Positions 1-64,000 of a stretch of DNA of 64,000 nt are shown one piece after another. The notes below the pieces were generated by a model. The model had not been told where the DNA came from, made no database searches, and worked only from the letters and a program-made list of their open reading frames with translations. Source of the DNA: a virus; IMG/VR virus record IMGVR_UViG_3300046758_000611, positions 96,001-160,000 of that record. The stretch is one strand, 5' to 3'. The position numbers and the translations under genes are program-made. Position 1 is the first letter of the stretch. Each line of letters starts with the position of its first letter.

Positions 1-493
1 GACATTCTTTTTGTGTGTATTTTATATCAAAGTGTTGTAAAAGAAACAGTGAACGATCCGTGACTCCCATCCAATGAATATCTGTATTCATCTTATATAC
101 CTTTCCTTGGTTTTTAATATGCCACTCACTGTCGTTTGGTGTATATTGCTCACCCTCAAGAGAACCAAGTTTACCTAAGTCGTGGTTTAGTGCAGAAAAT
201 AGCAACTCATCATCTGTGAAGTCAATTCTTGCACCCATGCTTTGAAGTAAAACCTTTTGACCTCTAGCTGCCTTACATACATTCATTACATGGTCTATAT
301 ACCCCCCTGCATAACAATTATGATAATGGATTGTGCCACTTGCAGGCGCAATAAGTGCTCTTAGACCAAGACACCCCTCATCAGTTCCGTACATATGTAA
401 CAGTTTTTCTTGTCGTTCACCTTCAAAGGTATCCTCAATAAACCTTAAAAATGATTTGTAGTTTTCTTCTAATTGATTTTCTGTATAGTTCAT
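1..493 (-). CDS. HD-domain phosphohydrolase (partial; runs off the window start)
   Basis: Not in the ORF track. Manual translation from ATG 493: MNYTENQLEENYKSF...APASGTIHYHNCYAGGYIDHV...ALNHDLGKLG, with H...HD metal ligands. The frame is open to the window edge. Confidence 0.8.
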   Translation of the reverse strand, partial: MNYTENQLEENYKSFLRFIEDTFEGERQEKLLHMYGTDEGCLGLRALIAPASGTIHYHNCYAGGYIDHVMNVCKAARGQKVLLQSMGARIDFTDDELLFSALNHDLGKLGSLEGEQYTPNDSEWHIKNQGKVYKMNTDIHWMGVTDRSLFLLQHFDIKYTQKEC

Positions 494-527
494 AATCCCA
501 TTATATTATATAATTCTGGGAGTTAAG

Positions 528-1886
528 TCAATTAAAAATAGAATATATGTTCTGAAGAGCATTTTGTTGCTCTTCTATACCAAGTTTCTGTATGTCTTCT
601 AGGAGGTTACTATATGCTTGTTTGGTTTGTTTTAAAATTAAGTCAGACGATATTAAAAAACACCCACTTGTGGTTGTTTGTTTATTTTTTATAAACCTAG
701 TTTTTTCCGGAAACAACCACTCAAAATCTGCGTTGCGTTGTTCATACTTTTGTAAGTTAATGTTTTTTATTTTGTTTTTTAACAAAATTATATCTTTTTT
801 ATTTTTAGAAAATAAATTATTAGCAAATAATAAAGTTTGATTTATTTCAAAGTTATCGTAATTTCGTACTATATACTTTATGTAATATGTTATCGCACTC
901 TTTTTTATTTTGGTTTTTCTCATCCCACCTCGGGTGTAAACAAGTTTAGGTTCTTCTACTATTAATGCTTTTTTTATATCTGTGTTTTCGGTCTCAATTT
1001 CTTCTAAATAATCAACGCAGATAATCCCATGTTTGGGTCGTTTCCATACTAAATTTGTTTTATTTGCTTCTTTATTACCTATCTGAGGTTTATGAATTAT
1101 AGTAGGGATTGTTGTTTTTTTATTTTGTCGTGATCTGTGTTCTATTCTTATATTATTTGGTATATTTTTAACAGTGTCCACGGAAACTCTGTTTGTCGGT
1201 TTATTAAAAGTACCACCGAGGTTCTCAAACAAGGTACGATTGTATATAGCATTGGATTTACTTGCTTTGTCGTGGTATAAATGAAAAGCCTGCCGGTCTA
1301 CGAATGATTTGATGTTTTCCTCCTTTAACCGATTTTGAACAAAATCAAGATCTTGAAAACCCCACCCTCTAAAGTCCTCATTCATACCACCCACATCATT
1401 GAATGTTTCGGTTTTTACTATAAAACTGTATTTTCCGTCTTGTGAATTTGATATATATTCTTTGTTTTGAAGTTCTAGTTTATTTAGACTATATAAAGAT
1501 TCTGTTTCAAGTTTATCTAACAAAACTACATTGGAGAACGGACGAATAAAGTCAGAGTATTGATGATGTGTATTTTTTACTTGTTCAATAATGTAATTAT
1601 AGTCTGTGTAAAAATCCGCATCCATAACCCAACCATACTTGGTTGATATACTTTTAAATGCTTTATTTATTAATAATGATTTGTTGAAATAATCAATATC
1701 TAGTTTTTCACACGTATATGAAACATAATTAAATCTTTTTAAGAATTTTTCAACTACCAAACTTTGTGTAGATTCTTGTTCATAAACAAGTATTTTGGAG
1801 TTTACGTTTCTAAGTTGCTTTATCAGGAAGCAAAAGTTATTGAATCTATATCCCCTTAAATTGTAAACTGGTATTACTATCGTCAT
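528..1886 (-). CDS. glycosyltransferase (GT2/GT7-like) with an extra C-terminal domain
   Basis: IVIPV start, FNKSLLINKA, DxD (DAD), GGMNEDFRGWGFQDLDF and AFHLYH are typical of the galactosyltransferase C-terminal region. The C-terminal YIKYIVRNYDN resembles DUF3431. Confidence 0.75.
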   Translation of the reverse strand: MTIVIPVYNLRGYRFNNFCFLIKQLRNVNSKILVYEQESTQSLVVEKFLKRFNYVSYTCEKLDIDYFNKSLLINKAFKSISTKYGWVMDADFYTDYNYIIEQVKNTHHQYSDFIRPFSNVVLLDKLETESLYSLNKLELQNKEYISNSQDGKYSFIVKTETFNDVGGMNEDFRGWGFQDLDFVQNRLKEENIKSFVDRQAFHLYHDKASKSNAIYNRTLFENLGGTFNKPTNRVSVDTVKNIPNNIRIEHRSRQNKKTTIPTIIHKPQIGNKEANKTNLVWKRPKHGIICVDYLEEIETENTDIKKALIVEEPKLVYTRGGMRKTKIKKSAITYYIKYIVRNYDNFEINQTLLFANNLFSKNKKDIILLKNKIKNINLQKYEQRNADFEWLFPEKTRFIKNKQTTTSGCFLISSDLILKQTKQAYSNLLEDIQKLGIEEQQNALQNIYSIFN

Positions 1887-4324
1887 AGGTTACACAAGTT
1901 AGAGGAGTAGAAAGTATCATCCATTTGCTTAATTTCATCTAGTGTGAAATGACTTCCTCTAAGTGTACCGTTGAACTTGAAAGCAATACAACATGACGCA
2001 CGACCATCTGGTTCATTTGCATTTAGTGTTAACCTAATTGTTTTTCCTACCAATGATTCAGTTGCTCCGATTTCAATTAATGTAAATCTTGGATCATAGT
2101 CTTCCGATGTTCTATTTAAATCCGGATATGCGTGTTTTGTTGCGAGTGCACTGTTGTCGTAAATTGTCATGAATCTAGGTTCATTACCGGCCGGAAGGTT
2201 TCTTGGGTAACATAGTTGCATATTTTCTCTCATGTTTTTCCATGATACAATCATTTGACTTGTTTGGTCTATTTGTGAGAAATTATATGGTGATTTACTT
2301 GGATCAAATGTATAAAATCTTGGATCAATATTATTTCCAATTATGTCAATGTGACTTGGATCTAATATTTCAAGTATAGCAACCTCTGTTCCAGAACCCT
2401 CGGATGTAGTTGTTGATATAATGTTGTATGCGGTTTCTGGTTCACAACAAGAGGTACTATCACAGGTAACTGAAATTTCCTTTTGTGGTATTACTCTATT
2501 TGCCCAGTGGTTTGGATGAAGTTCAGAACCATCTCCGTTTACCACCTTTAGTTTAACAGGACTTGTTGTAATCCCCTCGTTTGTGTCTGTTGCAGGGAAA
2601 ATTTCAACTTCAGGTGCACCGTTCGTGAGTTTAAATGATGTAATAATTGGATTATCAAGTTCTTCACTGCTTATTTCAACAAATAGGTTTTCTGCCATTT
2701 CTATAATAGCATTACATTCGTGTGTAGAGGTTGCGTAATTAGCAATTGGTTCGTATGTATTTGTGCTTGGATTTAGTCTCAACCCATATCCTTTGTTTGC
2801 ACCTAGAATCTGATATGGACCAGACTCAAGATCAACACACGCAGATGAACTACTTCCTTCACAATCAACGCATTGATTTATAATTTCCTGCTCAGTTGGA
2901 TTAAATAAATTGTTATTGAGTCTTGTATTCTGTGTGCCAAGTTTAATGTTAAAGATAGCACCATCCGTAATATCGTTCATTTCAGATTCTGCCAAGATAA
3001 CTTCACCTGCACTTGACTCTGGTGATGTTACATATGTATTCTCAATTTCAGGTTTATCGTTTATGATTTCTTCGTTGCTTACAGTTCTACAATATTCGTC
3101 TACAACAAGATTCGGAATTCTTTCCACGGCAGGATGTTCCTCCATTATTTTTAGTCCATCGAGCAGAGTATTGTTGGGATTCATAATAGGAGTTGTTTTT
3201 ACCGCAACCCTAAGTTTTCCAACACCGTTAATTCCGTTTCTTCGTATATCCGGATTCGTACTTGCTACTCCGTATTCAGTTGATGATGCAATTATTTCTG
3301 CCTCCCAGTAGTTACAAGTTTCACTCGATGTGCCTTGTTGTGCAGCTGCTTCCTGTGCGGTACACAGTTCACCAATTGGTATATATCTTGTATAAACCTC
3401 CTGACCCTGTAGTTCGTCTCTAGGACCTACCATTCTGTCATAATCAAGTTGTATGAATAGGGGATAACGACTTGACAATGTTCCGATGTTGGTAACACGT
3501 ACTCTCCAACCACCATCAATAACTTTGGTTGTAATTGAGTATTCCTCACGCAGTTCACGACCACCGGTTGGTGATCCAGTTAGAGGACGATATGATAATA
3601 CGACTGCTTCCTTTTTTCCTGTTGCTAGGATTAGAGGTTTACTTATTGCAGGTTCAAGTGTTGTTACATTATTCGCAATTCCGTAAATACTTACTGCGTC
3701 TGGAAATGAACCATCCCATAAATAATAAACTTGCCCTGGATATAGGTCGTTTGATAATTTGTCGGAAAATGAAATCCTACCCGCCATTACAATTGTTGCA
3801 TTAAAGTTAATGGTGTCTCCGTTTTCGTCAAGTTGCTCTTGTTGCTGGGTTCCGTGACAATCTACCGAAACACTTTCAACAACACCCACAACCTCAATGA
3901 GGTGTTCCATGTCAAGTTCATTGTTAATGTCAATTGCAGCCATCGCAAGATCATATCCACCAGTTCCGTTGTTTAGTTGTGGATTCCAACGAACCGCATC
4001 ACCCACTTTGGGGCATTCGTAGTCAAGGTTCACCTTGATTGCAATTCGGTCAGACTCAAGTCCGTGTCTTTGAATTTCACGAGCAACCTCCTTGCGAATT
4101 ACTTCGTTTAGATTCTGAGGAGAACCTAAATTTGGCACTATATCTGTTGTGAGGTAGTCTTTTAGGTTTACCAACTCTTGTTGTGTGAGTTCGTTTTGCG
4201 AAACCCAGTTTACGTTTATCTGATCGGTAGATACATTTAGTCCACATGAACCACTTCCACCGGAAGCCGACCCACCGAAATTTTGACATCCTCTTAAGTT
4301 AAATGCTGATCTGTAGTTTCCCAT
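1883..4324 (-). CDS. putative virion structural protein (tail fibre or decoration)
   Basis: 813 aa, rich in Gly/Ser/Thr/Asn/Cys. Its VGDAVR...LA.A...VVGVV...IV..G.I...G.VYYL...ISKPLILATGK module is shared with 4733-6514. Confidence 0.55.
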   Translation of the reverse strand: MGNYRSAFNLRGCQNFGGSASGGSGSCGLNVSTDQINVNWVSQNELTQQELVNLKDYLTTDIVPNLGSPQNLNEVIRKEVAREIQRHGLESDRIAIKVNLDYECPKVGDAVRWNPQLNNGTGGYDLAMAAIDINNELDMEHLIEVVGVVESVSVDCHGTQQQEQLDENGDTINFNATIVMAGRISFSDKLSNDLYPGQVYYLWDGSFPDAVSIYGIANNVTTLEPAISKPLILATGKKEAVVLSYRPLTGSPTGGRELREEYSITTKVIDGGWRVRVTNIGTLSSRYPLFIQLDYDRMVGPRDELQGQEVYTRYIPIGELCTAQEAAAQQGTSSETCNYWEAEIIASSTEYGVASTNPDIRRNGINGVGKLRVAVKTTPIMNPNNTLLDGLKIMEEHPAVERIPNLVVDEYCRTVSNEEIINDKPEIENTYVTSPESSAGEVILAESEMNDITDGAIFNIKLGTQNTRLNNNLFNPTEQEIINQCVDCEGSSSSACVDLESGPYQILGANKGYGLRLNPSTNTYEPIANYATSTHECNAIIEMAENLFVEISSEELDNPIITSFKLTNGAPEVEIFPATDTNEGITTSPVKLKVVNGDGSELHPNHWANRVIPQKEISVTCDSTSCCEPETAYNIISTTTSEGSGTEVAILEILDPSHIDIIGNNIDPRFYTFDPSKSPYNFSQIDQTSQMIVSWKNMRENMQLCYPRNLPAGNEPRFMTIYDNSALATKHAYPDLNRTSEDYDPRFTLIEIGATESLVGKTIRLTLNANEPDGRASCCIAFKFNGTLRGSHFTLDEIKQMDDTFYSSNLCNL

Positions 4325-4325
4325 C

Positions 4326-4730
4326 TTATGAATTAAAATCTAAATTAAGTGTTTTTAGTGGTTTTTGTAGTGAAAGTTGCCATATAGGTTCTGTGTTGTT
4401 GTCTTCAAACAATCGTCTATATACATATATATTTTCAACTTTAGTATTTAGTTTACCATCTACAACATTTTGAGAAATATATGTTACATACGCATGATCA
4501 CCCTCTGAACCAAAACCATAAATCCCTTGCCATGGCCATACTGCATTTAAGTAGTTTTTTATTTGTACATCGTGGTGAATTTTCTTGGCAAGATTTTCTT
4601 CAACGAGATTTCCCTCAGAATCGTATGTTTCATCACCTGTATGTATGTGACACCCTTCACCTGTTTCTGTACACCCATAAAATGTGAAGTGTTTATATCT
4701 AAAATTTCCTATATCGTACAATGAACCCAT
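4326..4730 (-). CDS. hypothetical protein (probably structural)
   Basis: Packed between two structural-type genes. Weakly similar to the C-terminus of 4733-6514. Confidence 0.5.
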   Translation of the reverse strand: MGSLYDIGNFRYKHFTFYGCTETGEGCHIHTGDETYDSEGNLVEENLAKKIHHDVQIKNYLNAVWPWQGIYGFGSEGDHAYVTYISQNVVDGKLNTKVENIYVYRRLFEDNNTEPIWQLSLQKPLKTLNLDFNS

Positions 4731-4732
4731 TT

Positions 4733-6514
4733 TTAAACCTTTCTCCAGTTGCCCCCTATTGTACCCACACCACCACTAATTTTTTGATATTTATAGTTAG
4801 TAATAGTTTTGGATGTAAAATTAATTAAAACAATATTTGCCAAATCGGACTCAGTTGCATCCTCCCATAGACTATTTAGTTGTTCACTATAAACAAGTTG
4901 AGTTTCGGAATCTGCCCAATCACTTACATGAAATGTGCGTTCTTCACTTTTAACACTAAAGCAGGTTTCTGTTTGAAATACTTCTGCTAAATTACAAGTA
5001 TCTATTGTGCTTGGGTATGTGGGACGATCAAGTAATACAATTCTATCATCGTCAATAGCATGAAATACAGGTTTTGAATAAGCACCAACACTTCCGTCAC
5101 CAGTTCTTCTAAAAAAGGGATTATGCAATGTACTGTTTCTAAATGGAGTTATTTCTCCAAAAATATCCTTAAATTGATCTTCTTGTTGTGGTGTGGTTAC
5201 ACTTTCAGGGAAAGAAGCACTTTCAGTTGGACTTAAATAATTGGATATTTCGTGTGATGTATAATCATAAATAGTATTTCTAACGATCCCCGTTTTTAGA
5301 TTTGGGTTAATATTAGATTGATTATTAATTTCATAAGCATCAAGGTAGTATGTATATCCTTTCTTAAAAATTTTATCTACTCCAGTTGGTTTGTCAAATT
5401 TTATCATCCCACTTGTTTGGATTTGAAAGTAGTCTGATGTGGCCACAATAACCATACCAAGAATTTCGGAAGCATATGCATCTTCACCATCAGGTAAATT
5501 ATTTGAATCTGTTTTCTGTGCGGCTGCGTTACTTAAAACATATGGTGACTCCCCTGTGGCAGCCCCAAGGTTGTCTGGTTTTACTATTTCAGGATTCTCA
5601 TCTGAATATATAACGATTCCATCTGAGTTGATTCTTGGTTGGTGGTTTCGTTTTACTCTTACAATATCTCCAACTTTTATGTCACTACATGATGCAGTAT
5701 ACTCTATAATAAACTTTTTTGCCTCTTCTTCGTCCCCTTCACATATGAGTCCACGATAGTTCACAATTACTCCAGATTGCTTTCCGGTTGCAATGAGCAT
5801 TGGTTTTGATACATGAACTCCGGTTGTTTGTAGTGAGGTTGATGGATCAAATTCAGCAAGACATCCTTGTGTACCTAGAAAATATGTTCTTCCGTCAACT
5901 AACTCACTCTGAAGAGGGGGTTCATTACCAGACAATGTTTCGTTTTCAATAAAGACAAGTTCTTCAAAGTCAATGTGACCATTGAATACAATGTTTATAT
6001 AGTGTTCTGTTTCAGATGAGTTTTCAGATTCAACCTGTTTAATCTTACGAATAATACCAACGGCTTCTGCACTATCAACATCACCAGATGTGGCCTTTTT
6101 GTATACAACCTGTCCTGTTGAAATAACCCCACGTGTAATTACGTCACCAACTCTGTAGTTCTCTATTGGATCAAAGTTTGAAATATTTACAGAAATCTCG
6201 GCTGCTCCAGGTGCATCTGTAAACTCTAGACCACTTGCGTCATCTTTGATTTTAATATACCCCCCTTCAAATCCTGTGTATTCATTGGGGACATCGGCAA
6301 GGTTCTTTAAGTTTATACCAACATCACCCTGTTGAAGTGTTGCGAGTTCCGATGCCAGAGTTGACGCCGATATTGCTTTAGTTTCACCGGTTGAAGATGA
6401 ACCATATGATGGAACAGCATCACGATCTACTACAAGTAAGAGATCATTAGATGATAGTGGATCTGAATCTCCTCCTAATAGTTTCTTTAAATCTGTAATT
6501 TTTTGGTTTGCCAT
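4733..6514 (-). CDS. putative virion structural protein (tail fibre-like)
   Basis: MANQKITDL N-terminus typical of phage fibre proteins, an LKNLADVP..Y motif, and two copies of the VGD...SKP module. Confidence 0.6.
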   Translation of the reverse strand: MANQKITDLKKLLGGDSDPLSSNDLLLVVDRDAVPSYGSSSTGETKAISASTLASELATLQQGDVGINLKNLADVPNEYTGFEGGYIKIKDDASGLEFTDAPGAAEISVNISNFDPIENYRVGDVITRGVISTGQVVYKKATSGDVDSAEAVGIIRKIKQVESENSSETEHYINIVFNGHIDFEELVFIENETLSGNEPPLQSELVDGRTYFLGTQGCLAEFDPSTSLQTTGVHVSKPMLIATGKQSGVIVNYRGLICEGDEEEAKKFIIEYTASCSDIKVGDIVRVKRNHQPRINSDGIVIYSDENPEIVKPDNLGAATGESPYVLSNAAAQKTDSNNLPDGEDAYASEILGMVIVATSDYFQIQTSGMIKFDKPTGVDKIFKKGYTYYLDAYEINNQSNINPNLKTGIVRNTIYDYTSHEISNYLSPTESASFPESVTTPQQEDQFKDIFGEITPFRNSTLHNPFFRRTGDGSVGAYSKPVFHAIDDDRIVLLDRPTYPSTIDTCNLAEVFQTETCFSVKSEERTFHVSDWADSETQLVYSEQLNSLWEDATESDLANIVLINFTSKTITNYKYQKISGGVGTIGGNWRKV

Positions 6515-6571
6515 TGATTAAGTTGTATCAGTATAAATATACATATATTTTTATATTTCTATAAATATAAT

Positions 6572-7315
6572 CTATTTTAAACTTTTTATCTTCTTAACGA
6601 TAAATTTCACAAGTTCACTACGAACAATGTCATCTTCGTTGAATTCAAAGCATCTAATTCCTTGCTTTTTTGATTCATCATCTGAAAATAATTTAGTTAT
6701 TTGCGTGAATCCACTTTTGTTTCCAATATCACTCTGCATATCATCACCACATATAAAAACTTTAGTATTTGGGCCTATTCTGGTTATTGTGGTTATAATT
6801 TCTTTTTCTGTTAAATTCTGTGCTTCATCAATTAAGATAAATTTATCTTCCCAACTTGCACCTCGCAGAAATCCAACTGGTATTCCATATATTCGTTCTT
6901 CACCCTGTAGGTATCTTACATCTACCGGTGATAAAAATTCTTGTAGTTTATCTTTAAATGGTTCTAGGTACGGTGCCATTTTATCATCCTGTGCCCCTGG
7001 TAGAAAACCCAACTTAGAGTCTGAACTTTCTACAGCACTTCTTATATAAACCATTTCAGATACTAATTGCTGATTCATTAATTCCAACCCACAATAAACA
7101 CTTATATATGTCTTGGAACACCCTGCAGGACCTGGTATAAAAACAATTTTTGTTTTTGGGTCAAGTGCTACATCTATAAATTTTTTCTGCTTGTCCGTGA
7201 ACTTCTTATGAGATATATTAAGTGGTCTTGAGAGTCTGTTGTTTTCAATAGACTCAAGTAAATGACATTCGTTAATTGTGTTTTTTGCAACTGTTTTGGA
7301 TTTTTTTCTTGACAT
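6572..7315 (-). CDS. phoH: PhoH-family ATPase
   Basis: GPAGCSKT Walker A variant, LGFLPG...K, FLRG, IDEAQN, TRIG, GDDMQSD and DIVRS motifs. Confidence 0.93.
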   Translation of the reverse strand: MSRKKSKTVAKNTINECHLLESIENNRLSRPLNISHKKFTDKQKKFIDVALDPKTKIVFIPGPAGCSKTYISVYCGLELMNQQLVSEMVYIRSAVESSDSKLGFLPGAQDDKMAPYLEPFKDKLQEFLSPVDVRYLQGEERIYGIPVGFLRGASWEDKFILIDEAQNLTEKEIITTITRIGPNTKVFICGDDMQSDIGNKSGFTQITKLFSDDESKKQGIRCFEFNEDDIVRSELVKFIVKKIKSLK

Positions 7316-7359
7316 GGTCTTGTTTAACTTTCATTCTATTAGCTAACTATTACTACTTA

Positions 7360-7668
7360 TTAGTCTTTAATATCTATTTCTACTATTTTTATTAATTTAT
7401 TTATAATATTACATTTTTCATATTCTTCAATAGAAACATAGTAGTCTAGTAAATTTTTAAGATTGGATATGTAGTTTTTCTTTTTAATTAGGATTTCCAA
7501 ATTAGTATCAGAAAACTTAAAAAAGTATATTTTATCGCATACGTCATTTTCTTTTATATGCTCACAGAACACTTTAAAAATGTGATCCATATATTCTGGT
7601 TTTCTCTTTTTTAAATCAATATCGAGGTCAGAATTGTTATTTGGTATTGTAAATTTTTCAGAACTCAT
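7360..7668 (-). CDS. hypothetical protein
   Basis: 102 aa ORF with a UVR-like EEYEKC C-terminal helix and a TACTTAT motif 5 nt upstream. Confidence 0.6.
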   Translation of the reverse strand: MSSEKFTIPNNNSDLDIDLKKRKPEYMDHIFKVFCEHIKENDVCDKIYFFKFSDTNLEILIKKKNYISNLKNLLDYYVSIEEYEKCNIINKLIKIVEIDIKD

Positions 7669-7705
7669 TATATATAAGTATATTACTTAACATTAAATTT
7701 CAGAA

Positions 7706-8113
7706 ATGGGTGTTTTTAAATTCTATAAAAATAAAAAAGATGACAATGAAGGTCAACAGTCTAACGAAAAAACAGACAATAAATCTAACGAGCCGTCTAA
7801 GCAATTAGAAAATAAATCTTCACAAGAACCAAACAAAACTTACTATGAATCGGAGTCAGAAAAGTTAGGTTTCAAGAAGTTGGCAAAGAATCTTTCACAA
7901 TCTTTGATTGCGTGGAACAAAGCAGGACGACCTATTGTTAGTACTACACAATGGGATTATCGTCTGTCTATATGTAGAGGATGTGAGTTCTGGCAAGAAG
8001 TTGGAAAAACTCAAATAGCACGTTGCAAGAAATGCGGATGCAGTAGTGGTAAACTTTTACTTGCTACAAGTTCATGTCCACTCAGTCCACCTAAATGGAA
8101 AGCATATAAATAA
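7706..8113 (+). CDS. Cys-rich putative metal-binding protein
   Basis: RLSICRGC...CKKCGC...K...SSCPL...KW pattern (DUF6171-like). Confidence 0.6.
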   Translation: MGVFKFYKNKKDDNEGQQSNEKTDNKSNEPSKQLENKSSQEPNKTYYESESEKLGFKKLAKNLSQSLIAWNKAGRPIVSTTQWDYRLSICRGCEFWQEVGKTQIARCKKCGCSSGKLLLATSSCPLSPPKWKAYK

Positions 8114-8164
8114 TATAAAAAAGACTTTTTATAATTTTTATTAAAGAAAAGTAATATTAGTAAA

Positions 8165-8171
8165 TATTTAT
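8165..8171 (+). promoter_or_regulatory. TA(T/C)TTAT putative phage promoter motif (representative copy)
   Basis: The same heptamer lies 4-6 nt upstream of 13 start codons on both strands (listed in findings). Confidence 0.6.
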
Positions 8172-8176
8172 GTATA

Positions 8177-8374
8177 ATGAATGATGCAAACTACAAATTA
8201 ACAACGGTAAAGGTCTTATCGGAGAATTACTCAAACTTCAAAGTTGATACCCTTAATACTGAAATGACATTACAGAAACTTGTAAATCGTGCTATTCACC
8301 TATACTTAAATGACGAAAAGTTTAAAAAGCAAGTAGATGAATCGGCACCAGTAACAAATAATTCAAAGTATTGA
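8177..8374 (+). CDS. small putative ribbon-helix-helix DNA-binding protein
   Basis: LTTVKV strand followed by helices (LQKLVNRAIHLYL). Confidence 0.55.
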   Translation: MNDANYKLTTVKVLSENYSNFKVDTLNTEMTLQKLVNRAIHLYLNDEKFKKQVDESAPVTNNSKY

Positions 8375-8375
8375 G

Positions 8376-8404
8376 TTGACATTGAGGTGGTGATTGCCTA
8401 CATT
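8376..8404 (+). promoter_or_regulatory. sigma70-type promoter
   Basis: TTGACA-17 nt-TACATT, ending 6 nt before GTG 8411. Confidence 0.65.
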
Positions 8405-8410
8405 GGGTAG

Positions 8411-9673
8411 GTGCGAAAAAGAAAAGTAGTTATAGTAAGTGATGATATAAGGTATCCATCTGGAGTATCTAATATAACAAAACAAATTATATTAGGAACT
8501 CAGAGTGATTTTGATTGGGTTCAAATAGCAGCTAATAGTACGGAACGAGAAAATAACACAGTTATTGATGTATCGGAGTCTGTTAAGTCAATTACAAAAC
8601 TGAGTGATGCTTATACTCGTTTGTATTGTACGCACGGGTACGGTAACTATGCAACATTTAATAAGGTAATAACAAGTGAGAATCCCGATTTACTTTTGCA
8701 TATGTCAGATCCACATTATTTTGATTGGATTTATGAAAATGAATACGAAATAAGAAAAAAAATACCAATAGGTTATTATCATGTGTGGGACAACTTCCCA
8801 TCTCCAACCTTTAATGAATGTGTATATAAAAGTTGTGACACGATTGCAACTATAAGTAAACTTACGAACAAAGTAGTAAAAGATATAATCGGTGAAGAGG
8901 TTTTAACTCAATATATTCCACATGGTGTTGACACCGACATATATAAAAAACTTGATGATAAAAATATTATTAATTGTCGTAAAAATTTATTAGACACAGA
9001 GTGTGAGTTTGTTCTATTTTGTAACAATAGAAATTTAAAAAGAAAACAATTACTGACTTTATTAGAATCGTATAATTTATTTTGCGATAAAATAGGACAT
9101 AGCAAAGCAGATAAAACTCTTCTCTTGATTCACACAAATCCAATTGGAAAGCACACATCGAATTTATATGAAGCATCTGAGTACATAAGCACACATGGAA
9201 ATGTGAAATTTTCCGAAACGGTGGTGTCGGAGCAAACACTCTGTCAAATGTATAATGTAGCAAATGTAACCATTAATATAGCAAGCAATGAAGGTTTTGG
9301 TTTATCAACATTAGAATCTCTTGCGTGTGAAACACCGATCATAGTTAACAAAACAGGTGGTCTGTCCGAGCAAATTGATGATAACAATTCATGGGGTATA
9401 GGAATAGAACCAACACATAAAGTTCTGAACGGAAGTCCAAAAGTACCGTTCATATACGAAGATTACACCAATAAAGAATCAACATCAGATGCTATTTTGG
9501 AGATGTATAATTACAGTGAAGAAACACGAAACGAAATGGGAAATGCTGGTAGAAAATTTATAAAATCAAACAATTATACATCAAGTGACATGATCCGTGA
9601 CTTTAAGAATTACATAAACACAACTATTGATAATTTTTCCCCAAGAAAAGACTATACAGTAACCAAATTTTAG
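8411..9673 (+). CDS. GT4 (GT-B fold) glycosyltransferase
   Basis: YIPHGVD, NRN..RK, NEGFGLSTLES and TGGL.EQ motifs. Confidence 0.9.
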   Translation: MRKRKVVIVSDDIRYPSGVSNITKQIILGTQSDFDWVQIAANSTERENNTVIDVSESVKSITKLSDAYTRLYCTHGYGNYATFNKVITSENPDLLLHMSDPHYFDWIYENEYEIRKKIPIGYYHVWDNFPSPTFNECVYKSCDTIATISKLTNKVVKDIIGEEVLTQYIPHGVDTDIYKKLDDKNIINCRKNLLDTECEFVLFCNNRNLKRKQLLTLLESYNLFCDKIGHSKADKTLLLIHTNPIGKHTSNLYEASEYISTHGNVKFSETVVSEQTLCQMYNVANVTINIASNEGFGLSTLESLACETPIIVNKTGGLSEQIDDNNSWGIGIEPTHKVLNGSPKVPFIYEDYTNKESTSDAILEMYNYSEETRNEMGNAGRKFIKSNNYTSSDMIRDFKNYINTTIDNFSPRKDYTVTKF

Positions 9674-9674
9674 T

Positions 9675-10862
9675 ATGAAAATAATTTTATTTGCACCTAT
9701 ATACTCAAGAAGTGGTTACGGAGATCACTCACGTGAAGTCGTAAGTTATTTATTAAATGATGATGATATTGATTTAAACATAGCACCAGTAAGTTGGGGA
9801 AAAAACTCTGATAGTTATTATACACATGAATCCGAACTTATACAAAAAATAAACGATAAAGTTATCACCACGATAAACGACAAACAATATGATGTGTGTA
9901 TTACAATAGGAATGCCAACTGAGTTTAAGCACATCGGTGACTACAATATAGGAATTACGGCCGGAGTAGAAACCACTAGAATTTCTAAAGAATTTATATA
10001 TCATTCAAACAAAATGGATTTGTTAATTGTTCCTTCTAATTTTACAAGAAATATTTTTGAAAAAACTAAATACATAAATGACTCCCAAAACGAACTATCT
10101 CTTACCTGTGAAATTCAAGTCGTACCTGAGTATGCTTCCCCTTTATTCTACAAAAAGAAAACGGACTTAAATAAAGATATATTAAAAGATGTAAAGGAAG
10201 ATTTTTGTTTTTTATCAGTTGGTCAGTGGATAAGTTCAGACACAGATGACGGTGGACGAAAAAACTTTGCATCTCTTATTGACACATTTGTGAATGCATT
10301 CAGACAACATAAAAATAAACCTGCACTCATATTAAAAACAAATGGATGTAATTATAGTATTACAGACAAAATCAAGGTTGAGAAAAAAATAAGAACCCAT
10401 TTGGAGTTATATGAAGAACGAGGTCGACCAAATGTATACCTTTTGCACGGTGACTTGAACGAACAACAGATGTATGACCTATATAACAACACCAAAGTAA
10501 AATGTTTCGTTTCACATACCAAGGGTGAAGGGTTTGGTAGACCTATGTTAGAGGCCAGTTTATCGGAGTTGCCTATAATTTGCCCAAAGTTTAGTGGGTA
10601 CCTGGACTTCTTAAACGATGATAACTCCACGTTAATAAACGGAAAACTGCTTGATGTCGGAGTTACGAACTCTTTATTTTGTGAAAACGCAAAGTGGATT
10701 CATGTAGATGAAGAAAAATCAAAAAACGCAATGATTGATGTTTATGAAAATTACAAAGTGTATAAAGAAAAAATAAAAAACCACACACCGTCACTTTTAA
10801 ATAACTATTCTATACAAACATCGCATAAAAAGTATAACGATATTTTTACAAAGTTGAAATAA
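9675..10862 (+). CDS. GT4 (GT-B fold) glycosyltransferase
   Basis: SRSGYG, IVPSNF, GRKN and KGEGFGRPMLEA motifs. Confidence 0.9.
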   Translation: MKIILFAPIYSRSGYGDHSREVVSYLLNDDDIDLNIAPVSWGKNSDSYYTHESELIQKINDKVITTINDKQYDVCITIGMPTEFKHIGDYNIGITAGVETTRISKEFIYHSNKMDLLIVPSNFTRNIFEKTKYINDSQNELSLTCEIQVVPEYASPLFYKKKTDLNKDILKDVKEDFCFLSVGQWISSDTDDGGRKNFASLIDTFVNAFRQHKNKPALILKTNGCNYSITDKIKVEKKIRTHLELYEERGRPNVYLLHGDLNEQQMYDLYNNTKVKCFVSHTKGEGFGRPMLEASLSELPIICPKFSGYLDFLNDDNSTLINGKLLDVGVTNSLFCENAKWIHVDEEKSKNAMIDVYENYKVYKEKIKNHTPSLLNNYSIQTSHKKYNDIFTKLK

Positions 10863-10898
10863 ACTTTAAGACATAAACTTTTATATACTTATAGATGA

Positions 10899-11609
10899 AT
10901 GGACTACTATAAAGTATATTTAAAAAAATTGGTAGGTGGATTTTTGTCAACTACACCGACACGATTAAAACCTGGACAGATAGTTACCTTCAAATATCGT
11001 GACGATATTCCATCGAGAAGAAAATTAAGTCGCATGATATTGGTTCTATCTAGTCGTCCAGGTAAAAACGGAAAATTGATTCATGGAATATCATTACAAT
11101 TTATACCGTGGCAATTGTTTCGGTCATTTATGCAAAAGGTTATCACATTTGATACACTTTTACTAATTCAAAGAAGACTTGAAATACAAGCACCACTAAA
11201 TGAGTTCCTAGAGAAACCTATTAGTTTTTATAGTTCATATATTAAAAGATACTTAAAAAACTATGATTGTTACAGGACATATAGTTTATCCAAAATAACA
11301 TCACCACGCATATCATGCCTTGATTACTCAACCATGTTTCCAACGGGAAAAAAAGAAGAACGTGCATTGTTAGTAAATCGTAGAGATTCACTTAGTGACA
11401 TTTTAAAAGAACGTGAAGTTATTGAAAAATTATTAAAGTCCGATGAAAAAATTTCAATTGATAACAGAAACGCAAGACGAATGATTATTAAAAGATTCGG
11501 AAGTGTAGAAAATTTCTATGACGCAGTACGCAAACTAGATTCACTGGTTGATGACAATCAGGATGTAGATGATATATACAAAAGCATAAAATCAAATATG
11601 AAAAAATGA
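10899..11609 (+). CDS. hypothetical protein, weakly T4 gp2 (DNA end protector)-like
   Basis: PGQIVTFKY...ILVL...HGISLQFIP...CYRTY pattern recalls gp2-type proteins; weak. Confidence 0.35.
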   Translation: MDYYKVYLKKLVGGFLSTTPTRLKPGQIVTFKYRDDIPSRRKLSRMILVLSSRPGKNGKLIHGISLQFIPWQLFRSFMQKVITFDTLLLIQRRLEIQAPLNEFLEKPISFYSSYIKRYLKNYDCYRTYSLSKITSPRISCLDYSTMFPTGKKEERALLVNRRDSLSDILKEREVIEKLLKSDEKISIDNRNARRMIIKRFGSVENFYDAVRKLDSLVDDNQDVDDIYKSIKSNMKK

Positions 11610-12241
11610 AACCCTCAATTAGTTTTGCCATAACCACACACAATGAATTCATTCAGTTAAAAAAATCTATTGATATTATAGAGAGATTTAAAGATGATTT
11701 GGATGAGTTATTATTTTTAGATGATTTTTCTGACAACGACAAAACATTGAAACTTCTTGAAAGTAGAAACACATTTAAACGTAAATTTGAAAAAGATTAC
11801 TCGGATCATAAGAATTATTTAAATTCATTATGCAATTGTGATTATATTTTACAACTAGACGGTGACGAAATATTAAGTCAAAAACTTATCGCAAATGTTA
11901 AAAATATAATAAAAGATAATTCAGATATAGATTTATTCTATATACCCAGAGCAAACTATGTTCAGGGTATAAATAAGAGTTATCTAAAACGATGGAATTG
12001 GAAAATGGATAATAAAAAAAGAATTAATTATCCTGATTTTCAAGGCAGACTTTTCAAGAATAATGAAAAACTATATTGGCATCGTTCCGTGCATGAAAGA
12101 ATTACGGGAAATAAAAATTTTAGCAAGTTACCATTAGATAACGATCTTGATATTATTCACGAAAAGCATATTCAAAAGCAAATCGCAAACAACAACTTTT
12201 ATTCGGAAAATTACAATCGTGACTGCACAAGAAAACAATAA
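11606..12241 (+). CDS. GT2 glycosyltransferase
   Basis: ISFAITTHNE, LDDFSD, LDGDE, PDFQGRLF and VHERI motifs. Confidence 0.88.
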   Translation: MKPSISFAITTHNEFIQLKKSIDIIERFKDDLDELLFLDDFSDNDKTLKLLESRNTFKRKFEKDYSDHKNYLNSLCNCDYILQLDGDEILSQKLIANVKNIIKDNSDIDLFYIPRANYVQGINKSYLKRWNWKMDNKKRINYPDFQGRLFKNNEKLYWHRSVHERITGNKNFSKLPLDNDLDIIHEKHIQKQIANNNFYSENYNRDCTRKQ

Positions 12242-13892
12242 AAAAAAATTAGGCATAGTAACTTGTTATTTTAATCCACGTAACTATCTAACAAAATTTA
12301 TTAATTTTCTTGATTTCTATTACAAGTTAAGAAAATCAAAAAATGTAGATATTATTGTTGTTGAGTCTTGTATGAGTGATTCTGTTTATACATTAAAAAA
12401 CACTATACATAACAATCTTATATCATTGAATACAAATTCCGTATATTGGCAGAAAGAAGAATTGATAAATATAGGACTTAGAAAACATAAAGACACCGGT
12501 TACAAAAACTTGTGCTGGTTGGATAGTGATATTGAATTTTTAAACGATAATTGGGCAGATGTGATAATAGAAGATCTAAATGAGTATGATATAGTTCAGG
12601 TATTTGAGTATAGTCACGAAATAATTGACACTAAAGCAAACACAATAAAACATAACTCCTATATAAAAAAAATAAAAGAGGGTAACAACCATCCATTTAA
12701 AAGAATCGGTGAACTTGGTTATGGTTATGCTTACAAACGAACATCTCTTACCGATAAACTTTTATATGAAAATGCGGTAGTTGGTGGTGGTGATTTTTTA
12801 AATATATTACCATTTGTAAATATGAATACCACAATGAATATCACAGAAGATAGATATTTTAAAAACGCAAATATAGAAATGATAGATGATTACATGGATT
12901 GGTATGAAGATAAATCTAAATTAAAAACAAGTTACTCAAAAAACGAAATAAAGGTTGCGTACCACGGAGATAGAAAATTCAGAAACTATTTAAAACGAGA
13001 GCAGATTTTAAAAAACTTGAATTTTTGTCCAAAGACTGACCTTGAAAAAACAAATAATAACTCACTTAGACTTCTTAAAAATAAAAATGTAGAGAATTAT
13101 TTGAAAAAATATTTCAAGGAAAGAAATGAGGATTACTTTAATGATAATTTACAATCAAAAAGATTCTTTAAAAAAATAATCAACAGAGTGGCGTACAATT
13201 TAGATGTAGAAAATATTGAAACCGAACCTATGCTACGCACGGTTGAAAAAATAAAAAACCACGAAAATAAAGTACAAAAAAATAATAATATAGATATAAA
13301 ACTAAATAGAGTATGTGTTTGGTCTAAAAATAATATTAAAGAGATAAATGTAAGTTCCTTTGATTTTATGCAAAACATAATATACGATAAATCAGATAGA
13401 CATCAAATAAATTCTATAAAGTGCAATCGTAGTGATAGATTTCCACATACATATTTAAAATTCATTATTAGTAATTACGAAAATCTTCCAAGTGTGGTTA
13501 TATTCTGTAATGATTATATTGAACAATCGTTTATATTAAGTACGATCAGCATACTTAGAAACATACCAAACGATGAAAACTTAAAGTTTACACAAATCAT
13601 AGAGTGCAAACAACCAGTGCGATTGGATACATCTGGTCATATTTTAGGACTTTACAAAAAAACCTCTGTAAAGAAAAGTAAACATACATTCCAAGAATGG
13701 AATCGTTATCATTGTAATAAAGAAAAGGAAGGTAGCGATTTTTATGTTTATCCAATTTTTTATTTAGGAAGAAACATTATACAAAACAAAAAAATAGAAT
13801 ACTACGAAAACCTGTTAAGTAGTATATCGTCAGACTCACTTACCGAAGACGAACTTTATCTAAACCGCAGTTGGGACAACATATTTCAATGA
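12219..13892 (+). CDS. glycosyltransferase-like protein with DUF3431-like C-terminal domain
   Basis: IVTCYFNP, WQKEELINIG, WLDSD and VGGGD motifs; C-terminal HTYLKFIISNYENLP. Start moved to in-frame GTG 12219. Confidence 0.6.
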   Translation: MTAQENNKKKLGIVTCYFNPRNYLTKFINFLDFYYKLRKSKNVDIIVVESCMSDSVYTLKNTIHNNLISLNTNSVYWQKEELINIGLRKHKDTGYKNLCWLDSDIEFLNDNWADVIIEDLNEYDIVQVFEYSHEIIDTKANTIKHNSYIKKIKEGNNHPFKRIGELGYGYAYKRTSLTDKLLYENAVVGGGDFLNILPFVNMNTTMNITEDRYFKNANIEMIDDYMDWYEDKSKLKTSYSKNEIKVAYHGDRKFRNYLKREQILKNLNFCPKTDLEKTNNNSLRLLKNKNVENYLKKYFKERNEDYFNDNLQSKRFFKKIINRVAYNLDVENIETEPMLRTVEKIKNHENKVQKNNNIDIKLNRVCVWSKNNIKEINVSSFDFMQNIIYDKSDRHQINSIKCNRSDRFPHTYLKFIISNYENLPSVVIFCNDYIEQSFILSTISILRNIPNDENLKFTQIIECKQPVRLDTSGHILGLYKKTSVKKSKHTFQEWNRYHCNKEKEGSDFYVYPIFYLGRNIIQNKKIEYYENLLSSISSDSLTEDELYLNRSWDNIFQ

Positions 13893-14746
13893 TTATTTTA
13901 TCAATACATTTATTTCCATTTGAAATGAAACGATTCCAACGAATCGTTAATTCAATAAATTTAAATTTAAAATATACGAGATGTGAAGAACTACTCGTTC
14001 ATGCTACTCTAAATAAAAATTCTAATATTCTTGAACACGAGTATGATGTTGACGAAGTCTTCATCAATCTTATGAAAACTATAAATTGCGATGTATTTTA
14101 TGAAATCAAAAACGAAGTAAATTTTTTAGGAGTAAATGAACATAGACGAAAAACCATACAACTATCAGACAAAGATGATTACATCATTTATATAGATAGT
14201 GATCTTATATTCAACGACAGAATACTAGCAAATCAAATTATTGCAATAGATTATTTAAAAAACAAAAATGACTACTTTATAGTAACCCCAAATACAATTA
14301 GATTGTGGGATAAAACATGGGATATAATTACACATGAAAAGTACCTAACTGAATCATTTGAATTCCACAGAAACGCAAACTTTTACGATATAGTAAATCA
14401 AAACTATGGAAAAATATATCTAGAGAAAATAAACAAATTTAAATGGGGTGGGGGGTGGTTTAATTGTTTTTCAGCAAATCTGCTTAAATTGATAAAAATC
14501 CCAACTTCATTTAAAGGTTATGGGCCAGATGACACATTTGTCATGGAGTGTTGTAATATATTAAAAAAAGAAGGAGAGAACGTATCACAATATATTATGA
14601 AAAACATGATTGTATGTGAGGATATAAAAATTGATTCAAAAAAATATTTCAAGAAAAAAACAAAAAATTTCAGAGAATTGTGCAATAAAAACTTTAATAA
14701 AGAGTTATCAAATTTTTATATTTCTTATAAAAAAGAAATAATTTAA
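13889..14746 (+). CDS. glycosyltransferase-like (GT-A) protein
   Basis: YIDSD DxD motif and GYGPDDTF. Start moved to ATG 13889, which forms an ATGA overlap with the upstream stop. Confidence 0.65.
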   Translation: MIILSIHLFPFEMKRFQRIVNSINLNLKYTRCEELLVHATLNKNSNILEHEYDVDEVFINLMKTINCDVFYEIKNEVNFLGVNEHRRKTIQLSDKDDYIIYIDSDLIFNDRILANQIIAIDYLKNKNDYFIVTPNTIRLWDKTWDIITHEKYLTESFEFHRNANFYDIVNQNYGKIYLEKINKFKWGGGWFNCFSANLLKLIKIPTSFKGYGPDDTFVMECCNILKKEGENVSQYIMKNMIVCEDIKIDSKKYFKKKTKNFRELCNKNFNKELSNFYISYKKEII

Positions 14747-14751
14747 TATAT

Positions 14752-15555
14752 ATGTGTATGAAGAAACGGCAAATTTTAACATTTGTGGTGGTGAGTTTAA
14801 CTTTAACATTTACACAGGGTTGTGTAACAATTCCCTGGGGGTTGAAAGATGACAGAATTAAAATCAATTCTGACATAGAAAAAAAAGACACAGAACTTAG
14901 CCGTCATCTTAAATCTTATGTAACAGGAACTGTTGAAACACTGTCGTATGTAGATAATAAAAACAAAACACAACAAGTTGCATTAAATTTAGCACAAAAG
15001 GCACAAGAAATTGTAGGACTCCCAGACCCAGGGGACAAAATCAATGTAATTGATGTAATAAACAAAAACGGAGTTGCACTTGAGAACCTAGAAGACAGAA
15101 ATGCAGATGTAATAAGTTTATCTAGGCAAAAACAGGTCCTAGGACATGAACTAAGTGACACAGAAGATAAACTCATAGAACTGGGTGAGGCATCGAGAAC
15201 AGAAGATAATTTTTTTGCAAAAGCATGGGGTTGGTTAAAAACTACATTTGGCATATTAGGTGCAATTGCTATATTAATAATTGGAGGTCCTGCAATTTTA
15301 CCTATTTTGGGGCAAATAATTGCGTGGGTAGTTACAAAAATACCAGGACTTGTAGGTTGGATGGGTCTTACGAGTTTTTCGTTAACAAAGAATATTATCA
15401 AGGGAGTGCATGATGCAAAAGAAAAAATAAAAATGGCAGACGAAGAACGGAAGTTTTCAAAGAATGAAGTTCTTGACTTATTTAAATCAAATCTTGGCAA
15501 CTCAACAAACCACTCCGACAAGAATATAATCAGCAGAATAAAAAGAAAGTTCTAA
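14752..15555 (+). CDS. putative membrane lipoprotein
   Basis: KKR, a hydrophobic stretch and TQG-C (lipobox-like), then a coiled-coil middle and a hydrophobic segment FGILGAIAILIIGGPAILPILGQIIAWVV. Confidence 0.55.
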   Translation: MCMKKRQILTFVVVSLTLTFTQGCVTIPWGLKDDRIKINSDIEKKDTELSRHLKSYVTGTVETLSYVDNKNKTQQVALNLAQKAQEIVGLPDPGDKINVIDVINKNGVALENLEDRNADVISLSRQKQVLGHELSDTEDKLIELGEASRTEDNFFAKAWGWLKTTFGILGAIAILIIGGPAILPILGQIIAWVVTKIPGLVGWMGLTSFSLTKNIIKGVHDAKEKIKMADEERKFSKNEVLDLFKSNLGNSTNHSDKNIISRIKRKF

Positions 15556-16181
15556 TGAAAGAAATACTTGTAGAGAATAAAAAATTTAAAGGTGATCCAG
15601 AAAAATTTAAAGGAAGTCGTGACGATAACGCACTTGGGTTCGGCTGGAGGCCTGGTCAGGAAGAAACAACAATAACTATAAATAATTGCGAAATAGATGC
15701 TAACGGAGTAGCAGAGGGTCTTAAATTAAGTTATTGTAAAAATGTAAAAGTTACCAATTGTACAATAATAGGTGGGTACGAAGATTGCGTAGATATTGTG
15801 CGTGGTTCAAATATAGTATTTCATAAATGTAAGTTTATAGCAAATAACACAAAACATCATTTCACAATAAAGTGTAATGTAGATGGTGTTAAAATAATAG
15901 ATTGTGAATTTATAAATGAATTTAATAATATATTAGATGGTGCTTGCGTTGATTTAGGAAACTGGGGAGATTATGATGTGGACATACTTCCCAAAACAAA
16001 GAACATAGAAATTGTAAATTGCAAATTAACAAATTTTAGAAAATTTAAAAAAATCATAACAAGAAGATTATATGCAGAAACACCGTGTGTAAAAAGTGAA
16101 GGGTTTGCACTTAATATTCCAAAAATCTTTGTTTCTTTGTTTTTTTCATATAAAAGGTTTGAAAGTAAACAAAAAAAATAG
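15555..16181 (+). CDS. right-handed beta-helix (pectin-lyase-like) protein
   Basis: Repeating I.NC.I / NVKVTNCTI / NIVFHKCKF / NIEIVNCKL units and EDCVDI. Confidence 0.7.
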   Translation: MKEILVENKKFKGDPEKFKGSRDDNALGFGWRPGQEETTITINNCEIDANGVAEGLKLSYCKNVKVTNCTIIGGYEDCVDIVRGSNIVFHKCKFIANNTKHHFTIKCNVDGVKIIDCEFINEFNNILDGACVDLGNWGDYDVDILPKTKNIEIVNCKLTNFRKFKKIITRRLYAETPCVKSEGFALNIPKIFVSLFFSYKRFESKQKK

Positions 16182-16243
16182 TTTTCTTTATTATACTTAT
16201 AAAAAAGGTTATATCGCATTATTAAACATGGAGATTGCGTTAT

Positions 16244-17119
16244 ATGAAAATAGGAGTTGTGGGAAATGGGTTTGTGGGTCATGCAATGACATTGCTGAGA
16301 CCTTATGTGGATGTACTTGTGTGGGATATAGTTCCAGATAAAAGAGATCCACAAACATTAGATATTGAAACGTTTGTAGAAGAGTCGGAAATAATTTTTG
16401 TTGCCGTTCCCACACCAATGAATTCAGACGGAAGTGCTAATTTAAATATAGTAAGAGCAGTTTGCGAAGAAATTCAAGCAATTGATGATGAAAAATATAT
16501 TGTACTTCGTTCTACTGTACCACCCGGAACAAGTGAAGAATTAGATGTAGCATTTATGCCAGAGTTTCTTACTGAAAAAAACTGGAAGGATGATTTTAAA
16601 AATTGCAATCAATGGATACTTGGTTCAACCGATCCATTCTTATATGAAAAAATGAAAAGAATGTTTGAACTTGCATATAATGATGGAAATGGTGCGATTG
16701 TAAACAAAGAATTAATTCAATGCAAACCAAGTGAAGCAGAAATGATAAAATACTTGAAAAATGTATTTTTAAGTGTAAAGGTCGGTTTCTTTAATGAACT
16801 TGAATCAATTTGCTCAGAGATGGACATTAATTATGAAAATGTTCGTTGTATTGCAACAGAAGACCCTAGAATTGGAAACGGACACACAAAAGTTCCCGGA
16901 CACGATGGTCTTCGTGGATTTGGGGGAACGTGTTTTCCAAAAGATACGAATGCACTTGCAAACTTTGCAAATGAAAATTTCGTACCAACTCCTATACTTA
17001 ATGCAGTTATTAAACGAAACGAAGAAGTAGACAGACCTGAAAAAGACTGGATGGCAGACAAAGGGAGAGCAGTTTCTGCTGAAGTAAATCCCAACGAAAA
17101 GAAGAAAAAGACAACATGA
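16244..17119 (+). CDS. UDP-glucose/GDP-mannose dehydrogenase family protein (short form)
   Basis: GVVGNGFVG Rossmann motif, AVPTP, RSTVPPGT, PEFL, EMIKY and catalytic GFGGTCFPKD. Lacks the C-terminal UDP-binding domain. Confidence 0.9.
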   Translation: MKIGVVGNGFVGHAMTLLRPYVDVLVWDIVPDKRDPQTLDIETFVEESEIIFVAVPTPMNSDGSANLNIVRAVCEEIQAIDDEKYIVLRSTVPPGTSEELDVAFMPEFLTEKNWKDDFKNCNQWILGSTDPFLYEKMKRMFELAYNDGNGAIVNKELIQCKPSEAEMIKYLKNVFLSVKVGFFNELESICSEMDINYENVRCIATEDPRIGNGHTKVPGHDGLRGFGGTCFPKDTNALANFANENFVPTPILNAVIKRNEEVDRPEKDWMADKGRAVSAEVNPNEKKKKTT

Positions 17120-18072
17120 AAAACATTGACTTCTTCAATGGAGATGCAGACGGAATAATAAGTCTACATCAGTACCGATTATTCTCACCGACTGATAGTG
17201 AATTATTTACTGGTGTTAAAAGGGATGTTAAACTTTTAAGACATTGCGTTGGGGTTAAAAACTGCAACTTAACGGTATTTGATGTATCACTATTATCTAA
17301 CATAGAATATGTAAAACAAATATTAAAAAAGAAAAATAAAATAAAATGGTTTGACCATCATGAACCGGGTGAAACAAAGTTAGGAAAAAACTTTTCAATA
17401 AAAGTAGACTCCGATCCCAATTGTTGTACAAATATATTAGTTGATAAATACATAGACGGGTTACACAGACCCTGGACAATATGTGGTGCGTTTGGAGATA
17501 ATTTACACGAACAGGCAGAAAAACTAAATCCTTGTTTTGACGAGCAGACAATGAATAAGTTAAAAGAAATTGGAGAAACACTAAATTACAATGGATACGG
17601 AAACAAAGAGTCTGATTTAACTGTACACCCAAAAAACGTATACCTTGATTTAAAACAATATGAATCACCGTTTCGTTACAGAAGCAAATCAGAAATATAC
17701 AATAAAATTTATACACAAATGAAGTCTGATGAAAAAGAACTAAATTCATCCGAAATTTTACATGAAACAAAAACAGGGAAAGTCATTTTGCTTCCAGACA
17801 CAAAAGCATCCATTAGGTACTCTGGTATATACAGTAACCAACAAACAACCGATAATCCCGATAAAGCATTTGCAATTCTTACATTAACAAACAATGATAA
17901 TTACCGAATAAGCATAAGGTCACCAAAAAACAATCCATACGGAGCAAGCAAGTTGGCATTGAGTTTTCCAACAGGAGGTGGTCGTGAAAAAGCAGCCGGT
18001 ATAAACGAATTACCAAAAACAGAACTTAAAAAATTTATTGAAACATTTGAAAATATTTATGGAAATGAATAA
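17116..18072 (+). CDS. DHH-family phosphoesterase
   Basis: NGDADG, FDVS, FDHH, SIRS and GGGR..AAG (DHHA1) motifs. Confidence 0.85.
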   Translation: MKNIDFFNGDADGIISLHQYRLFSPTDSELFTGVKRDVKLLRHCVGVKNCNLTVFDVSLLSNIEYVKQILKKKNKIKWFDHHEPGETKLGKNFSIKVDSDPNCCTNILVDKYIDGLHRPWTICGAFGDNLHEQAEKLNPCFDEQTMNKLKEIGETLNYNGYGNKESDLTVHPKNVYLDLKQYESPFRYRSKSEIYNKIYTQMKSDEKELNSSEILHETKTGKVILLPDTKASIRYSGIYSNQQTTDNPDKAFAILTLTNNDNYRISIRSPKNNPYGASKLALSFPTGGGREKAAGINELPKTELKKFIETFENIYGNE

Positions 18073-18196
18073 ACAAAAAAAAGTATTTATTAAAACAAAA
18101 AAACCTAGTATAATATTCCTTAATAAATCAATAAATTATAAACAACCAACACAAACTGAAATATCTAAACAAGATTTAGCGGATAGGTGGGGATAG
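18065..18196 (+). CDS. small hypothetical protein (43 aa)
   Basis: Below the ORF-track cutoff; fills the gap between two coupled genes (MNKQKKVF...DLADRWG). Confidence 0.35.
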   Translation: MNKQKKVFIKTKKPSIIFLNKSINYKQPTQTEISKQDLADRWG

Positions 18197-18199
18197 ATT

Positions 18200-18571
18200 A
18201 TGAGAAATCAAGATGAAAGTATAAGACCTTGGGGAAATTATGAAATTCTATTAGACGCAGAATACTGCAAAGTCAAACGTATCTTTGTAAAACCAGGACA
18301 AAGATTAAGTTATCAATACCACCACAAACGACAAGAAGCATGGACGGTTGTTAGTGGTGTTGCGAGAATAACTTTAGACGATGTCACAGAAGATTATAAA
18401 CCAGGAGAAACGGTTTTAATTCCTATTGGAGCAAAACACCGCATGGCAAATCCAAGTGGTACAGAAGATATGATTTTAATTGAAGTTCAAACAGGAACTT
18501 ATTTTGGTGAAGATGATATTGTCAGAGTCCAAGATGATTATGATCGTCCAGAAAAACACGAATCAAATTAA
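18200..18571 (+). CDS. mannose-6-phosphate isomerase type II C-terminal cupin
   Basis: RPWG.Y, LSYQYHHKRQE.W, HR..N, IEVQTG.YFGEDDIVR..DDY motifs. Confidence 0.9.
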   Translation: MRNQDESIRPWGNYEILLDAEYCKVKRIFVKPGQRLSYQYHHKRQEAWTVVSGVARITLDDVTEDYKPGETVLIPIGAKHRMANPSGTEDMILIEVQTGTYFGEDDIVRVQDDYDRPEKHESN

Positions 18572-18575
18572 AATT

Positions 18576-18983
18576 ATGAAAACCGTAGCAGTTAGTGGAT
18601 ACTTTGACCCAATTCATGTGGGTCATTTAGAATATCTTGAGTTGGCAAAAAAACTTGGTGATCGTCTTGTTGTTATTGTAAACAACAATCATCAATGTGT
18701 TCTTAAAAAAGGCAAACCATTTATGGATGAAGCAGACCGAGTAAAAATCGTAGAAGCACTCGGAATAGTTGATGAAGTTTTTCTCAGTATCGATGGAGAC
18801 AAAAGTGTATGTGCTTCTCTTGATGCAATTAAACCCGACATCTTTGCAAATGGTGGAGATAGAAGCACAGGTGAAGTACCCGAAAGTGTTATTTGCAAAA
18901 AGCATGGCATTGAAATGGTCGATGGACTTGGTGATAAAATTAGAAGTTCAAGTGATTTGACTGGCTTAAAAGAAAAGAAGTAG
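18576..18983 (+). CDS. cytidylyltransferase-like nucleotidyltransferase (HxGH family)
   Basis: SGYFDPIHVGH, KKGKPFM, FANGGDR and KIRSSS motifs. Start moved to ATG 18576. Confidence 0.88.
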   Translation: MKTVAVSGYFDPIHVGHLEYLELAKKLGDRLVVIVNNNHQCVLKKGKPFMDEADRVKIVEALGIVDEVFLSIDGDKSVCASLDAIKPDIFANGGDRSTGEVPESVICKKHGIEMVDGLGDKIRSSSDLTGLKEKK

Positions 18984-19002
18984 TTCCTATCTATTTATTT
19001 GT

Positions 19003-19908
19003 ATGAATAAAGTCTTGATAACGGGTGGTGCTGGTTTTGTTGGAACTGCACTTATACGCAAACTTATACGAAAGTACAAGAATATTCAGATCATCAGCAT
19101 TGACAATTATAGTAGTGGATTTGAAAGCAATCATATAAAAAGTAAAAAAGTAACGTATCTTAATAAGGATACTCAAACTTTGATTCCGAAAAAATTTGAT
19201 GCAAACAATACCAAGATGGATATTGCAGATGCCTTCGAACCAGATGTTGTCTTTCACTTCGGTGAGTTCTCACGAATCGTAACGAGTTTTGATGCGTTTG
19301 ATAATTGTTGGGACTATAATATGCAAGGAACTAAAATGGTTCTTGATTATTGCGTAGCAAAAAAGGCAAAGTTAATTTATAGTGCAAGTTCAAGTAAATT
19401 TGGAAACGATGGCAAAGACGAAAATCTTTCTCCATATGCTTGGATGAAAGCAAAAATGGTTGAACTTATTAAAAACTATTCAGACTGGTTTGATTTAAAA
19501 TACGAAATAACATACTTTTACAATGCGTACGGTCCTGGACAAGTAAGAACAGGAGATTACGCAACCGTGATAGGAATATTCGAAGAGCAATATTCCAAAG
19601 GAGAACCACTTACAGTTGTAGAACCAGGTGAACAATCAAGAGACTTTACCCATGTTGATGATATCGTAAATGGAGTTGTGTTAGCAGCCGTCAAAGGTCA
19701 ACAATGTGAATATCCACTTGGAACAGGAATTCCACACAAAATAATTGATGTTGCTAAACTGTTCAATCATAAACATATTATGATACCAGAAAGACGTGGT
19801 GAGAGATTCTACGGAAAAGCAATTCCATCTCTAACCTACCAACATCTTGGTTGGAACGCAAAAATTAAACTAGAAGATTATATCAAAAAAATAGTTGACG
19901 CCAAATAA
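19003..19908 (+). CDS. NAD-dependent nucleotide-sugar epimerase/dehydratase
   Basis: TGGAGFVG, YSASSS, SPYAWMK (YxxxK), FYNAYGP and RDFTHVDD motifs. Confidence 0.92.
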   Translation: MNKVLITGGAGFVGTALIRKLIRKYKNIQIISIDNYSSGFESNHIKSKKVTYLNKDTQTLIPKKFDANNTKMDIADAFEPDVVFHFGEFSRIVTSFDAFDNCWDYNMQGTKMVLDYCVAKKAKLIYSASSSKFGNDGKDENLSPYAWMKAKMVELIKNYSDWFDLKYEITYFYNAYGPGQVRTGDYATVIGIFEEQYSKGEPLTVVEPGEQSRDFTHVDDIVNGVVLAAVKGQQCEYPLGTGIPHKIIDVAKLFNHKHIMIPERRGERFYGKAIPSLTYQHLGWNAKIKLEDYIKKIVDAK

Positions 19909-19923
19909 ATTTGTTTATATAAT
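19895..19923 (+). promoter_or_regulatory. sigma70-type promoter of the putative modification operon
   Basis: TTGACG-17 nt-TATAAT, ending 6 nt before ATG 19930. Confidence 0.8.
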
Positions 19924-19929
19924 ATATAG

Positions 19930-21216
19930 ATGAATTTTAGAAATGTTGAACTTGAATATCCTAAGCCGTTTCACAACGGAAAGAAGTGGGTCTATGCGGA
20001 TAGTCCAATTTACGACAACTTATTAAATTGCTTTTGGGAAACACAACATCCAGAAGACTCATATAAAGATTCACCTAGATTACGTGATCCGTTTAGAAAA
20101 ATAAACAATATGACGAATCAGAAACTTCTTGGTCATAAAGAAGATACATACGAAAAAGTTGATTGGGTGGAAGATGAAAATGGAATTATTCGTGCTTGTA
20201 TTTTATATTTTGATATTCCAAAAATGCACTCTAAGAAAAAGAAAATAGTAAGTTTTACAGGTCGTGAAATTACTTTAAGTGCAAATGATGCGTATATTCA
20301 AGAAGTTGCTTGCTATCCTGGTTACGAAGAATGGTTAGGTAAACTAATTAAAAAGCACGAAGCAAAAGGAAACTTCTTTGAAGAAGGAGTTACAGTCATT
20401 GAATGTGATATGCAACTCAAAAGAATTCGTGAACTTCTTGCATCTATTGGTTATACACGAAAAGATAATCTTATCAGCAGTTTCGCAGATATGTATGGAT
20501 TTTGGTTTAAAGGTGGTGAATACCCACACATAGATCCTGCACAAGAAATTGCCTTACAAAGATTAGCAATGCCGGGTGTTCCAAATCCTAAGAAAATCAT
20601 GGAACAATTAAATAAAGTAAGTTCCGAGTTTTCTAATCATTATTCAAATTACAATAAAAGTGATTCGTGGTCAGGAGTAACAGTATCTGGTTATGGAGGC
20701 GAATGGGATTTTATTATCAAACCAAGTGAAATGAACAACAAGTGGAAAAAGAATAATTCAGAGAAATTAAAATGGAAAGTAGAAGATACTCCACTTCGTG
20801 CAAAACTACCTGCCGTAGAAGAATATTTAAAACTTCTTCCTTATGAATTTGAAAGAATTAGAATTCTTAAACTTGCTGGTGGTGAGGGAGAGTTACAACG
20901 ACACACAGACCGTCAAGACAAAGAAGCAGGTATTTCGGACAACCAATGGGCAAGAGTTCATTTTCCAATTCAAACAAATCCAAAAGTACAATTCACACTT
21001 TGGAACACAGACGGAACAAAAACGGTTGACAAAATGAAAGAAGGAGAATTGTGGTATCTTGATATGAGGAAACCACATACTGCATTTAATGGTGGATCAC
21101 AGGATCGTTATCATCTGGTTGTTGATTTAAAAGCAAATCAAAACTTTAGAGATTGGTTGGTTGAAAGTAGCAAGTTGTATCCACCCACCAAAGATGCTGA
21201 CAATTATATTGAATGA
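19930..21216 (+). CDS. GNAT-like domain fused to an Asp/Asn beta-hydroxylase-type 2OG-Fe(II) oxygenase
   Basis: C-terminal RIRILKL...RHTD (HxD)...RVHFPIQTNP...GELWYLD..KPHT..N...RYHLVVD. The N-terminal AYIQEVACYPGY...LASIGY pattern is GNAT-like (weaker). Confidence 0.75.
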   Translation: MNFRNVELEYPKPFHNGKKWVYADSPIYDNLLNCFWETQHPEDSYKDSPRLRDPFRKINNMTNQKLLGHKEDTYEKVDWVEDENGIIRACILYFDIPKMHSKKKKIVSFTGREITLSANDAYIQEVACYPGYEEWLGKLIKKHEAKGNFFEEGVTVIECDMQLKRIRELLASIGYTRKDNLISSFADMYGFWFKGGEYPHIDPAQEIALQRLAMPGVPNPKKIMEQLNKVSSEFSNHYSNYNKSDSWSGVTVSGYGGEWDFIIKPSEMNNKWKKNNSEKLKWKVEDTPLRAKLPAVEEYLKLLPYEFERIRILKLAGGEGELQRHTDRQDKEAGISDNQWARVHFPIQTNPKVQFTLWNTDGTKTVDKMKEGELWYLDMRKPHTAFNGGSQDRYHLVVDLKANQNFRDWLVESSKLYPPTKDADNYIE

Positions 21217-21683
21217 AAATTTCAGAAGAACGACTGCAAACTATGTATGAGTTAGCAGGTTTAAATAAACAAACTCTACATGATGCTCTTCGTATCATGG
21301 GAAAAAAGCATCTTAAAACAAAGTTGATGAAAGAAGGATGGACACACGACAATCCAACTAAAAACTATTGTTATGTAATTGCAGAATTTGTTTATTATTA
21401 TTTATCACCAAGAGGGTCTAAACCATATAAGTTACCTGGCATACCAGGAGACGATGGATTGCATCGTTTTATTATGTGGCCAGATTATTCTGTTGTGGAT
21501 TTGGCAGTTGACCAATTTCCTAATTTTGAAGATGTAGATTATACAAAAGCAAAAATATGCTATTTTATGGTAAATACATTCGGAGTACCTGGACCATCAA
21601 AACGAACAAGAATTTTAGCAGAACTCATGGGATATGAGTTATCAGAAGAACGAGCAATTAAAGTAAATACAAAATCATGGTAA
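21213..21683 (+). CDS. putative papain/transglutaminase-like Cys-His-Asp protein
   Basis: NPTKNYCYVIAE (Cys at a helix start)...LHRFI (His)...VVDLAVDQF (Asp). Confidence 0.5.
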   Translation: MKISEERLQTMYELAGLNKQTLHDALRIMGKKHLKTKLMKEGWTHDNPTKNYCYVIAEFVYYYLSPRGSKPYKLPGIPGDDGLHRFIMWPDYSVVDLAVDQFPNFEDVDYTKAKICYFMVNTFGVPGPSKRTRILAELMGYELSEERAIKVNTKSW

Positions 21684-22504
21684 TGTTATCAAAATTTATA
21701 GAATCAGTATACGAAGACAACACAGGTAATATGTGGAGTGAAGATCAATTGTTAAATTTGGTTAAAGATTGGGAAGACCCAAATCCAAAACCTATTATTA
21801 TGAACTACGAAGGAATTGATGTGGTTAGAGATGATCTTCTAAATCACGGTAGTAAAATTCGTTTCGTAGATAAACTTATTCGTGAAACTTCTGCAAAAGA
21901 AATTGTATTTGGGTGTTGCCCTGCAACAGGTTATGCACAAATATCTTTACCAGCAGTTGCACAGAAATACAACAAAAAAGTTGTATTGTTTATGGCAAAA
22001 CGCAATCCAGAAAACTATCATGAATATCAAAAAAGAGGAATGGACTTGGGTGCTATATACGAGTGGGTAAATATGGGAATGTTATCAGTTACAAAATCAA
22101 GAGCAAAAAAATATGTAGCAGAGGACCCAGAAAATAGAATGGAATTTCCAATCGGATTAGAACACCCAACGGTTGTAGCAAGTATTATTAAAGTTGCAAG
22201 AAATGCTTTATCCGAAAATCCACCAAGTGAAATTTGGAGTGTTGGATCAAGTGGAACAATTAGTCGTGGTTTACAACTTGCTTTTCCTGAGATACCTGTT
22301 AATGTAGTATCTGTTGGACACAAAATGAACGAAAGAGAAATAGGACGAGCAAAATATTACAGATCAGAATATCAGTTTGATAAGGCAATAAAGGAAAATG
22401 AAATGCCACCATTTCCATCTGCCCCAACATATGATGCCAAAGCATGGAAGTTTGTAAAAGAACACGCAAAAGAAGGTGCTTTGTTTTGGAATGTAGGTGC
22501 ATAA
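21677..22504 (+). CDS. PLP-dependent enzyme, fold type II (ACC deaminase-like; resembles phage base-hypermodification PLP enzymes)
   Basis: VVRDDLL..GSKIR (Schiff-base Lys), SVGSSGT phosphate loop, PTYDAKAW and LFWNVG. Alternative start at 21683. Confidence 0.85.
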   Translation: MVMLSKFIESVYEDNTGNMWSEDQLLNLVKDWEDPNPKPIIMNYEGIDVVRDDLLNHGSKIRFVDKLIRETSAKEIVFGCCPATGYAQISLPAVAQKYNKKVVLFMAKRNPENYHEYQKRGMDLGAIYEWVNMGMLSVTKSRAKKYVAEDPENRMEFPIGLEHPTVVASIIKVARNALSENPPSEIWSVGSSGTISRGLQLAFPEIPVNVVSVGHKMNEREIGRAKYYRSEYQFDKAIKENEMPPFPSAPTYDAKAWKFVKEHAKEGALFWNVGA

Positions 22505-22505
22505 T

Positions 22506-24095
22506 ATGAAAAAATACTTTTATGAAAAAAACAATCTTGCGGAATGTAGAGTCAATATAACATTCCACGAACTTCTTCAAAAGAATGGAAAAGAATTAGA
22601 AGAGTGGATTGATGAACTTAGAAACTATATTGTTGAAACTTGGGATAACGAAGGTCTTCCTCCGAGAACTGGTAAAAACGAAAAAGACATCATAGCAAAT
22701 TTAAATAAGTTATCAGGATATAATGTATATAAGTTTCAACACACAGACGAAATGGACGGAACAAATACCATCATTAAAAACTTTAATAAGTTCGCAACTG
22801 TGGTTGATCAGTTTTTTCCAACGATGCTTAAAACTAAAATAGGTTCTAGTAAGCATACATCTTGGAGTGTATATGATTGCTTTGCTAATCCAGAGAAACG
22901 AGAAAGTTTCCACACTTGTATGAGAAGAACGGTCCGACGAGATTCATTTTATGCTCACGGAAGAACAATCAAGAAAAATGATTATGATGTTCCGTGTCCA
23001 ACTGAAAACGCAGAAGAGTGGGTTCGTAATTTTGTCAAAGAGAAACATCTACATCCATATAACGACTTTTGGATTATTGAGTTGTTTACAGAAAAAAAGT
23101 TTGATTCATATGAAGCAAGCAGTTTAATGTTAACGGCAAAGCAAATCAAGAAATTATACAAAGAAGGTTTGCTTAAATTAAACAACATTAGAAATTTAGA
23201 AAGAACTGCAAACTTCGGTGACGATATAGAAAATATAAATGATGTAATTATCGAAGACGAAAAAGAAGTACAATTCAAATTCAGTATTCGTTACTACAAC
23301 AAGAACTCAAGAATCTTTCCGTCAGCAATGGAAGCATTTAAACTTGGTCTTAGTCAACCAGCAGTAAACTTTCCTCCGTTGACTGCAAAGTATATTTATC
23401 AGACGTACACAGATCACATTCAAGATAAAAGCAATCTTCATATATATGATCCAAGTGCAGGTTGGGGTGGACGTATTCTAGGTGCTATGTCAGTACACGA
23501 TAGACAAATTCATTATATAGGAACTGATCCAAACACAGACAATTATATAGATGAACTAAATCAAAGTCGTTATGAATATCTTGCCGACTTCTTTAATGAC
23601 AAAACAAACGGAGGTAATCCGTTCTTTGGTCATCGTAACACTTACGATGTTTATCAGAATGGAAGTGAAGAAATTCACAAGAATCCGAGTTTTCAAAAAT
23701 ACAAAGGTAAACTTGATTTGGTTTTTACAAGTCCACCATATTTTAATCGTGAACAATATTCAGCAGATGAATCTCAGAGTTTCAAAAAGTTTCCAGAGTA
23801 TGAAGATTGGAGAGACAACTTTCTTCGTCCTACTTTGAAGACGGCTGCCGAGTATTTGAAGAACGATAGATATCTACTTTGGAATATCGCAGACATCGCA
23901 GACGGAGACGGATTTATGCCATTAGAAAAAGATAGTCGTGATATTCTTGCGGAATATGGACTTGAGTATGTTGAAACTCTTAAAATGCTTATGACAACAA
24001 TGCGTGGTGTTAAAGCAGAAACGGTTAAGAATTGTTGCAAGATAAACGGAGAGTTGCAAAAGTATGAACCTATCTTTGTGTTTTACAAGAAGTAA
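22506..24095 (+). CDS. DNA amino (N4C/N6A) methyltransferase-like protein with large N-terminal region
   Basis: YDPSAGWGGR (motif I), YIGTDPN, FTSPPYF (motif IV) and WNIAD. Confidence 0.8.
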   Translation: MKKYFYEKNNLAECRVNITFHELLQKNGKELEEWIDELRNYIVETWDNEGLPPRTGKNEKDIIANLNKLSGYNVYKFQHTDEMDGTNTIIKNFNKFATVVDQFFPTMLKTKIGSSKHTSWSVYDCFANPEKRESFHTCMRRTVRRDSFYAHGRTIKKNDYDVPCPTENAEEWVRNFVKEKHLHPYNDFWIIELFTEKKFDSYEASSLMLTAKQIKKLYKEGLLKLNNIRNLERTANFGDDIENINDVIIEDEKEVQFKFSIRYYNKNSRIFPSAMEAFKLGLSQPAVNFPPLTAKYIYQTYTDHIQDKSNLHIYDPSAGWGGRILGAMSVHDRQIHYIGTDPNTDNYIDELNQSRYEYLADFFNDKTNGGNPFFGHRNTYDVYQNGSEEIHKNPSFQKYKGKLDLVFTSPPYFNREQYSADESQSFKKFPEYEDWRDNFLRPTLKTAAEYLKNDRYLLWNIADIADGDGFMPLEKDSRDILAEYGLEYVETLKMLMTTMRGVKAETVKNCCKINGELQKYEPIFVFYKK

Positions 24096-25841
24096 TTAAA
24101 TAGAACTTGAAAAATCTACTCGGTCTACATCAACTCCGAAAAATTTCATAAGTAGTCTAATTGCTTTTTTACCTTGTGCTACTATAAAGTCAAATGCAGC
24201 GGATATAGCATCTGACACCCATTTCCATGCTTTTTTCAAAACTTCCATAGTTGAATCTTTAAGTTTCTTGAATCCACCTTTTACGTTATCGACACCCTTT
24301 TTTAATAAATCAGTTGCATCACTAAAAAAACCTTCACACATCAATAACCTAAGAGAGTTAAACAATTCCATTTCATTTAGATTTTGGAAATTTTCATTTA
24401 ATACTTTATTTCCACCATCCACTTTATTAAATGCTTCTTTCATGATTGTAGAAAACGTTGGTATATATTTTACTCCATCCTTTTCCTCGGCAAGTCGGTT
24501 CACGGCAGACTCAGCTGCTTTCTTTGCAGTATCAGCTGCTTTCATAATATTACCACGCAGAGCAATATATGGAGTTGATCCAGAACCTGTTTTAAACGAA
24601 GCATAAAAGTGACACTTTGATGTCAAATCACTTAATCCTGCTTCGATATCAAAATACTTAGTAACTTTACCAGAGGGAGGATCAAATTCTACAATCGTAT
24701 CAGCACGTGAATCAGATGCAGTACCGAACTTAACATCACCCGAAGCAGCCTCAAACACAAATGCTTCTTTTAATTTAGGATTACTACTAAACTCTTGATT
24801 CAGATTCAACGTAATTACATTTCCTGCCTGTGTTGCATCTTCAACATCTTTTATTTGGTTTTGCATATCTTCAAGTTCTTTTAAAGCTTGTGGTGATCCA
24901 TCGTCTTTTAGTTTTTTTACTTTATCTTTGAATGCATCAATCGTTCCTTTATATCCTGATTTGCTTGTATCAAGCACCCCCGTTTTCAAAGTATTAAAAA
25001 CTTTTTTTAGTTCTGAACTTTCGTTTTCCCCAAATTTTTGGAAAGCAACCTCAAGTGTAGCAAATGCTTCAATTCTTTTGGCACTCATAATTTGAGAACC
25101 ACCTTTCTTTTTCAATGAAATTCGTTGACCACGATCACCCTTAACATCAGTTTTGGGAGTTTTACTTGGTTTATCTTTTTTACCTGCATCTGTGAATATT
25201 TTTGACCACTCGGAACTAACAGGAGCACCCCCCTTTCCACCTCCAATTTGTTGTAAAGCTCCTATTCCCTCTTTAAGAAATGCGTCTGCGAGGTTATTTG
25301 CCTGATCTCTAAGACCAGCCGAACCCCAAAATCCTTTATCGTTAATGCGTTTCCATTCATCTGCATATTCACCACTTGATAAATCTGCATTTTTGTTTTT
25401 CTTAAACGCAAGAGCAACTGCAATCATTGCTTCCCAATCTTCACCAGAAGGTTTCTTTGCACCCTTTACGGTTGACAGATCATTGAATGCTTTTCCTATG
25501 TATGCAGGAACTACACCGAACAGTTGATTTATCTTTCCTTTTTTATTACCCCAATCAACCAGATCATCTTTGTTGTTTGCTTTTAAAAGTTCTGCTTTCA
25601 TTTGTTTCCACAACTTTTTATCTTTAATCTTTAACTTTTTGTTTTTGTTATCTCTAAGATCATTTGAATCTACTTTTGAAATAAACATTTTCTTGTTATC
25701 TCTATGAGAATCAATAGTAAACAGAGTTGCCAATCCACCAAGACCACCATTTTTATCAGATGCTTCGTTTAGTAACTCGGCAAAATCTGTCGGAATCTCA
25801 ACCAAAGATGAATTCTTTATATAATGCTCTATAATGTCCAC
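24096..25841 (-). CDS. hypothetical protein with a restriction-endonuclease-like motif; possibly virion-internal
   Basis: GEDWE...TPKTD...RISLKK resembles an E...PD-(D/E)xK variant. LNE sites occur near both ends, and TATTTAT lies 4 nt upstream of the GTG. Confidence 0.45.
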   Translation of the reverse strand: MDIIEHYIKNSSLVEIPTDFAELLNEASDKNGGLGGLATLFTIDSHRDNKKMFISKVDSNDLRDNKNKKLKIKDKKLWKQMKAELLKANNKDDLVDWGNKKGKINQLFGVVPAYIGKAFNDLSTVKGAKKPSGEDWEAMIAVALAFKKNKNADLSSGEYADEWKRINDKGFWGSAGLRDQANNLADAFLKEGIGALQQIGGGKGGAPVSSEWSKIFTDAGKKDKPSKTPKTDVKGDRGQRISLKKKGGSQIMSAKRIEAFATLEVAFQKFGENESSELKKVFNTLKTGVLDTSKSGYKGTIDAFKDKVKKLKDDGSPQALKELEDMQNQIKDVEDATQAGNVITLNLNQEFSSNPKLKEAFVFEAASGDVKFGTASDSRADTIVEFDPPSGKVTKYFDIEAGLSDLTSKCHFYASFKTGSGSTPYIALRGNIMKAADTAKKAAESAVNRLAEEKDGVKYIPTFSTIMKEAFNKVDGGNKVLNENFQNLNEMELFNSLRLLMCEGFFSDATDLLKKGVDNVKGGFKKLKDSTMEVLKKAWKWVSDAISAAFDFIVAQGKKAIRLLMKFFGVDVDRVDFSSSI

Positions 25842-25867
25842 GACAATAAATATATATCAAAGTAGAT

Positions 25868-27424
25868 TTATTGTATTCTTTCGGGATAATCTGTAAATAC
25901 ACCATTTACACCCAACTCACGCAAATATCTAATAGCACGAAGTTCATTCACGGTATATACATATATTTTCATGTTATTTTCATTACAATACTCAACGATG
26001 GGTGGTGTAATATCTTCTATATACAAATTTACAGAATATATATTTTTTTCAAAGTAGTCTTTCTTAAAATTCTTTATGTCTCTCAGTATGACATTATCTT
26101 CGTGAAATAATTGGGACACATTAATATCGGAATCACTTCGTCTTATCAAATTGACGGTTGCACAACTAAACGAACTTAATACAATATCAACATTCCTCCA
26201 TTGTTTCTTTTTTTGATAATCTCTAACAATAGCAACAATATTAGTTGCAATGCTACTATCCTTAACTTCAATATTAACACCACACCTTCCATCTATGCAA
26301 TCCAATGCTTGTTGCAAAGTGGGAATTCTTTCACAATTAGCATAAATTAATTTATCAAATTCATGTGATTCCAAATCACTCATTTTTTTATCTACACCAA
26401 ACATTCTATTTGCATTGTAATCGTGAAATACACACATTTTCCTATCAATATATTGAACATCAAATTCAATCATATCACAATTATATTCAATTGCTTTTTC
26501 AAACGCAGAAAGTGTATTTTCAGTGCAAGTGCCACTTGCCCCACGATGAGCAATATTAACAAACTTATACTCTTCTATTTCCGAAAAAAATTGTTTTATT
26601 TTACAAAACACACTACATTCTAACCCCTTGTCATAAATTGTAAGATGTGTATTTAATTTTGTTGTATATAATTTTTTGTATGTTGATGCAATCTTTTTGA
26701 AAGCACGAACACCACTACTATAAAAGACAGTAGGATCATTATATTCTTGTATTTGAAACACAGGACACAGAATTCTATCTAATATAGTTTTAGAAACATT
26801 AGACATTTTACGAAGTTCATTTGTTGCGGACAAATTAATTAGTGGTTGATTTAGTTCAGGCATCTCACTATGATTCGTAATACACTCAAGCATTATTTTT
26901 TGTAGATTAAATTTCTTACAAATTTTATTGTAAATCATGACACCTGGTAAAAGTTTATTGAATACATTTTTAACCCCAAACGGGCAATTAATTAAAACCA
27001 TACCCGCAAATCTTACATCTTTTAAAGTAGACACATAAGCACCCACACAACCACCAAGTGAAAATCCTATAAAGTAAACTTTATCACACTCATTAGAAAC
27101 TTTTTCATATTTACTTTTTACGTCATCTACCCAATCATTCCAAGTCACTTTTGTAATATTATCAGAATCGTATCCGTGACCACGCAATTCAACAAGATGA
27201 GTATCCCATCCGAAATTTTCAAAAACAAAATCACTAAGAGGGACCATTTGTTCGTGCTTTGATAAAAAACCATGACACAAAATAACCCCAACTTTTTGAG
27301 TTGAGGTTTTTTTGACCTTCTTTGATGAAATGCTTTTTTGCATTTCATTTTCCATGCACATATTGTTGTGTTTGCAACTTATTGGATATTTACATTCTTT
27401 TTTTGTGCATTTTTGTGATTCCAT
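25868..27424 (-). CDS. alpha/beta-hydrolase (esterase/lipase) fused to glycerophosphodiester phosphodiesterase
   Basis: N-terminal half: CHGF, LRGHG, GFSLGG, DPTV, late His. C-terminal half: IAHRGASG..ENTL.AF, IEFDV, FHD, NIEVK, VYTVN, GVFTDYP. Confidence 0.9.
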   Translation of the reverse strand: MESQKCTKKECKYPISCKHNNMCMENEMQKSISSKKVKKTSTQKVGVILCHGFLSKHEQMVPLSDFVFENFGWDTHLVELRGHGYDSDNITKVTWNDWVDDVKSKYEKVSNECDKVYFIGFSLGGCVGAYVSTLKDVRFAGMVLINCPFGVKNVFNKLLPGVMIYNKICKKFNLQKIMLECITNHSEMPELNQPLINLSATNELRKMSNVSKTILDRILCPVFQIQEYNDPTVFYSSGVRAFKKIASTYKKLYTTKLNTHLTIYDKGLECSVFCKIKQFFSEIEEYKFVNIAHRGASGTCTENTLSAFEKAIEYNCDMIEFDVQYIDRKMCVFHDYNANRMFGVDKKMSDLESHEFDKLIYANCERIPTLQQALDCIDGRCGVNIEVKDSSIATNIVAIVRDYQKKKQWRNVDIVLSSFSCATVNLIRRSDSDINVSQLFHEDNVILRDIKNFKKDYFEKNIYSVNLYIEDITPPIVEYCNENNMKIYVYTVNELRAIRYLRELGVNGVFTDYPERIQ

Positions 27425-27457
27425 CCTAATACAATATATATTGGACAGAATTCAAAA

Positions 27458-27784
27458 TCAATCCCAATTTCCTTGTGCAGGATACATATCGTAGTTGGAA
27501 TTTAGATAACTATTTTTTTGATCAAGATATTCTTCATACATTTCCTTTTGACGATACTCAGTAAGTTTATCATTCATACGTTTACCCATCCACAATGCCT
27601 CTAATGCCAATTCACGAATTGCTCCGAGATTATATGCTTCGTCTTGGGCATTTTCAAATATCAAACGAACTACATTACATACGGTTCTTTTCTCGTCCAT
27701 ATTAGACGGAACAATGTCTTTTAATGCTTGTTCTCTATCTTCCTTTGAAAAGGGTTTTCCTTTAAATTCTTTTTTATCTGCCAT
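27458..27784 (-). CDS. hypothetical protein
   Basis: MADKKEF... The start was moved to ATG 27784, which has TATTTAT 4 nt upstream. Contains RTVCNVVR...EALWMGKRM..KL. Confidence 0.6.
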   Translation of the reverse strand: MADKKEFKGKPFSKEDREQALKDIVPSNMDEKRTVCNVVRLIFENAQDEAYNLGAIRELALEALWMGKRMNDKLTEYRQKEMYEEYLDQKNSYLNSNYDMYPAQGNWD

Positions 27785-27795
27785 GTCTATAAATA

Positions 27796-28125
27796 TTATA
27801 AAAACTGACTTTTCTTCCAACTTTCTGAGCTTTCTATGTTGATACAAATATCTGCGTTTTCGTAAAAGTTAATTGTAAGTTCATCTCCACATTTAACATC
27901 ATTGATAGTAAACATATGCAAATCTTTGCCGACAATTTTATTTATACAATTATTAGTATTGCTATGATTCTGAAAATTACCAACATCGGTTGCTTCACCA
28001 ACAACAACTTTGTGGTTAATCAATCCAATTCCTATATGACTTAAACCAATATCAGTATTTGCTTTTATATTCTCGGTAGCAATTAAACCGTGTCCGTGAA
28101 TATAAGATTCACTCAGTTTAAACAT
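27796..28125 (-). CDS. SET-domain protein (lysine methyltransferase-like)
   Basis: S.IHGHGLIA...I, NHS...N and GDELTINFY motifs. Confidence 0.8.
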   Translation of the reverse strand: MFKLSESYIHGHGLIATENIKANTDIGLSHIGIGLINHKVVVGEATDVGNFQNHSNTNNCINKIVGKDLHMFTINDVKCGDELTINFYENADICINIESSESWKKSQFL

Positions 28126-29048
28126 TATCTTCCTGCGAAGTCATCCATCTTGAACTTCGTCTTAAACTTTTTGTTAATGTCATCGAGAAACTTCTGAGAT
28201 TCAGGAGCAGTTACTTCACCCCAATCCAAATCACCATCAAATGTTTCAAGACTTCCGTCACGATTCATAGCAACCGACATAAGATGTCCGTTATCAACCA
28301 TAAAGGCAGCCCCATACTTTTCCATAGGAATCATTTTGGCTTTCTTTGCTTCGTTCATATTCAATTTATTTTTTAAATAACCACGAACAAGTTCACGTAA
28401 TTTTGTTTCTTGTTCGGCAAATACCTTACCACTATATTTATCAGATTTCAATTTATATTTCCTTACTATACTAGATAGTGCAGGTGCATTACCTGCAAAG
28501 TGTTTATTTGTTTCTTTGAAAAATGCTAAAAGTGCTTCTTTACCTTTTAAATCCATTTTACTTTTAAGTGCAGATTTAATAGCATCTCCACCTTTGATTA
28601 CTTGCAAACTAACTGGATTAGCATTTGAACCTGTATTCTTTTTAATTTTGTCCAACATTCCTGTAACGGTGCTTCCGATTGCGACAATCAAAGTTTTCAT
28701 TTCAAGGTCTTCTAAATTAGCAGGAAGAATACGAGCATTAAATTTTGCTTCTTTCATTGTATCTTGAAATATCTGCTCTTCCATTGAATACATTTTATTT
28801 GCTTGCCAAGTTTCAAATCGTCCGGCCTCTTTTCCGTTAACCATCCCATGCATAACCCAAGTAAATCTTTTTGAATTTGATTCGGCATCAAGGTCTTTAT
28901 ATTTTTTCTGTGCATCTTTTAGGTTCTTAAACACCTCAACACCACTTCCGTTAGATGTAATTTTTCCATTTTTTACACCAACAACTTGAACAGGCATATT
29001 AGGACGATACCCTTTCCACTCCTCACAAACAATATTTTCGGACTTCAT
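28125..29048 (-). CDS. hypothetical protein, possibly a processed virion-internal protein
   Basis: Start moved to ATG 29048, with TATTTAT 5 nt upstream. Segments are separated by MKE-A and KLRELVR...MNE-A linkers. Confidence 0.5.
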   Translation of the reverse strand: MKSENIVCEEWKGYRPNMPVQVVGVKNGKITSNGSGVEVFKNLKDAQKKYKDLDAESNSKRFTWVMHGMVNGKEAGRFETWQANKMYSMEEQIFQDTMKEAKFNARILPANLEDLEMKTLIVAIGSTVTGMLDKIKKNTGSNANPVSLQVIKGGDAIKSALKSKMDLKGKEALLAFFKETNKHFAGNAPALSSIVRKYKLKSDKYSGKVFAEQETKLRELVRGYLKNKLNMNEAKKAKMIPMEKYGAAFMVDNGHLMSVAMNRDGSLETFDGDLDWGEVTAPESQKFLDDINKKFKTKFKMDDFAGR

Positions 29049-29079
29049 AAATAATAAATATATATCTATAACAAAAAAG

Positions 29080-29265
29080 TTATGGTTTATAATAAACACT
29101 TGCAGTTACCATCAATTGCTTGCCTTCGTATGACTCAGTTGTAATGTTTCTTCCACTTGAACTTGCAATAATTTTTGTTTTCCCACTTGCAGAATCTTTT
29201 GGTTCTTTTTCTATCGGCAAACGAATGACTACTTCATTTGTTTCTTTGTCTATTTCTACTTTCAT
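29080..29265 (-). CDS. small hypothetical protein
   Basis: 61 aa with an SASGKT.IIASS.G motif; lies downstream of the tRNA run. Confidence 0.6.
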   Translation of the reverse strand: MKVEIDKETNEVVIRLPIEKEPKDSASGKTKIIASSSGRNITTESYEGKQLMVTASVYYKP

Positions 29266-29283
29266 TTTGATGCTCCTTTGAAA

Positions 29284-29359
<76 letters not shown>

Positions 29360-29408
29360 AATTATTTATATATAATGTATATATACATATATGTGTATAT
29401 AATAAAAG

Positions 29409-29498
29409 TGGCGGAGGATGCAGGATTCGAACCTGCGGAACCCGTAAGAGTTCAATGGTTTTCAAGACCACCGCCTTAAACCACTCAGCCAATCCTCC
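29409..29498 (-). tRNA. tRNA-Ser(TGA)
   Basis: Anticodon arm GTGGT-CTTGAAA-ACCAT, long variable arm, GCCA end. Confidence 0.97.
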
Positions 29499-29510
29499 AG
29501 TTTTTATTTG

Positions 29511-29601
29511 TGGCGGAGAGAACAGGATTCGAACCTGCGGAAGGATTTATTCCTTCAACGGTTTAGCAAACCGTCGCCTTAAGCCACTCAGCCATCTCTC
29601 C
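29511..29601 (-). tRNA. tRNA-Ser(GCT)
   Basis: Anticodon arm ACGGT-TTGCTAA-ACCGT, long variable arm, GCCA end. Confidence 0.97.
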
Positions 29602-29611
29602 TTACTTAAAT

Positions 29612-29688
29612 TGGCCTCCTCACGGAGATTCGAACTCCGGTTGCATGGATGAAAACCATGTGTCCTAACCTGACTAGACGATAAGGAG
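29612..29688 (-). tRNA. tRNA-Glu(TTC)
   Basis: Anticodon arm CATGG-TTTTCAT-CCATG, TTCGAAT T-loop, CCA end. Confidence 0.95.
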
Positions 29689-29696
29689 AAAAAATA

Positions 29697-29771
29697 TGGC
29701 TGCTCGGGTTGGATTCGAACCAACGACCAAGTGATTAACAGTCACCTGCTCTGCCACTGAGCTACCGAGCA
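29697..29771 (-). tRNA. tRNA-Asn(GTT)
   Basis: Anticodon arm GGTGA-CTGTTAA-TCACT, CCA end. Confidence 0.97.
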
Positions 29772-29796
29772 ACACTGAAGACTCTTATTAAAGTTG

Positions 29797-29873
29797 TGGT
29801 CGGGATAGCAGGATTTGAACCTGCGACCTCTTGCTCCCAAAGCAAGCGCGATACCAGGCTACGCTATATCCCG
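29797..29873 (-). tRNA. tRNA-Pro(TGG)
   Basis: CGGGATA acceptor, anticodon arm CTTGC-TTTGGGA-GCAAG, CCA end. Confidence 0.97.
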
Positions 29874-29884
29874 ATATAAAAAAA

Positions 29885-29960
29885 TGGAGCCACCTGTCGG
29901 AATCGAACCGACGACATCCTCATTACAAGTGAGGTGCTCTACCAGCTGAGCTAAGGTGGC
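29885..29960 (-). tRNA. tRNA-Thr(TGT)
   Basis: Anticodon arm CCTCA-CTTGTAA-TGAGG, CCA end. Confidence 0.97.
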
Positions 29961-29974
29961 AATAAAATTGATTA

Positions 29975-30049
29975 TGGAGCATCGGACAGGACTCGAACCT
30001 GCATGGTAGGGATTTGCAGTCCCTTGCGTCACCATTCCGCCACCGATGC
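29975..30049 (-). tRNA. tRNA-Cys(GCA)
   Basis: Anticodon arm AGGGA-CTGCAAA-TCCCT, U73 discriminator, CCA end. Confidence 0.96.
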
Positions 30050-30064
30050 ACAAAAAGAAACATT

Positions 30065-30130
30065 TGCCCCTCTCGTTTTACGGTTTGGACACCCCTTATT
30101 GGTCGTTATGCCTACATTCCCTATGTAGGA
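30065..30130 (-). ncRNA. candidate structured leader or small RNA ahead of the tRNA operon
   Basis: GC-richer island with a perfect 7-bp hairpin (CCTACAT/ATGTAGG, 30111-30129) and a second possible stem. Confidence 0.3.
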
Positions 30131-30147
30131 AGATTTAAATATAATCT

Positions 30148-30176
30148 AATATATAATTGTATAAACAAAACGTCAA
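30148..30176 (-). promoter_or_regulatory. sigma70-type promoter of the tRNA operon
   Basis: TTGACG-17 nt-TATATT on the minus strand. Confidence 0.7.
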
Positions 30177-30180
30177 TAAA

Positions 30181-30789
30181 TTAAAAAGAAGAATTTTTAA
30201 ATAAATAAGGTTTCCATTCCTCTCTCATGACATTACCTACTTCATAAAATGGTTTTGGTGGACTTGCTTTTAAGATTTCCCCTTTGTAGTCATAATATGG
30301 AAATATACTACCTTTTCTTGAGTTGCACTTTACACAGGTCAATGTTAAATTAAAATAATCATTGTCACCACCCTTGCTTTTTGGTTTGATGTGTTCTATT
30401 GTCAATTTATTTTGAGGAAAGTGTTCACCACAAATTTGACAAATGCCTTCGTATTTTTTGTAGAGATATTTAATTGAAGGTTTTCTTTTTGAGTTATATG
30501 TAAAATTTGCAGTAGTGAGAAGAATTGTAGGCACTGGTATAACATGGTTAACCGACCGAACAAAAGGTTGCTGGTCGTAAAAACCATGCTTGTATTCAAG
30601 CCATTTATTCCAGTCACAGGTGGTGCCGTCACTTGCAACTGCCATTACTTTTGGTCGTGTTTTGTGGAATCTCTCGGTTGCACCCATAAGTTTCTTTAAA
30701 CCTTCTTTTACCGAAGTTACATTTAAAGGTGTCCAATAGTGAGTCAATAGCAACACTAAATTTTCCGATGTAGTAACGTATTGATACAT
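30181..30789 (-). CDS. HNH endonuclease (McrA-like)
   Basis: CQICG...TIEHIKPKSKGG...NLTLTCVKCNSRKG. Confidence 0.92.
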   Translation of the reverse strand: MYQYVTTSENLVLLLTHYWTPLNVTSVKEGLKKLMGATERFHKTRPKVMAVASDGTTCDWNKWLEYKHGFYDQQPFVRSVNHVIPVPTILLTTANFTYNSKRKPSIKYLYKKYEGICQICGEHFPQNKLTIEHIKPKSKGGDNDYFNLTLTCVKCNSRKGSIFPYYDYKGEILKASPPKPFYEVGNVMREEWKPYLFKNSSF

Positions 30790-30841
30790 TTCTTAATAAT
30801 ATTATATAAATATATATGAAAATTCAATCTTAAAATTAAAG

Positions 30842-30871
30842 TTGACTAATTTAAGTGTTTCTGTTTTTAAT
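30842..30871 (+). promoter_or_regulatory. sigma70-type promoter
   Basis: TTGACT-18 nt-TTTAAT, ending 6 nt before ATG 30878. Confidence 0.55.
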
Positions 30872-30877
30872 ATAAAC

Positions 30878-31288
30878 ATGGAAACAAACAAATACACAGA
30901 GTTTATTCTACTTGAACTTATTGCTAAATCAAATAAATTCATTGAAGAATACTGCAAAACATTTCCTTCACAGGATATAAACGCAAGATTGTTTAAAGCA
31001 GATACATCGTGCTCATGTCGAAAGGAATTAATAGATTTTTACAACGAAACAAAAGAAAAAATTAATAAATTTTTATCTGACTTTATTTCTAACAATCCGA
31101 GTGAAATCAATCTTAAAGAGTTTATTACTAAAATGGAAAGTAAGTATATAGGTGGAACAACACATCGTGTAAATTGTTCTGATAAAGACTTTTATGACTT
31201 TGTAAATAAAATAAATTCAGAAGGATCGTTATACAGGTCGGTGTGTAGTTTCAAAGAAAAAGACTCTATCGTTTTTATGTTTTTTTAA
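30878..31288 (+). CDS. hypothetical protein
   Basis: METNKY...; the track's TTG start coincides with the -35 box, so the start was moved. Contains a CSC motif. Confidence 0.6.
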   Translation: METNKYTEFILLELIAKSNKFIEEYCKTFPSQDINARLFKADTSCSCRKELIDFYNETKEKINKFLSDFISNNPSEINLKEFITKMESKYIGGTTHRVNCSDKDFYDFVNKINSEGSLYRSVCSFKEKDSIVFMFF

Positions 31289-31365
31289 TTTTTACTTGCC
31301 AAATAATTCAAATCAATATAATATAATATCTATAAACTTTAATAAACACATTAACCCTAAAAATT

Positions 31366-31551
31366 ATGAATACAACAAAAGAACTATATGAACAAATTCG
31401 CAATTTATTTGAGGAATTTGAAGAAAATCATAACAAAAACGTAGAAACCGGTGTTAAGGCTGCAGGTACCCGTGCAAGAAAAGCAATAGGGGAAATTAAA
31501 AAACTTGCTACCGTATATCGTAAGCAATCTATCGAAGACTCAAAAAAGTAA
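31366..31551 (+). CDS. histone H1-like protein (Hc1 family core)
   Basis: GVKAAGTRARKAIGEIKKLATVYRKQS matches the Hc1 core G.KAAG.RARK....L.K....RK.S. Confidence 0.85.
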   Translation: MNTTKELYEQIRNLFEEFEENHNKNVETGVKAAGTRARKAIGEIKKLATVYRKQSIEDSKK

Positions 31552-31569
31552 TCTCAATATTATAAAATT

Positions 31570-31818
31570 ATGACAGATAACAATAAATCAAATATCACAG
31601 TAGAAACAACTGTAAATAAAACAAGAAAGAAACTGGTAGTTAACTGGCCAACCGGTAAATTTACAATTTCTGATCTAGAAAAAAATCATCCAAGTGCCGT
31701 TCCAATCACACTTAGGTTTCGTGTAAAAAAAGCACTTGAGTCTGGTATCATTAAACCGGCCGGGAAAATTGAAGGAGAACTCGGTCGTCCTGCAATGTTG
31801 TTTGAAACAACACAATAA
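31570..31818 (+). CDS. winged-helix DNA-binding protein
   Basis: FTISDL...TLRFRVKKALESGII...GELGRP..LF; the GRP wing is typical of wHTH regulators. Confidence 0.6.
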   Translation: MTDNNKSNITVETTVNKTRKKLVVNWPTGKFTISDLEKNHPSAVPITLRFRVKKALESGIIKPAGKIEGELGRPAMLFETTQ

Positions 31819-31897
31819 AGTAATCTAGTACAAATTTCAAAAAAAAATATAATAAAATCAATTACATATATATTTATATAAATATTCAAATAAGATT

Positions 31898-32635
31898 ATG
31901 TTCGAAGACTTAGACAACAACTTTAAAAAAAATGCAGCCAAACCAATTCAGACTGACGTCAAGAAGATGGATACTGCTGAAACCTCGTATAACGATGAAC
32001 CAAAAGAATATTACGAAAAAAATTTTGAGAATAGTCAAATGTCAGGATTATTATCTATATTTGATGAAAAACTTAAAAGTCGATTAAAAAAGTCAGAAGA
32101 AAAAAAAGAATCAAATGAAGATTATGATACCATTAACTTTTCTGAAAAAAATGTAGTAATTAAAAGTAATACTGCACCGAAGGAGGTTACCGAAGATCAA
32201 ATATCTTCGTTATTACAATCTAATTTATCAGAAAGTTCTGTAAAAATAGTATCTTCTTCTGAAAAAAATAAGGTTGAGGTAAAGTCAACCCCGCCGAGTG
32301 AATTTTCGTCTGCTCCAACTACTACCCCTTACGAGGCAACAGTACAAAGTGTTGATCCAAATCATAATATTAAAATATTTAAGGATACTAATACCGCAAC
32401 CCCTCGTTACGAAACAACTCAAACTTTGGTTGATCCATCTAGTAATTTGCAAAGTATGAATTACAGTGGAGCAACTGGACTTTCTCAAGCAATAGGGCAA
32501 GGCACTGACTCACATAGAATTTCCGATGATGAAATTGCTATGCACTTAGCAAAGCATAATCAGAAAAAAGAAGAAGAATCAGAAGAAGACAGATTAAATT
32601 CGGTTGTTGAGGTACCTGAACACTTAAAAACATAA
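31898..32635 (+). CDS. hypothetical low-complexity protein
   Basis: 245 aa, rich in S/T/E/K, probably disordered; TP.YE.T.Q..VDP occurs twice. Confidence 0.55.
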   Translation: MFEDLDNNFKKNAAKPIQTDVKKMDTAETSYNDEPKEYYEKNFENSQMSGLLSIFDEKLKSRLKKSEEKKESNEDYDTINFSEKNVVIKSNTAPKEVTEDQISSLLQSNLSESSVKIVSSSEKNKVEVKSTPPSEFSSAPTTTPYEATVQSVDPNHNIKIFKDTNTATPRYETTQTLVDPSSNLQSMNYSGATGLSQAIGQGTDSHRISDDEIAMHLAKHNQKKEEESEEDRLNSVVEVPEHLKT

Positions 32636-32636
32636 A

Positions 32637-33857
32637 GTGCAACTTTCCGACCACTTTAAAAAGTTCTACAACATGAAACCATATCTTCTTATTGAAGAGG
32701 AAGAGTGGAAGAGCATAATTCAAACGTATGAAAAAGAAGATGTTGTAGAAGAATTGGCAAAAGTTTTGCACACCTATCCTGTTCCGTTACCTGAGATTAC
32801 CGAAAAGCAAACTCTTGATAGTTTAAATAAGTTAAAAGGAATAAAGCATAATGATGTGCTTGTAGAAAAAAGATGGTTTCCTCGTAACGAAAGAAAAAGT
32901 AATTATCATTTAAACTATAAAGGTTCTCAGTATCTATTAAAAAGAAACAATTCAGGTAATAATGCTTCTAATCCATTTCATGTAGAAACTCGTTGGAAAG
33001 TAGATTGGACAAGAACACCAAGTGGTTGGAAAACTTGGCAAACAGTCAATGGAATCAAAACAATCGTTCGTGCTTATTGGACATTAGATAAAGTTCTCAA
33101 TCGTGTTGATGTAAATACTCTTCGGGTAGCTACAACTCTTCGTAAGTATGTCGCATCGCAATTCAAACCAGCAGTTGCAAAAGCATTTTACGATCACTTT
33201 CAAAGCAAGAACGTATTAGACTTTAGTGCAGGTTGGGGAGATAGATTAGCAGGATTTTATACAGGTGAAACCACAGAGCATTATGTGGGAATTGATCCCA
33301 ATACACTTAACCACCCCAATTATCAAAAGCAAATTCAGTTCTATGAAAAGTATTCTACATTTTTTGAACAAGATAGAAAAGCAGACTTAATAGAAAGTCC
33401 TGCCGAAGATGTAGATTATTCCCAATATGACAATTACTTTGATACGGTGTTTACAAGTCCACCTTATTTTAATACAGAAAAGTATTCAGACGATGATACG
33501 CAATCTTGGGTGAGATATAAAAAGATAGATGACTGGAATGAGAGATTTCTTCACACTACACTTGGTAAAATAATTCCGACAATAAAAAAGAATGGTATTC
33601 TTGCGGTAAACATAGCAGATGTATTTAATGCTCCTATCAATGACTATGTTGAAATTACGAACCCGATGAACGACTTTATTAAATCAAAGGGTCTTGAATA
33701 TATTGGTTGCATTGGAATGGAAATGACGAAACGATTTAATTCAGGTGGTGCGGGTAATGCCAAGAGTGAATATTTTTCGGAAGACCTAAAAGAAATAACC
33801 GAGGAGACTAAAGATATTGCGTTTGCAGAACCTATTTGGACTTGGAAAAAGGTTTGA
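32637..33857 (+). CDS. DNA amino methyltransferase-like protein (paralog of 22506-24095)
   Basis: LDFSAGWGDRL, YVGIDPN, FTSPPYFNTEKY, NIAD and EPIW motifs. Confidence 0.85.
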   Translation: MQLSDHFKKFYNMKPYLLIEEEEWKSIIQTYEKEDVVEELAKVLHTYPVPLPEITEKQTLDSLNKLKGIKHNDVLVEKRWFPRNERKSNYHLNYKGSQYLLKRNNSGNNASNPFHVETRWKVDWTRTPSGWKTWQTVNGIKTIVRAYWTLDKVLNRVDVNTLRVATTLRKYVASQFKPAVAKAFYDHFQSKNVLDFSAGWGDRLAGFYTGETTEHYVGIDPNTLNHPNYQKQIQFYEKYSTFFEQDRKADLIESPAEDVDYSQYDNYFDTVFTSPPYFNTEKYSDDDTQSWVRYKKIDDWNERFLHTTLGKIIPTIKKNGILAVNIADVFNAPINDYVEITNPMNDFIKSKGLEYIGCIGMEMTKRFNSGGAGNAKSEYFSEDLKEITEETKDIAFAEPIWTWKKV

Positions 33858-33916
33858 CATCCGTTAATTATAATATATATTTATATATATATACATAAAC
33901 TTAAACTTACAAAAAA

Positions 33917-34207
33917 ATGGATTCAGACGAAAATAGAATTGAACAAGAGTCTCTTGACTTTTTAACGAAGTGCTCGGTTGATGACTTTGTTGCGTTGTAT
34001 GAACATATGACACTATCTAAACTAGAAGAAGTTCAAACCGACAACACTAACCTTATTTACACAATAGTTAAATCGGAGGGTGACCCTGACGAGGTGGGAA
34101 CGCAATTAACATTCAGTAAAATGGTTGAAGGTGTTGAAGCAATTTTTGGAATGACTTATGACGATTTAAAACTATTACACGAAAAAATAATAAAAATTAA
34201 AAAATAA
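33917..34207 (+). CDS. hypothetical protein
   Basis: 96 aa ORF downstream of a TTGACA box at 33854. Confidence 0.55.
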   Translation: MDSDENRIEQESLDFLTKCSVDDFVALYEHMTLSKLEEVQTDNTNLIYTIVKSEGDPDEVGTQLTFSKMVEGVEAIFGMTYDDLKLLHEKIIKIKK

Positions 34208-34208
34208 C

Positions 34209-34433
34209 ATGGAAGTGGAAACAACAAAACTAACATCACTTTTTACAGGACTAATTGGAATCGTAATTTTGCCAATTGGATTTATTTGGGCAGTAAACAC
34301 ATCATTTAATCTTAATATTCAATATACATTTTTGAATTGGTTAAGCATAGTTTTTCTTCAACTTTATTTCCAAGTTGTAGTAAGAGCAAGTGTAGGTTCA
34401 GTTAACTCAAACAAATCAAAAAAAAATAATTAA
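34209..34433 (+). CDS. small membrane protein
   Basis: Two hydrophobic segments (IVILPIGFIWAVN; YTFLNWLSIVFL). Confidence 0.6.
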   Translation: MEVETTKLTSLFTGLIGIVILPIGFIWAVNTSFNLNIQYTFLNWLSIVFLQLYFQVVVRASVGSVNSNKSKKNN

Positions 34434-34475
34434 AGACTTTACGTATGATTATAAATCATATATATTTATGTATAT

Positions 34476-34817
34476 ATGAAATACGATAATATAGCAAAAT
34501 TCACATTTGATTATACTTGGAGAGATTCTGATGACAATCTTGTTTCAAGAACAAGACACACAACAACAGAAGAAACTCTTGGAGAAGTATTGAATGCGTT
34601 TGAATTGTTTTTAAGAGGTGCTGGATTTCATTTCGATGGTCATCTTGAGTTTGTAGATGAAAACGACAATCCTACAAATACAAGTTACACAAATGTAAAT
34701 CAACCTGAATTTCAGAATCAACAATTAGAGTTTGATTTTGTAAAAGAATTATTCACCGACTTGGAAAATTTTGATAAAGATACTGATATAGATTTGGATG
34801 ACGAAAAACGCAGTTAA
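34476..34817 (+). CDS. hypothetical protein
   Basis: L.EVL.AFE.FLRGAGF.FDG.L motif; TATTTAT 6 nt upstream. Confidence 0.65.
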   Translation: MKYDNIAKFTFDYTWRDSDDNLVSRTRHTTTEETLGEVLNAFELFLRGAGFHFDGHLEFVDENDNPTNTSYTNVNQPEFQNQQLEFDFVKELFTDLENFDKDTDIDLDDEKRS

Positions 34818-35157
34818 TTTATCATTTTATTCTGACTTAAAAACACAAACAAATACAACTCAAGTAGTACATTGCAAAAAGTCCAAATACGATGTTTATA
34901 TCGGACGGCCTTCTTTGTGGGGCAACCCCTATTCTTCAAAAAAAGGAACTCTTGCCAAGTATTTCGTTGGAAGTAAATCAGAAGCAATACAAAGTTATGA
35001 AAAATATTTAGAATCGTCTCCTAAATTATTAGAAGCACTTAAGAATTTAAAAGGAAAACGATTAGGATGTTGGTGCAAACCAAAATCTTGTCACGGAGAT
35101 GTTATCGTAAAATTAATAAACAAATATTATTCAGATGAAGATATTATCAGCAGTTAG
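34798..35157 (+). CDS. DUF4326 family protein
   Basis: VVHCKK..YDVYIGRPS.WGNPY...LKGKRLGCWCKPKSCHGDV. Confidence 0.88.
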   Translation: MTKNAVNLSFYSDLKTQTNTTQVVHCKKSKYDVYIGRPSLWGNPYSSKKGTLAKYFVGSKSEAIQSYEKYLESSPKLLEALKNLKGKRLGCWCKPKSCHGDVIVKLINKYYSDEDIISS

Positions 35158-35611
35158 ACATTCAGGAAAAACATATCATAGCAAATCACTTAACTTTGTA
35201 GATTGTGATAAAATAATTGGAGAAGCAATTGGATGGCCACCTCACTTTGATAAAAAAGAGTTCTCCGGCAAAATATATTCTTCATCTTTAATTGACGAAC
35301 ATGAGGTTGCCGTTCAGTTTTCACGTGATTCTTGGAAAGTTCTCGAAAACTATACAAATGAAAATGATGTAATTTTAAGTATACCTGAGGTTTGGAGTGC
35401 GAGAAGTTTTTGGGAATGGCCTATTAAACCAGATGTTCTTGTAACTATTGATGAAGAACGACATAAGCAAAATTTGTTGGAAATAAGTCAAAATCATATG
35501 TGGGGAACTATAAAGTTTTGGAGACAAATGCTTGAACATGAAGCAAACGAAAATAATATTAGGGTTGTCAACACCTTTGAAGATGCGATATATTATTTAA
35601 ATGAAAATTAA
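35135..35611 (+). CDS. hypothetical protein, degenerate P-loop kinase-like
   Basis: N-terminal ILSAVRHSGKTY and VDCD. Confidence 0.45.
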   Translation: MKILSAVRHSGKTYHSKSLNFVDCDKIIGEAIGWPPHFDKKEFSGKIYSSSLIDEHEVAVQFSRDSWKVLENYTNENDVILSIPEVWSARSFWEWPIKPDVLVTIDEERHKQNLLEISQNHMWGTIKFWRQMLEHEANENNIRVVNTFEDAIYYLNEN

Positions 35612-36128
35612 GATAAAAAATACTGGAACTATTGTACCAAAAAATTTAACGCAATACGATGTGGGTTATGATTTAGTTGCATCGTCTCATCCTGCTATCT
35701 CGGGAGAATATGACGAAGAAGCACAGGCCTGGTCACGAATAGATTATATTCAGTATCACACAGATTTATATATCGAACCATGTGTAGATGATAAAGTTTA
35801 TCACACTAATATTTTTCCAAGAAGCAGTATCAGCAATAAAAATCTTATGCTTGCAAATTCAATCGGATTAATTGATGCTGGTTATCGTGGAGAGTTACTT
35901 ATTCGTTTTAAATATATTACTCAACCAGAAGATATTTATGCAAAAATTAAAGGTCATTGTACCCAAGTTCCAATGCTAACCAATGTTAATATGGAAAAAA
36001 TTTACAAAAAAGGTGAACGCATCGCACAACTTGTAATTGCAGAAACGCATAAAGTTGAATTTGAAATCGTAGAAGAGTTGTCAGAAACGGACCGAGGAAA
36101 AGGTGGATTCGGAAGCACAGGTGCTTGA
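35601..36128 (+). CDS. dut: trimeric dUTPase
   Basis: GYDL, PRSS, GLIDAGYRGE, ERIAQL and RGKGGFGSTG (motifs 1-5). Confidence 0.95.
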   Translation: MKIKIKNTGTIVPKNLTQYDVGYDLVASSHPAISGEYDEEAQAWSRIDYIQYHTDLYIEPCVDDKVYHTNIFPRSSISNKNLMLANSIGLIDAGYRGELLIRFKYITQPEDIYAKIKGHCTQVPMLTNVNMEKIYKKGERIAQLVIAETHKVEFEIVEELSETDRGKGGFGSTGA

Positions 36129-36153
36129 CTTTTTATATAAAATAAGATACGAT
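36125..36153 (+). promoter_or_regulatory. sigma70-type promoter of the polymerase operon
   Basis: TTGACT-17 nt-TACGAT, ending 8 nt before ATG 36162. Confidence 0.65.
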
Positions 36154-36161
36154 AGTATTCA

Positions 36162-38669
36162 ATGTACCAAAATATATTCGTAAGCAAAAAGGACAACACA
36201 ATTTATTTGTGGGATGATAAACAAGGTTTAGTAACCTACAAAAACAAACCATACGCATACAGAAAGTCTCCGAACGGAATGTATCGTAGTATGTATGGTG
36301 ACAAGTTAGAAAAGGTAACTAAGTATCGGTATGAAGATGCAGGTTTGTTTGAATCAGATGTTCCTATTGAAACACGTAACTTAATTGACCTTTACGAAGA
36401 TGACGATGAACCAAGTACAGGTCATTGTGTATTAAACTTCGATATTGAGGTTAGTATGGAAGGAGAGTTGCCTGACACAGAACGAGCAAACAATCCTATT
36501 ACTTCCATTGCGTATCACGATAGTTGTTCTAATAACTATGTGGTTCTTGTTTTAGACAAGGAAGATAAAATCACCGACTATTCTAATGATGAAGTTTCGG
36601 TTTATTCTTATGATACAGAACGAGCAATGCTTGAACACTTTCTTGATTTTTATCAAGAGATTAGTCCGACAATATTGACCGGTTGGAACATTGATTACTT
36701 TGACGTTCCTTATTTGTATCGTAGACTCGCAAGAGTTTTAGGGCAAGGTGATGCAAATCGTTTGAGTCCTATTGGACACGCATATTATCATCAGTTCAAG
36801 AAACGTATTGTTATTGCAGGTGTTAGTTGCTTGGATTATCTTGCGTTATACAAGAACTTTACATTTAGTGTTGAACCAAGTTATCGTTTGGATGCAATTG
36901 GTCGTAAAGAAGTTGGTATTGGTAAAGTTGAATACGAAGGTAATCTTGATGATTTGTTTTCACAAGATATTGAGAAGTTCATTGAATACAATTTGAACGA
37001 CGTAAAGATTGTTGTTGAGATTGATAGAAAGATGGAACTCATTGAATTGACTCGTAGCATTTGTCACGTTGGACACGTTCCGTATGAAGACATTTTATTT
37101 TCGTCTCGTTATCTTGAAGGTGCATTGCTTACTTATCTTCGCAGACACAATCTTGTCGCACCAAATAAAGACCCAAATGGTCGTGAACGATTCAATGAAA
37201 TTAAAGGTGACGAATCCAAGAAGTTTAGTGGAGCATATGTGGCTGCACCGACACCTGGCAAATACAAGTGGGTGTTTGACTTGGATTTAACTTCTCTGTA
37301 TCCATCTATTATTATGTCCACGAATATTTCACCAGAAACCAAAGTGGGTGTTGTTGATAATTGGAGTCCCGAGAAGTTTTGTGACGGAGAACAAACCGAA
37401 GTTGGATTTCGTGGAGAAACATATTCAGCAGATGAGTTCAAGGCATTTCTAAAAGATAACAATCTTTCTATCAGTAGCAACGGAGTTATGTATACCAAGA
37501 ATAAGGTCGGACTTATTCCTGCGATTCTTGATCAATGGTTCAACCAACGTGTTGAGTTCAAGAACAAAATGAAAGAGTATGGTAACTCAGGTGACGATGC
37601 AAAGTATGTGTTCTATAAAAGACGTCAGCACGTGCAAAAGATTCTTCTTAATTCGTTGTATGGTGTTCTTGGTTTGCCTATCTTTCGGTTTTATGATGTG
37701 GACAATGCAGAAGCAGTTACGACCACAGGTGTGTCCGTGATTAAGTTTAGTCGCAAGATTGCGAATCACTATTACAATAAAACACTTGGTGATACAGAAG
37801 ATCATTGTATATACATTGATACCGACTCGGTTTTCTTTTCAGCATTGCCTATCGTAGAAAAAACGATGCCTCACGTTGATGTAAAGAACGATGACGAAAT
37901 GGCAACTGCAATTCTTGAAGTTGCGGGTGATGTACAAAACTTCATCAATAAAAGTTATGATGTTATGGCAAAACGTTTCTTCAACATTGAAGAGCATCGT
38001 TATGACATTAAACAAGAAGTGATTGCCAAAGCAAGTATGTGGTTGGCAAAGAAACGATATGCACAATGGATTATCAACAACAACGGTGTTACTTGTGACG
38101 AATTGGAAGTTAAAGGTCTTGATGTTGTGCGTAGTAGTTTTCCAACTCGGTTTCGTAAGTTTATGACGGAAATCCTCAAAGATATTTTGAAGGATGTGCC
38201 GAAAGAAGAAATTGATGAAAAGATTGTTACACTCAAAAAGCAAGTTAAGAACGAGTCGGTTGATGATATTGCAAAGACGAGTGCAGTTAAAAATATATCC
38301 AAGTATGTAAAGATGATGGATAAAGGTGCAGTTATGGGTGAGTGTGCAAAAAGTACACCCGCACACGTTAAATCAAGTATCATTCACAATCAGTTTCTCA
38401 AAAAGTTTAAAATACAAAGTGAACCTATTCGTAATGGTGAAAAAATTAAGTGGATTTATTTGAAGAACAATGAACTTGGTTTAGATGCACTTGCGTTTCG
38501 TGGTTATGAAGACCCACCACAACTTATGGAGTTTATTGAGAAGTATGCAGATAAAGATAAATTGTTTGAACGAGAACTTGAAGGAAAGTTGCGTGACTTT
38601 TACGATGCACTTAGTTGGGACTTTGCAAGTGAGAATCTTGCAACTGCTCAAAAGTTTTTTGCTTTCTAA
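36162..38669 (+). CDS. family B DNA polymerase (T4 gp43-like)
   Basis: Exonuclease motifs FDIE, GWNIDYFD and YNLND; polymerase motifs DLTSLYPS, KILLNSLYG, YIDTDS and KKRY. Confidence 0.97.
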   Translation: MYQNIFVSKKDNTIYLWDDKQGLVTYKNKPYAYRKSPNGMYRSMYGDKLEKVTKYRYEDAGLFESDVPIETRNLIDLYEDDDEPSTGHCVLNFDIEVSMEGELPDTERANNPITSIAYHDSCSNNYVVLVLDKEDKITDYSNDEVSVYSYDTERAMLEHFLDFYQEISPTILTGWNIDYFDVPYLYRRLARVLGQGDANRLSPIGHAYYHQFKKRIVIAGVSCLDYLALYKNFTFSVEPSYRLDAIGRKEVGIGKVEYEGNLDDLFSQDIEKFIEYNLNDVKIVVEIDRKMELIELTRSICHVGHVPYEDILFSSRYLEGALLTYLRRHNLVAPNKDPNGRERFNEIKGDESKKFSGAYVAAPTPGKYKWVFDLDLTSLYPSIIMSTNISPETKVGVVDNWSPEKFCDGEQTEVGFRGETYSADEFKAFLKDNNLSISSNGVMYTKNKVGLIPAILDQWFNQRVEFKNKMKEYGNSGDDAKYVFYKRRQHVQKILLNSLYGVLGLPIFRFYDVDNAEAVTTTGVSVIKFSRKIANHYYNKTLGDTEDHCIYIDTDSVFFSALPIVEKTMPHVDVKNDDEMATAILEVAGDVQNFINKSYDVMAKRFFNIEEHRYDIKQEVIAKASMWLAKKRYAQWIINNNGVTCDELEVKGLDVVRSSFPTRFRKFMTEILKDILKDVPKEEIDEKIVTLKKQVKNESVDDIAKTSAVKNISKYVKMMDKGAVMGECAKSTPAHVKSSIIHNQFLKKFKIQSEPIRNGEKIKWIYLKNNELGLDALAFRGYEDPPQLMEFIEKYADKDKLFERELEGKLRDFYDALSWDFASENLATAQKFFAF

Positions 38670-39565
38670 TGGCAAACTATAATCAAATACTTCCAATCAG
38701 AAAAGATTGTAGAATTGATGAACAATTCGGTTGGTTGCCTTTGAGTGTATTAGAACCAAGTCGTGATCATCGTGAACAATGGCCGGAAGCATATCTTGAT
38801 GATGGAATTCGTGAAACAAAAAGAAGTAAAGATGCAGAGAATCTTCCTGGTCTTAGATTCAGTGAGTTTCACGCAGGATTAGCAGAGCAAATTCTTCGTT
38901 ATTGGAGTATGCGTGGAAGTGTAATCGTAGACCCATTTTCAGGTCGTGCTACACGTGCTATGGTTGCAAGTAAACTTGGTCGTAACTATCAAGGTTACGA
39001 AGTATCAAAGCAAACATATGATCGTTGTATGAAGCATTTTAAAAAGTTCAAGGTATCACCCAAACTTTTTAATTGTGATGGAACAGAGATGTTATATACA
39101 CGAAATGAAACTGCGGATTTGGTATTTACTTGTCCTCCGTATCACAATCTTGAAAAATACGAAACTGCAAAAAATCAATTAAGTGAATGTGAAACATACG
39201 AAGACTTTATGACTCAAATTCAAAAGTGTGGTAAAAATATAAATCGTGTTTTGAAACCAGGAGCATTTTGCGTATGGGTTGTTTCAGATTGGAGAGATAT
39301 GACAGGTAGTGGTCTTCGTAGTTTTCATTCGGACTTGATTACTGCATTTGTAAACGAAGGAATGATTCACCACGATACAATTATTATGAAGAATCTTAGT
39401 CCGTTTGCTTATGTTCAATGTGCGAAAGTAGCAAGCAAAAGATACACAAGTAAAATACACGAATATATTATGGTTTTTCGCAAAAAAGGTGAATATGAAA
39501 TACCCGATTATTGTGAGCAGGACGAACTGCGTGTTAATTCAAATAAGTTTTTTAGTTATGAATAA
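38669..39565 (+). CDS. DNA amino methyltransferase (motif I before motif IV)
   Basis: DPFSGRAT, FTCPPY.NLEKY, RVLKPG and HEYIMVF motifs. TAATG overlap with the polymerase stop. Confidence 0.85.
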   Translation: MANYNQILPIRKDCRIDEQFGWLPLSVLEPSRDHREQWPEAYLDDGIRETKRSKDAENLPGLRFSEFHAGLAEQILRYWSMRGSVIVDPFSGRATRAMVASKLGRNYQGYEVSKQTYDRCMKHFKKFKVSPKLFNCDGTEMLYTRNETADLVFTCPPYHNLEKYETAKNQLSECETYEDFMTQIQKCGKNINRVLKPGAFCVWVVSDWRDMTGSGLRSFHSDLITAFVNEGMIHHDTIIMKNLSPFAYVQCAKVASKRYTSKIHEYIMVFRKKGEYEIPDYCEQDELRVNSNKFFSYE

Positions 39566-40988
39566 AATAATCAATGGAGATAGTTTGAAAGTCCTCAAGA
39601 AACTTGAGGACGAATCAGTAGACTTGGTGTGTACAGACCCACCTTATGGATACTCGTTTATGAATCGTGATTGGGACAAAGCAGTTCCTGCATTAGAAAT
39701 TTGGCAAGAGTGTTTACGAGTTTTGAAACCAGGAGGATTCTGCTTCGTTATGTCAGCACCACGTTCAGATGTACAAAGTCGTATGATGGTTCGTTTAGAA
39801 GATGCAGGATTCAATATCGGATTCACTCCGATTTATTGGACATACGCAACAGGATTTCCAAAAGCACATAATGTGGCAAAGACGGTGGACAAACAACTTG
39901 GTAAAAAAAGAAAAGTTATTGGAAAATACAAAACTCCCGAAGGCAACCAAGAACTAACTACATATAACAATTGGAAGGATAGTGACACGCAAGAAAGAAG
40001 AACACCCGATATAACTGAACCTGCATCCGATGAAGCAAAAGCACTTGAAGGTTCTTATGTAGGTTATCAACCTAAACCTGCGGTAGAAGTTGTGCTTGTC
40101 GCAATGAAACCAATTATAGAAAAAACCACCACTGAACAAGCAATGAAAAATGGCAAAGGAATTACTTGGTTGGACGATTGTAGAATTCCAACAGATGAAA
40201 GTTTAGATGGTGGAGCATATGCAAAAAATCCAACACCACGTGAAGGAAAAGATATGTGGACTTCCGACAGAAAAAAAGAAACCAAGTGCTTTGAACGAGG
40301 TGGTGCAGGAGAATATAAACAACCAGACGGAAGATTCGCAGCCAATCTAATTGTACAAGACGATGTACTTAATGATGGAGTAAAACGAAGCAAAGGAAAA
40401 CACACAGATAGTGGAAGTGCATCTGGTGGTATTTGGCAAGAAAGCACAGGCAAACCAGCAGGAAGAACTTACGGAGACGAAGGATCGTTTTCTCGTTTTT
40501 ACGATTTGGATTCTTGGTGGAAATCACAAATACATAAATTGCCCGAAAGTGTTCAAAAGACTTTTCCTTTTATGATTGTCGCAAAAGCAAGTAAGGCAGA
40601 AAAAAACAAAGGTCTTGAACATCTTCCTAAAAAGAAAAGTTCTTCAATGCCGGGAAGAAGAAATGCAGAAGATATGAGCAATAGCAAAATCGACCACGAT
40701 GTTACTGGTAGATTTGTCACGGAAAAACAAAATGTTCATCCAACCGTTAAACCAATTGAACTAATGAGTTATTTGATAACACTTGGAAGTCGTGAAAATG
40801 ATGTGGTCGTTGATCCGTTTGTTGGAAGTGGAACAACTTGCATAGCAGCCAAAATGCTTGATAGAAAATACATCGGAATAGAAAAAGAAAAGGATTATGC
40901 AATCATTGCCAAAACTCGTCTTAAAGATGCAGAATCTCCCAACCAAGCAAGTGAGAAAAACAAAAGCAACGAGTTCTTTGCTTTTTAA
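39558..40988 (+). CDS. DNA N4/N6 methyltransferase, beta class
   Basis: GDSL..LK, TDPPYG, RVLKPGG, HPTVKP and DPFVGSGTT motifs. Start moved to ATG 39558. Confidence 0.92.
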   Translation: MNKIINGDSLKVLKKLEDESVDLVCTDPPYGYSFMNRDWDKAVPALEIWQECLRVLKPGGFCFVMSAPRSDVQSRMMVRLEDAGFNIGFTPIYWTYATGFPKAHNVAKTVDKQLGKKRKVIGKYKTPEGNQELTTYNNWKDSDTQERRTPDITEPASDEAKALEGSYVGYQPKPAVEVVLVAMKPIIEKTTTEQAMKNGKGITWLDDCRIPTDESLDGGAYAKNPTPREGKDMWTSDRKKETKCFERGGAGEYKQPDGRFAANLIVQDDVLNDGVKRSKGKHTDSGSASGGIWQESTGKPAGRTYGDEGSFSRFYDLDSWWKSQIHKLPESVQKTFPFMIVAKASKAEKNKGLEHLPKKKSSSMPGRRNAEDMSNSKIDHDVTGRFVTEKQNVHPTVKPIELMSYLITLGSRENDVVVDPFVGSGTTCIAAKMLDRKYIGIEKEKDYAIIAKTRLKDAESPNQASEKNKSNEFFAF

Positions 40989-40989
40989 A

Positions 40990-41586
40990 ATGAAACAAAC
41001 TAAAGTATTTATAGAAATCGGAACTTCTAATTTTAATACACTCGAAGTATTAGCAGAACAGGGTTGGTCTGGTATATTTGTAGAACCAGATAAATGGTAT
41101 TTATCTCAAATAAAAAGATTTAAACATTGTCTATATGATAATAGTGCAATATTAGACTTTAATGGTGAAACAGAGTTCGTTAATTACGATGCCGACTGGT
41201 TATCAAACAATGAAGCAGGTGACTTTATGTGGAAACGTGGTGTCGGTAATACACATCCTACTATTAATAATATGAAATTAAATCCAGAATGGCCTACTAT
41301 TAAATTCAATGTACAAGTTAAAACTTTGAATAAATTAGTAGAAGAATATGATGTAGAACAAATTGACTTTTTAAAAATTGATATTGAAGGACAAGACCCA
41401 AAAATATTGTACGCATATGATTTTTGTGTAAGACCAAGTAAAATTAAAATGGAAATTATTCACGCAAATTCATATGGAATTAATACAACAGATTTTAAGA
41501 ACTATATGTTAAAAAACAATTATTCTGTTTATTGTGAAGATGATTACGATACCCAAGATATTTGGTTTTTTGACAATTTAAAATAA
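40990..41586 (+). CDS. FkbM-family methyltransferase
   Basis: FIEIGT, GIFVEP and [10 protein letters not shown] motifs. Start moved to ATG 40990. Confidence 0.85.
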
Positions 41587-41593
41587 TAAGAAT

Positions 41594-42712
41594 ATGGAAC
41601 AAAATTATACAAAACTAGCAGACCTTCTTGTAAGACATAGTGTGTCGTTACAGAAAGGAGAAAAGGTATTAATAGACAACACAGAAGTGCCGGAAAATAT
41701 GACGATTGCACTTGTTCGTGCAGTTCGTGAATACGGAGGAATACCTTTTGTACAAACATCGCAAAGTCGCATAGGTCGTGAAGTTATGCTTCATGCAACC
41801 AAAGAACAAATGGAAACCTTTATGAAGTTCAGTATGCCTAAGATTCAAGAAATGGATGCTTATATTGCTATTGCAGGTTCTCATAATATATACGAAACAA
41901 GTGATGTTGATCCTGATATCAAAACAATGATGTCCAAGATCACTAAACCATATCTTGATTATCGTGTAAACGAAACTAAATGGTGTATTTTAAGATGGCC
42001 ACATCCTGCTATGGCACAACAAGCAAATATGAGTACCGAAGCATTTGAAAACTTTTACTTTGATGTTTGTACATTTGATTATGCTAAATTTAATCCTGGT
42101 ATGAGCAATCTGCAAAAAAGAATGCAGAACGCAGATAAAGTTCACATTAAAGGTGATGACACAGATTTGCGTTTCTCTATAAAAGGAATTAATGCAGTTG
42201 CGTGTGGTGGTACTCATAATATACCAGACGGAGAAGTATTTAGTTGTCCAATTAAAGATAGTGTTGAAGGACACATTCAGTTTAATGCCCCAACAATTTA
42301 TCGTGGAATTGACTTTGACGGAATTCGGTTGGAATTCAAAAAAGGAAAGATTATCGATGCTACTGCAAATAGTGATACAAGCACCGAGTCATTAAATGAA
42401 ATTCTTGATAGTGATGACGGAGCAAGATACATTGGTGAGTTTGCTATTGGATTTAACCCATATGTTACACATCCAATGCGTGATATTCTGTTCGACGAAA
42501 AAATAGGTGGTAGTTTTCACTTTACCCCCGGTCAATGCTATGATGATGCAAGCAATGGAAATGATTCACAGGTTCACTGGGATATGGTAAAAATACAACG
42601 ACCAGATTATGGTGGTGGTGAAATTTACTTTGACGATGAACTTATTCGAAAAGATGGAGAGTTTGTTGTTAATGATTTGATACCACTCAATCCAGATAAA
42701 TTACTAAAATAG
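41594..42712 (+). CDS. M29 aminopeptidase (AmpS/PepS family)
   Basis: [28 protein letters not shown] and N.SQVHWDMV motifs. Confidence 0.93.
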
Positions 42713-42715
42713 TAG

Positions 42716-42744
42716 TTGACGAATGTATACGTATTTAATATAAT
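42716..42744 (+). promoter_or_regulatory. sigma70-type promoter
   Basis: TTGACG-17 nt-TATAAT, ending 6 nt before ATG 42751. Confidence 0.8.
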
Positions 42745-42750
42745 ATATTT

Positions 42751-43134
42751 ATGTTTTACGAAGATTTATTTGAATTAGAAGATGAGTATATAGAAAAGCA
42801 TAATAAGTACACCTCCGGGTTTAGTTCTATATTTGAATTAAAACGAGAAAAAAAGTTTTATGCATTATACTCTGCACTTACAACGTGCCACGGAATCATG
42901 ATTGGAAAAACGTTATGTAATTATAATTTATGCGATATTAAAAAAATGAAACCAAGTGAACGTATTTTAGAAGTTTCTTATTCAGATATAATTCACTTTT
43001 TTGATATTGAAAGTTTGATGGATGCAAAATTAAATGACCACTCATTTTCAATTAACAATACAAAAAATGAAAAAATTGATTTAATACCCGTACAGATTAG
43101 GAGTATGATAACAGATGGAAAAATATATACCTAA
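42751..43134 (+). CDS. hypothetical protein
   Basis: 127 aa ORF directly behind a consensus promoter. Confidence 0.6.
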   Translation: MFYEDLFELEDEYIEKHNKYTSGFSSIFELKREKKFYALYSALTTCHGIMIGKTLCNYNLCDIKKMKPSERILEVSYSDIIHFFDIESLMDAKLNDHSFSINNTKNEKIDLIPVQIRSMITDGKIYT

Positions 43135-43372
43135 CGAAAAACCAAATATACACATACTCAGCATAGAGGACGATGAAAACGGAAACCCAAAGTTTTCGTA
43201 TGAAGTTAATGATGCTTTCATCGAAATGATTAAAAAAGAAAAAAAACTTAACAATATCGACGAACAATCAATAACAAATTACATAACGGAACTACTAGAA
43301 AATTGTTCTAATGAAAAAAATGGTTATGGGTATAAAAAAGTAGATTTAACAGATAATAAAATTGACAATTAA
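43115..43372 (+). CDS. hypothetical protein
   Basis: 85 aa ORF overlapping the previous stop. Confidence 0.55.
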   Translation: MEKYIPNEKPNIHILSIEDDENGNPKFSYEVNDAFIEMIKKEKKLNNIDEQSITNYITELLENCSNEKNGYGYKKVDLTDNKIDN

Positions 43373-43397
43373 CAATTAAAATAATAATATATAAACT

Positions 43398-44123
43398 ATG
43401 AAAAAAGATAAAGTACTACAATTCATTTCTCGTTACAATCTTAATGGTAACGTAGAATCAGTTAAGTGGGAAACTAACGGAGACAACGTTTGCGAAACCA
43501 CCTTCATTACCGATGACAAAAGTGTTCTCGGCAAAGTATCTGCAAAGGACTTTGAACTCACAGAAGGTGAAGTCGGTGTTTATGATACTGCAAAGTTGAA
43601 GCAGTTGTTGTCAGTCGTTGGTGACGAGATTAATGTTGAGGTTGTTGAAAAGAACGAAAAGAATGTCAGCATTAATGTTTCAGATGACACAACAAGTGTT
43701 AATTTCATGCTTGCTGATTTAGCAGTAATTCCTAACGTGCCTGCACTAAAAGACTTGCCAGATTTTGATCTGCAAATTCCTTTTAGCAATGACTTCGCAA
43801 AGAAGTTTGTTCGTTCTGCAAGTGCATTAAGTGATTGTGATACATTTACAATTGTTCCATCTAAGGACGGAATTCAATTGGTAATTGGTTATTCTACTAT
43901 CAATAGCAATCGTGTTTCTTTGAATGCGATAACAGAGGGTAACGGCACAATCACAGACCCCATTAGTTTTTCCTCGAAGTATTTCAAGGAAATTCTTAAT
44001 GCAAATAGTGACTCTGAAAAGAGTGTTCTCAATGTTAGTTCAAAAGGAATTGCAAGCATTGATTTTGAAGTCGGTGACTTCCGTAGTAGTTATTACTTGG
44101 TTGAAATTCAAACAACCGATTAA
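43398..44123 (+). CDS. DNA polymerase sliding clamp (gp45/PCNA-like)
   Basis: 241 aa, acidic, with GVYD..KL..LL and a C-terminal S.YYLV. TAATG-coupled to the clamp loader. Confidence 0.8.
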   Translation: MKKDKVLQFISRYNLNGNVESVKWETNGDNVCETTFITDDKSVLGKVSAKDFELTEGEVGVYDTAKLKQLLSVVGDEINVEVVEKNEKNVSINVSDDTTSVNFMLADLAVIPNVPALKDLPDFDLQIPFSNDFAKKFVRSASALSDCDTFTIVPSKDGIQLVIGYSTINSNRVSLNAITEGNGTITDPISFSSKYFKEILNANSDSEKSVLNVSSKGIASIDFEVGDFRSSYYLVEIQTTD

Positions 44124-45079
44124 TGAATTTCTTAGAAGAAGCAACAAAGTCTCCAGTTGAATCGGAAAATAGTCTTTGGGTTGAGAAATATCGACCCAAA
44201 GACTTATCTGATTATATCGGAAACGAACCTTTAAAGAAACGAGCTGCTTCGTGGATTGAGTCGAAAGACATTCCACATTTGCTTTTGTATGGTAAAGCAG
44301 GTACAGGTAAAACTACACTTGGTAAGTTGATTACAAAGCAGATTCCGTGTGATCATTTGTATATCAATGCAAGTGACGAAAACAATGTTGATACCGTGCG
44401 TACCAAGATTAAGTCATTCGCAAGCAGTATGGGATTCAATGATCTTAAAGTTGTATTGCTTGACGAGTGTGACTTTCTTACAGGCAATGCTCAGGCTGCG
44501 TTAAGAAATCTAATGGAGCAGTTTAGTATGACTACTCGTTTCATTCTTACTTGTAATTACCACGAAAAAATCATTGAACCGATTGTCAGTCGTTGTCAAA
44601 CATTCAACATCGTTCCTCCTAATCGTAAAGATGTTGCAGTTCATCTTGCCAAGATTCTTGCTAAACAAGAAATCAAAGCACAACCAGATGATATTGCATT
44701 GATTGTAAACAAAGGTTATCCTGATATTCGTAAGGTGATTAACAATGCTCAACAGAATAGCATCAATGGCACTCTTGAGATTATCAAAGAAGACCTTATT
44801 GAAGGTGACTATAAGTTAAAGTTGTTGGACATTCTAAAGAATGCAAGTAAAGACAAAAAGAATGCTTGGCTAACTGCTCGTCAACTTATTGCAAATGAAA
44901 AGATAAATGACTTCACAGATGTTTACAAGTTTTTGTTTGATAATGTAGATGAGTATGCTCCTGGTAAAAGTGCAAACATTGTTATTATGCTTGATCAACA
45001 AACTTACCACGATAGTTTGGTGGTTGATAAAGAAATTACATTTGCATCAACCATCGCACAAATCGTTCAAACACTATGA
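44123..45079 (+). CDS. clamp loader AAA+ subunit (gp44/RFC small subunit-like)
   Basis: LWVEKYRP, GKAGTGKT, INASD, LDECD, AQAALR and SRC motifs. Confidence 0.95.
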   Translation: MNFLEEATKSPVESENSLWVEKYRPKDLSDYIGNEPLKKRAASWIESKDIPHLLLYGKAGTGKTTLGKLITKQIPCDHLYINASDENNVDTVRTKIKSFASSMGFNDLKVVLLDECDFLTGNAQAALRNLMEQFSMTTRFILTCNYHEKIIEPIVSRCQTFNIVPPNRKDVAVHLAKILAKQEIKAQPDDIALIVNKGYPDIRKVINNAQQNSINGTLEIIKEDLIEGDYKLKLLDILKNASKDKKNAWLTARQLIANEKINDFTDVYKFLFDNVDEYAPGKSANIVIMLDQQTYHDSLVVDKEITFASTIAQIVQTL

Positions 45080-45192
45080 ATAAAAATCTAAAAGATAGGT
45101 TATATGCAGTTTATGAACTACTTGGTGGAATGGTTGCATTTAGTTTTATTATTTGTTTACAAGTTTGGTATATTCTGACCGGTAACGAGTAA
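45076..45192 (+). CDS. small membrane peptide (38 aa)
   Basis: ATGA overlap with the clamp loader stop; one hydrophobic stretch (LLGGMVAFSFIICLQVWYIL). Confidence 0.4.
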   Translation: MNKNLKDRLYAVYELLGGMVAFSFIICLQVWYILTGNE

Positions 45193-45214
45193 TACAAAAA
45201 CAAAGGTTATGTAT

Positions 45215-45247
45215 AAAAGAACCAGTCTTAGGATTGGTTCTTTTTTT
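45215..45247 (+). terminator. intrinsic terminator
   Basis: AAAAGAACCAGTC-TTAG-GATTGGTTC followed by a T7 run. Confidence 0.85.
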
Positions 45248-45296
45248 GTACTTATATAAAATGTATATATTTATGCGTGGTTAATATTTATACTTG

Positions 45297-47720
45297 ATGA
45301 ATAGCACCCATATAAAAGAAGCAAATGTAGAGCAAGATATGTATTACACAGGTATTGCCGAAAAAGCATATGATAAAGTGGTGCGATTTTTAACTAAACA
45401 TAAAGATAAATTAGAAGGTGAGGGTGAGAATAGTATAGTCAACAAACCATTTATACCACTTACACAATGGAAAGGTGTTGCTCTTAGAGGAACAGACATA
45501 GATAAAAACTTTCCGTCTTTAAGTGAGGTAGTATTATTTTTCATTCCAACAAAAAGTACATCACGTGGTGGAGTAACAATCGCAGGTGGTTTCACAAACA
45601 AAAGTTTGAAAGTCGGTGGAATATCATTTAAAGGTGTAATTGTAAATGCTAATCTACTTGGTGATTACAATGGCAAGTATATGGATACTCGTCTTGATAA
45701 AGATACATTCATTCACGAATATATACACTTTCTTGATCATTTGAGGTATCGTAGTCGTGGTTTAGGAAAAACAAGTGCCAAGTACTTAGATACACAAGAT
45801 ATAGAAGGATACTACAACACACCAGAAGAATTTAATGCATATTATCAAGCAGGACAATCTCAGATAGTTCGTGTATGGAAAAATCTATCTGATCGGTTTG
45901 CACATCGTCCGGAATTTCTTGCCGACTTTAAAAAGAAGAAATTAGAAAGTTACAAATCATTTCAAGATTGGGCAATTGATGTAGAGTTTTTTGATAAAGA
46001 CTTTCTTACATATATAAACAGTAAATATCTCAAAAAGTTTAAGAAACGATTAGCAGGTTTATATATGTATATACAAAAAGGTAATCTGTCGGAAATCATT
46101 TCAGAAAGCAAAGTAAAGGTTGATAGCAACTCAGTAAAGAAGTGGGCAAAGGATTTAAGAGTTCTTACCAAGGCATATAAGCAAATTGGTAGTGATAGTG
46201 AAGACCCACAGGCAATTAAAGACTTTAAAAAAGTAAGAAGAGCATTTGGTACATTCCAAGAAAACTTTGAGAAATGGGTTTACAAATTCTTTTTACAATA
46301 TAAATGGCAAGGTGCTAGTGATAAAACAGAATCTTGGGAGGCAAAAGAAGTTCGTGAAAAGTGTTGGAGAGCAGTTACAAGTCTTGGTGGAAATTTTCCA
46401 GAGTTTTGGGACTTTCAAACTAAAAAGCATCGTGTAAGTCCACAAATACTTGCAAGAGAACGAGAAAAGAATATTCGAAGGTATCGTGCAGAATTTCGTG
46501 AAGGAATCAAAGCACTTCTTCAGTATGTTGCCATATATGGAGATCAAGAAAGAGAAAAACCAATTGAACAAGCACAAATAGGACCAGTTAAATTGGTTAT
46601 TCACAACTTCAAAAGAAAAGGTGGAAGTGAACAAGGAGAAGCAAGTCGTGAAAAAAGTTTCAAGCAACTTGTAGATGGTATTAAAAGTTGGTCAAAGAAA
46701 ATTCAAAAAGCAGGTTTTGGAAAGTGTATAGAAGGATTAACCGTTGATTTAGATTTTGGGTTAACAGCAGATACGGGAGAAATGGTCAATGGTGAGTATT
46801 ATATGAATAAAGATATGCTCAAGTTGTACGGATGTGGAATGACGCAAGATACATTCACACATGAACTTGGTCATCGTTTTTGGTATCGTGAACTTCCCTC
46901 TAATGCAAAGAAGCATTGGCAAGATACAATTAAAAGCAAGAAAGTATCTATTGAACGTAAAGATGTAGAGGATTATGTAGAAAAGTATTTTGATAAGAAT
47001 GGAAGCAAGATATACAAAAGACGAGCAGGATTAAAAGTCATTGATAAAAACGAAGACAATGTCGAGACCAAAGCAAAGTTCAAGGCACTACAAATGACAT
47101 CAGTTTACTCAACCGAGAACAGAAAAGAAGTTGTAACAAAATTAGCAGATAGGTGGGTTGGTCCTGGCAAAGAAATTCCGATTGAACACATTACTAACTA
47201 CGGAAATACAAATCCAGAAGAAGCATTTGCAGAAGCATTTAAACTATATATAATAAGAGGTCCTGGTAAATTAGGAGAATGGACTCGTTGGTTCTTTCGT
47301 GAAATCGTTAGAACAGGAGGAGCAACTATCAAGGAAATTAAAATAATGAATAATAAAAAAGCATTAAACGAAGTCGCAATGAACAAAGACAATGTTCAAG
47401 AGTTTATCAAATTTGCAAAAAACGCATTACAATTAAAAGAAAAAGTATCAGTAAAACTTTTAGAGAAACGACATGAGCATATGACGGCTGCTTGTTATGA
47501 TCCGAATACCAATGAAATTTCTATATATACAAAAGGAAGAGCATTTGCTGATGTGTGTCGTAGTCTTGCCCATGAAATGGTTCATCAAAAACAAAATGAA
47601 CTAGGTTTACTTGAAGCAAATAGTGGTGAAACCGGTAGTGATATAGAAAACGAAGCAAATGCGTGTGCTGGTATTATTATGCGGAACTTCGGAGAAGTAG
47701 TTGGAAATCTTTACGATTAA
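45297..47720 (+). CDS. polyvalent protein with three zincin-like (HExxH) metallopeptidase domains
   Basis: HEYIH...EEFNAY, HELGH...YGNTNPEEAFAEAF and HEMVH...ENEANA. TATTTAT lies 5 nt upstream of ATG 45297. Confidence 0.75.
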   Translation: MNSTHIKEANVEQDMYYTGIAEKAYDKVVRFLTKHKDKLEGEGENSIVNKPFIPLTQWKGVALRGTDIDKNFPSLSEVVLFFIPTKSTSRGGVTIAGGFTNKSLKVGGISFKGVIVNANLLGDYNGKYMDTRLDKDTFIHEYIHFLDHLRYRSRGLGKTSAKYLDTQDIEGYYNTPEEFNAYYQAGQSQIVRVWKNLSDRFAHRPEFLADFKKKKLESYKSFQDWAIDVEFFDKDFLTYINSKYLKKFKKRLAGLYMYIQKGNLSEIISESKVKVDSNSVKKWAKDLRVLTKAYKQIGSDSEDPQAIKDFKKVRRAFGTFQENFEKWVYKFFLQYKWQGASDKTESWEAKEVREKCWRAVTSLGGNFPEFWDFQTKKHRVSPQILAREREKNIRRYRAEFREGIKALLQYVAIYGDQEREKPIEQAQIGPVKLVIHNFKRKGGSEQGEASREKSFKQLVDGIKSWSKKIQKAGFGKCIEGLTVDLDFGLTADTGEMVNGEYYMNKDMLKLYGCGMTQDTFTHELGHRFWYRELPSNAKKHWQDTIKSKKVSIERKDVEDYVEKYFDKNGSKIYKRRAGLKVIDKNEDNVETKAKFKALQMTSVYSTENRKEVVTKLADRWVGPGKEIPIEHITNYGNTNPEEAFAEAFKLYIIRGPGKLGEWTRWFFREIVRTGGATIKEIKIMNNKKALNEVAMNKDNVQEFIKFAKNALQLKEKVSVKLLEKRHEHMTAACYDPNTNEISIYTKGRAFADVCRSLAHEMVHQKQNELGLLEANSGETGSDIENEANACAGIIMRNFGEVVGNLYD

Positions 47721-48184
47721 TTTTTAGGTGGGGCAAGTCTGCGAATAAGTGTTTCTAACAATGTGTATTTGTTTGAGGTAAGATCATCTACATTAGAAAC
47801 TTTCCATATTACAACCGAGTTTTTTTGTGTATAAAGATATGATGGTGGACTCTTTGGATTCTTGTTTGAAGTAATAAAAATCATTAGTTTACTGTTACTT
47901 ATATCTTCACCATCAATTCTACGATACTGGTGTGTATAACAATCACTTGTAATGACTTTTTGGTAAATCCTTTCGAGTACAGGATCACCTGCTTTCATTT
48001 CTTCAATCAATGGTGCATTTTTTTGCATAAGTAATCTTGATTGTGCTTCTTTATCTTTGGGAATAGATGTTACATACCTGTCACGTGTCCATGTTTTGTA
48101 ACCATACGTTAAATAATTGTAAAACCCTTCACAATACTTTGCAAGTTTTGGGTTTTCGGGACATATAAAAAAAATAAAGTTCAT
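47717..48184 (-). CDS. hypothetical protein
   Basis: 155 aa ORF with no recognised motif. Confidence 0.5.
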   Translation of the reverse strand: MNFIFFICPENPKLAKYCEGFYNYLTYGYKTWTRDRYVTSIPKDKEAQSRLLMQKNAPLIEEMKAGDPVLERIYQKVITSDCYTHQYRRIDGEDISNSKLMIFITSNKNPKSPPSYLYTQKNSVVIWKVSNVDDLTSNKYTLLETLIRRLAPPKN

Positions 48185-48243
48185 ATCTACATCATCGTTA
48201 ATGTTTATATAACCTTTATTTTAAATAAATATAATATATATTT

Positions 48244-48696
48244 TTATTTACCTTGAGATTTCTTTTTCTTTTCTGATTTCTCTCCGTCTGCAACCCTTCT
48301 TCTAAGAGCAGAACTACTATAATCATGCTTTCTGGAATTATATATGACTTTATCTAAGTGTCCGGGGAGATCATGACCAGTGAATGGTTTATCTTTCCAA
48401 TCATCTCCAACGAAACGAACATCATAATCAATGCCTTTTAGAATTTCCAACAAATCAGATTCAGTTTCGTATGGAATAATTTCGTCCACAAATTTACTCC
48501 CACGAAGTTGTATATATCTTTCTACAACCGATTGAACTGGTTTGTTTTTATCTGCTCTGTCTAATTGTGGATTGGTATGTAACCCTACGATTAAATAATC
48601 GCAATGACGTTTACAATCCTCCATCATAAGTACATGACCTGCATGAAATACATCCATTGCTCCACACGTAAATCCTTTAATAATTTTGTTACTCAT
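48244..48696 (-). CDS. glycerol-3-phosphate cytidylyltransferase-like protein (TagD family)
   Basis: FTCGAMDVFHAGH, LIVGL, KNKP.QS..ER, VGDDW and YSSS.LR motifs. Confidence 0.85.
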   Translation of the reverse strand: MSNKIIKGFTCGAMDVFHAGHVLMMEDCKRHCDYLIVGLHTNPQLDRADKNKPVQSVVERYIQLRGSKFVDEIIPYETESDLLEILKGIDYDVRFVGDDWKDKPFTGHDLPGHLDKVIYNSRKHDYSSSALRRRVADGEKSEKKKKSQGK

Positions 48697-48706
48697 TCTA
48701 ATTTGT

Positions 48707-48898
48707 TTATTCGTCTAGCCAGTTTTTGTTTAATATTTCACTTTGAGTTTTTGCATCAAGTTTATTATATAAGTATTTAATCTTTTCAACTAATTTAACA
48801 GAACCAACGGATTTATCAGAGAATCCCTCAATCCTTCTATATCTTAATTTATACGAAAACCCTTTTATAAAGAATACGATTTGTTTATTATTGTCCAT
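48707..48898 (-). CDS. hypothetical protein
   Basis: 63 aa; TATTTAT 4 nt upstream of the ATG. Confidence 0.5.
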   Translation of the reverse strand: MDNNKQIVFFIKGFSYKLRYRRIEGFSDKSVGSVKLVEKIKYLYNKLDAKTQSEILNKNWLDE

Positions 48899-48954
48899 GT
48901 AAATAAATATTATAATAATTAGTTTTTATAATATTATTATAATAATAATTAAAT

Positions 48955-48983
48955 AAAAAAAAGGAGGGATAAATCCCTCCTTT
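48955..48983 (-). terminator. intrinsic terminator after dnaK
   Basis: AAGGAGGGAT/ATCCCTCCTT inverted repeat with a T-run on the minus strand. Confidence 0.85.
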
Positions 48984-49004
48984 AATTATACATTGTAAAC
49001 AATG

Positions 49005-50909
49005 TTATTTCTCGTCTACAACTTCAAAATCAGCATCGACTACATCTTGTTCTTCTTTATTGTTCGTATCTTGTTGCTGAGATTCGGTTGACTGAGAAAC
49101 TGACTGCGAAATTTTTTGAATCATTTCACCCGAACTTGAGACGATACTCTGAAGTTCCTCGGTGGATAAATTACCATCTTCTAATTTGCTTTTAGATTCG
49201 GTTAAAAAGGAATTTATCTCAGTCGTTTCGTCTTCAGATAAGTTTTCTTTATTTTCATCTACAATTTTTTCAAGTTGATATAGTGAGTTATCTACTATAT
49301 TACGTAACTCTATGCTTTCTTTTCTCTTTTTATCTTCATCGGCATATTTTTCGGCATCTGCTTTCATGCGTTCAACTTCTTCTTTATTAAGGCCACTTGA
49401 ATCACTAATTGTGATCTTTTGGTCTTTGCCAGTACCCTTGTCTGTTGCAGATACATTTAGAATTCCATTTGCATCAATATCAAATGTAACTTCGATTTGT
49501 GGAGTGCCTCTTGGTGCAGGAGCAATACCATCAAGTTTAAAATTACCAATTTTTTTATTATCAGCAGATAATGCCCGTTCTCCTTGTAAAACAACAACAT
49601 CTACTCCCGGTTGATTATCAGAAGCAGTAGAAAATATCTGCGACTTCTTTGTTGGAATTGTAGTGTTACGTTCAATCATTGGTGTAGACACCCCTCCCGC
49701 CGTTTCTATTCCAAGAGTAAGAGGAGTTACATCAAGCAACAAAACATCACTTACACCCTCGTCTCCTGCTAATATAGCACCTTGAATAGCTGCACCCAAA
49801 GCAACTACCTCATCTGGATTAACTCCTTGGTGTGGATCATTACCACCTGCAAGTTCTTTTGCTGTCTCAACAACTTTAGGACTACGAGTCATCCCACCAA
49901 CAAGAATTAGATTTTTAACATCATCCATTGTGATACCCGCATCATCAAGACATTTTTCAAATGGTTCTTTTGTACGAGTATAAAGAGAATCACAGATTTG
50001 TTCAAACTTTGAACGAGTAACTTCTACATTTAAATGCTTAGGACCACTTGCATCCGCAGTAATAAACGGAAGATTAATTGTGGTGGAAGCACTTGATGAT
50101 AAAGCAACTTTTGTTTTTTCTGCTTCTTCTTTAAGACGTTGCATTGCTTGTCCGTCACTACTTAAATCAATACCGGACTCTTTTTTAAATTCATCCAACA
50201 AATATTGAATAAGAGTTTCGTCCCAATTGTCACCACCTAATTGAGTGTCACCGTTGGTAGACTTAACTTCAAATACTCCGTCACCGATTTCTAAAATAGA
50301 AACATCGTAAGTTCCACCACCAAGGTCATAAACTGCGATTGTTTCTTCGTTCTTTTTTTCTAATCCATAAGCAAGAGATGCAGCCGTTGGTTCGTTAACG
50401 ATACGCAATACTTCAAGTCCTGCGATTTCCCCTGCATCTTTAGTTGCTTGTCTTTGTGAATCGTTAAAGTAAGCAGGTACGGTAATAACTGCTTGTTTCA
50501 CTTCTTCACCAAGATATGCTTCTGCATCTGCTTTAAGTTTACTCAGAATGATACTTGAAATGAATTCAGGTGCATATTCTTTTTCTTCATCACCTTCTTT
50601 ACACTTAATATAAGCATCTCCGTTTTTACCCGAGACAACTTCATAAGGAAGATTTTTAACTTCGTTTTTTACTTCCTTGTATTTTCTTCCGATTAAACGT
50701 TTCGCAGAAAAAATTGTATTCTCTGGATTAGTGACTGCTTGTCTTTTTGCGGACTGACCTACAAGTCTTTCTCCGTCTTTTGCAAATCCAACTATACTTG
50801 GGGTAGTTCTTGATCCCTCCGAGTTGGTAATCACTTTTGGTTCTCCTGCTTCTACCACCGCAACACAACTGTTCGATGTACCTAAATCAATGCCAATTAC
50901 TTTAGCCAT
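49005..50909 (-). CDS. dnaK: molecular chaperone DnaK (Hsp70)
   Basis: [56 protein letters not shown] and a C-terminal [10 protein letters not shown]. Confidence 0.98.
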
Positions 50910-50944
50910 TTTCTATTCCTCTTTTATTTTGTTAGTTTTGTTTG

Positions 50945-50984
50945 AATCTCATTTGAGCATTCTAGATAATCTCACTTGAGCATT
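50945..50984 (-). repeat. tandem 17-nt direct repeat in the dnaK leader
   Basis: AATGCTCAAGTGAGATT (50968-50984) and AATGCTCAAATGAGATT (50945-50961) are 16/17 identical. Confidence 0.85.
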
Positions 50985-51015
50985 ATCTTTAAATAAATAT
51001 AATCTAAAATACTTT

Positions 51016-51954
51016 TTATTCTCCTTCTTTTCCGTCACACGGACCTCCGGCTTTTTTTGCAAACTCGCAATAACGACAATTCTTTTTGTTTTTACCGGGT
51101 GTTTTTGGAAATGAACAATCCATATTATATTCACCACCTTTGGTAAATGATTCATTCAAAAAATTATTGAAACTTGACCATGCTTCTTTGCTACTCATTG
51201 TACCATGTGGTGGAACAAATCGTTGAATACGATCACCACTCCAAGGATCATCTGGATCGTGTTTGCGTTTAAGAATAATAAACTCAACCTCTATTTTATC
51301 CAAAGGTACATTAAATTCTTTAGCATAAAATACTTTATACAAAAGCAATTGATGAGTTTTACTTTCATCTGCTTTTTGCCACTTGTTCCATCCACGTGTA
51401 GATGTTTTCAAGTCAATGATTTTATACTTTTGATTGATTTTATCAAATAGCACAACATCAAGAAATCCGATGTATCCGACATTGTTACGAACTTCCAAAT
51501 CAATTGAAGTTTCAATGCCAGATAATGAATAACGAGTTTTAGAAAAGAATTTACTACGAACTTCTTCTGACAACAAATAATCAAGTATTTCATTACCATC
51601 TTGAATAAATTCATCAAAGGTAGCATCGTCCATGCAACGTTTACCATCAATAAGATTCTCAGGTTTATCAGCAAGTTCAGTCATTATTTGCAATAACTTT
51701 GCTTTCCAATCAACACTCTCAGTATCAAGATGTGGTTGATTATACATCATTTCAAGGTAATCTTGAATAGTTTCGTGCATAGAAGTTCCAAACACTAAAT
51801 GTATATTTGCTTCTTTCTTACGAAGATTATCAATATATGCAAGTTTCCAACTACGAGGGCACTTGTAATACATTGAGTATTGTGAGAAACTCACATACTT
51901 ATTAAACCGTCTTTCTTTTACTTCTTTTTTTTCTCCAGTTGCTACTTGTGTCAT
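51016..51954 (-). CDS. PD-(D/E)XK exonuclease (Cas4/RecB/AddB-like, with Fe-S Cys staple)
   Basis: SFSQ...KCP, FGT..H, GFLD...IIDLKT, QLLLY and a C-terminal CRYC...C. Confidence 0.88.
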   Translation of the reverse strand: MTQVATGEKKEVKERRFNKYVSFSQYSMYYKCPRSWKLAYIDNLRKKEANIHLVFGTSMHETIQDYLEMMYNQPHLDTESVDWKAKLLQIMTELADKPENLIDGKRCMDDATFDEFIQDGNEILDYLLSEEVRSKFFSKTRYSLSGIETSIDLEVRNNVGYIGFLDVVLFDKINQKYKIIDLKTSTRGWNKWQKADESKTHQLLLYKVFYAKEFNVPLDKIEVEFIILKRKHDPDDPWSGDRIQRFVPPHGTMSSKEAWSSFNNFLNESFTKGGEYNMDCSFPKTPGKNKKNCRYCEFAKKAGGPCDGKEGE

Positions 51955-51960
51955 AATAAA

Positions 51961-52245
51961 TTAATCACTCCCATCTGCTTTTTGGTTTGCATCGTATATA
52001 TTGCACCTTAGTAGGTTATCACCTCGTAAAACACCCATGTCAACAGAATCACGCATACTTTCATATAATTCACGGTCATCATAACCAAAATGTCCTAAAT
52101 CTGCTAGGTGGGTTAAATATTGCTGGTGATTCATTCCTGTTTTTCTTTCAATAACTACTTTTAAATATGCAATTGCATGGTCAGCTGAGTTAAATAATTT
52201 AACAGGATTGCCTTTTATGGTTGGGTCTTTTATGTAGTATTTCAT
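51961..52245 (-). CDS. hypothetical protein
   Basis: 94 aa, behind a TTGACT-17-TATTAT promoter (52257-52285). Confidence 0.6.
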   Translation of the reverse strand: MKYYIKDPTIKGNPVKLFNSADHAIAYLKVVIERKTGMNHQQYLTHLADLGHFGYDDRELYESMRDSVDMGVLRGDNLLRCNIYDANQKADGSD

Positions 52246-52296
52246 TGTTACTTATTATAATAGTAAATTCTATATGTAAAGTCAAGGTATATTTAA

Positions 52297-53679
<1,383 letters not shown>

Positions 53680-53697
53680 AAGTAAATATATATTATT

Positions 53698-55041
53698 ATG
53701 AGCAAGTATGTAGATGATGTAATCAAGAAAGTAGAAGAAAGAAATCATTCAGAACCAGTATTTATACAGGCCGTTAAAGAGGTCTACTCAAGTTTACATA
53801 CTGTAATGGGTAAACATAGTATTTTCAAAAAAGTTAATTTATTAGAAAGACTTGCGGAACCAGAAAAGCAAATTATATTTAGTATTCCTTGGATTGACGA
53901 AATAGGAAATGTTCATGTTAATCGTGGGTATCGTGTACAATTTAATAGTGTACTTGGACCATATAAAGGTGGATTAAGATTCCATCCAAGTGTTAACTTG
54001 GGTACGATGAAGTTTCTTGGATTTGAACAAACCTTTAAGAATAGTTTAACAGGGTTGCAAATTGGTGGAGCAAAAGGAGGAAGTGATTTTGATCCAAATG
54101 GAAAAACGGATTTAGAGATAATGAGATTTTGTCAGTCGTTTATGATAAAACTACATGATCACCTTGGACACAAAACCGATGTACCTGCAGGTGACATTGG
54201 TGTGGGGTATAAAGAAATAGGATATTTGTTTGGTCAATATAAAGCACTTCATAGTAAATATGAACCAGGACTAATTACAGGTAAAGCACCACATTGGGGT
54301 GGAATACAAGGAAGAAAAGAAGCAACTGGATACGGAGCAATTTATTTTACAGAAGAGATGTTAAAAAATCACCATACCGACTTAAAAGGAAAGATTGTAA
54401 CGGTAAGTGGATTTGGTCAAGTGTCTTTTGGTGTTGTTAAAAAAGCAGTAGAAATGGGTGCTAAAGTTGTAACTATATCAGGACCCGATGGATATGTTTA
54501 TATGAAGAATGGTATTAAAAAAGATCAAATTTCTTTTATGGAAAAATTACGTGAAAGTAATCAAGATATAGTTAAACCATTTGCAGAAAAATATAATTAC
54601 GATTTTCTTAAAGGTAAAAAACCTTGGGAAGTTCGTTGTGATATTGCAATACCAAGTGCTATTCAAAATGAAATACATGAAAAAGATGCAGAGAATTTGG
54701 TAAATAACGATTGCAAATTTATTGTAGAAGCAGCCAATATGCCGTGTACAGAAGAAGCATTAAAACAATTCCACAATAATCTTGTTGTAGTTGCACCCAG
54801 TAAAGCAGTAAATGCAGGTGGAGTTGCGGTATCGGCACTTGAAATGCGACAAAACGCAGGATGGGAAAAGTGGGGTTTAGCACAAGTTGACAACAAACTG
54901 CGTCAAATTATGAGAGAGATTCACGATAATTGCTTAAGAAATGCAAGAATATATGGAGATGAGGGTGATTATACACTTGGTGCTAATGTTGGTGGTTTTT
55001 TACGTGTTGCTCGGGCTGCTTTAGCACACGGAATCATTTAG
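53698..55041 (+). CDS. gdhA: second glutamate dehydrogenase (divergent paralog)
   Basis: [36 protein letters not shown]...ISGPDG and NAGGVAVS. Confidence 0.93.
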   Translation: MSKYVDDVIKKVEERNHSEPVFIQAVKEVYSSLHTVMGKHSIFKKVNLLERLAEPEKQIIFSIPWIDEIGNVHVNRGYRVQFNSVLGPYKGGLRFHPSVNLGTMKFLGFEQTFKNSLTGLQIGGAKGGSDFDPNGKTDLEIMRFCQSFMIKLHDHLGHKTDVPAGDIGVGYKEIGYLFGQYKALHSKYEPGLITGKAPHWGGIQGRKEATGYGAIYFTEEMLKNHHTDLKGKIVTVSGFGQVSFGVVKKAVEMGAKVVTISGPDGYVYMKNGIKKDQISFMEKLRESNQDIVKPFAEKYNYDFLKGKKPWEVRCDIAIPSAIQNEIHEKDAENLVNNDCKFIVEAANMPCTEEALKQFHNNLVVVAPSKAVNAGGVAVSALEMRQNAGWEKWGLAQVDNKLRQIMREIHDNCLRNARIYGDEGDYTLGANVGGFLRVARAALAHGII

Positions 55042-55426
55042 ACATAAAATATTCAACGATTGCTTCGTTTTTAACTTTTTTTAATATATTTTCAGGTACA
55101 TGAATCATATTATCCGTCATAAACACATGATCATCAGGCTTCGGTTTTTTATAGCCTAGTAAAGTTATACTTTTTTCAGAAAAACAAAGTAATTTATATG
55201 GCATTATCCTACCATACACACCTTTTGTAGCACTAAACTTGCAATCGTAATCAGTATCTGCTTGTTGTGAAGTATATCTTGCTTCATAAATTCCATGAAG
55301 TACCCAATCAAGTGCAGATTTCAAAGAATCTGTTTCATATTCGGCAACAAAATCATCTTTCAGTAAAACTACTTCACATTTAAATAACTTTTTCTTAAAA
55401 AGTTTTGATATAATTTTTGTAAGCAT
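55034..55426 (-). CDS. hypothetical protein
   Basis: 130 aa; TACTTAT 6 nt upstream. Confidence 0.55.
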   Translation of the reverse strand: MLTKIISKLFKKKLFKCEVVLLKDDFVAEYETDSLKSALDWVLHGIYEARYTSQQADTDYDCKFSATKGVYGRIMPYKLLCFSEKSITLLGYKKPKPDDHVFMTDNMIHVPENILKKVKNEAIVEYFMSK

Positions 55427-55523
55427 ATATAAATAAGTATATACTCAAAAGTTTTTATTGTAAATGAAAGAATTATCATAAACTATTATTTCATAAAATT
55501 TTATATGTATATATTTATATATT

Positions 55524-56573
55524 ATGAACGAAGATTACTACACTTTGCTTGGTGTAACACGCAACACAACAGAATCGGAAATAAAAAAGGCATACAGAAA
55601 ACTTGCTATAAAATTTCACCCAGATAAAAATAAGGACGACAAATCGGCTGAAGAAAAATTTAAAAAAATAAGTGAGGCATATGAAGTATTATCCAACTCA
55701 GATAAAAAACAAAAATACGATACACTGGGACACGATAACTTTGTAAATTCAAGAGGTGCAGGTGGGTTTCAACCAAACACAGACCCGTTTGATGCATTTA
55801 ATTCGTTTTTTCAAAATGGATTTCATAAAAATGATCCGTTTAATCAAACCACTTCACCAAAAGTTGGAAGCAATTTGAAAATAGATTTAGAAGTAAGACT
55901 TCAAGAAATCATAAACGACACAACAAAGGTAACAAAATATAAAAGGCACGGAAAATGTAATAGATGCGATGGCCATGGGTTAAATGATAATTCAAAAATT
56001 CAAAATTGTAATACTTGTGGGGGCAACGGTGCAGTATACAGACGCATGGGACCTATGCAAGTACAACAGGTATGTCCCACTTGTCGTGGAGCAGGAACTT
56101 ATATATTAAATCCATGTGGTGGTTGTAATGGGAGTGGTGTTACAGAAGAAACTCTAGATATAAATTTAAAAATACCAAGAGGAGTTCATAACGGAACTCG
56201 TTTAAGGGTGAGTGGGCATGGAAACTATGTAAAAGACGGAACTTTTGGTGATCTTTATGTCCATGTATATATAAAACCGGATACAAGGTATGAAAGAGAT
56301 GGTGATGACATCTTATGCTCGGAAGAAATTGACTTTCAAAATTTAATTTTAGGAACTAAAAAAAATATAGAATCATTATACGGAAAAATTTCCATTACAA
56401 TCCCACCTTTATCTAAACCAGACCGTGTTTTAAAAGTAAAGGAACATGGATTACCTAACTCCCGCACAGGAAGAAAGTCATGTATGTATGTTGTTCTTAA
56501 AGCAAGATTTCCAGAGAAAATATCAACAGAGCAAAAATCAATTCTTGATCTTTATAGTAAAACTATAAAATAG
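55524..56573 (+). CDS. dnaJ: class A J-domain chaperone DnaJ
   Basis: DYY..LGV, HPD, a G/F region, four CxxCxGxG repeats and GDLYV. Confidence 0.96.
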
Positions 56574-56888
56574 TTACCTTTTACGTTTCTGAGAACCAAC
56601 TCCTCCGGACTTTATTGGAATTGATTTGGTTGATGACTCGTATGTTTTTTTGTTTTTAAGACGATATGTAATTCTACCTTTAGACATATCATATTTGCTT
56701 ATCTCAACAAGAACTTTATCACCTATTGTTAACTTAATAAAATGTTGTTTAAGTTTACCAGCAAGAGAGCAAAGTAAAATTACTTTAGAATCTCCTTGAG
56801 ATAACTCAACATCAAACATAGTTCCTGGAAGGAGTTTTTTTACGACTCCTTCCATTTCTATTATATCAGGATTATTTTTGCGTGACAT
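56574..56888 (-). CDS. infA: translation initiation factor IF-1
   Basis: IEMEG.V...LPGTMF.VEL...GKL....I....GD.V.VE.S.YD..KGRI.YR, plus a basic C-terminal extension. Confidence 0.92.
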   Translation of the reverse strand: MSRKNNPDIIEMEGVVKKLLPGTMFDVELSQGDSKVILLCSLAGKLKQHFIKLTIGDKVLVEISKYDMSKGRITYRLKNKKTYESSTKSIPIKSGGVGSQKRKR

Positions 56889-56894
56889 AATTAC

Positions 56895-57536
56895 TTAAGT
56901 AAGAATTTCATCAACCATTCCGTACTTCAAGCAAGTTTTGGCATCCCACCACAAATCATGTTTTAGAATTTCATCCATCTTTGTTTTTGGAATCTTAGTT
57001 TTTTCTTCGTATATTTCTTTTATACGTTTCATAAGATTATCTGAATTTTTCATGTCATCCTGAAGTTCTTGATATTTTCCCCAATGCTGAGAACTAAGTT
57101 GGTGGACAAGCATATATGAATTTTCACCAATGAATCGTTGTGTTCCACAGACACTCATAATTGTACCCGCACTAGCCGCACATCCATCAATGTATGTATA
57201 TATGGGTGTTTTTGACTGATTCATGTAATCAATGCTACCAAATGCAGCGAATACACTACCACCATAACTATTAATTCTTAATCTAATCGGAATACCCACA
57301 TCAAGACCAAGTTTCATAGAAATCATTTGCATTTCTCTGTCTAACCTAGATATTTCTTTATTAAGATTAAAATTTTCCTTCATACCAACACTCGAATAGA
57401 AGTAGATAATATTATCATCACCTTCTACAGTATCCATCGATCCTGCCTCGGCATTTTTTGACTTTGGACTAACCTTCTTTTTTGGAGAAACCTTTTTTTT
57501 AGGTTCTACATTTTCATTAAATTCCCAATTATACAT
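56895..57536 (-). CDS. clpP: ClpP-like protease
   Basis: INSYGGSV, DG.AASAG (catalytic Ser), MLVHQ (His) and D.W..A...KYG.VD. Confidence 0.88.
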   Translation of the reverse strand: MYNWEFNENVEPKKKVSPKKKVSPKSKNAEAGSMDTVEGDDNIIYFYSSVGMKENFNLNKEISRLDREMQMISMKLGLDVGIPIRLRINSYGGSVFAAFGSIDYMNQSKTPIYTYIDGCAASAGTIMSVCGTQRFIGENSYMLVHQLSSQHWGKYQELQDDMKNSDNLMKRIKEIYEEKTKIPKTKMDEILKHDLWWDAKTCLKYGMVDEILT

Positions 57537-57538
57537 AA

Positions 57539-57739
57539 CTATCTAATTTTTCTTGGTTTGTTTGTTTTGACAATGGATACCTTTGACGAAGGATCGTGGT
57601 TTTTGCAAATACCAATCCAGTATTGTGCTTCACGTTTAGCATCATCTTCATTGATGAAGTTTCTATCGGAGGTTCTACGTCTATCACGAGTAACCACATA
57701 AACTTCGGTTTGAGGGTCGTAGTCTTGCTTCTTATTCAT
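57539..57739 (-). CDS. hypothetical protein
   Basis: 66 aa, tightly packed in the minus-strand gene run. Confidence 0.6.
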   Translation of the reverse strand: MNKKQDYDPQTEVYVVTRDRRRTSDRNFINEDDAKREAQYWIGICKNHDPSSKVSIVKTNKPRKIR

Positions 57740-57757
57740 ATATATTTATGTATATTT

Positions 57758-59407
57758 TTAGTTATTGTTTGGAAGAATAATATTATCAGGTTTTTCAATC
57801 TTTACAATACTTTCTTCGTTAGATTCTTTAGAGTCGTGTCCGACAACGTCGGAAGATTTTTTTTCAGTAGTGTTCTTTGCATAACAAGATGTGTCTTGAA
57901 ACATTTCATCGAGGAAATTTTTTTGACCCTCTGATTCTTCAAGGGGATTGCCATGCATATCAAATCCAGCATCTTTTAAATCACCGATAATACTATTAAT
58001 AGTAACACTATCGGCAACACTTGTGCCATACTTATTTTCGTAGTATTCAAATATCTCACGTGCTTTGGGGTGCATATTTTCACGTCTTTTATCATTATTG
58101 ATAGTGTGAACAACATCCCATTCGGTATTTGCTACTCCGTGCCAATCGTAAATAAAACAACTATCCGGTTCATTTGTCTTTTCGACGGAGTCGAAAGAAT
58201 TTTTTTCGGAAGATACTTCATGGAACTCATCAGTAAAACTTTCATTCGTTTTCGGTTTTTCACCGTATTGTTCAGCAGCCACTTGAATTGGATGTTTATT
58301 TCCATTTTGCCCATCAACGTCGAAAGAATTTTTTTCGGAAGGTTGTCCATTTGCATAATCGGTATTGTTGTACATCACATCAAACATATCCACATCTACA
58401 TCACCAACAATATCGTAGGTTTCGAGAGAATTTTTTTTCAAAGGATTGTCGGTACTTTGACGAATACATCCAGCAATGATAGATTCTTTGCGATTAACGG
58501 CATCAAAATCAATAAGACCTTCACATGGATTACCAGGTTCACCTTCTACACCCCGTTCCGAGTAAAGATTATAGTCATCAGGACCATCCACAGGTGTCCA
58601 TTCATCCTCATCCCAAGTTTCATCATCGTATACATTACCTTCACTATCATAATATACAGGTGATTCGTATACAGGAATCAAATCAAATGGATTTTCAATT
58701 TCTTCGTGAACAACATAACGATAAACACGAACTTTTTGACGATCACTATCTTCCGGTACACTAACTACATCCGATGGATTAACTTTAACGGAAACAAGAC
58801 GATCACCAACCTGTTCACCGTTTTCATCAATTTTAAAACTTCCGTAACTACGAACATATTCAATGCTACCACAATGAAGACCACTTGAACAATGCTTTGT
58901 GGGATCAGCAGTTACTTCTTCATAGGGCATTTTTACTTTATTACCAACTTTATTTGAAATCGTTCCAGTATACTTGTCGGTATAATCACGATTAATTGCT
59001 TTGTAAGCAAGGAAACATCCGTCTTCGGTGATAGGAAGGTTCTCGTGCTTCAAAAAGGTATAAAGTTGATCTATGCTACCTTCAGAGGGATTATCCATAA
59101 GATTAACAAGGAAGTTAATCATGGGTTCTACCGCATCACCGTTTTGAATCATATCTACGATTCGTTGAGTAAGTACGTTGTGTACAATTGTTCCGTTGTA
59201 AATTAAGTTATCTCCATCAACAACAATTTGCCCATTGGAAAATTCTTTGTATCCATTTTTGACATCAAGAAGATTGTCAATGTCGAGGAAATTTTTTTGA
59301 AGCAATGCTTTTTTAATTTTATAGAAATTAGGATGAGTTTTACTAACAACCGCAGGTCCCGATTCGGATATTAGTGTAATTGTTGAGTCGGTGATTATAC
59401 TTTGCAT
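57758..59407 (-). CDS. rIIB: rIIB-like protein with acidic repetitive C-terminal extension
   Basis: FL.NL..NPS...LY.FL...LPITEDG.FLAYK, CS.GLH and VNP.DVVSVP.D motifs; lies downstream of rIIA. Confidence 0.88.
   Translation of the reverse strand: MQSIITDSTITLISESGPAVVSKTHPNFYKIKKALLQKNFLDIDNLLDVKNGYKEFSNGQIVVDGDNLIYNGTIVHNVLTQRIVDMIQNGDAVEPMINFLVNLMDNPSEGSIDQLYTFLKHENLPITEDGCFLAYKAINRDYTDKYTGTISNKVGNKVKMPYEEVTADPTKHCSSGLHCGSIEYVRSYGSFKIDENGEQVGDRLVSVKVNPSDVVSVPEDSDRQKVRVYRYVVHEEIENPFDLIPVYESPVYYDSEGNVYDDETWDEDEWTPVDGPDDYNLYSERGVEGEPGNPCEGLIDFDAVNRKESIIAGCIRQSTDNPLKKNSLETYDIVGDVDVDMFDVMYNNTDYANGQPSEKNSFDVDGQNGNKHPIQVAAEQYGEKPKTNESFTDEFHEVSSEKNSFDSVEKTNEPDSCFIYDWHGVANTEWDVVHTINNDKRRENMHPKAREIFEYYENKYGTSVADSVTINSIIGDLKDAGFDMHGNPLEESEGQKNFLDEMFQDTSCYAKNTTEKKSSDVVGHDSKESNEESIVKIEKPDNIILPNNN
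58190..58341. repeat. two identical 23-bp coding repeats inside rIIB
   Basis: gtcgaaagaatttttttcggaag at 58190-58212 and 58319-58341; both encode SEKNSFD. Confidence 0.85.
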
Positions 59408-59428
59408 AATTAATTCTTTTTAATTAGA

Positions 59429-59650
59429 TTAAGATTGTGGTTGACCGTCTTCTCCAAGAGGAGCAAGGCCTTGTTTCTTTCTTGCTTTGTTTTTGTTTGC
59501 AATTTGCGAACGATTCATTTTAGGTGTAACCATAGTTCCATAAATTCCTTTTACCAATACACCGGAACTTCGACCGGTTTTTTTTGAGACTTGGTATATT
59601 TTTGGATGCTTTTCTTTATTAGGTATGTTAATTCGTGCTTTCTTGCTCAT
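59429..59650 (-). CDS. small basic hypothetical protein
   Basis: 73 aa, K/R-rich. Confidence 0.55.
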   Translation of the reverse strand: MSKKARINIPNKEKHPKIYQVSKKTGRSSGVLVKGIYGTMVTPKMNRSQIANKNKARKKQGLAPLGEDGQPQS

Positions 59651-59796
59651 GGTTGTAAATCCCGTTCTTGATTATTAAAATTACTTTTTTTAGTGGATTC
59701 TACGGAAGAATATTTATATTTCTTTGTAAGTTTAGATTGCTTTCCCATTCCAAACCTTTTCTTTAAACGATGTTTCCAATGTTGTGATGATTTCAT
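59647..59796 (-). CDS. small basic hypothetical protein (49 aa)
   Basis: MKSSQHWKHRLKKRFGMGK... has an ATGA overlap with the next gene and lies behind a TTGACG-17-TATTAT promoter (59838-59866). Confidence 0.45.
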   Translation of the reverse strand: MKSSQHWKHRLKKRFGMGKQSKLTKKYKYSSVESTKKSNFNNQERDLQP

Positions 59797-59931
59797 GATT
59801 TATATATATTTGTTTGTTATTAAATTTATTTATTATAATAATACTTCATAAAACGTCTCTCGTCAACTTTTTTTTAATTTCATGCGAAATCAAAAAAAAA
59901 CTTTCCTTAGACTTGTTAGTATCCATTGATA

Positions 59932-62190
59932 TTACTTTTTGGTGGAATTTACCAATTCCATGTATTCAATAAGATTTTCCATAGAGTTAGTGTAGGAACC
60001 AGAACCATCTAAAGCACTTCCCATGAACCTTACCATTGGATACTCTTGGGAAAGCATATGAGGTATGTTCTTGAGGGTATATGACACCTTAGAAGTAAAG
60101 TAGGAATACAAGTTTCTTTCACAATGAATATTTGTATATCTCGTAAAGTTTTCAAAGTCGTGAGACGATTGAGATTCTTCGTCAGAAACATTTTTTTCAG
60201 AATGATTATTAATGTTTATGATTCTACGAATCTTCATTAATTCTTTTATTGTATCAGTATTACCAGATTCTTTAAGAAGAACACATACTCTTTTAAATAC
60301 ACGATTGTTAAGTAGATTATTAACAACCTTGTAAGAACCATCATGCTTGAAGTGATAAAACTTTCTTGCAATAACAGATTGATAAAGAGAACCAGTTTTA
60401 TTTTTGAACGAAGATTCAATGTAATCGGAAATTACATCAAATACATTCTTGAAGTTATCATACTTTGTGAGTTTCTTGGTTTGAGCATACTTGATTCCGT
60501 AAATCTTAACATCATCTTGTTCAATGACCTTGTTAAGTAAAGTATTAAGTTTGCAAGTATTAGAATATTCACTATCATGGAAATAAATTTTCCAATTACG
60601 AATAGGAACATAATAAATAGTGTCCTTGGTATTCAAAGCAATTTCTTCTTCAGAACTCCAATTGCCAGCACTATTCCAACCATAGTCATTTATTTTCTCG
60701 TAAGCAATCACACTATCTTTGGTTGTAGTGGAAGAACTACGATTGGTGGGAGGTTTTTCCAATTCGGAAGTAACACTAACTTTATTTGGATAACCGATGA
60801 GTTTTAAATAGTTGCGTTCTTTGTCGGTAAACTCGTCAAATACAAGAACAACTTTGTTTTTATTCTCACGAACATAATGATTTATACGACTAACACTACC
60901 AGTTGGTAGATCGTTTTGAAAGAACTCTACATCAGCATCAAATGGAATGATACCATTAACATCACTTCTACGATTTACTTTATCAGCACCGTGGTATCTA
61001 TTTCTTTTAGGAGAACCCAACCAAAACAAACGATAATCCATTTTTTCAAGATTAGGATTCTTGGAAACATCTCCGTATCGTTCAGATACATCTATTCCAT
61101 TCCAAGATAGTTTTTCAGTCCACTTGAAGTGTCCAATGCTTCCACTTCCGTTGCGATCAATGTCAGAGTAGTATTCTTCGTTGTAACCAACCATACTATT
61201 AAAAAGAATACGAGCATCCCAAAAGTTCTCACAATCATTTAATTGCTCGTTCATAATATCCTTAATTTCGTTGTAAACACGTTCAACGAAATTAACCATA
61301 TACTCACGACCTTCACTTGTCCAACCGATTTCTTCACGACTTGCAGTAACATCTAGATTTCCGATAGGAACACGAAATACCAAGTTACTAACCAGTCTAC
61401 GATATTCGTAAGTGTTGCTCCATCCGTGCTTTTTTTCAAAGTCATCAGAAACATCAGAGAAATTGAATGGATAAGCAACATTACCCATAAGAATAATAGA
61501 ATCAGAATAAGTAAGTTGTGAATCTACATAATACCAATCTTTTCCTTCAAGTCTCTTGGTAGGAACTTTAACTTCTTCTTTCGTTGATCCGATAGTAAGA
61601 TTAGGAGTTACATCAAAGTAACCTAGAATGCGTTGTGCAGACTCACGAAGTTTATCGTAAGTATTTGCTTCAGTAGGAGTAAACTTGATTTCAGTACCAG
61701 ATGCTTCATCAGTATTCTCTTCAGAGATGATAGAAAAGTTTGGGACATCCGCATCAAGATAATTGATAACCGTAGTCTTCTTACCATCCTTTACAGAAGT
61801 AACCGTAAACGCATCACTAAGAGTAAAAGGAGTTTTACTTCCTAATCCCATACAGCCCACAAAGTCGTTGCTATGAGTTTTGTTGCTATCAAAGTAAGTA
61901 GTATAAGTAGTTTCAAGTTCTTGTTTGCTCATACCAATGCCATAGTCCCTAATAGAGAACCAAGGCTCTGCCACACTAGGCAGGTGTACATCAAAAGGTG
62001 TATGGATATTACCTTTGGCTACGTGAGCATCATATGCGTTAGTAGATAACTCACGAATAGGAGCAGCTATTTTGTCACTATATAAACCATCACTTAATAT
62101 CTTAAATGCTTTTGCTGATGCCTTGATTGAATACTGAGTAGTATTAGGTAATGTATTACTTACTACGTTAGGAGCTGTTTTAAGTTGCAT
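59932..62190 (-). CDS. rIIA: rIIA-like protein (N-terminal GHKL ATPase domain)
   Basis: AFKILS..LYSDK...IRELSTNA.DAH, IRDYGIGM, G.MGLGSK, MGNVAYP and SRE motifs. Confidence 0.92.
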   Translation of the reverse strand: MQLKTAPNVVSNTLPNTTQYSIKASAKAFKILSDGLYSDKIAAPIRELSTNAYDAHVAKGNIHTPFDVHLPSVAEPWFSIRDYGIGMSKQELETTYTTYFDSNKTHSNDFVGCMGLGSKTPFTLSDAFTVTSVKDGKKTTVINYLDADVPNFSIISEENTDEASGTEIKFTPTEANTYDKLRESAQRILGYFDVTPNLTIGSTKEEVKVPTKRLEGKDWYYVDSQLTYSDSIILMGNVAYPFNFSDVSDDFEKKHGWSNTYEYRRLVSNLVFRVPIGNLDVTASREEIGWTSEGREYMVNFVERVYNEIKDIMNEQLNDCENFWDARILFNSMVGYNEEYYSDIDRNGSGSIGHFKWTEKLSWNGIDVSERYGDVSKNPNLEKMDYRLFWLGSPKRNRYHGADKVNRRSDVNGIIPFDADVEFFQNDLPTGSVSRINHYVRENKNKVVLVFDEFTDKERNYLKLIGYPNKVSVTSELEKPPTNRSSSTTTKDSVIAYEKINDYGWNSAGNWSSEEEIALNTKDTIYYVPIRNWKIYFHDSEYSNTCKLNTLLNKVIEQDDVKIYGIKYAQTKKLTKYDNFKNVFDVISDYIESSFKNKTGSLYQSVIARKFYHFKHDGSYKVVNNLLNNRVFKRVCVLLKESGNTDTIKELMKIRRIININNHSEKNVSDEESQSSHDFENFTRYTNIHCERNLYSYFTSKVSYTLKNIPHMLSQEYPMVRFMGSALDGSGSYTNSMENLIEYMELVNSTKK

Positions 62191-62325
62191 AATAGATGAT
62201 AGTTGATGTAATATATGTTAGTTGATTATTAGAAACTGAATAAGGTCTACGATTTATTATAGTTATATTATAGTTCTTAGAAAAAAATGAATTCCTCTAT
62301 CTCTCGTATTTCTCATTATGATATC

Positions 62326-62354
62326 ATCTTACCATAATACCCCTTAGACGTCAA
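62326..62354 (-). promoter_or_regulatory. sigma70-type promoter for rIIA
   Basis: TTGACG-17 nt-TAAGAT. Confidence 0.65.
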
Positions 62355-62447
62355 CATCTATTTTTATAATTTTTTTATAATTTAGAATTATTATGTAGGT
62401 TGGGTAAATATTCCCCCAAAAAATTGATGTATGCTACTTAATACTAC

Positions 62448-62705
62448 TTAGTTAGGATACACAGGTTCTACAATGCAGTTTGCTTCTAAAGAGATTTCAT
62501 ATGCTTGATCCATGTTTACACGATCTCCTACACTAACAACTCTTGGTTTTGATCCTGAGTTTTTGTTTATTTCAAAGCATACACCATTTTCAATTTTCAT
62601 AATTTCAAAATGAGCATCACTAGCCAGCATAGCAGTAGGATGACTTTTTACATATCTTTTTAGATACACATATGTAGTGCCTTCTGATGATTTACTATTA
62701 AACAT
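62448..62705 (-). CDS. small protein, paralog array member 4
   Basis: FEIMKIEN...VSVGDRV..DQA. Confidence 0.65.
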   Translation of the reverse strand: MFNSKSSEGTTYVYLKRYVKSHPTAMLASDAHFEIMKIENGVCFEINKNSGSKPRVVSVGDRVNMDQAYEISLEANCIVEPVYPN

Positions 62706-62734
62706 AATAGGGAATTATATAGTGTCCCCAAAAA

Positions 62735-63016
62735 TTAGTCAAGAAGCATTTCTATATTATCATCTTCCGAGTACACCGGTGTTACTACAACAGAATAAGT
62801 TCTTTCAATTTGAGTGGCTTGAGATAAAGTAATTCTTTCTCCTACTTCTAATTGTAGTTGTGGTCCATCTCCATCTGCTTCTTTAGCAAGTTTATTAACT
62901 TTAACTACAACCAGATTTTCCAACTTTCTTATTTCATAGCATTTCTCAGGATGCTCAATTGCAATAGGATGTTCTCCTACATAACGAATTAAATATATCT
63001 TTTGATTATTGTTCAT
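62735..63016 (-). CDS. small protein, paralog array member 3
   Basis: YEIRKLEN...GPQ..LEVGERI..SQA. Start moved to ATG 63016. Confidence 0.65.
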   Translation of the reverse strand: MNNNQKIYLIRYVGEHPIAIEHPEKCYEIRKLENLVVVKVNKLAKEADGDGPQLQLEVGERITLSQATQIERTYSVVVTPVYSEDDNIEMLLD

Positions 63017-63269
63017 TTGAAGTATTCCATTTCCCAAGAAACGGTGAAACATAATCTGTGATTTTAAGTTTTGATTTTCTTCCGAGCAATTTTGATTGTT
63101 CTGGAGTAATTGTATCACCTACACACATTTCTATTTGCGGTCCTTCTCCTTGTTTTAAATTGATTATTTTGTTTATTGCTACCGATGTAGCATTTTCAAT
63201 GTCTTTAATTACAAAAAACTCATTTTTAGTTTGAGTAACGTTTCTTTCTAAGTGTACTATTGGTTTCAT
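63006..63269 (-). CDS. small protein, paralog array member 2
   Basis: FVIKDIEN...GPQ..MCVGDTI..EQS. Confidence 0.65.
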   Translation of the reverse strand: MKPIVHLERNVTQTKNEFFVIKDIENATSVAINKIINLKQGEGPQIEMCVGDTITPEQSKLLGRKSKLKITDYVSPFLGKWNTSNEQ

Positions 63270-63272
63270 ATA

Positions 63273-63581
63273 TTAATCGTTAAGTAAATCTAAATCTTTA
63301 GAATCCCTTTCCACTATTTCAACAGTTTCATAATTGTTTTGATAATTACGGGTTTGTTGTACCAAGTGCTTTACTTGGAGTTCGTTAAGAAATTCCCCCA
63401 CTCTTACTTCTTTATCAGTAAATCCGAAGGGATCGTCTAAACTTTTTTCAGGAATAACAATAGATGCTTCGTTGATAATTTTTTTTATCTTATACGGCAG
63501 AGTTACACTCTTAGGGCAATATTCAATAGTAACTTTTACACCCTTCGGTCTGTTTTTTCCCAATCCAAGTAAATTAATCAT
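63273..63581 (-). CDS. small protein, paralog array member 1
   Basis: YKIKKIIN...VRVGEFL..LQV. Confidence 0.65.
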   Translation of the reverse strand: MINLLGLGKNRPKGVKVTIEYCPKSVTLPYKIKKIINEASIVIPEKSLDDPFGFTDKEVRVGEFLNELQVKHLVQQTRNYQNNYETVEIVERDSKDLDLLND

Positions 63582-63611
63582 ATAAATATATATATTATAT
63601 CATCGATAATT

Positions 63612-64000
63612 TTACGATTTTTTGATTTCATTTAGAAATATTTTATGTCCAATTGAATTTAACCAATTTTCGTATTGTTTTAAAACTTTAGATGTAATTG
63701 CAGGTGGTGATAACAACTGGTATGAATCAAAGTCCATTGTTTCTGATACAGGTACTTTCAATGTATCGTGTAATTGATTAATTTTAGTGTAATTGATAGC
63801 AGACTCTGACATAAATTCCCACTTAAAAATGTTAAACAGAGAATCCATTCCAAATATAATACAATCACGTTCTTCAGTATCAAGAGTATGAATAAAATCT
63901 AATTCATTGTGGGAATAAGGATTTTTAACAATTTCTTTGCTTAAAGTTAGAATTTCACTTAAATCTGGCAAAGTATAGTATTTTTTTCCGTTTAATATCT
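63612..64000 (-). CDS. hypothetical protein (probably 5'-partial)
   Basis: The frame stays open from the track's TTG start (63971) to the window end. Confidence 0.5.
   Translation of the reverse strand, partial: ILNGKKYYTLPDLSEILTLSKEIVKNPYSHNELDFIHTLDTEERDCIIFGMDSLFNIFKWEFMSESAINYTKINQLHDTLKVPVSETMDFDSYQLLSPPAITSKVLKQYENWLNSIGHKIFLNEIKKS

Follow-up and report, generated by a model that had tools for sequence, protein, structure and literature searches.

Post-replicative thymidine hypermodification has been described in Pseudomonas phage M6, Salmonella phage ViI and phage PaMx11, where gene clusters combine a core installing enzyme with variable tailoring enzymes (Lee et al., NAR 2021, PMC8989533). 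In vitro, the M6 gp52 and ViI gp226 proteins act as decarboxylases on amino-acid:thymine conjugates in DNA (PMC8989533). In Synechococcus phage S-B43, CmoX, a homolog of C5-cytosine methyltransferases, uses carboxy-SAM, and the resulting carboxymethylcytosine is a handle for further hypermodification (PMC12783734). Moreover, for ParB-methylase loci located by phage terminase genes, a role in modifying phage DNA around packaging has been predicted (Iyer et al. 2013, NAR 41:7635, as cited in PMC4738411).

The locus compared here with these systems was found in a 64,000-nucleotide window (positions 96,001 to 160,000 of the IMG/VR virus record IMGVR_UViG_3300046758_000611). Its source is a large marine phage in which a DNA-methylase-like enzyme lies behind a swappable three-gene amino-acid-tailoring set. 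Analysis of the window confirmed four real open reading frames on the plus strand: gene A (19930..21216, 428 aa), a predicted 2OG/Fe(II) oxygenase; gene B (21213..21683, 156 aa), a small YunG-like protein; gene C (21677..22504, 275 aa), a predicted fold-type II PLP enzyme; and gene D (22497..24095, 532 aa from a GTG start), a protein with a predicted SAM-methyltransferase fold. As described in the first-pass annotation, the genes overlap or abut, by 4 nt between A and B and by 7 nt between B and C. C and D overlap by 8 nt with the GTG start of D, whereas a start at 22506 would leave 1 nt between them. The ATG at 22506 is the likelier start because relatives of D begin with MKKYFYEK. A single consensus promoter had been proposed for the four genes. 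The site TTGACG-17-TATAAT (19895..19923, plus strand), directly upstream of gene A, agrees with the consensus at 11 of 12 positions, the top score for any site in the 10.5 kb from 15500 to 26000. However, the number of promoter-like sites in this region is not above that of shuffled sequences (50 versus 43 +/- 7) and the -10 hexamer ends only 6 nt ahead of the ATG of gene A, so that the site is a candidate promoter only. Cultured phages gave no match to the 6-kb region at the DNA level. The locus adjoins a nucleotide-sugar and glycosyltransferase island. The upstream nucleotide-sugar genes were considered as further members of the set and rejected, since they are missing from loci with the order D-A-B-C and from T4-like loci.

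Gene C matches PHROG 7093 (6.7e-40), and at a threshold of E 0.001 its family comprises 1072 representative clusters. Searched alone against the PDB, the C sequence gave no significant match. Its AF2 model (pLDDT 91), when compared by Foldseek, matched best 1j0a (E 1.5e-10, TM 0.75), followed by D-cysteine desulfhydrase, TrpB and threonine deaminase, and this predicted structure places C among the fold-type II PLP enzymes, as first proposed. The proposed kinship to the M6 and ViI PLP enzymes was also borne out: the C family profile aligned with M6 gp52 over its full length (hhalign 98.9%, E 3.6e-17, 225 columns), and gp52 itself scores strongly, over its full length, against PHROG 7093 (2e-159). 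Identity between C and gp52 is only about 25%, and the C family and gp52 have in common the C-terminal signature PFP..YD.KAW...FWN.G. The predicted Schiff-base lysine, K60 in the motif GSKIR, is shared without exception by 46 diverse relatives, and in gp52 the lysine of SKIR aligns with it; the phosphate-binding GSSGT loop is conserved and its G193 is invariant. By analogy with gp52 and gp226, C is predicted to decarboxylate an amino-acid:nucleobase conjugate in DNA. The type of reaction can shift within the group of fold-type II enzymes.

Gene D has a match to PF01555 of 23.0 bits, which is below the Pfam cut-off of 26.7 and covers profile positions 2-59 only, although some of its relatives carry the PF01555 annotation. 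It also matches PHROG 12517 and 498, and D-type sequences match PF01555, Eco57I and DNA-methyltransferase PHROGs. A D profile gave nothing significant against PDB sequences. In the AF2 model (pLDDT 82), residues ~290-532 adopt a class I methyltransferase fold, for which the best Foldseek match was aTrm11, the archaeal tRNA m2G10 methyltransferase; the N-terminal domain of 290 aa is without assigned fold. The motifs YDPSAGWGGR and FTSPPYF are invariant among 19 relatives, and GTDPN and GSE are likewise invariant where relatives are aligned. Fold and AGWGG/TSPPY motifs agree with the initial view that a SAM-dependent amino-methyltransferase fold takes the place of the 5-hmU partners. TSPPY is typical of N4-cytosine enzymes, so that the target of D is probably an exocyclic amine, with cytosine N4 as a first guess. 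The predicted complex of D (residues 270-532) with C had a score of 0.00, which is evidence neither way.

A paralog of D is located further downstream (32637..33857, plus strand, 406 aa), with no PLP gene adjacent. It is 33% identical to D over the methyltransferase core (BLASTP, E 4e-29), retains SAGWG, DPNT, FTSPPYFN and NIAD and has a weak PF01555 match. The D family is large, with more than 2300 relatives among the matches listed, and a scan of IMG/VR gave matches to D in at least 576 viral stretches. A full-length D flanked by over 3 kb at either end was available in 43 loci, and in 29 of these neither C nor A is nearby. In two genomes that carry D and are complete by CheckV, C is missing altogether.

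Residues 232-401 of gene A match the Asp/Asn beta-hydroxylase family PF05118 (Pfam, 1.1e-9, 38.8 bits versus a cut-off of 22.6). The iron triad H325, D327 and H383 and the 2OG-binding R393 are kept without exception in 21 relatives, gp4 of mycobacteriophage LilMcDreamy among them. Judged from these sequence features, A is an Asp/Asn beta-hydroxylase-type 2OG oxygenase in its C-terminal half. The N-terminal half is a conserved domain to which family and PDB matches assigned no fold. The GNAT domain first suggested here was not recovered: a profile of 17 A N-terminal domains gave nothing better than E 1.2 against the PDB, Acetyltransf_8 was matched by just one of the 17, weakly (E 0.066), and Atlas leads were all below 0.9. 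The proposed acylation step is thus unsupported. In LilMcDreamy, gp4, the homolog of A, adjoins an amino acid:DNA transferase, gp3 (PF18724, 2.7e-12). Kinship of this gp3 to C was also considered and rejected.

The match of gene B to the YunG family PF24585 is weak (E 0.014, 16 bits versus a cut-off of 27). A relative in which B is part of a fused chain (P0310) reaches 24 bits, and the Atlas features of B score 0.96-0.97 to YunG-bearing viral clusters. Cys53, His84 and Asp96 of B are invariant across relatives. It appears from its sequence to be a small YunG-like Cys-His-Asp protein, the PF24585 family itself being without assigned function. Of the earlier description of B as papain-like, the order of the three residues stands, whereas the family match is to YunG and the papain label has residue order as its sole basis. 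The catalytic motifs reported as intact in the four genes are all invariant in alignments of relatives.

The search for the 5-hmU route covered the entire 170-kb record, whose completeness CheckV puts at 84%. No match was found in it to thymidylate-synthase homologs (PF00303, the family of the dUMP hydroxymethylase), to PF12851 (TET/JBP) or to the 5-hmdU DNA kinase (PF18748), and tblastn and phmmer queries with M6 gp51, gp54 and gp55 returned nothing. For the amino acid:DNA transferase (PF18724), the record gave only a sub-threshold match of 14 bits at 12756-12989. The corresponding open reading frame (12147-13892, 581 aa), for which Pfam gives only a weak DUF3431 match, was rejected as a transferase candidate and the match taken as chance. 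The absence of hmU kinase and transferase partners, first noted for the window, thus extends to the record. Like the M6, ViI and PaMx11 clusters, the present locus joins a putative core installer to tailoring genes, includes a PLP enzyme of the C family and would attach an amino-acid-like group that is then trimmed. Unlike them, it has no dUMP hydroxymethylase, 5-hmdU DNA kinase or amino acid:DNA transferase, and the known pathways include neither an Asp/Asn-hydroxylase-type oxygenase nor a YunG-like protein. Its installer would be a SAM-methyltransferase-fold protein with TSPPY, for which the probable target is the exocyclic amine of C or A and not the C5-methyl of thymine. To our knowledge, all known amino-acid-derived DNA hypermodifications begin at 5-hydroxymethyl pyrimidines. 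The missing 5-hmU route, together with the SAM-binding amino-methyltransferase fold found instead, suggests that bulky base modification has a second entry route, with a different chemistry.

The gene neighbourhood was then surveyed in 80 IMG/VR viral contigs found through C. The orders were ACD in 35 contigs, DABC in 11, ABCD or ABCDD in 10, AC in 10 and CD in 8, with C alone in 4; three distinct orders of the module were seen, and A and D are almost always neighbours across several orders. Many of the module members come from ocean T4-like phages, and in T4-like contigs the module comes after gp47/gp46 in the replication block. It also occurs in phages of very different types. Of the 150 C-family representatives, 18 have D and C fused, in either order, 9 have B and C fused, one more is an A-B-C fusion and two are D-A-C fusions. 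In P0309 and P0323, single chains carry N6_N4_Mtase, Asp_Arg_Hydrox and PALP domains (Pfam). A minimal set of D and C without A is present in the complete genomes of Erythrobacter phages ZS04 and R6L and mycobacteriophage Vincenzo; the 812-aa chain of ZS04 has N6_N4_Mtase at 332-370, PALP at 416-573 (Pfam) and PHROG 12517 at 634-792. In cultured phages, relatives of D and C are also fused to ParB beside terminase genes. Such ParB-fused methylases, found in Erythrobacter, Microcystis and Mycobacterium phages, link the family to the ParB-methylase loci, but the D protein described here has no ParB domain, carries a different N-terminal domain of 290 aa and is encoded by a locus that is not near a terminase gene. 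These results showed that the linkage of the four genes is not chance. Its conservation in the 80 C loci, on which the first-pass annotation had made its proposal depend, and the shuffled orders and multi-domain fusions support the claim that the genes are a functional unit tied to DNA modification.

Near-identical backbones, running from an epimerase gene through D to downstream genes, carry three alleles before the same D. The first is A-B-C, present in this window and in one further contig (L108); the second, in four contigs (L104, L106, L107 and L110), consists of AsnB, a 2-hydroxyacid dehydrogenase, A' and C'; the third, in L105, has no cassette. D is kept at 88-97% identity across alleles with other cassettes or none, and the D of the cassette-free allele is 91% identical to that of the window. 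Both cassettes are made of amino-acid/carboxylate-tailoring enzymes, with A-type and C-type genes as their constant pair. The presence of the same D behind A-B-C, behind a second cassette or behind nothing indicates that D is the core enzyme and that A, B and C are optional tailoring genes. Plain methylation is the default chemistry for the fold of D, and D alone may simply methylate; this option stays live because some complete genomes, and also the 91%-identical allele, have D with no PLP partner.

Taken together, the observed linkage, fusions, folds and motif conservation, the homology between C and a decarboxylase proven to act on DNA, and the absence of the 5-hmU route suggest that the four genes make up a post-replicative module for the hypermodification of a DNA base, to which we assign a probability of roughly 0.55. 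The product is probably an undescribed decoration, larger than a methyl group, on a DNA base, since the tailoring set before D includes a relative of a proven DNA amino-acid-trimming enzyme. We infer DNA as the substrate, the order of the steps, the target base and the chemistry as follows. D, with its SAM-binding amino-methyltransferase fold, would be the core enzyme engaging the base, and A, B and C would act as an optional, swappable cassette on the group it installs. C would remove or rearrange the alpha-carboxyl/alpha-amino end of a DNA-borne amino-acid-like side chain, like gp52, A would hydroxylate the same side chain, and B, which is often fused to C, would assist in a manner that we do not specify.

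The side chain could come from the 3-amino-3-carboxypropyl arm of SAM, which would be the most economical source where D and C are the only genes present. Under this tentative proposal, D, alone or with C, would hang the SAM arm instead of a methyl group on an exocyclic amine, and the cassette would convert it to an aminopropyl or hydroxy-aminopropyl group, giving as predicted product an N-(3-aminopropyl)- or hydroxy-aminopropyl-type base. The alternative cassette would turn the arm into an amide or hydroxy-acid side chain. Precedents for transfer of this arm (acp) are TYW2/Taw2 and Tsr3 in RNA and Mur24/Mur23 in muraymycin biosynthesis, in which a methyltransferase-fold or PLP enzyme moves the arm to a nucleophile and a PLP decarboxylase leaves aminopropyl. 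They are likened to the present genes by chemistry and not by sequence, and their substrates are RNA or small molecules; we know of no DNA example. CmoX, a phage DNA-methyltransferase homolog that moves a non-methyl group from a SAM derivative, offers a parallel to the role proposed for D, but it is a C5-cytosine homolog with carboxy-SAM and other partners. We regard SAM-derived aminocarboxypropyl/aminopropyl chemistry as possible but somewhat doubtful.

Other readings of the same genes were weighed against a hypermodification module with a SAM-derived side chain. D could be an ordinary N4-cytosine or N6-adenine methyltransferase whose N-methyl group is oxidised by A to N-hydroxymethyl or an iminium, either of them reactive, after which C, with B, couples an amino acid and decarboxylates it. 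The core of D is canonical, D is alone in many phages and A-type and C-type genes pair constantly in both cassettes, all of which this sequence of events would accommodate; it would also mirror the methyltransferase plus TET and the 5-hmU pathways, the latter leading from methyl through hydroxymethyl to aminoethyl in thymidine (PMC8256090, PMC8989533). We nevertheless consider it unlikely, since D and C occur without a homolog of A, both in complete cultured phage genomes and in D-C fusions, since A belongs to the Asp/Asn beta-hydroxylase family and not to the AlkB or TET-like N-/C-methyl oxidases, and since the A-C-D loci show no evident coupling enzyme. The role of C, with A and B, might also be confined to small molecules of the SAM cycle, such as clearance of SAH or conversion of SAM by decarboxylation or elimination, while D only methylates DNA; no new base would result, or a change solely via an altered cofactor. 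Those few members of the C family that have been tested work on side chains carried by DNA (PMC8989533), elsewhere the A family is linked to an amino acid:DNA transferase, and cofactor housekeeping would hardly explain a second cassette with AsnB and 2-hydroxyacid dehydrogenase. These points make such a role improbable, even though SAM and SAH, being alpha-amino acids, could serve as substrates of a fold-type II PLP enzyme, the core of D is identical with or without partners, and the ZS04 PLP domain lies between two methyltransferase-match halves, which would place PLP beside the bound cofactor.

It is very unlikely that the substrate is not DNA but protein or RNA, for instance phage tRNAs receiving an acp- or methyl-type modification. 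The best structural match of D is indeed the archaeal tRNA methyltransferase Trm11, the genome encodes at least 8 tRNAs and Asp/Asn beta-hydroxylases classically act on proteins. However, the sequence matches of D are to DNA methylase families (PF01555, Eco57I and DNA-methyltransferase PHROGs), its relatives are ParB-fused at terminase loci, the module is in the T4-type replication block and relatives of C act on DNA. Finally, the site is variable, with three alleles in near-identical backbones, and is beside the nucleotide-sugar/glycosyltransferase island, as might be expected of four unrelated auxiliary metabolic genes sharing an insertion site. This explanation is scarcely credible, as it is contradicted by fusions that join all four families and by co-occurrence across very different phage types and gene orders.

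In the full-text literature, Iyer et al. 2013 being outside the coverage, we found no description of a phage module of methylase, PLP enzyme and Asp/Asn hydroxylase. The series of three alleles before the same D is new here and, as a natural series on one backbone, is a ready-made experiment. If the chemistry is new, the enzymes would add to the toolbox for site-specific DNA functionalisation, and the sequencing and assembly of marine viromes would be affected, as would evasion of restriction and CRISPR. If the side chain indeed comes from the SAM arm, this would be the first acp-type DNA modification, and the exchangeable tailoring cassettes would form a family common among T4-like phages of the ocean.

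The four genes under study, A, B, C and D, lie on the plus strand (19930-21216, 21213-21683, 21677-22504 and 22497-24095) as ORFs of 428, 156, 275 and 532 aa, respectively. They run in one direction and each abuts or overlaps its neighbour, as the first-pass annotation had described. The start of D is likelier to be the ATG at 22506, since MKKYFYEK is the N-terminus of D relatives. The proposal of one consensus promoter held only in part. A sigma-70-like site (TTGACG-17-TATAAT, 19895-19923, plus strand) is the top-scoring match in 10.5 kb, but the region shows no excess of such sites over shuffled sequence and 6 nt separate the -10 hexamer from the A start codon, so that this putative promoter for A is only plausible.

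The parent viral record (170 kb, 33% GC, 84% complete according to CheckV) also encodes PolB, three further N6/N4-type methylases, Hsp70/DnaJ, two glutamate dehydrogenases and eight tRNAs. The region 49005-62190 of the window, which carries genes for Hsp70 (838 bits), DnaJ, a ClpP-like protease, an Hsp90-like ATPase-domain protein and two tandem glutamate dehydrogenases, has a chaperone and nitrogen-metabolism load that is unusual among phages. Upstream of A, nucleotide-sugar genes and glycosyltransferases form a long co-directional glycan-building island (8411-19908, plus strand), encoding GT1/GT4 and GT2 enzymes, a beta-helix protein, UDP-glucose dehydrogenase-like and DHH-like proteins, a mannose-6-phosphate isomerase cupin, a cytidylyltransferase and an NAD-dependent epimerase. 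These sugar genes were rejected as module members, being outside the conserved set and unlinked to the module in relatives.

The model of the C product, of high confidence at pLDDT 91, is that of a PLP enzyme of fold type II and comes closest to the structures of the ACC-deaminase homolog 1j0a and of D-cysteine desulfhydrase. The protein's Schiff-base lysine (GSKIR) and GSSGT phosphate loop are conserved, in agreement with the initial assignment. The 240 C-terminal residues of D are predicted to adopt a class I SAM-methyltransferase fold, and NFPPLTAKY, YDPSAGWGGR, GTDPN, GSE and FTSPPYF are invariant in relatives; D was thus rightly called methyltransferase-like, with intact motifs, and its score against the Pfam DNA methylase family was 23.0 bits, under the 26.7 threshold. 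TSPPY is a typical motif of N4-cytosine enzymes, and a D relative from a Vibrio phage is annotated as one. The N-terminal domain of D (290 residues) matched nothing. The C-terminal half of A is a 2OG oxygenase of the Asp/Asn beta-hydroxylase type (PF05118, 38.8 bits), whose HxD...H triad and arginine, reported as intact, are invariant in 21 aligned relatives. The label "GNAT-like" found no support, as the N-terminal domain of A, conserved inside the A family, matched no Pfam family or solved structure. In B, the proposed catalytic residues Cys53, His84 and Asp96 are all invariant in the alignment of relatives, and the protein is weakly assigned to the YunG group, its membership being weak by sequence and clear by Atlas features.

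The linkage of these genes is genuine. Among 80 IMG/VR loci retrieved via C, A and D are almost always adjacent. The gene sets were ACD (35), DABC (11), ABCD or ABCDD (10), AC (10), CD (8) and lone C (4), in at least three distinct gene orders, and many incomplete sets lie at contig ends. About half of the C loci are on T4-like contigs, where the module follows gp47/gp46 inside the replication block. Moreover, 30 of the best 150 representatives of the C family are fusion proteins (18 D-C or C-D, 9 B-C or C-B, 2 D-A-C and 1 A-B-C). The representatives P0309 and P0323 each combine the Pfam domains N6_N4_Mtase, Asp_Arg_Hydrox and PALP in a single chain, while P0310 has Asp_Arg_Hydrox and YunG followed by a PLP domain. 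Reduced modules were found in cultured phages, namely the Erythrobacter phages ZS04 and R6L (one 812-aa protein that unites ParB, methylase and PLP domains), Microcystis phage Mae-JY30 (consecutive ParB, methylase and PLP genes) and mycobacteriophage Vincenzo (a ParB-methylase, then a PLP "carboxylate deaminase"), all adjoining terminase genes. Phage ParB-methylase loci next to terminase genes have been predicted to act in DNA modification (Iyer et al. 2013, as cited in PMC4738411). No description of the module emerged from full-text literature searches, and a prior mention of the PLP partner at ParB-methylase loci is possible.

The closest known systems are the thymidine hypermodification clusters of M6, ViI and PaMx11, which have in common with the module the PLP family of C and a core-plus-tailoring logic, and differ in entry chemistry, probable target base and two partner families. 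The C family profile aligned over full length with gp52 of Pseudomonas phage M6 (hhalign 98.9%, E 3.6e-17), with the common C-terminal signature PFP..P.YD.KAW...FWN.G, and PHROG 7093 matched gp52 at 2e-159 over its full length and C at 7e-40. M6 gp52 and ViI gp226 decarboxylate amino-acid:thymine conjugates within DNA in vitro (PMC8989533). The hmU kinase and transferase, already reported missing from the window, were sought in the whole 170-kb record (84% complete), and no dUMP hydroxymethylase, 5-hmdU DNA kinase or amino acid:DNA transferase was found. The 581-aa ORF at 12147-13892 (plus strand) was rejected as a transferase, its sub-threshold PF18724 match (12756-12989, 14 bits, E 0.002) being probably due to chance. 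In mycobacteriophage LilMcDreamy (L007), the A homolog gp4 adjoins gp3, an amino acid:DNA transferase (PF18724, 2.7e-12); this neighbourhood suggests a second link to DNA hypermodification, via A and independent of C. There, gp1 (ParB), gp2 (DpdA-like transglycosylase), gp3 and gp4 (1-3759) directly precede the terminase genes, and look like a different, undescribed hypermodification cluster.

Contigs with flanking genes 88-99% identical to those of the window (the epimerase upstream, the 581-aa and lipase-GDPD genes downstream) revealed three alleles immediately 5' of the same D in near-identical backbones. The window and L108 carry A-B-C. In L104, L106, L107 and L110 the place is taken by an AsnB-type amidotransferase, a 2-hydroxyacid dehydrogenase and divergent versions of A and C, the latter matching the C profile at 99.1% (hhalign). 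L105 has no cassette, its epimerase gene ending 49 nt before D. Since the same D stays across all three, the conserved core is D, with A/B/C as a tailoring cassette open to exchange; the enzymes of both cassettes act on amino acids or carboxylic acids. The 581-aa gene tail-to-tail with D (24096-25841, minus strand) is hypervariable, with 31-99% identity among contigs whose flanks are about 90% identical or more, and has no family match. On the T4-like contig L116 (5076-9551), which has D and lacks C, four genes directly precede D, encoding an arginine-deiminase/amidinotransferase-superfamily protein, a dTDP-sugar-isomerase-type cupin, a sulfotransferase-like protein and a small 2OG oxygenase. 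These genes may form yet another tailoring set, of a third type, or simply be auxiliary neighbours.

We consider it slightly favoured (probability about 0.55) that the module makes a larger-than-methyl group on DNA. D would engage an exocyclic base amine in DNA and the cassette would tailor an amino-acid-like side chain, hydroxylated by A. Some complete phage genomes contain D+C systems that lack A, B and amino acid:DNA transferases altogether, and in these systems the sole evident alpha-amino-acid donor is the 3-amino-3-carboxypropyl arm of SAM. The use of this arm in particular is a tentative proposal. It could be transferred directly by D and then decarboxylated by C; C could perform a PLP-dependent gamma-replacement on D-held SAM; or C could make decarboxylated SAM, from which D would move the aminopropyl group. 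The three variants would lead to related products.

D does not need the cassette, which weakens this bold reading. Neither C nor A lies within 8 kb of D in 29 of the 43 full-length D loci among the matches listed (about 48-50% identical including the N-terminal domain, and flanked by over 3 kb at both ends). Two CheckV-complete genomes with D lack C genome-wide, and in a third record C is about 22 kb away. The window itself has a 406-aa D paralog (32637-33857, plus strand; 33% identity over the methyltransferase core, with SAGWG, DPNT, FTSPPYFN and NIAD retained), which lies 8.5 kb downstream, lacks an adjoining PLP gene and could share the cassette in trans. The association is therefore one-sided, C being nearly always with D and D often without C. 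Plain methylation by D, with the cassette as a cofactor helper, is rather unlikely, and a methyl-first oxidative route equally so. A substrate other than DNA is improbable, and with 30 fusions it is very improbable that the four genes are unrelated.

A larger-than-methyl modification remains our preferred reading. Some alleles have D twice in tandem; the two copies are 69-70% identical in the close relatives L011-L013, L102, L103 and L107 (D at about 8000-11170), which suggests that a single cassette is fed by enzymes of two different sequence or base specificities. In the thymidine pathways the installing enzyme stays constant while the tailoring enzymes vary, an arrangement that D with its exchangeable cassettes resembles.

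Follow-up and report, generated by a model that had tools for sequence, protein, structure and literature searches.

Two phage DNA methyltransferases end in the putative clamp-binding peptide of the viral DNA polymerase

In this T4-like phage, the family B DNA polymerase (PolB) and the two DNA methyltransferases encoded directly behind it (MTase1 and MTase2) share a short C-terminal Phe-Phe peptide. This peptide most likely attaches all three proteins to the phage's own sliding clamp, with methylation taking place during replication. We put the probability that [KE]-F-F-x-[FY] is the clamp-interaction peptide of this lineage, and that the methyltransferases are clamp-loaded through this polymerase-type tail for replication-coupled methylation, at about three in four. 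Tethering of the methyltransferases by the polymerase peptide had been proposed in a preliminary description of the window, i.e., the whole 64,000-nucleotide stretch of viral DNA analyzed here, and the conserved tails, an enrichment of the tail among protein families, and modelled docking support it. A phage that replicates fast has only minutes to modify hundreds of genome copies before host restriction acts. How this modification matches the speed of replication has hardly been addressed, and a link to a clamp has been proposed only for T4 alpha-glucosyltransferase (alpha-GT), where it is disputed.

Three coupled genes with one terminal peptide

The features of the locus are listed in Table 1. 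The ORF list bore out the preliminary description of three consecutive coupled genes with the same end motif, and all three sets of coordinates were correct. PolB is 47% identical to its counterpart in Mel-JY01, a Microcystis phage, whose PolB has SKFFNFK as its last residues. The three genes are coupled, polB and the MTase1 gene through the junction TAATG and the MTase1 and MTase2 genes through an overlap of 8 nt. MTase2 probably starts at 39558 with an ATG that overlaps the stop codon of MTase1.

Table 1. Features of the polB-clamp locus (positions in the window)
Feature	Position	Strand	Basis
Family B DNA polymerase (PolB, gp43-like), 835 aa	36162..38669	+	Pfam PF00136 + PF03104
PolB C-terminal tail QKFFAF (...LATAQKFFAF)	38646-38666, through 38669 with stop	+	ORF translation
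DNA methyltransferase 1 (MTase1), 298 aa, motif I before CPPY	38669..39565	+	Pfam PF01555
MTase1 tail SNKFFSYE (...RVNSNKFFSYE), beyond the fold	39539-39562, through 39565 with stop	+	ORF translation
DNA methyltransferase 2 (MTase2), 476 aa, beta-class	39558..40988	+	Pfam PF01555, residues 21-452
MTase2 tail SNEFFAF (...KNKSNEFFAF)	40965-40985, through 40988 with stop	+	ORF translation
FkbM-type methyltransferase, no tail	40990-41586	+	Pfam PF05050
M29 aminopeptidase, no tail	41594-42712	+	Pfam PF02073
Two small ORFs, no tail	42751-43134, 43115-43372	+	
Subunit (241 aa) of a gp45/PCNA-type sliding clamp, proposed docking platform	43398..44123	+	AF2 + Foldseek
Clamp loader large subunit (gp44-like AAA+), 318 aa	44123..45079	+	Pfam AAA, DNA_pol3_delta2, Gp44_lid

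The PF01555 scores of MTase1 (84.9 bits) and MTase2 (111.6 bits) lie well above the gathering cut-off of 26.7, and CPPY, DPPY, and DPFxG are invariant in the alignments of the homologues of both proteins, which places both among the N6/N4 methyltransferases of PF01555 with a predicted activity. The order of the motifs confirmed that the two enzymes belong to different permutation classes: in MTase1, motif I (DPFSGR, about residue 88) precedes CPPY (residues 155 to 158), whereas in MTase2, DPPY (residues 27 to 30) is followed by a large insert and then by motif I (DPFVGSG, residues 419 to 425). In both, the peptide had been placed beyond the catalytic fold, and this was found to be so. The Pfam match of MTase1 stops at residue 285 of 298, and the pLDDT of its AF2 model, 85.8 overall, drops to ~50 at residues 291 to 298; the Pfam envelope of MTase2 stops at residue 452 of 476, leaving the tail outside the fold. 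The linkers could not be aligned in the alignments of either methyltransferase, and the peptide lies clear of the folded domain, at the very C-terminus.

A proteome scan of the 170-kb genome (172 ORFs, 54,565 aa), which the preliminary description had suggested, found exactly three occurrences of [NQ]xFFx[FYW], all of them the C-termini of PolB, MTase1, and MTase2, compared with chance expectations of 0.011 for C-termini and about 1.2 for any position. Additional clamp clients were sought among ORFs with looser aromatic ends; PHROGs annotated these as an HD phosphohydrolase, an HNH endonuclease, glycosyltransferases, the large terminase, and an ATPase, and there is therefore no case for further clients among them. 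No late sigma factor gp55, which would have served as a clamp client for positive control, was found in this genome by phmmer with T4 gp55 and S-RSM4 gp55 as queries. The Mom family PF25680 likewise had no match in this genome in a search in which the control genomes gave none either.

Conservation of the tail and its tracking of the polymerase

Among relatives in IMG/VR (about 53% identity), PolB ended in FFxF in 80 of 80 cases, in the form [EQ][KQ]FF[ASTGN]F. A terminal di-aromatic tail was present in 112 of 120 MTase1 homologues, and FFx[FLY] ended 118 of 120 MTase2 homologues; these orthologue sets reach down to 50 to 60% identity, and in both the linker was divergent. In the MTase2 alignment a variable polar linker of 9 to 22 aa leads to FFxF or FW, with F473 invariant, and many members of the clade end in x-F-[FW] only. 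The preservation of the di-aromatic end next to a diverging linker indicates purifying selection on the peptide. The tail is also not a common ending of unrelated proteins: in the relatives it was found on 14 of 19 MTase-like families compared to 8 of 430 other families (Fisher p = 2.7e-17). Both conservation and specificity had been named beforehand as points on which the tethering proposal could fail, and it withstood both.

Could the tails be recombination scars, left when methyltransferase cassettes inserted at the polB 3′-end, in a hot spot that separates this gene from the clamp gene, and copied or captured the last polymerase codons, without any function on the methyltransferase? The polB-clamp junction is indeed a recurrent site of methyltransferase insertion (relatives L011, L052, L055, L059, L072, and L073-79), and in L011 polB and the adjoining downstream methyltransferase gene are identical over the last 18 nt. 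However, tailed methyltransferases are also encoded upstream of polB (L025, L044, L048, L057, L062, and L067), several genes away from it (L055, L096, and L102-L104), and, in phage RB49, 59 kb from gene 43. In the genome studied here, a DNA comparison of the three tails agreed with the preliminary description in that their codons differ, including synonymous exchanges. The only strings in common are of the AAGTTTTTT or TTTGCTTT type, which AT-rich codon use leads one to expect, and as the three tails share no more than 9 to 13 nt, as expected from codon bias, a DNA repeat or scar was rejected as the full explanation. An origin as scars would account for the gain of a tail, but not for its retention in nearly all MTase1 and MTase2 orthologues despite the diverging linker. 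Scars would further call for tail DNA nearly identical to the polB 3′-end in most cases and for decay of the tail in orthologues, and neither was observed. We therefore consider functionless scars improbable.

If the peptide is the clamp ligand of the polymerase, its form should change with the polymerase. In RB49 (164 kb), the terminal sequence DLFDI occurs only twice, at the end of gp43 (SLTDLFDI) and at the end of the distant DNA methyltransferase (TLSDLFDI), which indicates that the tail follows the polymerase of each lineage. The corresponding tails in L102 are NEFFSF and EQFFDF, and in L096 and L104 PolB ends in RFF and the methyltransferases in WW, FF, or FL. The match to the polymerase tail thus holds across lineages with an imperfect register, KFW and EFF tails being found beside FFxF polymerases.

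The methyltransferase carriers in the relatives represent at least three Pfam families and include PF01555 proteins in both permutations, Dam (PF02086), and a small SAM-MTase. The 8 other carrier families include Mom (PF25680), TAGT (PF20691, a DNA glycosyltransferase), a GNAT protein, and an Asn-synthase-like protein, all of them DNA modifiers or candidates for this role, and a glycosyltransferase-like protein of unknown function encoded beside the clamp also carries the tail. The Mom, TAGT, and GNAT carriers suggest that in this clade the tail marks DNA-modifying enzymes in general, beyond methyltransferases. Whether a polymerase-type clamp tail serves as a general address label for enzymes modifying phage DNA, following the polymerase tail of each lineage (FFxF or FF/WW in the marine T4-like clade, DLFDI in RB49), is in our judgment evenly balanced.

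Inspection of the T4 C-termini revealed no gp43-like tail on Dam, alpha-gt, or beta-gt, and the methyltransferase of cyanophage S-RSM4 has no polymerase-like tail; the feature is therefore lineage-specific and not universal. Three of the four PF01555 genes of Mel-JY01 lack the tail, as do three MTase-like genes of the present genome (22497-24095, 32637-33857, and G000:9694-10449). Together with the S-RSM4 enzyme, these cases show that the tail is not required for phage methylation.

The clamp and the predicted docking of the MTase2 tail

The clamp and clamp loader genes had been reported to follow at 43398-45079, and a fold search for the clamp and Pfam and phmmer for the loader corroborated this. 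By sequence, the clamp gave no Pfam match, PHROGs returned nothing or a family of unknown function, and the best PDB profile match, T4 gp45, was weak (E = 0.05). Its identity was settled by the fold search, since the AF2 model (pLDDT 91.3) matched PCNA in Foldseek (TM 0.69 to 0.76, probability 1). The predicted two-domain PCNA fold is encoded beside the clamp loader, whose gp44-like gene overlaps the clamp gene by 1 nt and which matches T4 gp44 in phmmer with 4e-27. In most relatives the clamp gene directly follows polB; here, the interval between the MTase2 and clamp genes (40990..43372, plus strand) holds cargo genes, all tailless. A scan for promoters and terminators gave no more hits than shuffled sequence did. 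There is no terminator between polB and 42712, and a hairpin lies at 45215-45244.

Modelling of the clamp with the tail peptides had been suggested as a check, and it was carried out for the MTase2 tail. A model of the clamp trimer bound to residues 437 to 476 of MTase2 scored 0.72, compared to 0.00 for the best of three controls. In the calibration, 58 of 80 solved complexes attained this mark, as did 2 of 110 mismatched pairs; the set-up there differs from that of the present prediction with its author-built alignments and trimer. At least 80% of contacts recurred between runs, and the partner had a pLDDT of 58 or more. According to the model, MTase2 residues 467 to 476 touch the clamp pocket, with F473, F474, and F476 against clamp residues 37 to 44, 112 to 120, 216 to 218, and 233 to 238. 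The predicted pocket is formed by the interdomain connecting loop and the C-terminal strand of the clamp, i.e., the canonical peptide site. Of the 21 clamp residues in the predicted interface, 15 are invariant or nearly invariant among 30 clamps (p = 8e-5). The success of the prediction may reflect memorized structures, because the complex resembles solved PCNA-peptide complexes. Docking of the MTase2 tail in the interdomain-loop pocket of the clamp is thus a prediction of the model.

These results bear on the possibility that the shared peptide targets a common partner other than the clamp, such as SSB, a helicase, or, as a C-terminal degron, a phage ClpP-type protease. ClpP-like genes adjoin the clamp loader gene in L102, L103, and L104, and the present genome has a ClpP look-alike at 56895-57536, judged by C-terminal sequence alone. 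On the other hand, the modelled peptide occupies the canonical pocket, which is the most conserved surface of the clamp, with zero-scoring controls, the C-terminal tail of gp43 is an established clamp epitope in the T4 family, RB49 has a tail resembling the clamp-binding LDFL type of T4, and a degron on a replicative polymerase would be odd. A partner other than the clamp is thus unlikely.

Alternatively, the tail might bind the clamp in a regulatory role, with the methyltransferases competing with the polymerase for sites or using leftover clamps to time late events. The T4 clamp also activates late transcription, via the same peptide on gp33 and gp55 (PMC2988020), and with the three identical sites of a trimeric clamp, its clients have to compete or share. 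Since the recovered clients are overwhelmingly enzymes acting chemically on DNA bases, access to the substrate fits better than regulation, and we regard a regulatory role as the least probable of the alternatives.

Proposed mechanism and comparison with known systems

In the mechanism we favor, that of replication-coupled methylation, the PolB tail would grip the PCNA-like trimeric clamp of the phage, in the manner of the C-terminal gp43 tails of T4 and RB69, and the peptide of the methyltransferases, carried outside the catalytic fold by a flexible linker, would enter the same hydrophobic pocket of a clamp subunit. Because their genes are translationally coupled to polB, the methyltransferases would be made alongside the polymerase. 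Riding on the clamp at or behind the fork, they could scan and methylate the new duplex in one dimension, which would let methylation keep up with the very fast replication of the phage. The mechanism predicts clamp binding in the cell, processive action of the methyltransferases, and protection against host restriction. If correct, a peptide tying methyltransferases, Mom, and glycosyltransferases to the clamp would provide a concrete mechanism, and replication-coupled modification on a viral clamp would be a widespread anti-restriction strategy. The tail would then predict unknown DNA-modification enzymes in metagenomes from sequence alone and offer a simple experimental handle (FF-to-AA exchange or tail deletion), with RB49 in Escherichia coli as a tractable model.

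The aromatic pair is predicted to enter the hydrophobic pocket that a PCNA-fold clamp has beneath its interdomain connecting loop, as in canonical PIP boxes (Qxx[ILM]xx[FY][FY]) or the beta-clamp motif QL[SD]LF. However, the Q-x-x-hydrophobic spacing is absent, and the phage motif is confined to the C-terminus, where it is often no more than x-F-[FW]-COOH. The three tails, which read [NQ]-[KE]-F-F-x-[FY], depart from the PIP box Q-x-x-[ILMV]-x-x-[FY]-[FY] in having no hydrophobic residue three positions before the aromatic pair.

A literature search found no report of a clamp-binding motif on a methyltransferase from a phage or a bacterium. The statement in the preliminary description that the idea is undescribed for phages therefore stands for methyltransferases; clamp-coupled modification of phage DNA as an idea is not wholly new, as T4 alpha-GT, the only phage precedent found, was proposed from in vitro binding to gp45 to modify DNA during replication. 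A 2025 preprint (10.64898/2025.12.06.692756), using C-terminally His-tagged enzymes, observed no interaction of alpha-GT with gp45 in vitro or in vivo. Like the methyltransferases described here, alpha-GT would be a DNA modifier on the clamp, but the proposal involved no shared motif, and alpha-gt has no tail like that of gp43.

If tethering holds, the phage enzymes would be a prokaryotic-virus counterpart of eukaryotic DNMT1, which is recruited to PCNA by a short motif coupling methylation to replication (PMC9690074). DNMT1 is not homologous, however; it uses a canonical PIP box and not the polymerase's own tail, and it serves epigenetic maintenance and not escape from restriction. PCNA-linked 6mA maintenance complexes are a further eukaryotic parallel.

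The closest known system is that of T4, in which the C-terminal peptide of gp43, gp33, and gp55 is an established gp45-binding epitope with interchangeable tails (PMC2988020), bearing out the earlier assumption that a T4-type polymerase peptide binds the clamp and is reused by other partners. We read the T4 tails as SLDFLFG in gp43 and SLDFLYEAND in gp55, with SLDFL[FY] in common. Both the T4/RB69 proteins and those described here have a hydrophobic/aromatic peptide at the extreme C-terminus behind a variable linker, on the polymerase and on other clamp clients. They differ in that T4 has an acidic LDFL, whereas here a basic or polar residue is followed by F-F-x-F, and in that the clients are not transcription factors such as gp33 and gp55 but DNA methyltransferases and, in relatives, also other base modifiers.

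Gene order and the shared C-terminal peptide

The genome comprises 170,221 bp on a single contig, of which the window covers bases 96001-160000. The replication module in the window is T4-like, and among named phages Microcystis phage Mel-JY01 is the closest (47% identity in PolB, the family B DNA polymerase). The genes for PolB and the two DNA methyltransferases behind it, MTase1 and MTase2, are linked by stop/start codon overlaps. A hairpin scan from polB to position 42712 revealed no terminator-like hairpin except a weak match within MTase2 (40473-40492), and a terminator-like hairpin is present downstream of the clamp loader gene (45215-45244). MTase2 is separated from the clamp gene by an FkbM-family methyltransferase and an M29 (thermophilic-type) aminopeptidase (40990-42712); this slot is empty in most relatives, and neither protein carries the tail.

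Genes of the replication locus (window positions) and tailed proteins of related phage loci (L numbers)
Feature	Position	Strand	Assignment	C-terminus
PolB	36162-38669	+	PF00136, PF03104	QKFFAF
MTase1	38669-39565	+	PF01555	NKFFSYE
MTase2	39558-40988	+	PF01555 with large insert	NEFFAF
FkbM-type methyltransferase	40990-41586	+
M29 aminopeptidase	41594-42712	+
Two small ORFs	between M29 aminopeptidase and 241-aa ORF	+
241-aa ORF (clamp)	43398-44123	+
Clamp loader	44123-45079	+	gp44-like AAA+
Mom	L010:5014-5790		PF25680	NFW
TAGT DNA glycosyltransferase	L011:522-1331		PF20691	NKFW
Asn-synthase-like; GNAT	L064:3847-5319 and 5310-5834			KKFWG; EKFFQF

The clamp ORF had no Pfam match. Its AF2 model (pLDDT 91.3) matched PCNA structures with a TM score of 0.69-0.76 and a probability of 1, its best PDB sequence match, though weak, was T4 gp45, and it is 30% identical to the Mel-JY01 ORF directly behind PolB. 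The placement of clamp and loader genes downstream in the preliminary description thus agrees with a PCNA-like fold for the former and a gp44-like AAA+ protein for the latter. In relatives, a ClpP-type protease gene (PF00574) was found among the clamp-loader genes (L102:16685-17269, L103:5146-5787, L104:19986-20588), and the C-terminal sequence of window ORF 56895-57536 appears to resemble these proteases.

In a greedy set of 172 ORFs (54,565 residues), the pattern [NQ]xFFx[FYW] occurred three times, every time at the C-termini of PolB, MTase1, and MTase2, with a chance expectation of ~1.2 occurrences anywhere and 0.011 at a C-terminus. The DNA encoding the three tails was no more similar than AT-rich codon use predicts and contained synonymous differences. 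In MTase1 motif I precedes CPPY and in MTase2 DPPY precedes motif I; because they are differently permuted, the two enzymes are not recent paralogues. In both, the tail motif sits outside the catalytic fold: the Pfam envelopes stop at residue 285 of 298 (MTase1) and 452 of 476 (MTase2), the pLDDT of the MTase1 AF2 model (85.8) falls to ~50 across residues 291-298, and the polar linker ahead of the aromatic end could not be aligned. These data confirm the preliminary description, which had reported one motif, encoded by different codons, at the ends of three coupled genes and had placed it on tails beyond the fold of methyltransferases of different permutation classes, arguing against simple paralogy; its coordinates were exact in the ORF list.

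Conservation and carriers of the tail

Lack of conservation in homologues had been named in the preliminary description as a refuting result; retention of the tails was instead found for all three proteins. PolB ended in [EQ][KQ]FF[ASTGN]F in 80 of 80 IMG/VR loci (mostly ~53% identity), one with a single extra residue, in SKFFNFK in Mel-JY01, and in GSFFE in gp43 of cyanophage S-RSM4. A di-aromatic tail ended 112 of 120 MTase1 homologues (50-99% identity), with variants including KFFSF, QFFDF, KFWE, NFW, EWW, and KFF, and FFx[FLY] ended 118 of 120 MTase2 homologues (59-99% identity); the background for a terminal tail was 10 of 166 ORFs of this genome, PolB, MTase1, and MTase2 counted in.

MTase genes have a hot spot between polB and the clamp gene, and the end of polB in L011 is identical over 18 nucleotides to that of the next MTase gene, as might be expected if the tails were pure insertion scars of MTase genes landing at the polB end. 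This explanation is highly improbable, as it fails for tailed MTases located upstream of or distant from polB, for the retention of the peptide in diverged orthologues, and for the case of coliphage RB49. Between lineages, the MTase tail co-varied with the polymerase tail. SLDFL[FY] is the established gp45 epitope (PMC2988020), and T4 gp43 and gp55 have it in common. In RB49, the back-translated DLFDI-stop pattern had only two matches across the 164-kb genome (none for the reversed-pattern control), at the ends of gene 43 (SLTDLFDI) and of the annotated DNA methyltransferase RB49p143 (TLSDLFDI), which lies 59 kb from gene 43 between baseplate genes 8 and 9.

In the marine lineages L096 and L104, PolB ends in RFF and MTase1-family and other MTases in EWW, DFF, or KFL. 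The corresponding ends are NEFFSF and EQFFDF in L102, and NKYFDF with NKFFE and NKFFEIE in two MTases in L103 (293-kb contig). Of the four PF01555 methyltransferases encoded by Mel-JY01, a cultured phage, the one at L090:1417-2730 ends in NIAKFFNMDKKEN, an echo of the tail of its PolB, and could serve as an isolate-based test system. Two MTase1-family proteins on contigs that stop short of the polymerase, P0098 (NDLFA) and P0112 (GDLFTEIEVF), carry T4-like DLF rather than FF tails, and their sequences hint that one MTase family exchanges tails to fit the resident clamp. A motif differing from the tail, [ED][ED]LF[DSN]K, is conserved at the C-terminus of gp32 (SSB) homologues of marine relatives (L096:6912-7676, L098:4621-5364, L104:7059-7814) and may act as a second C-terminal motif for interactions within the replisome.

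When 1,582 ORFs of this genome and 85 related loci were clustered into 450 families, 14 of 19 MTase-like families carried a terminal x-F-[FW], compared with 8 of 430 other families (Fisher p = 2.7e-17). The enrichment in DNA-acting proteins that the preliminary description had suggested looking for is therefore present, and the motif is not equally common on unrelated proteins. Among the tailed MTases were a 207-aa SAM-methyltransferase, a PF02086 Dam, and PF01555 enzymes that differ in size without evident relation. The eight tailed families outside the MTase group include Mom (NFW end in 28 of 54 members), TAGT, GNAT, and Asn-synthase-like proteins, which are known or likely DNA modifiers with an MTase-type putative clamp tail, and a 496-aa protein directly behind the clamp (L044:7967-9457, SNKFF). 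The tail therefore marks enzymes acting on DNA bases, not solely methyltransferases. The 466-496-aa family to which the last protein belongs (also L103:3688-5124 and L104:17665-19065) adjoins clamp or clamp-loader genes, directly following the clamp in L044 and L104, and ends in SNKFF, IKFFEL, or KHTWF. It had no match in Pfam or PHROG and resembled GT-B glycosyltransferases in the protein atlas, which is a lead only; we regard it as a candidate for a further client of the clamp.

Not all phage MTases carry the tail. It is absent from three MTase-like genes of this genome: 22497-24095 (PF01555-like, 532 aa) and 32637-33857 (weak PF01555 match, 406 aa), whose ends, EPIFVFYKK and EPIWTWKKV, form the last strand of the fold, and G000:9694-10449 (whole-genome coordinates), located in the structural module. 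Three of the four Mel-JY01 PF01555 genes and the S-RSM4 methyltransferase also lack it, and in T4 the gp43 tail has no counterpart on Dam, alpha-gt, or beta-gt. A search of this genome for a gp55 homologue detected none.

Predicted docking on the clamp

Prediction of a clamp-tail complex, a further check suggested previously, was performed for the clamp trimer (30-sequence alignment) and MTase2 residues 437-476. The score of 0.72 (best of three controls, 0.00) denotes likeness to known PCNA-peptide complexes and not proof for this pair, because similar ones have been solved; in the calibration, 58 of 80 solved complexes attained the score mark, as did 2 of 110 mismatched pairs. Contacts agreed by at least 80% between runs, with a partner pLDDT of at least 58. 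F473, F474, and F476 and the preceding K467-S470 were predicted to contact clamp residues 37, 39-42, 44, 112-118, 120, 216-218, 233, and 235-238 on one subunit, and this predicted site is the interdomain-loop pocket used by PCNA clients. Among 30 clamps, 15 of the 21 contacted residues were invariant or nearly so, versus 31% overall (p = 8e-5).

That the tail addresses a common partner other than the clamp, for example as a ClpP degron, is unlikely, as it is at odds with what the gp43 tail is known to do and also with the modeled docking. Docking of the MTases on the clamp is the best-supported reading, with a probability of roughly three in four, and clamp-docked methylation would presumably confer protection against restriction.

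Comparison with known systems

The preliminary description had invoked reuse of the polymerase's clamp peptide by other partners and binding of DNMT1 to PCNA. Both are textbook knowledge, the former from T4 gp33 and gp55 (PMC2988020), the latter as recruitment of a methyltransferase by a clamp (PMC9690074). Its remark that such tethering is not known to have been described for phages agrees with our literature searches, which turned up no report of a clamp-binding motif on a methyltransferase from a phage or a bacterium. For phage DNA modification in general, binding of T4 alpha-glucosyltransferase to gp45 had already been proposed; this proposal, the sole precedent found for clamp-bound phage DNA modification, was not reproduced by a 2025 preprint (10.64898/2025.12.06.692756). 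The clamp toolbelt mechanism is thus already known, and what is new here are its probable clients.
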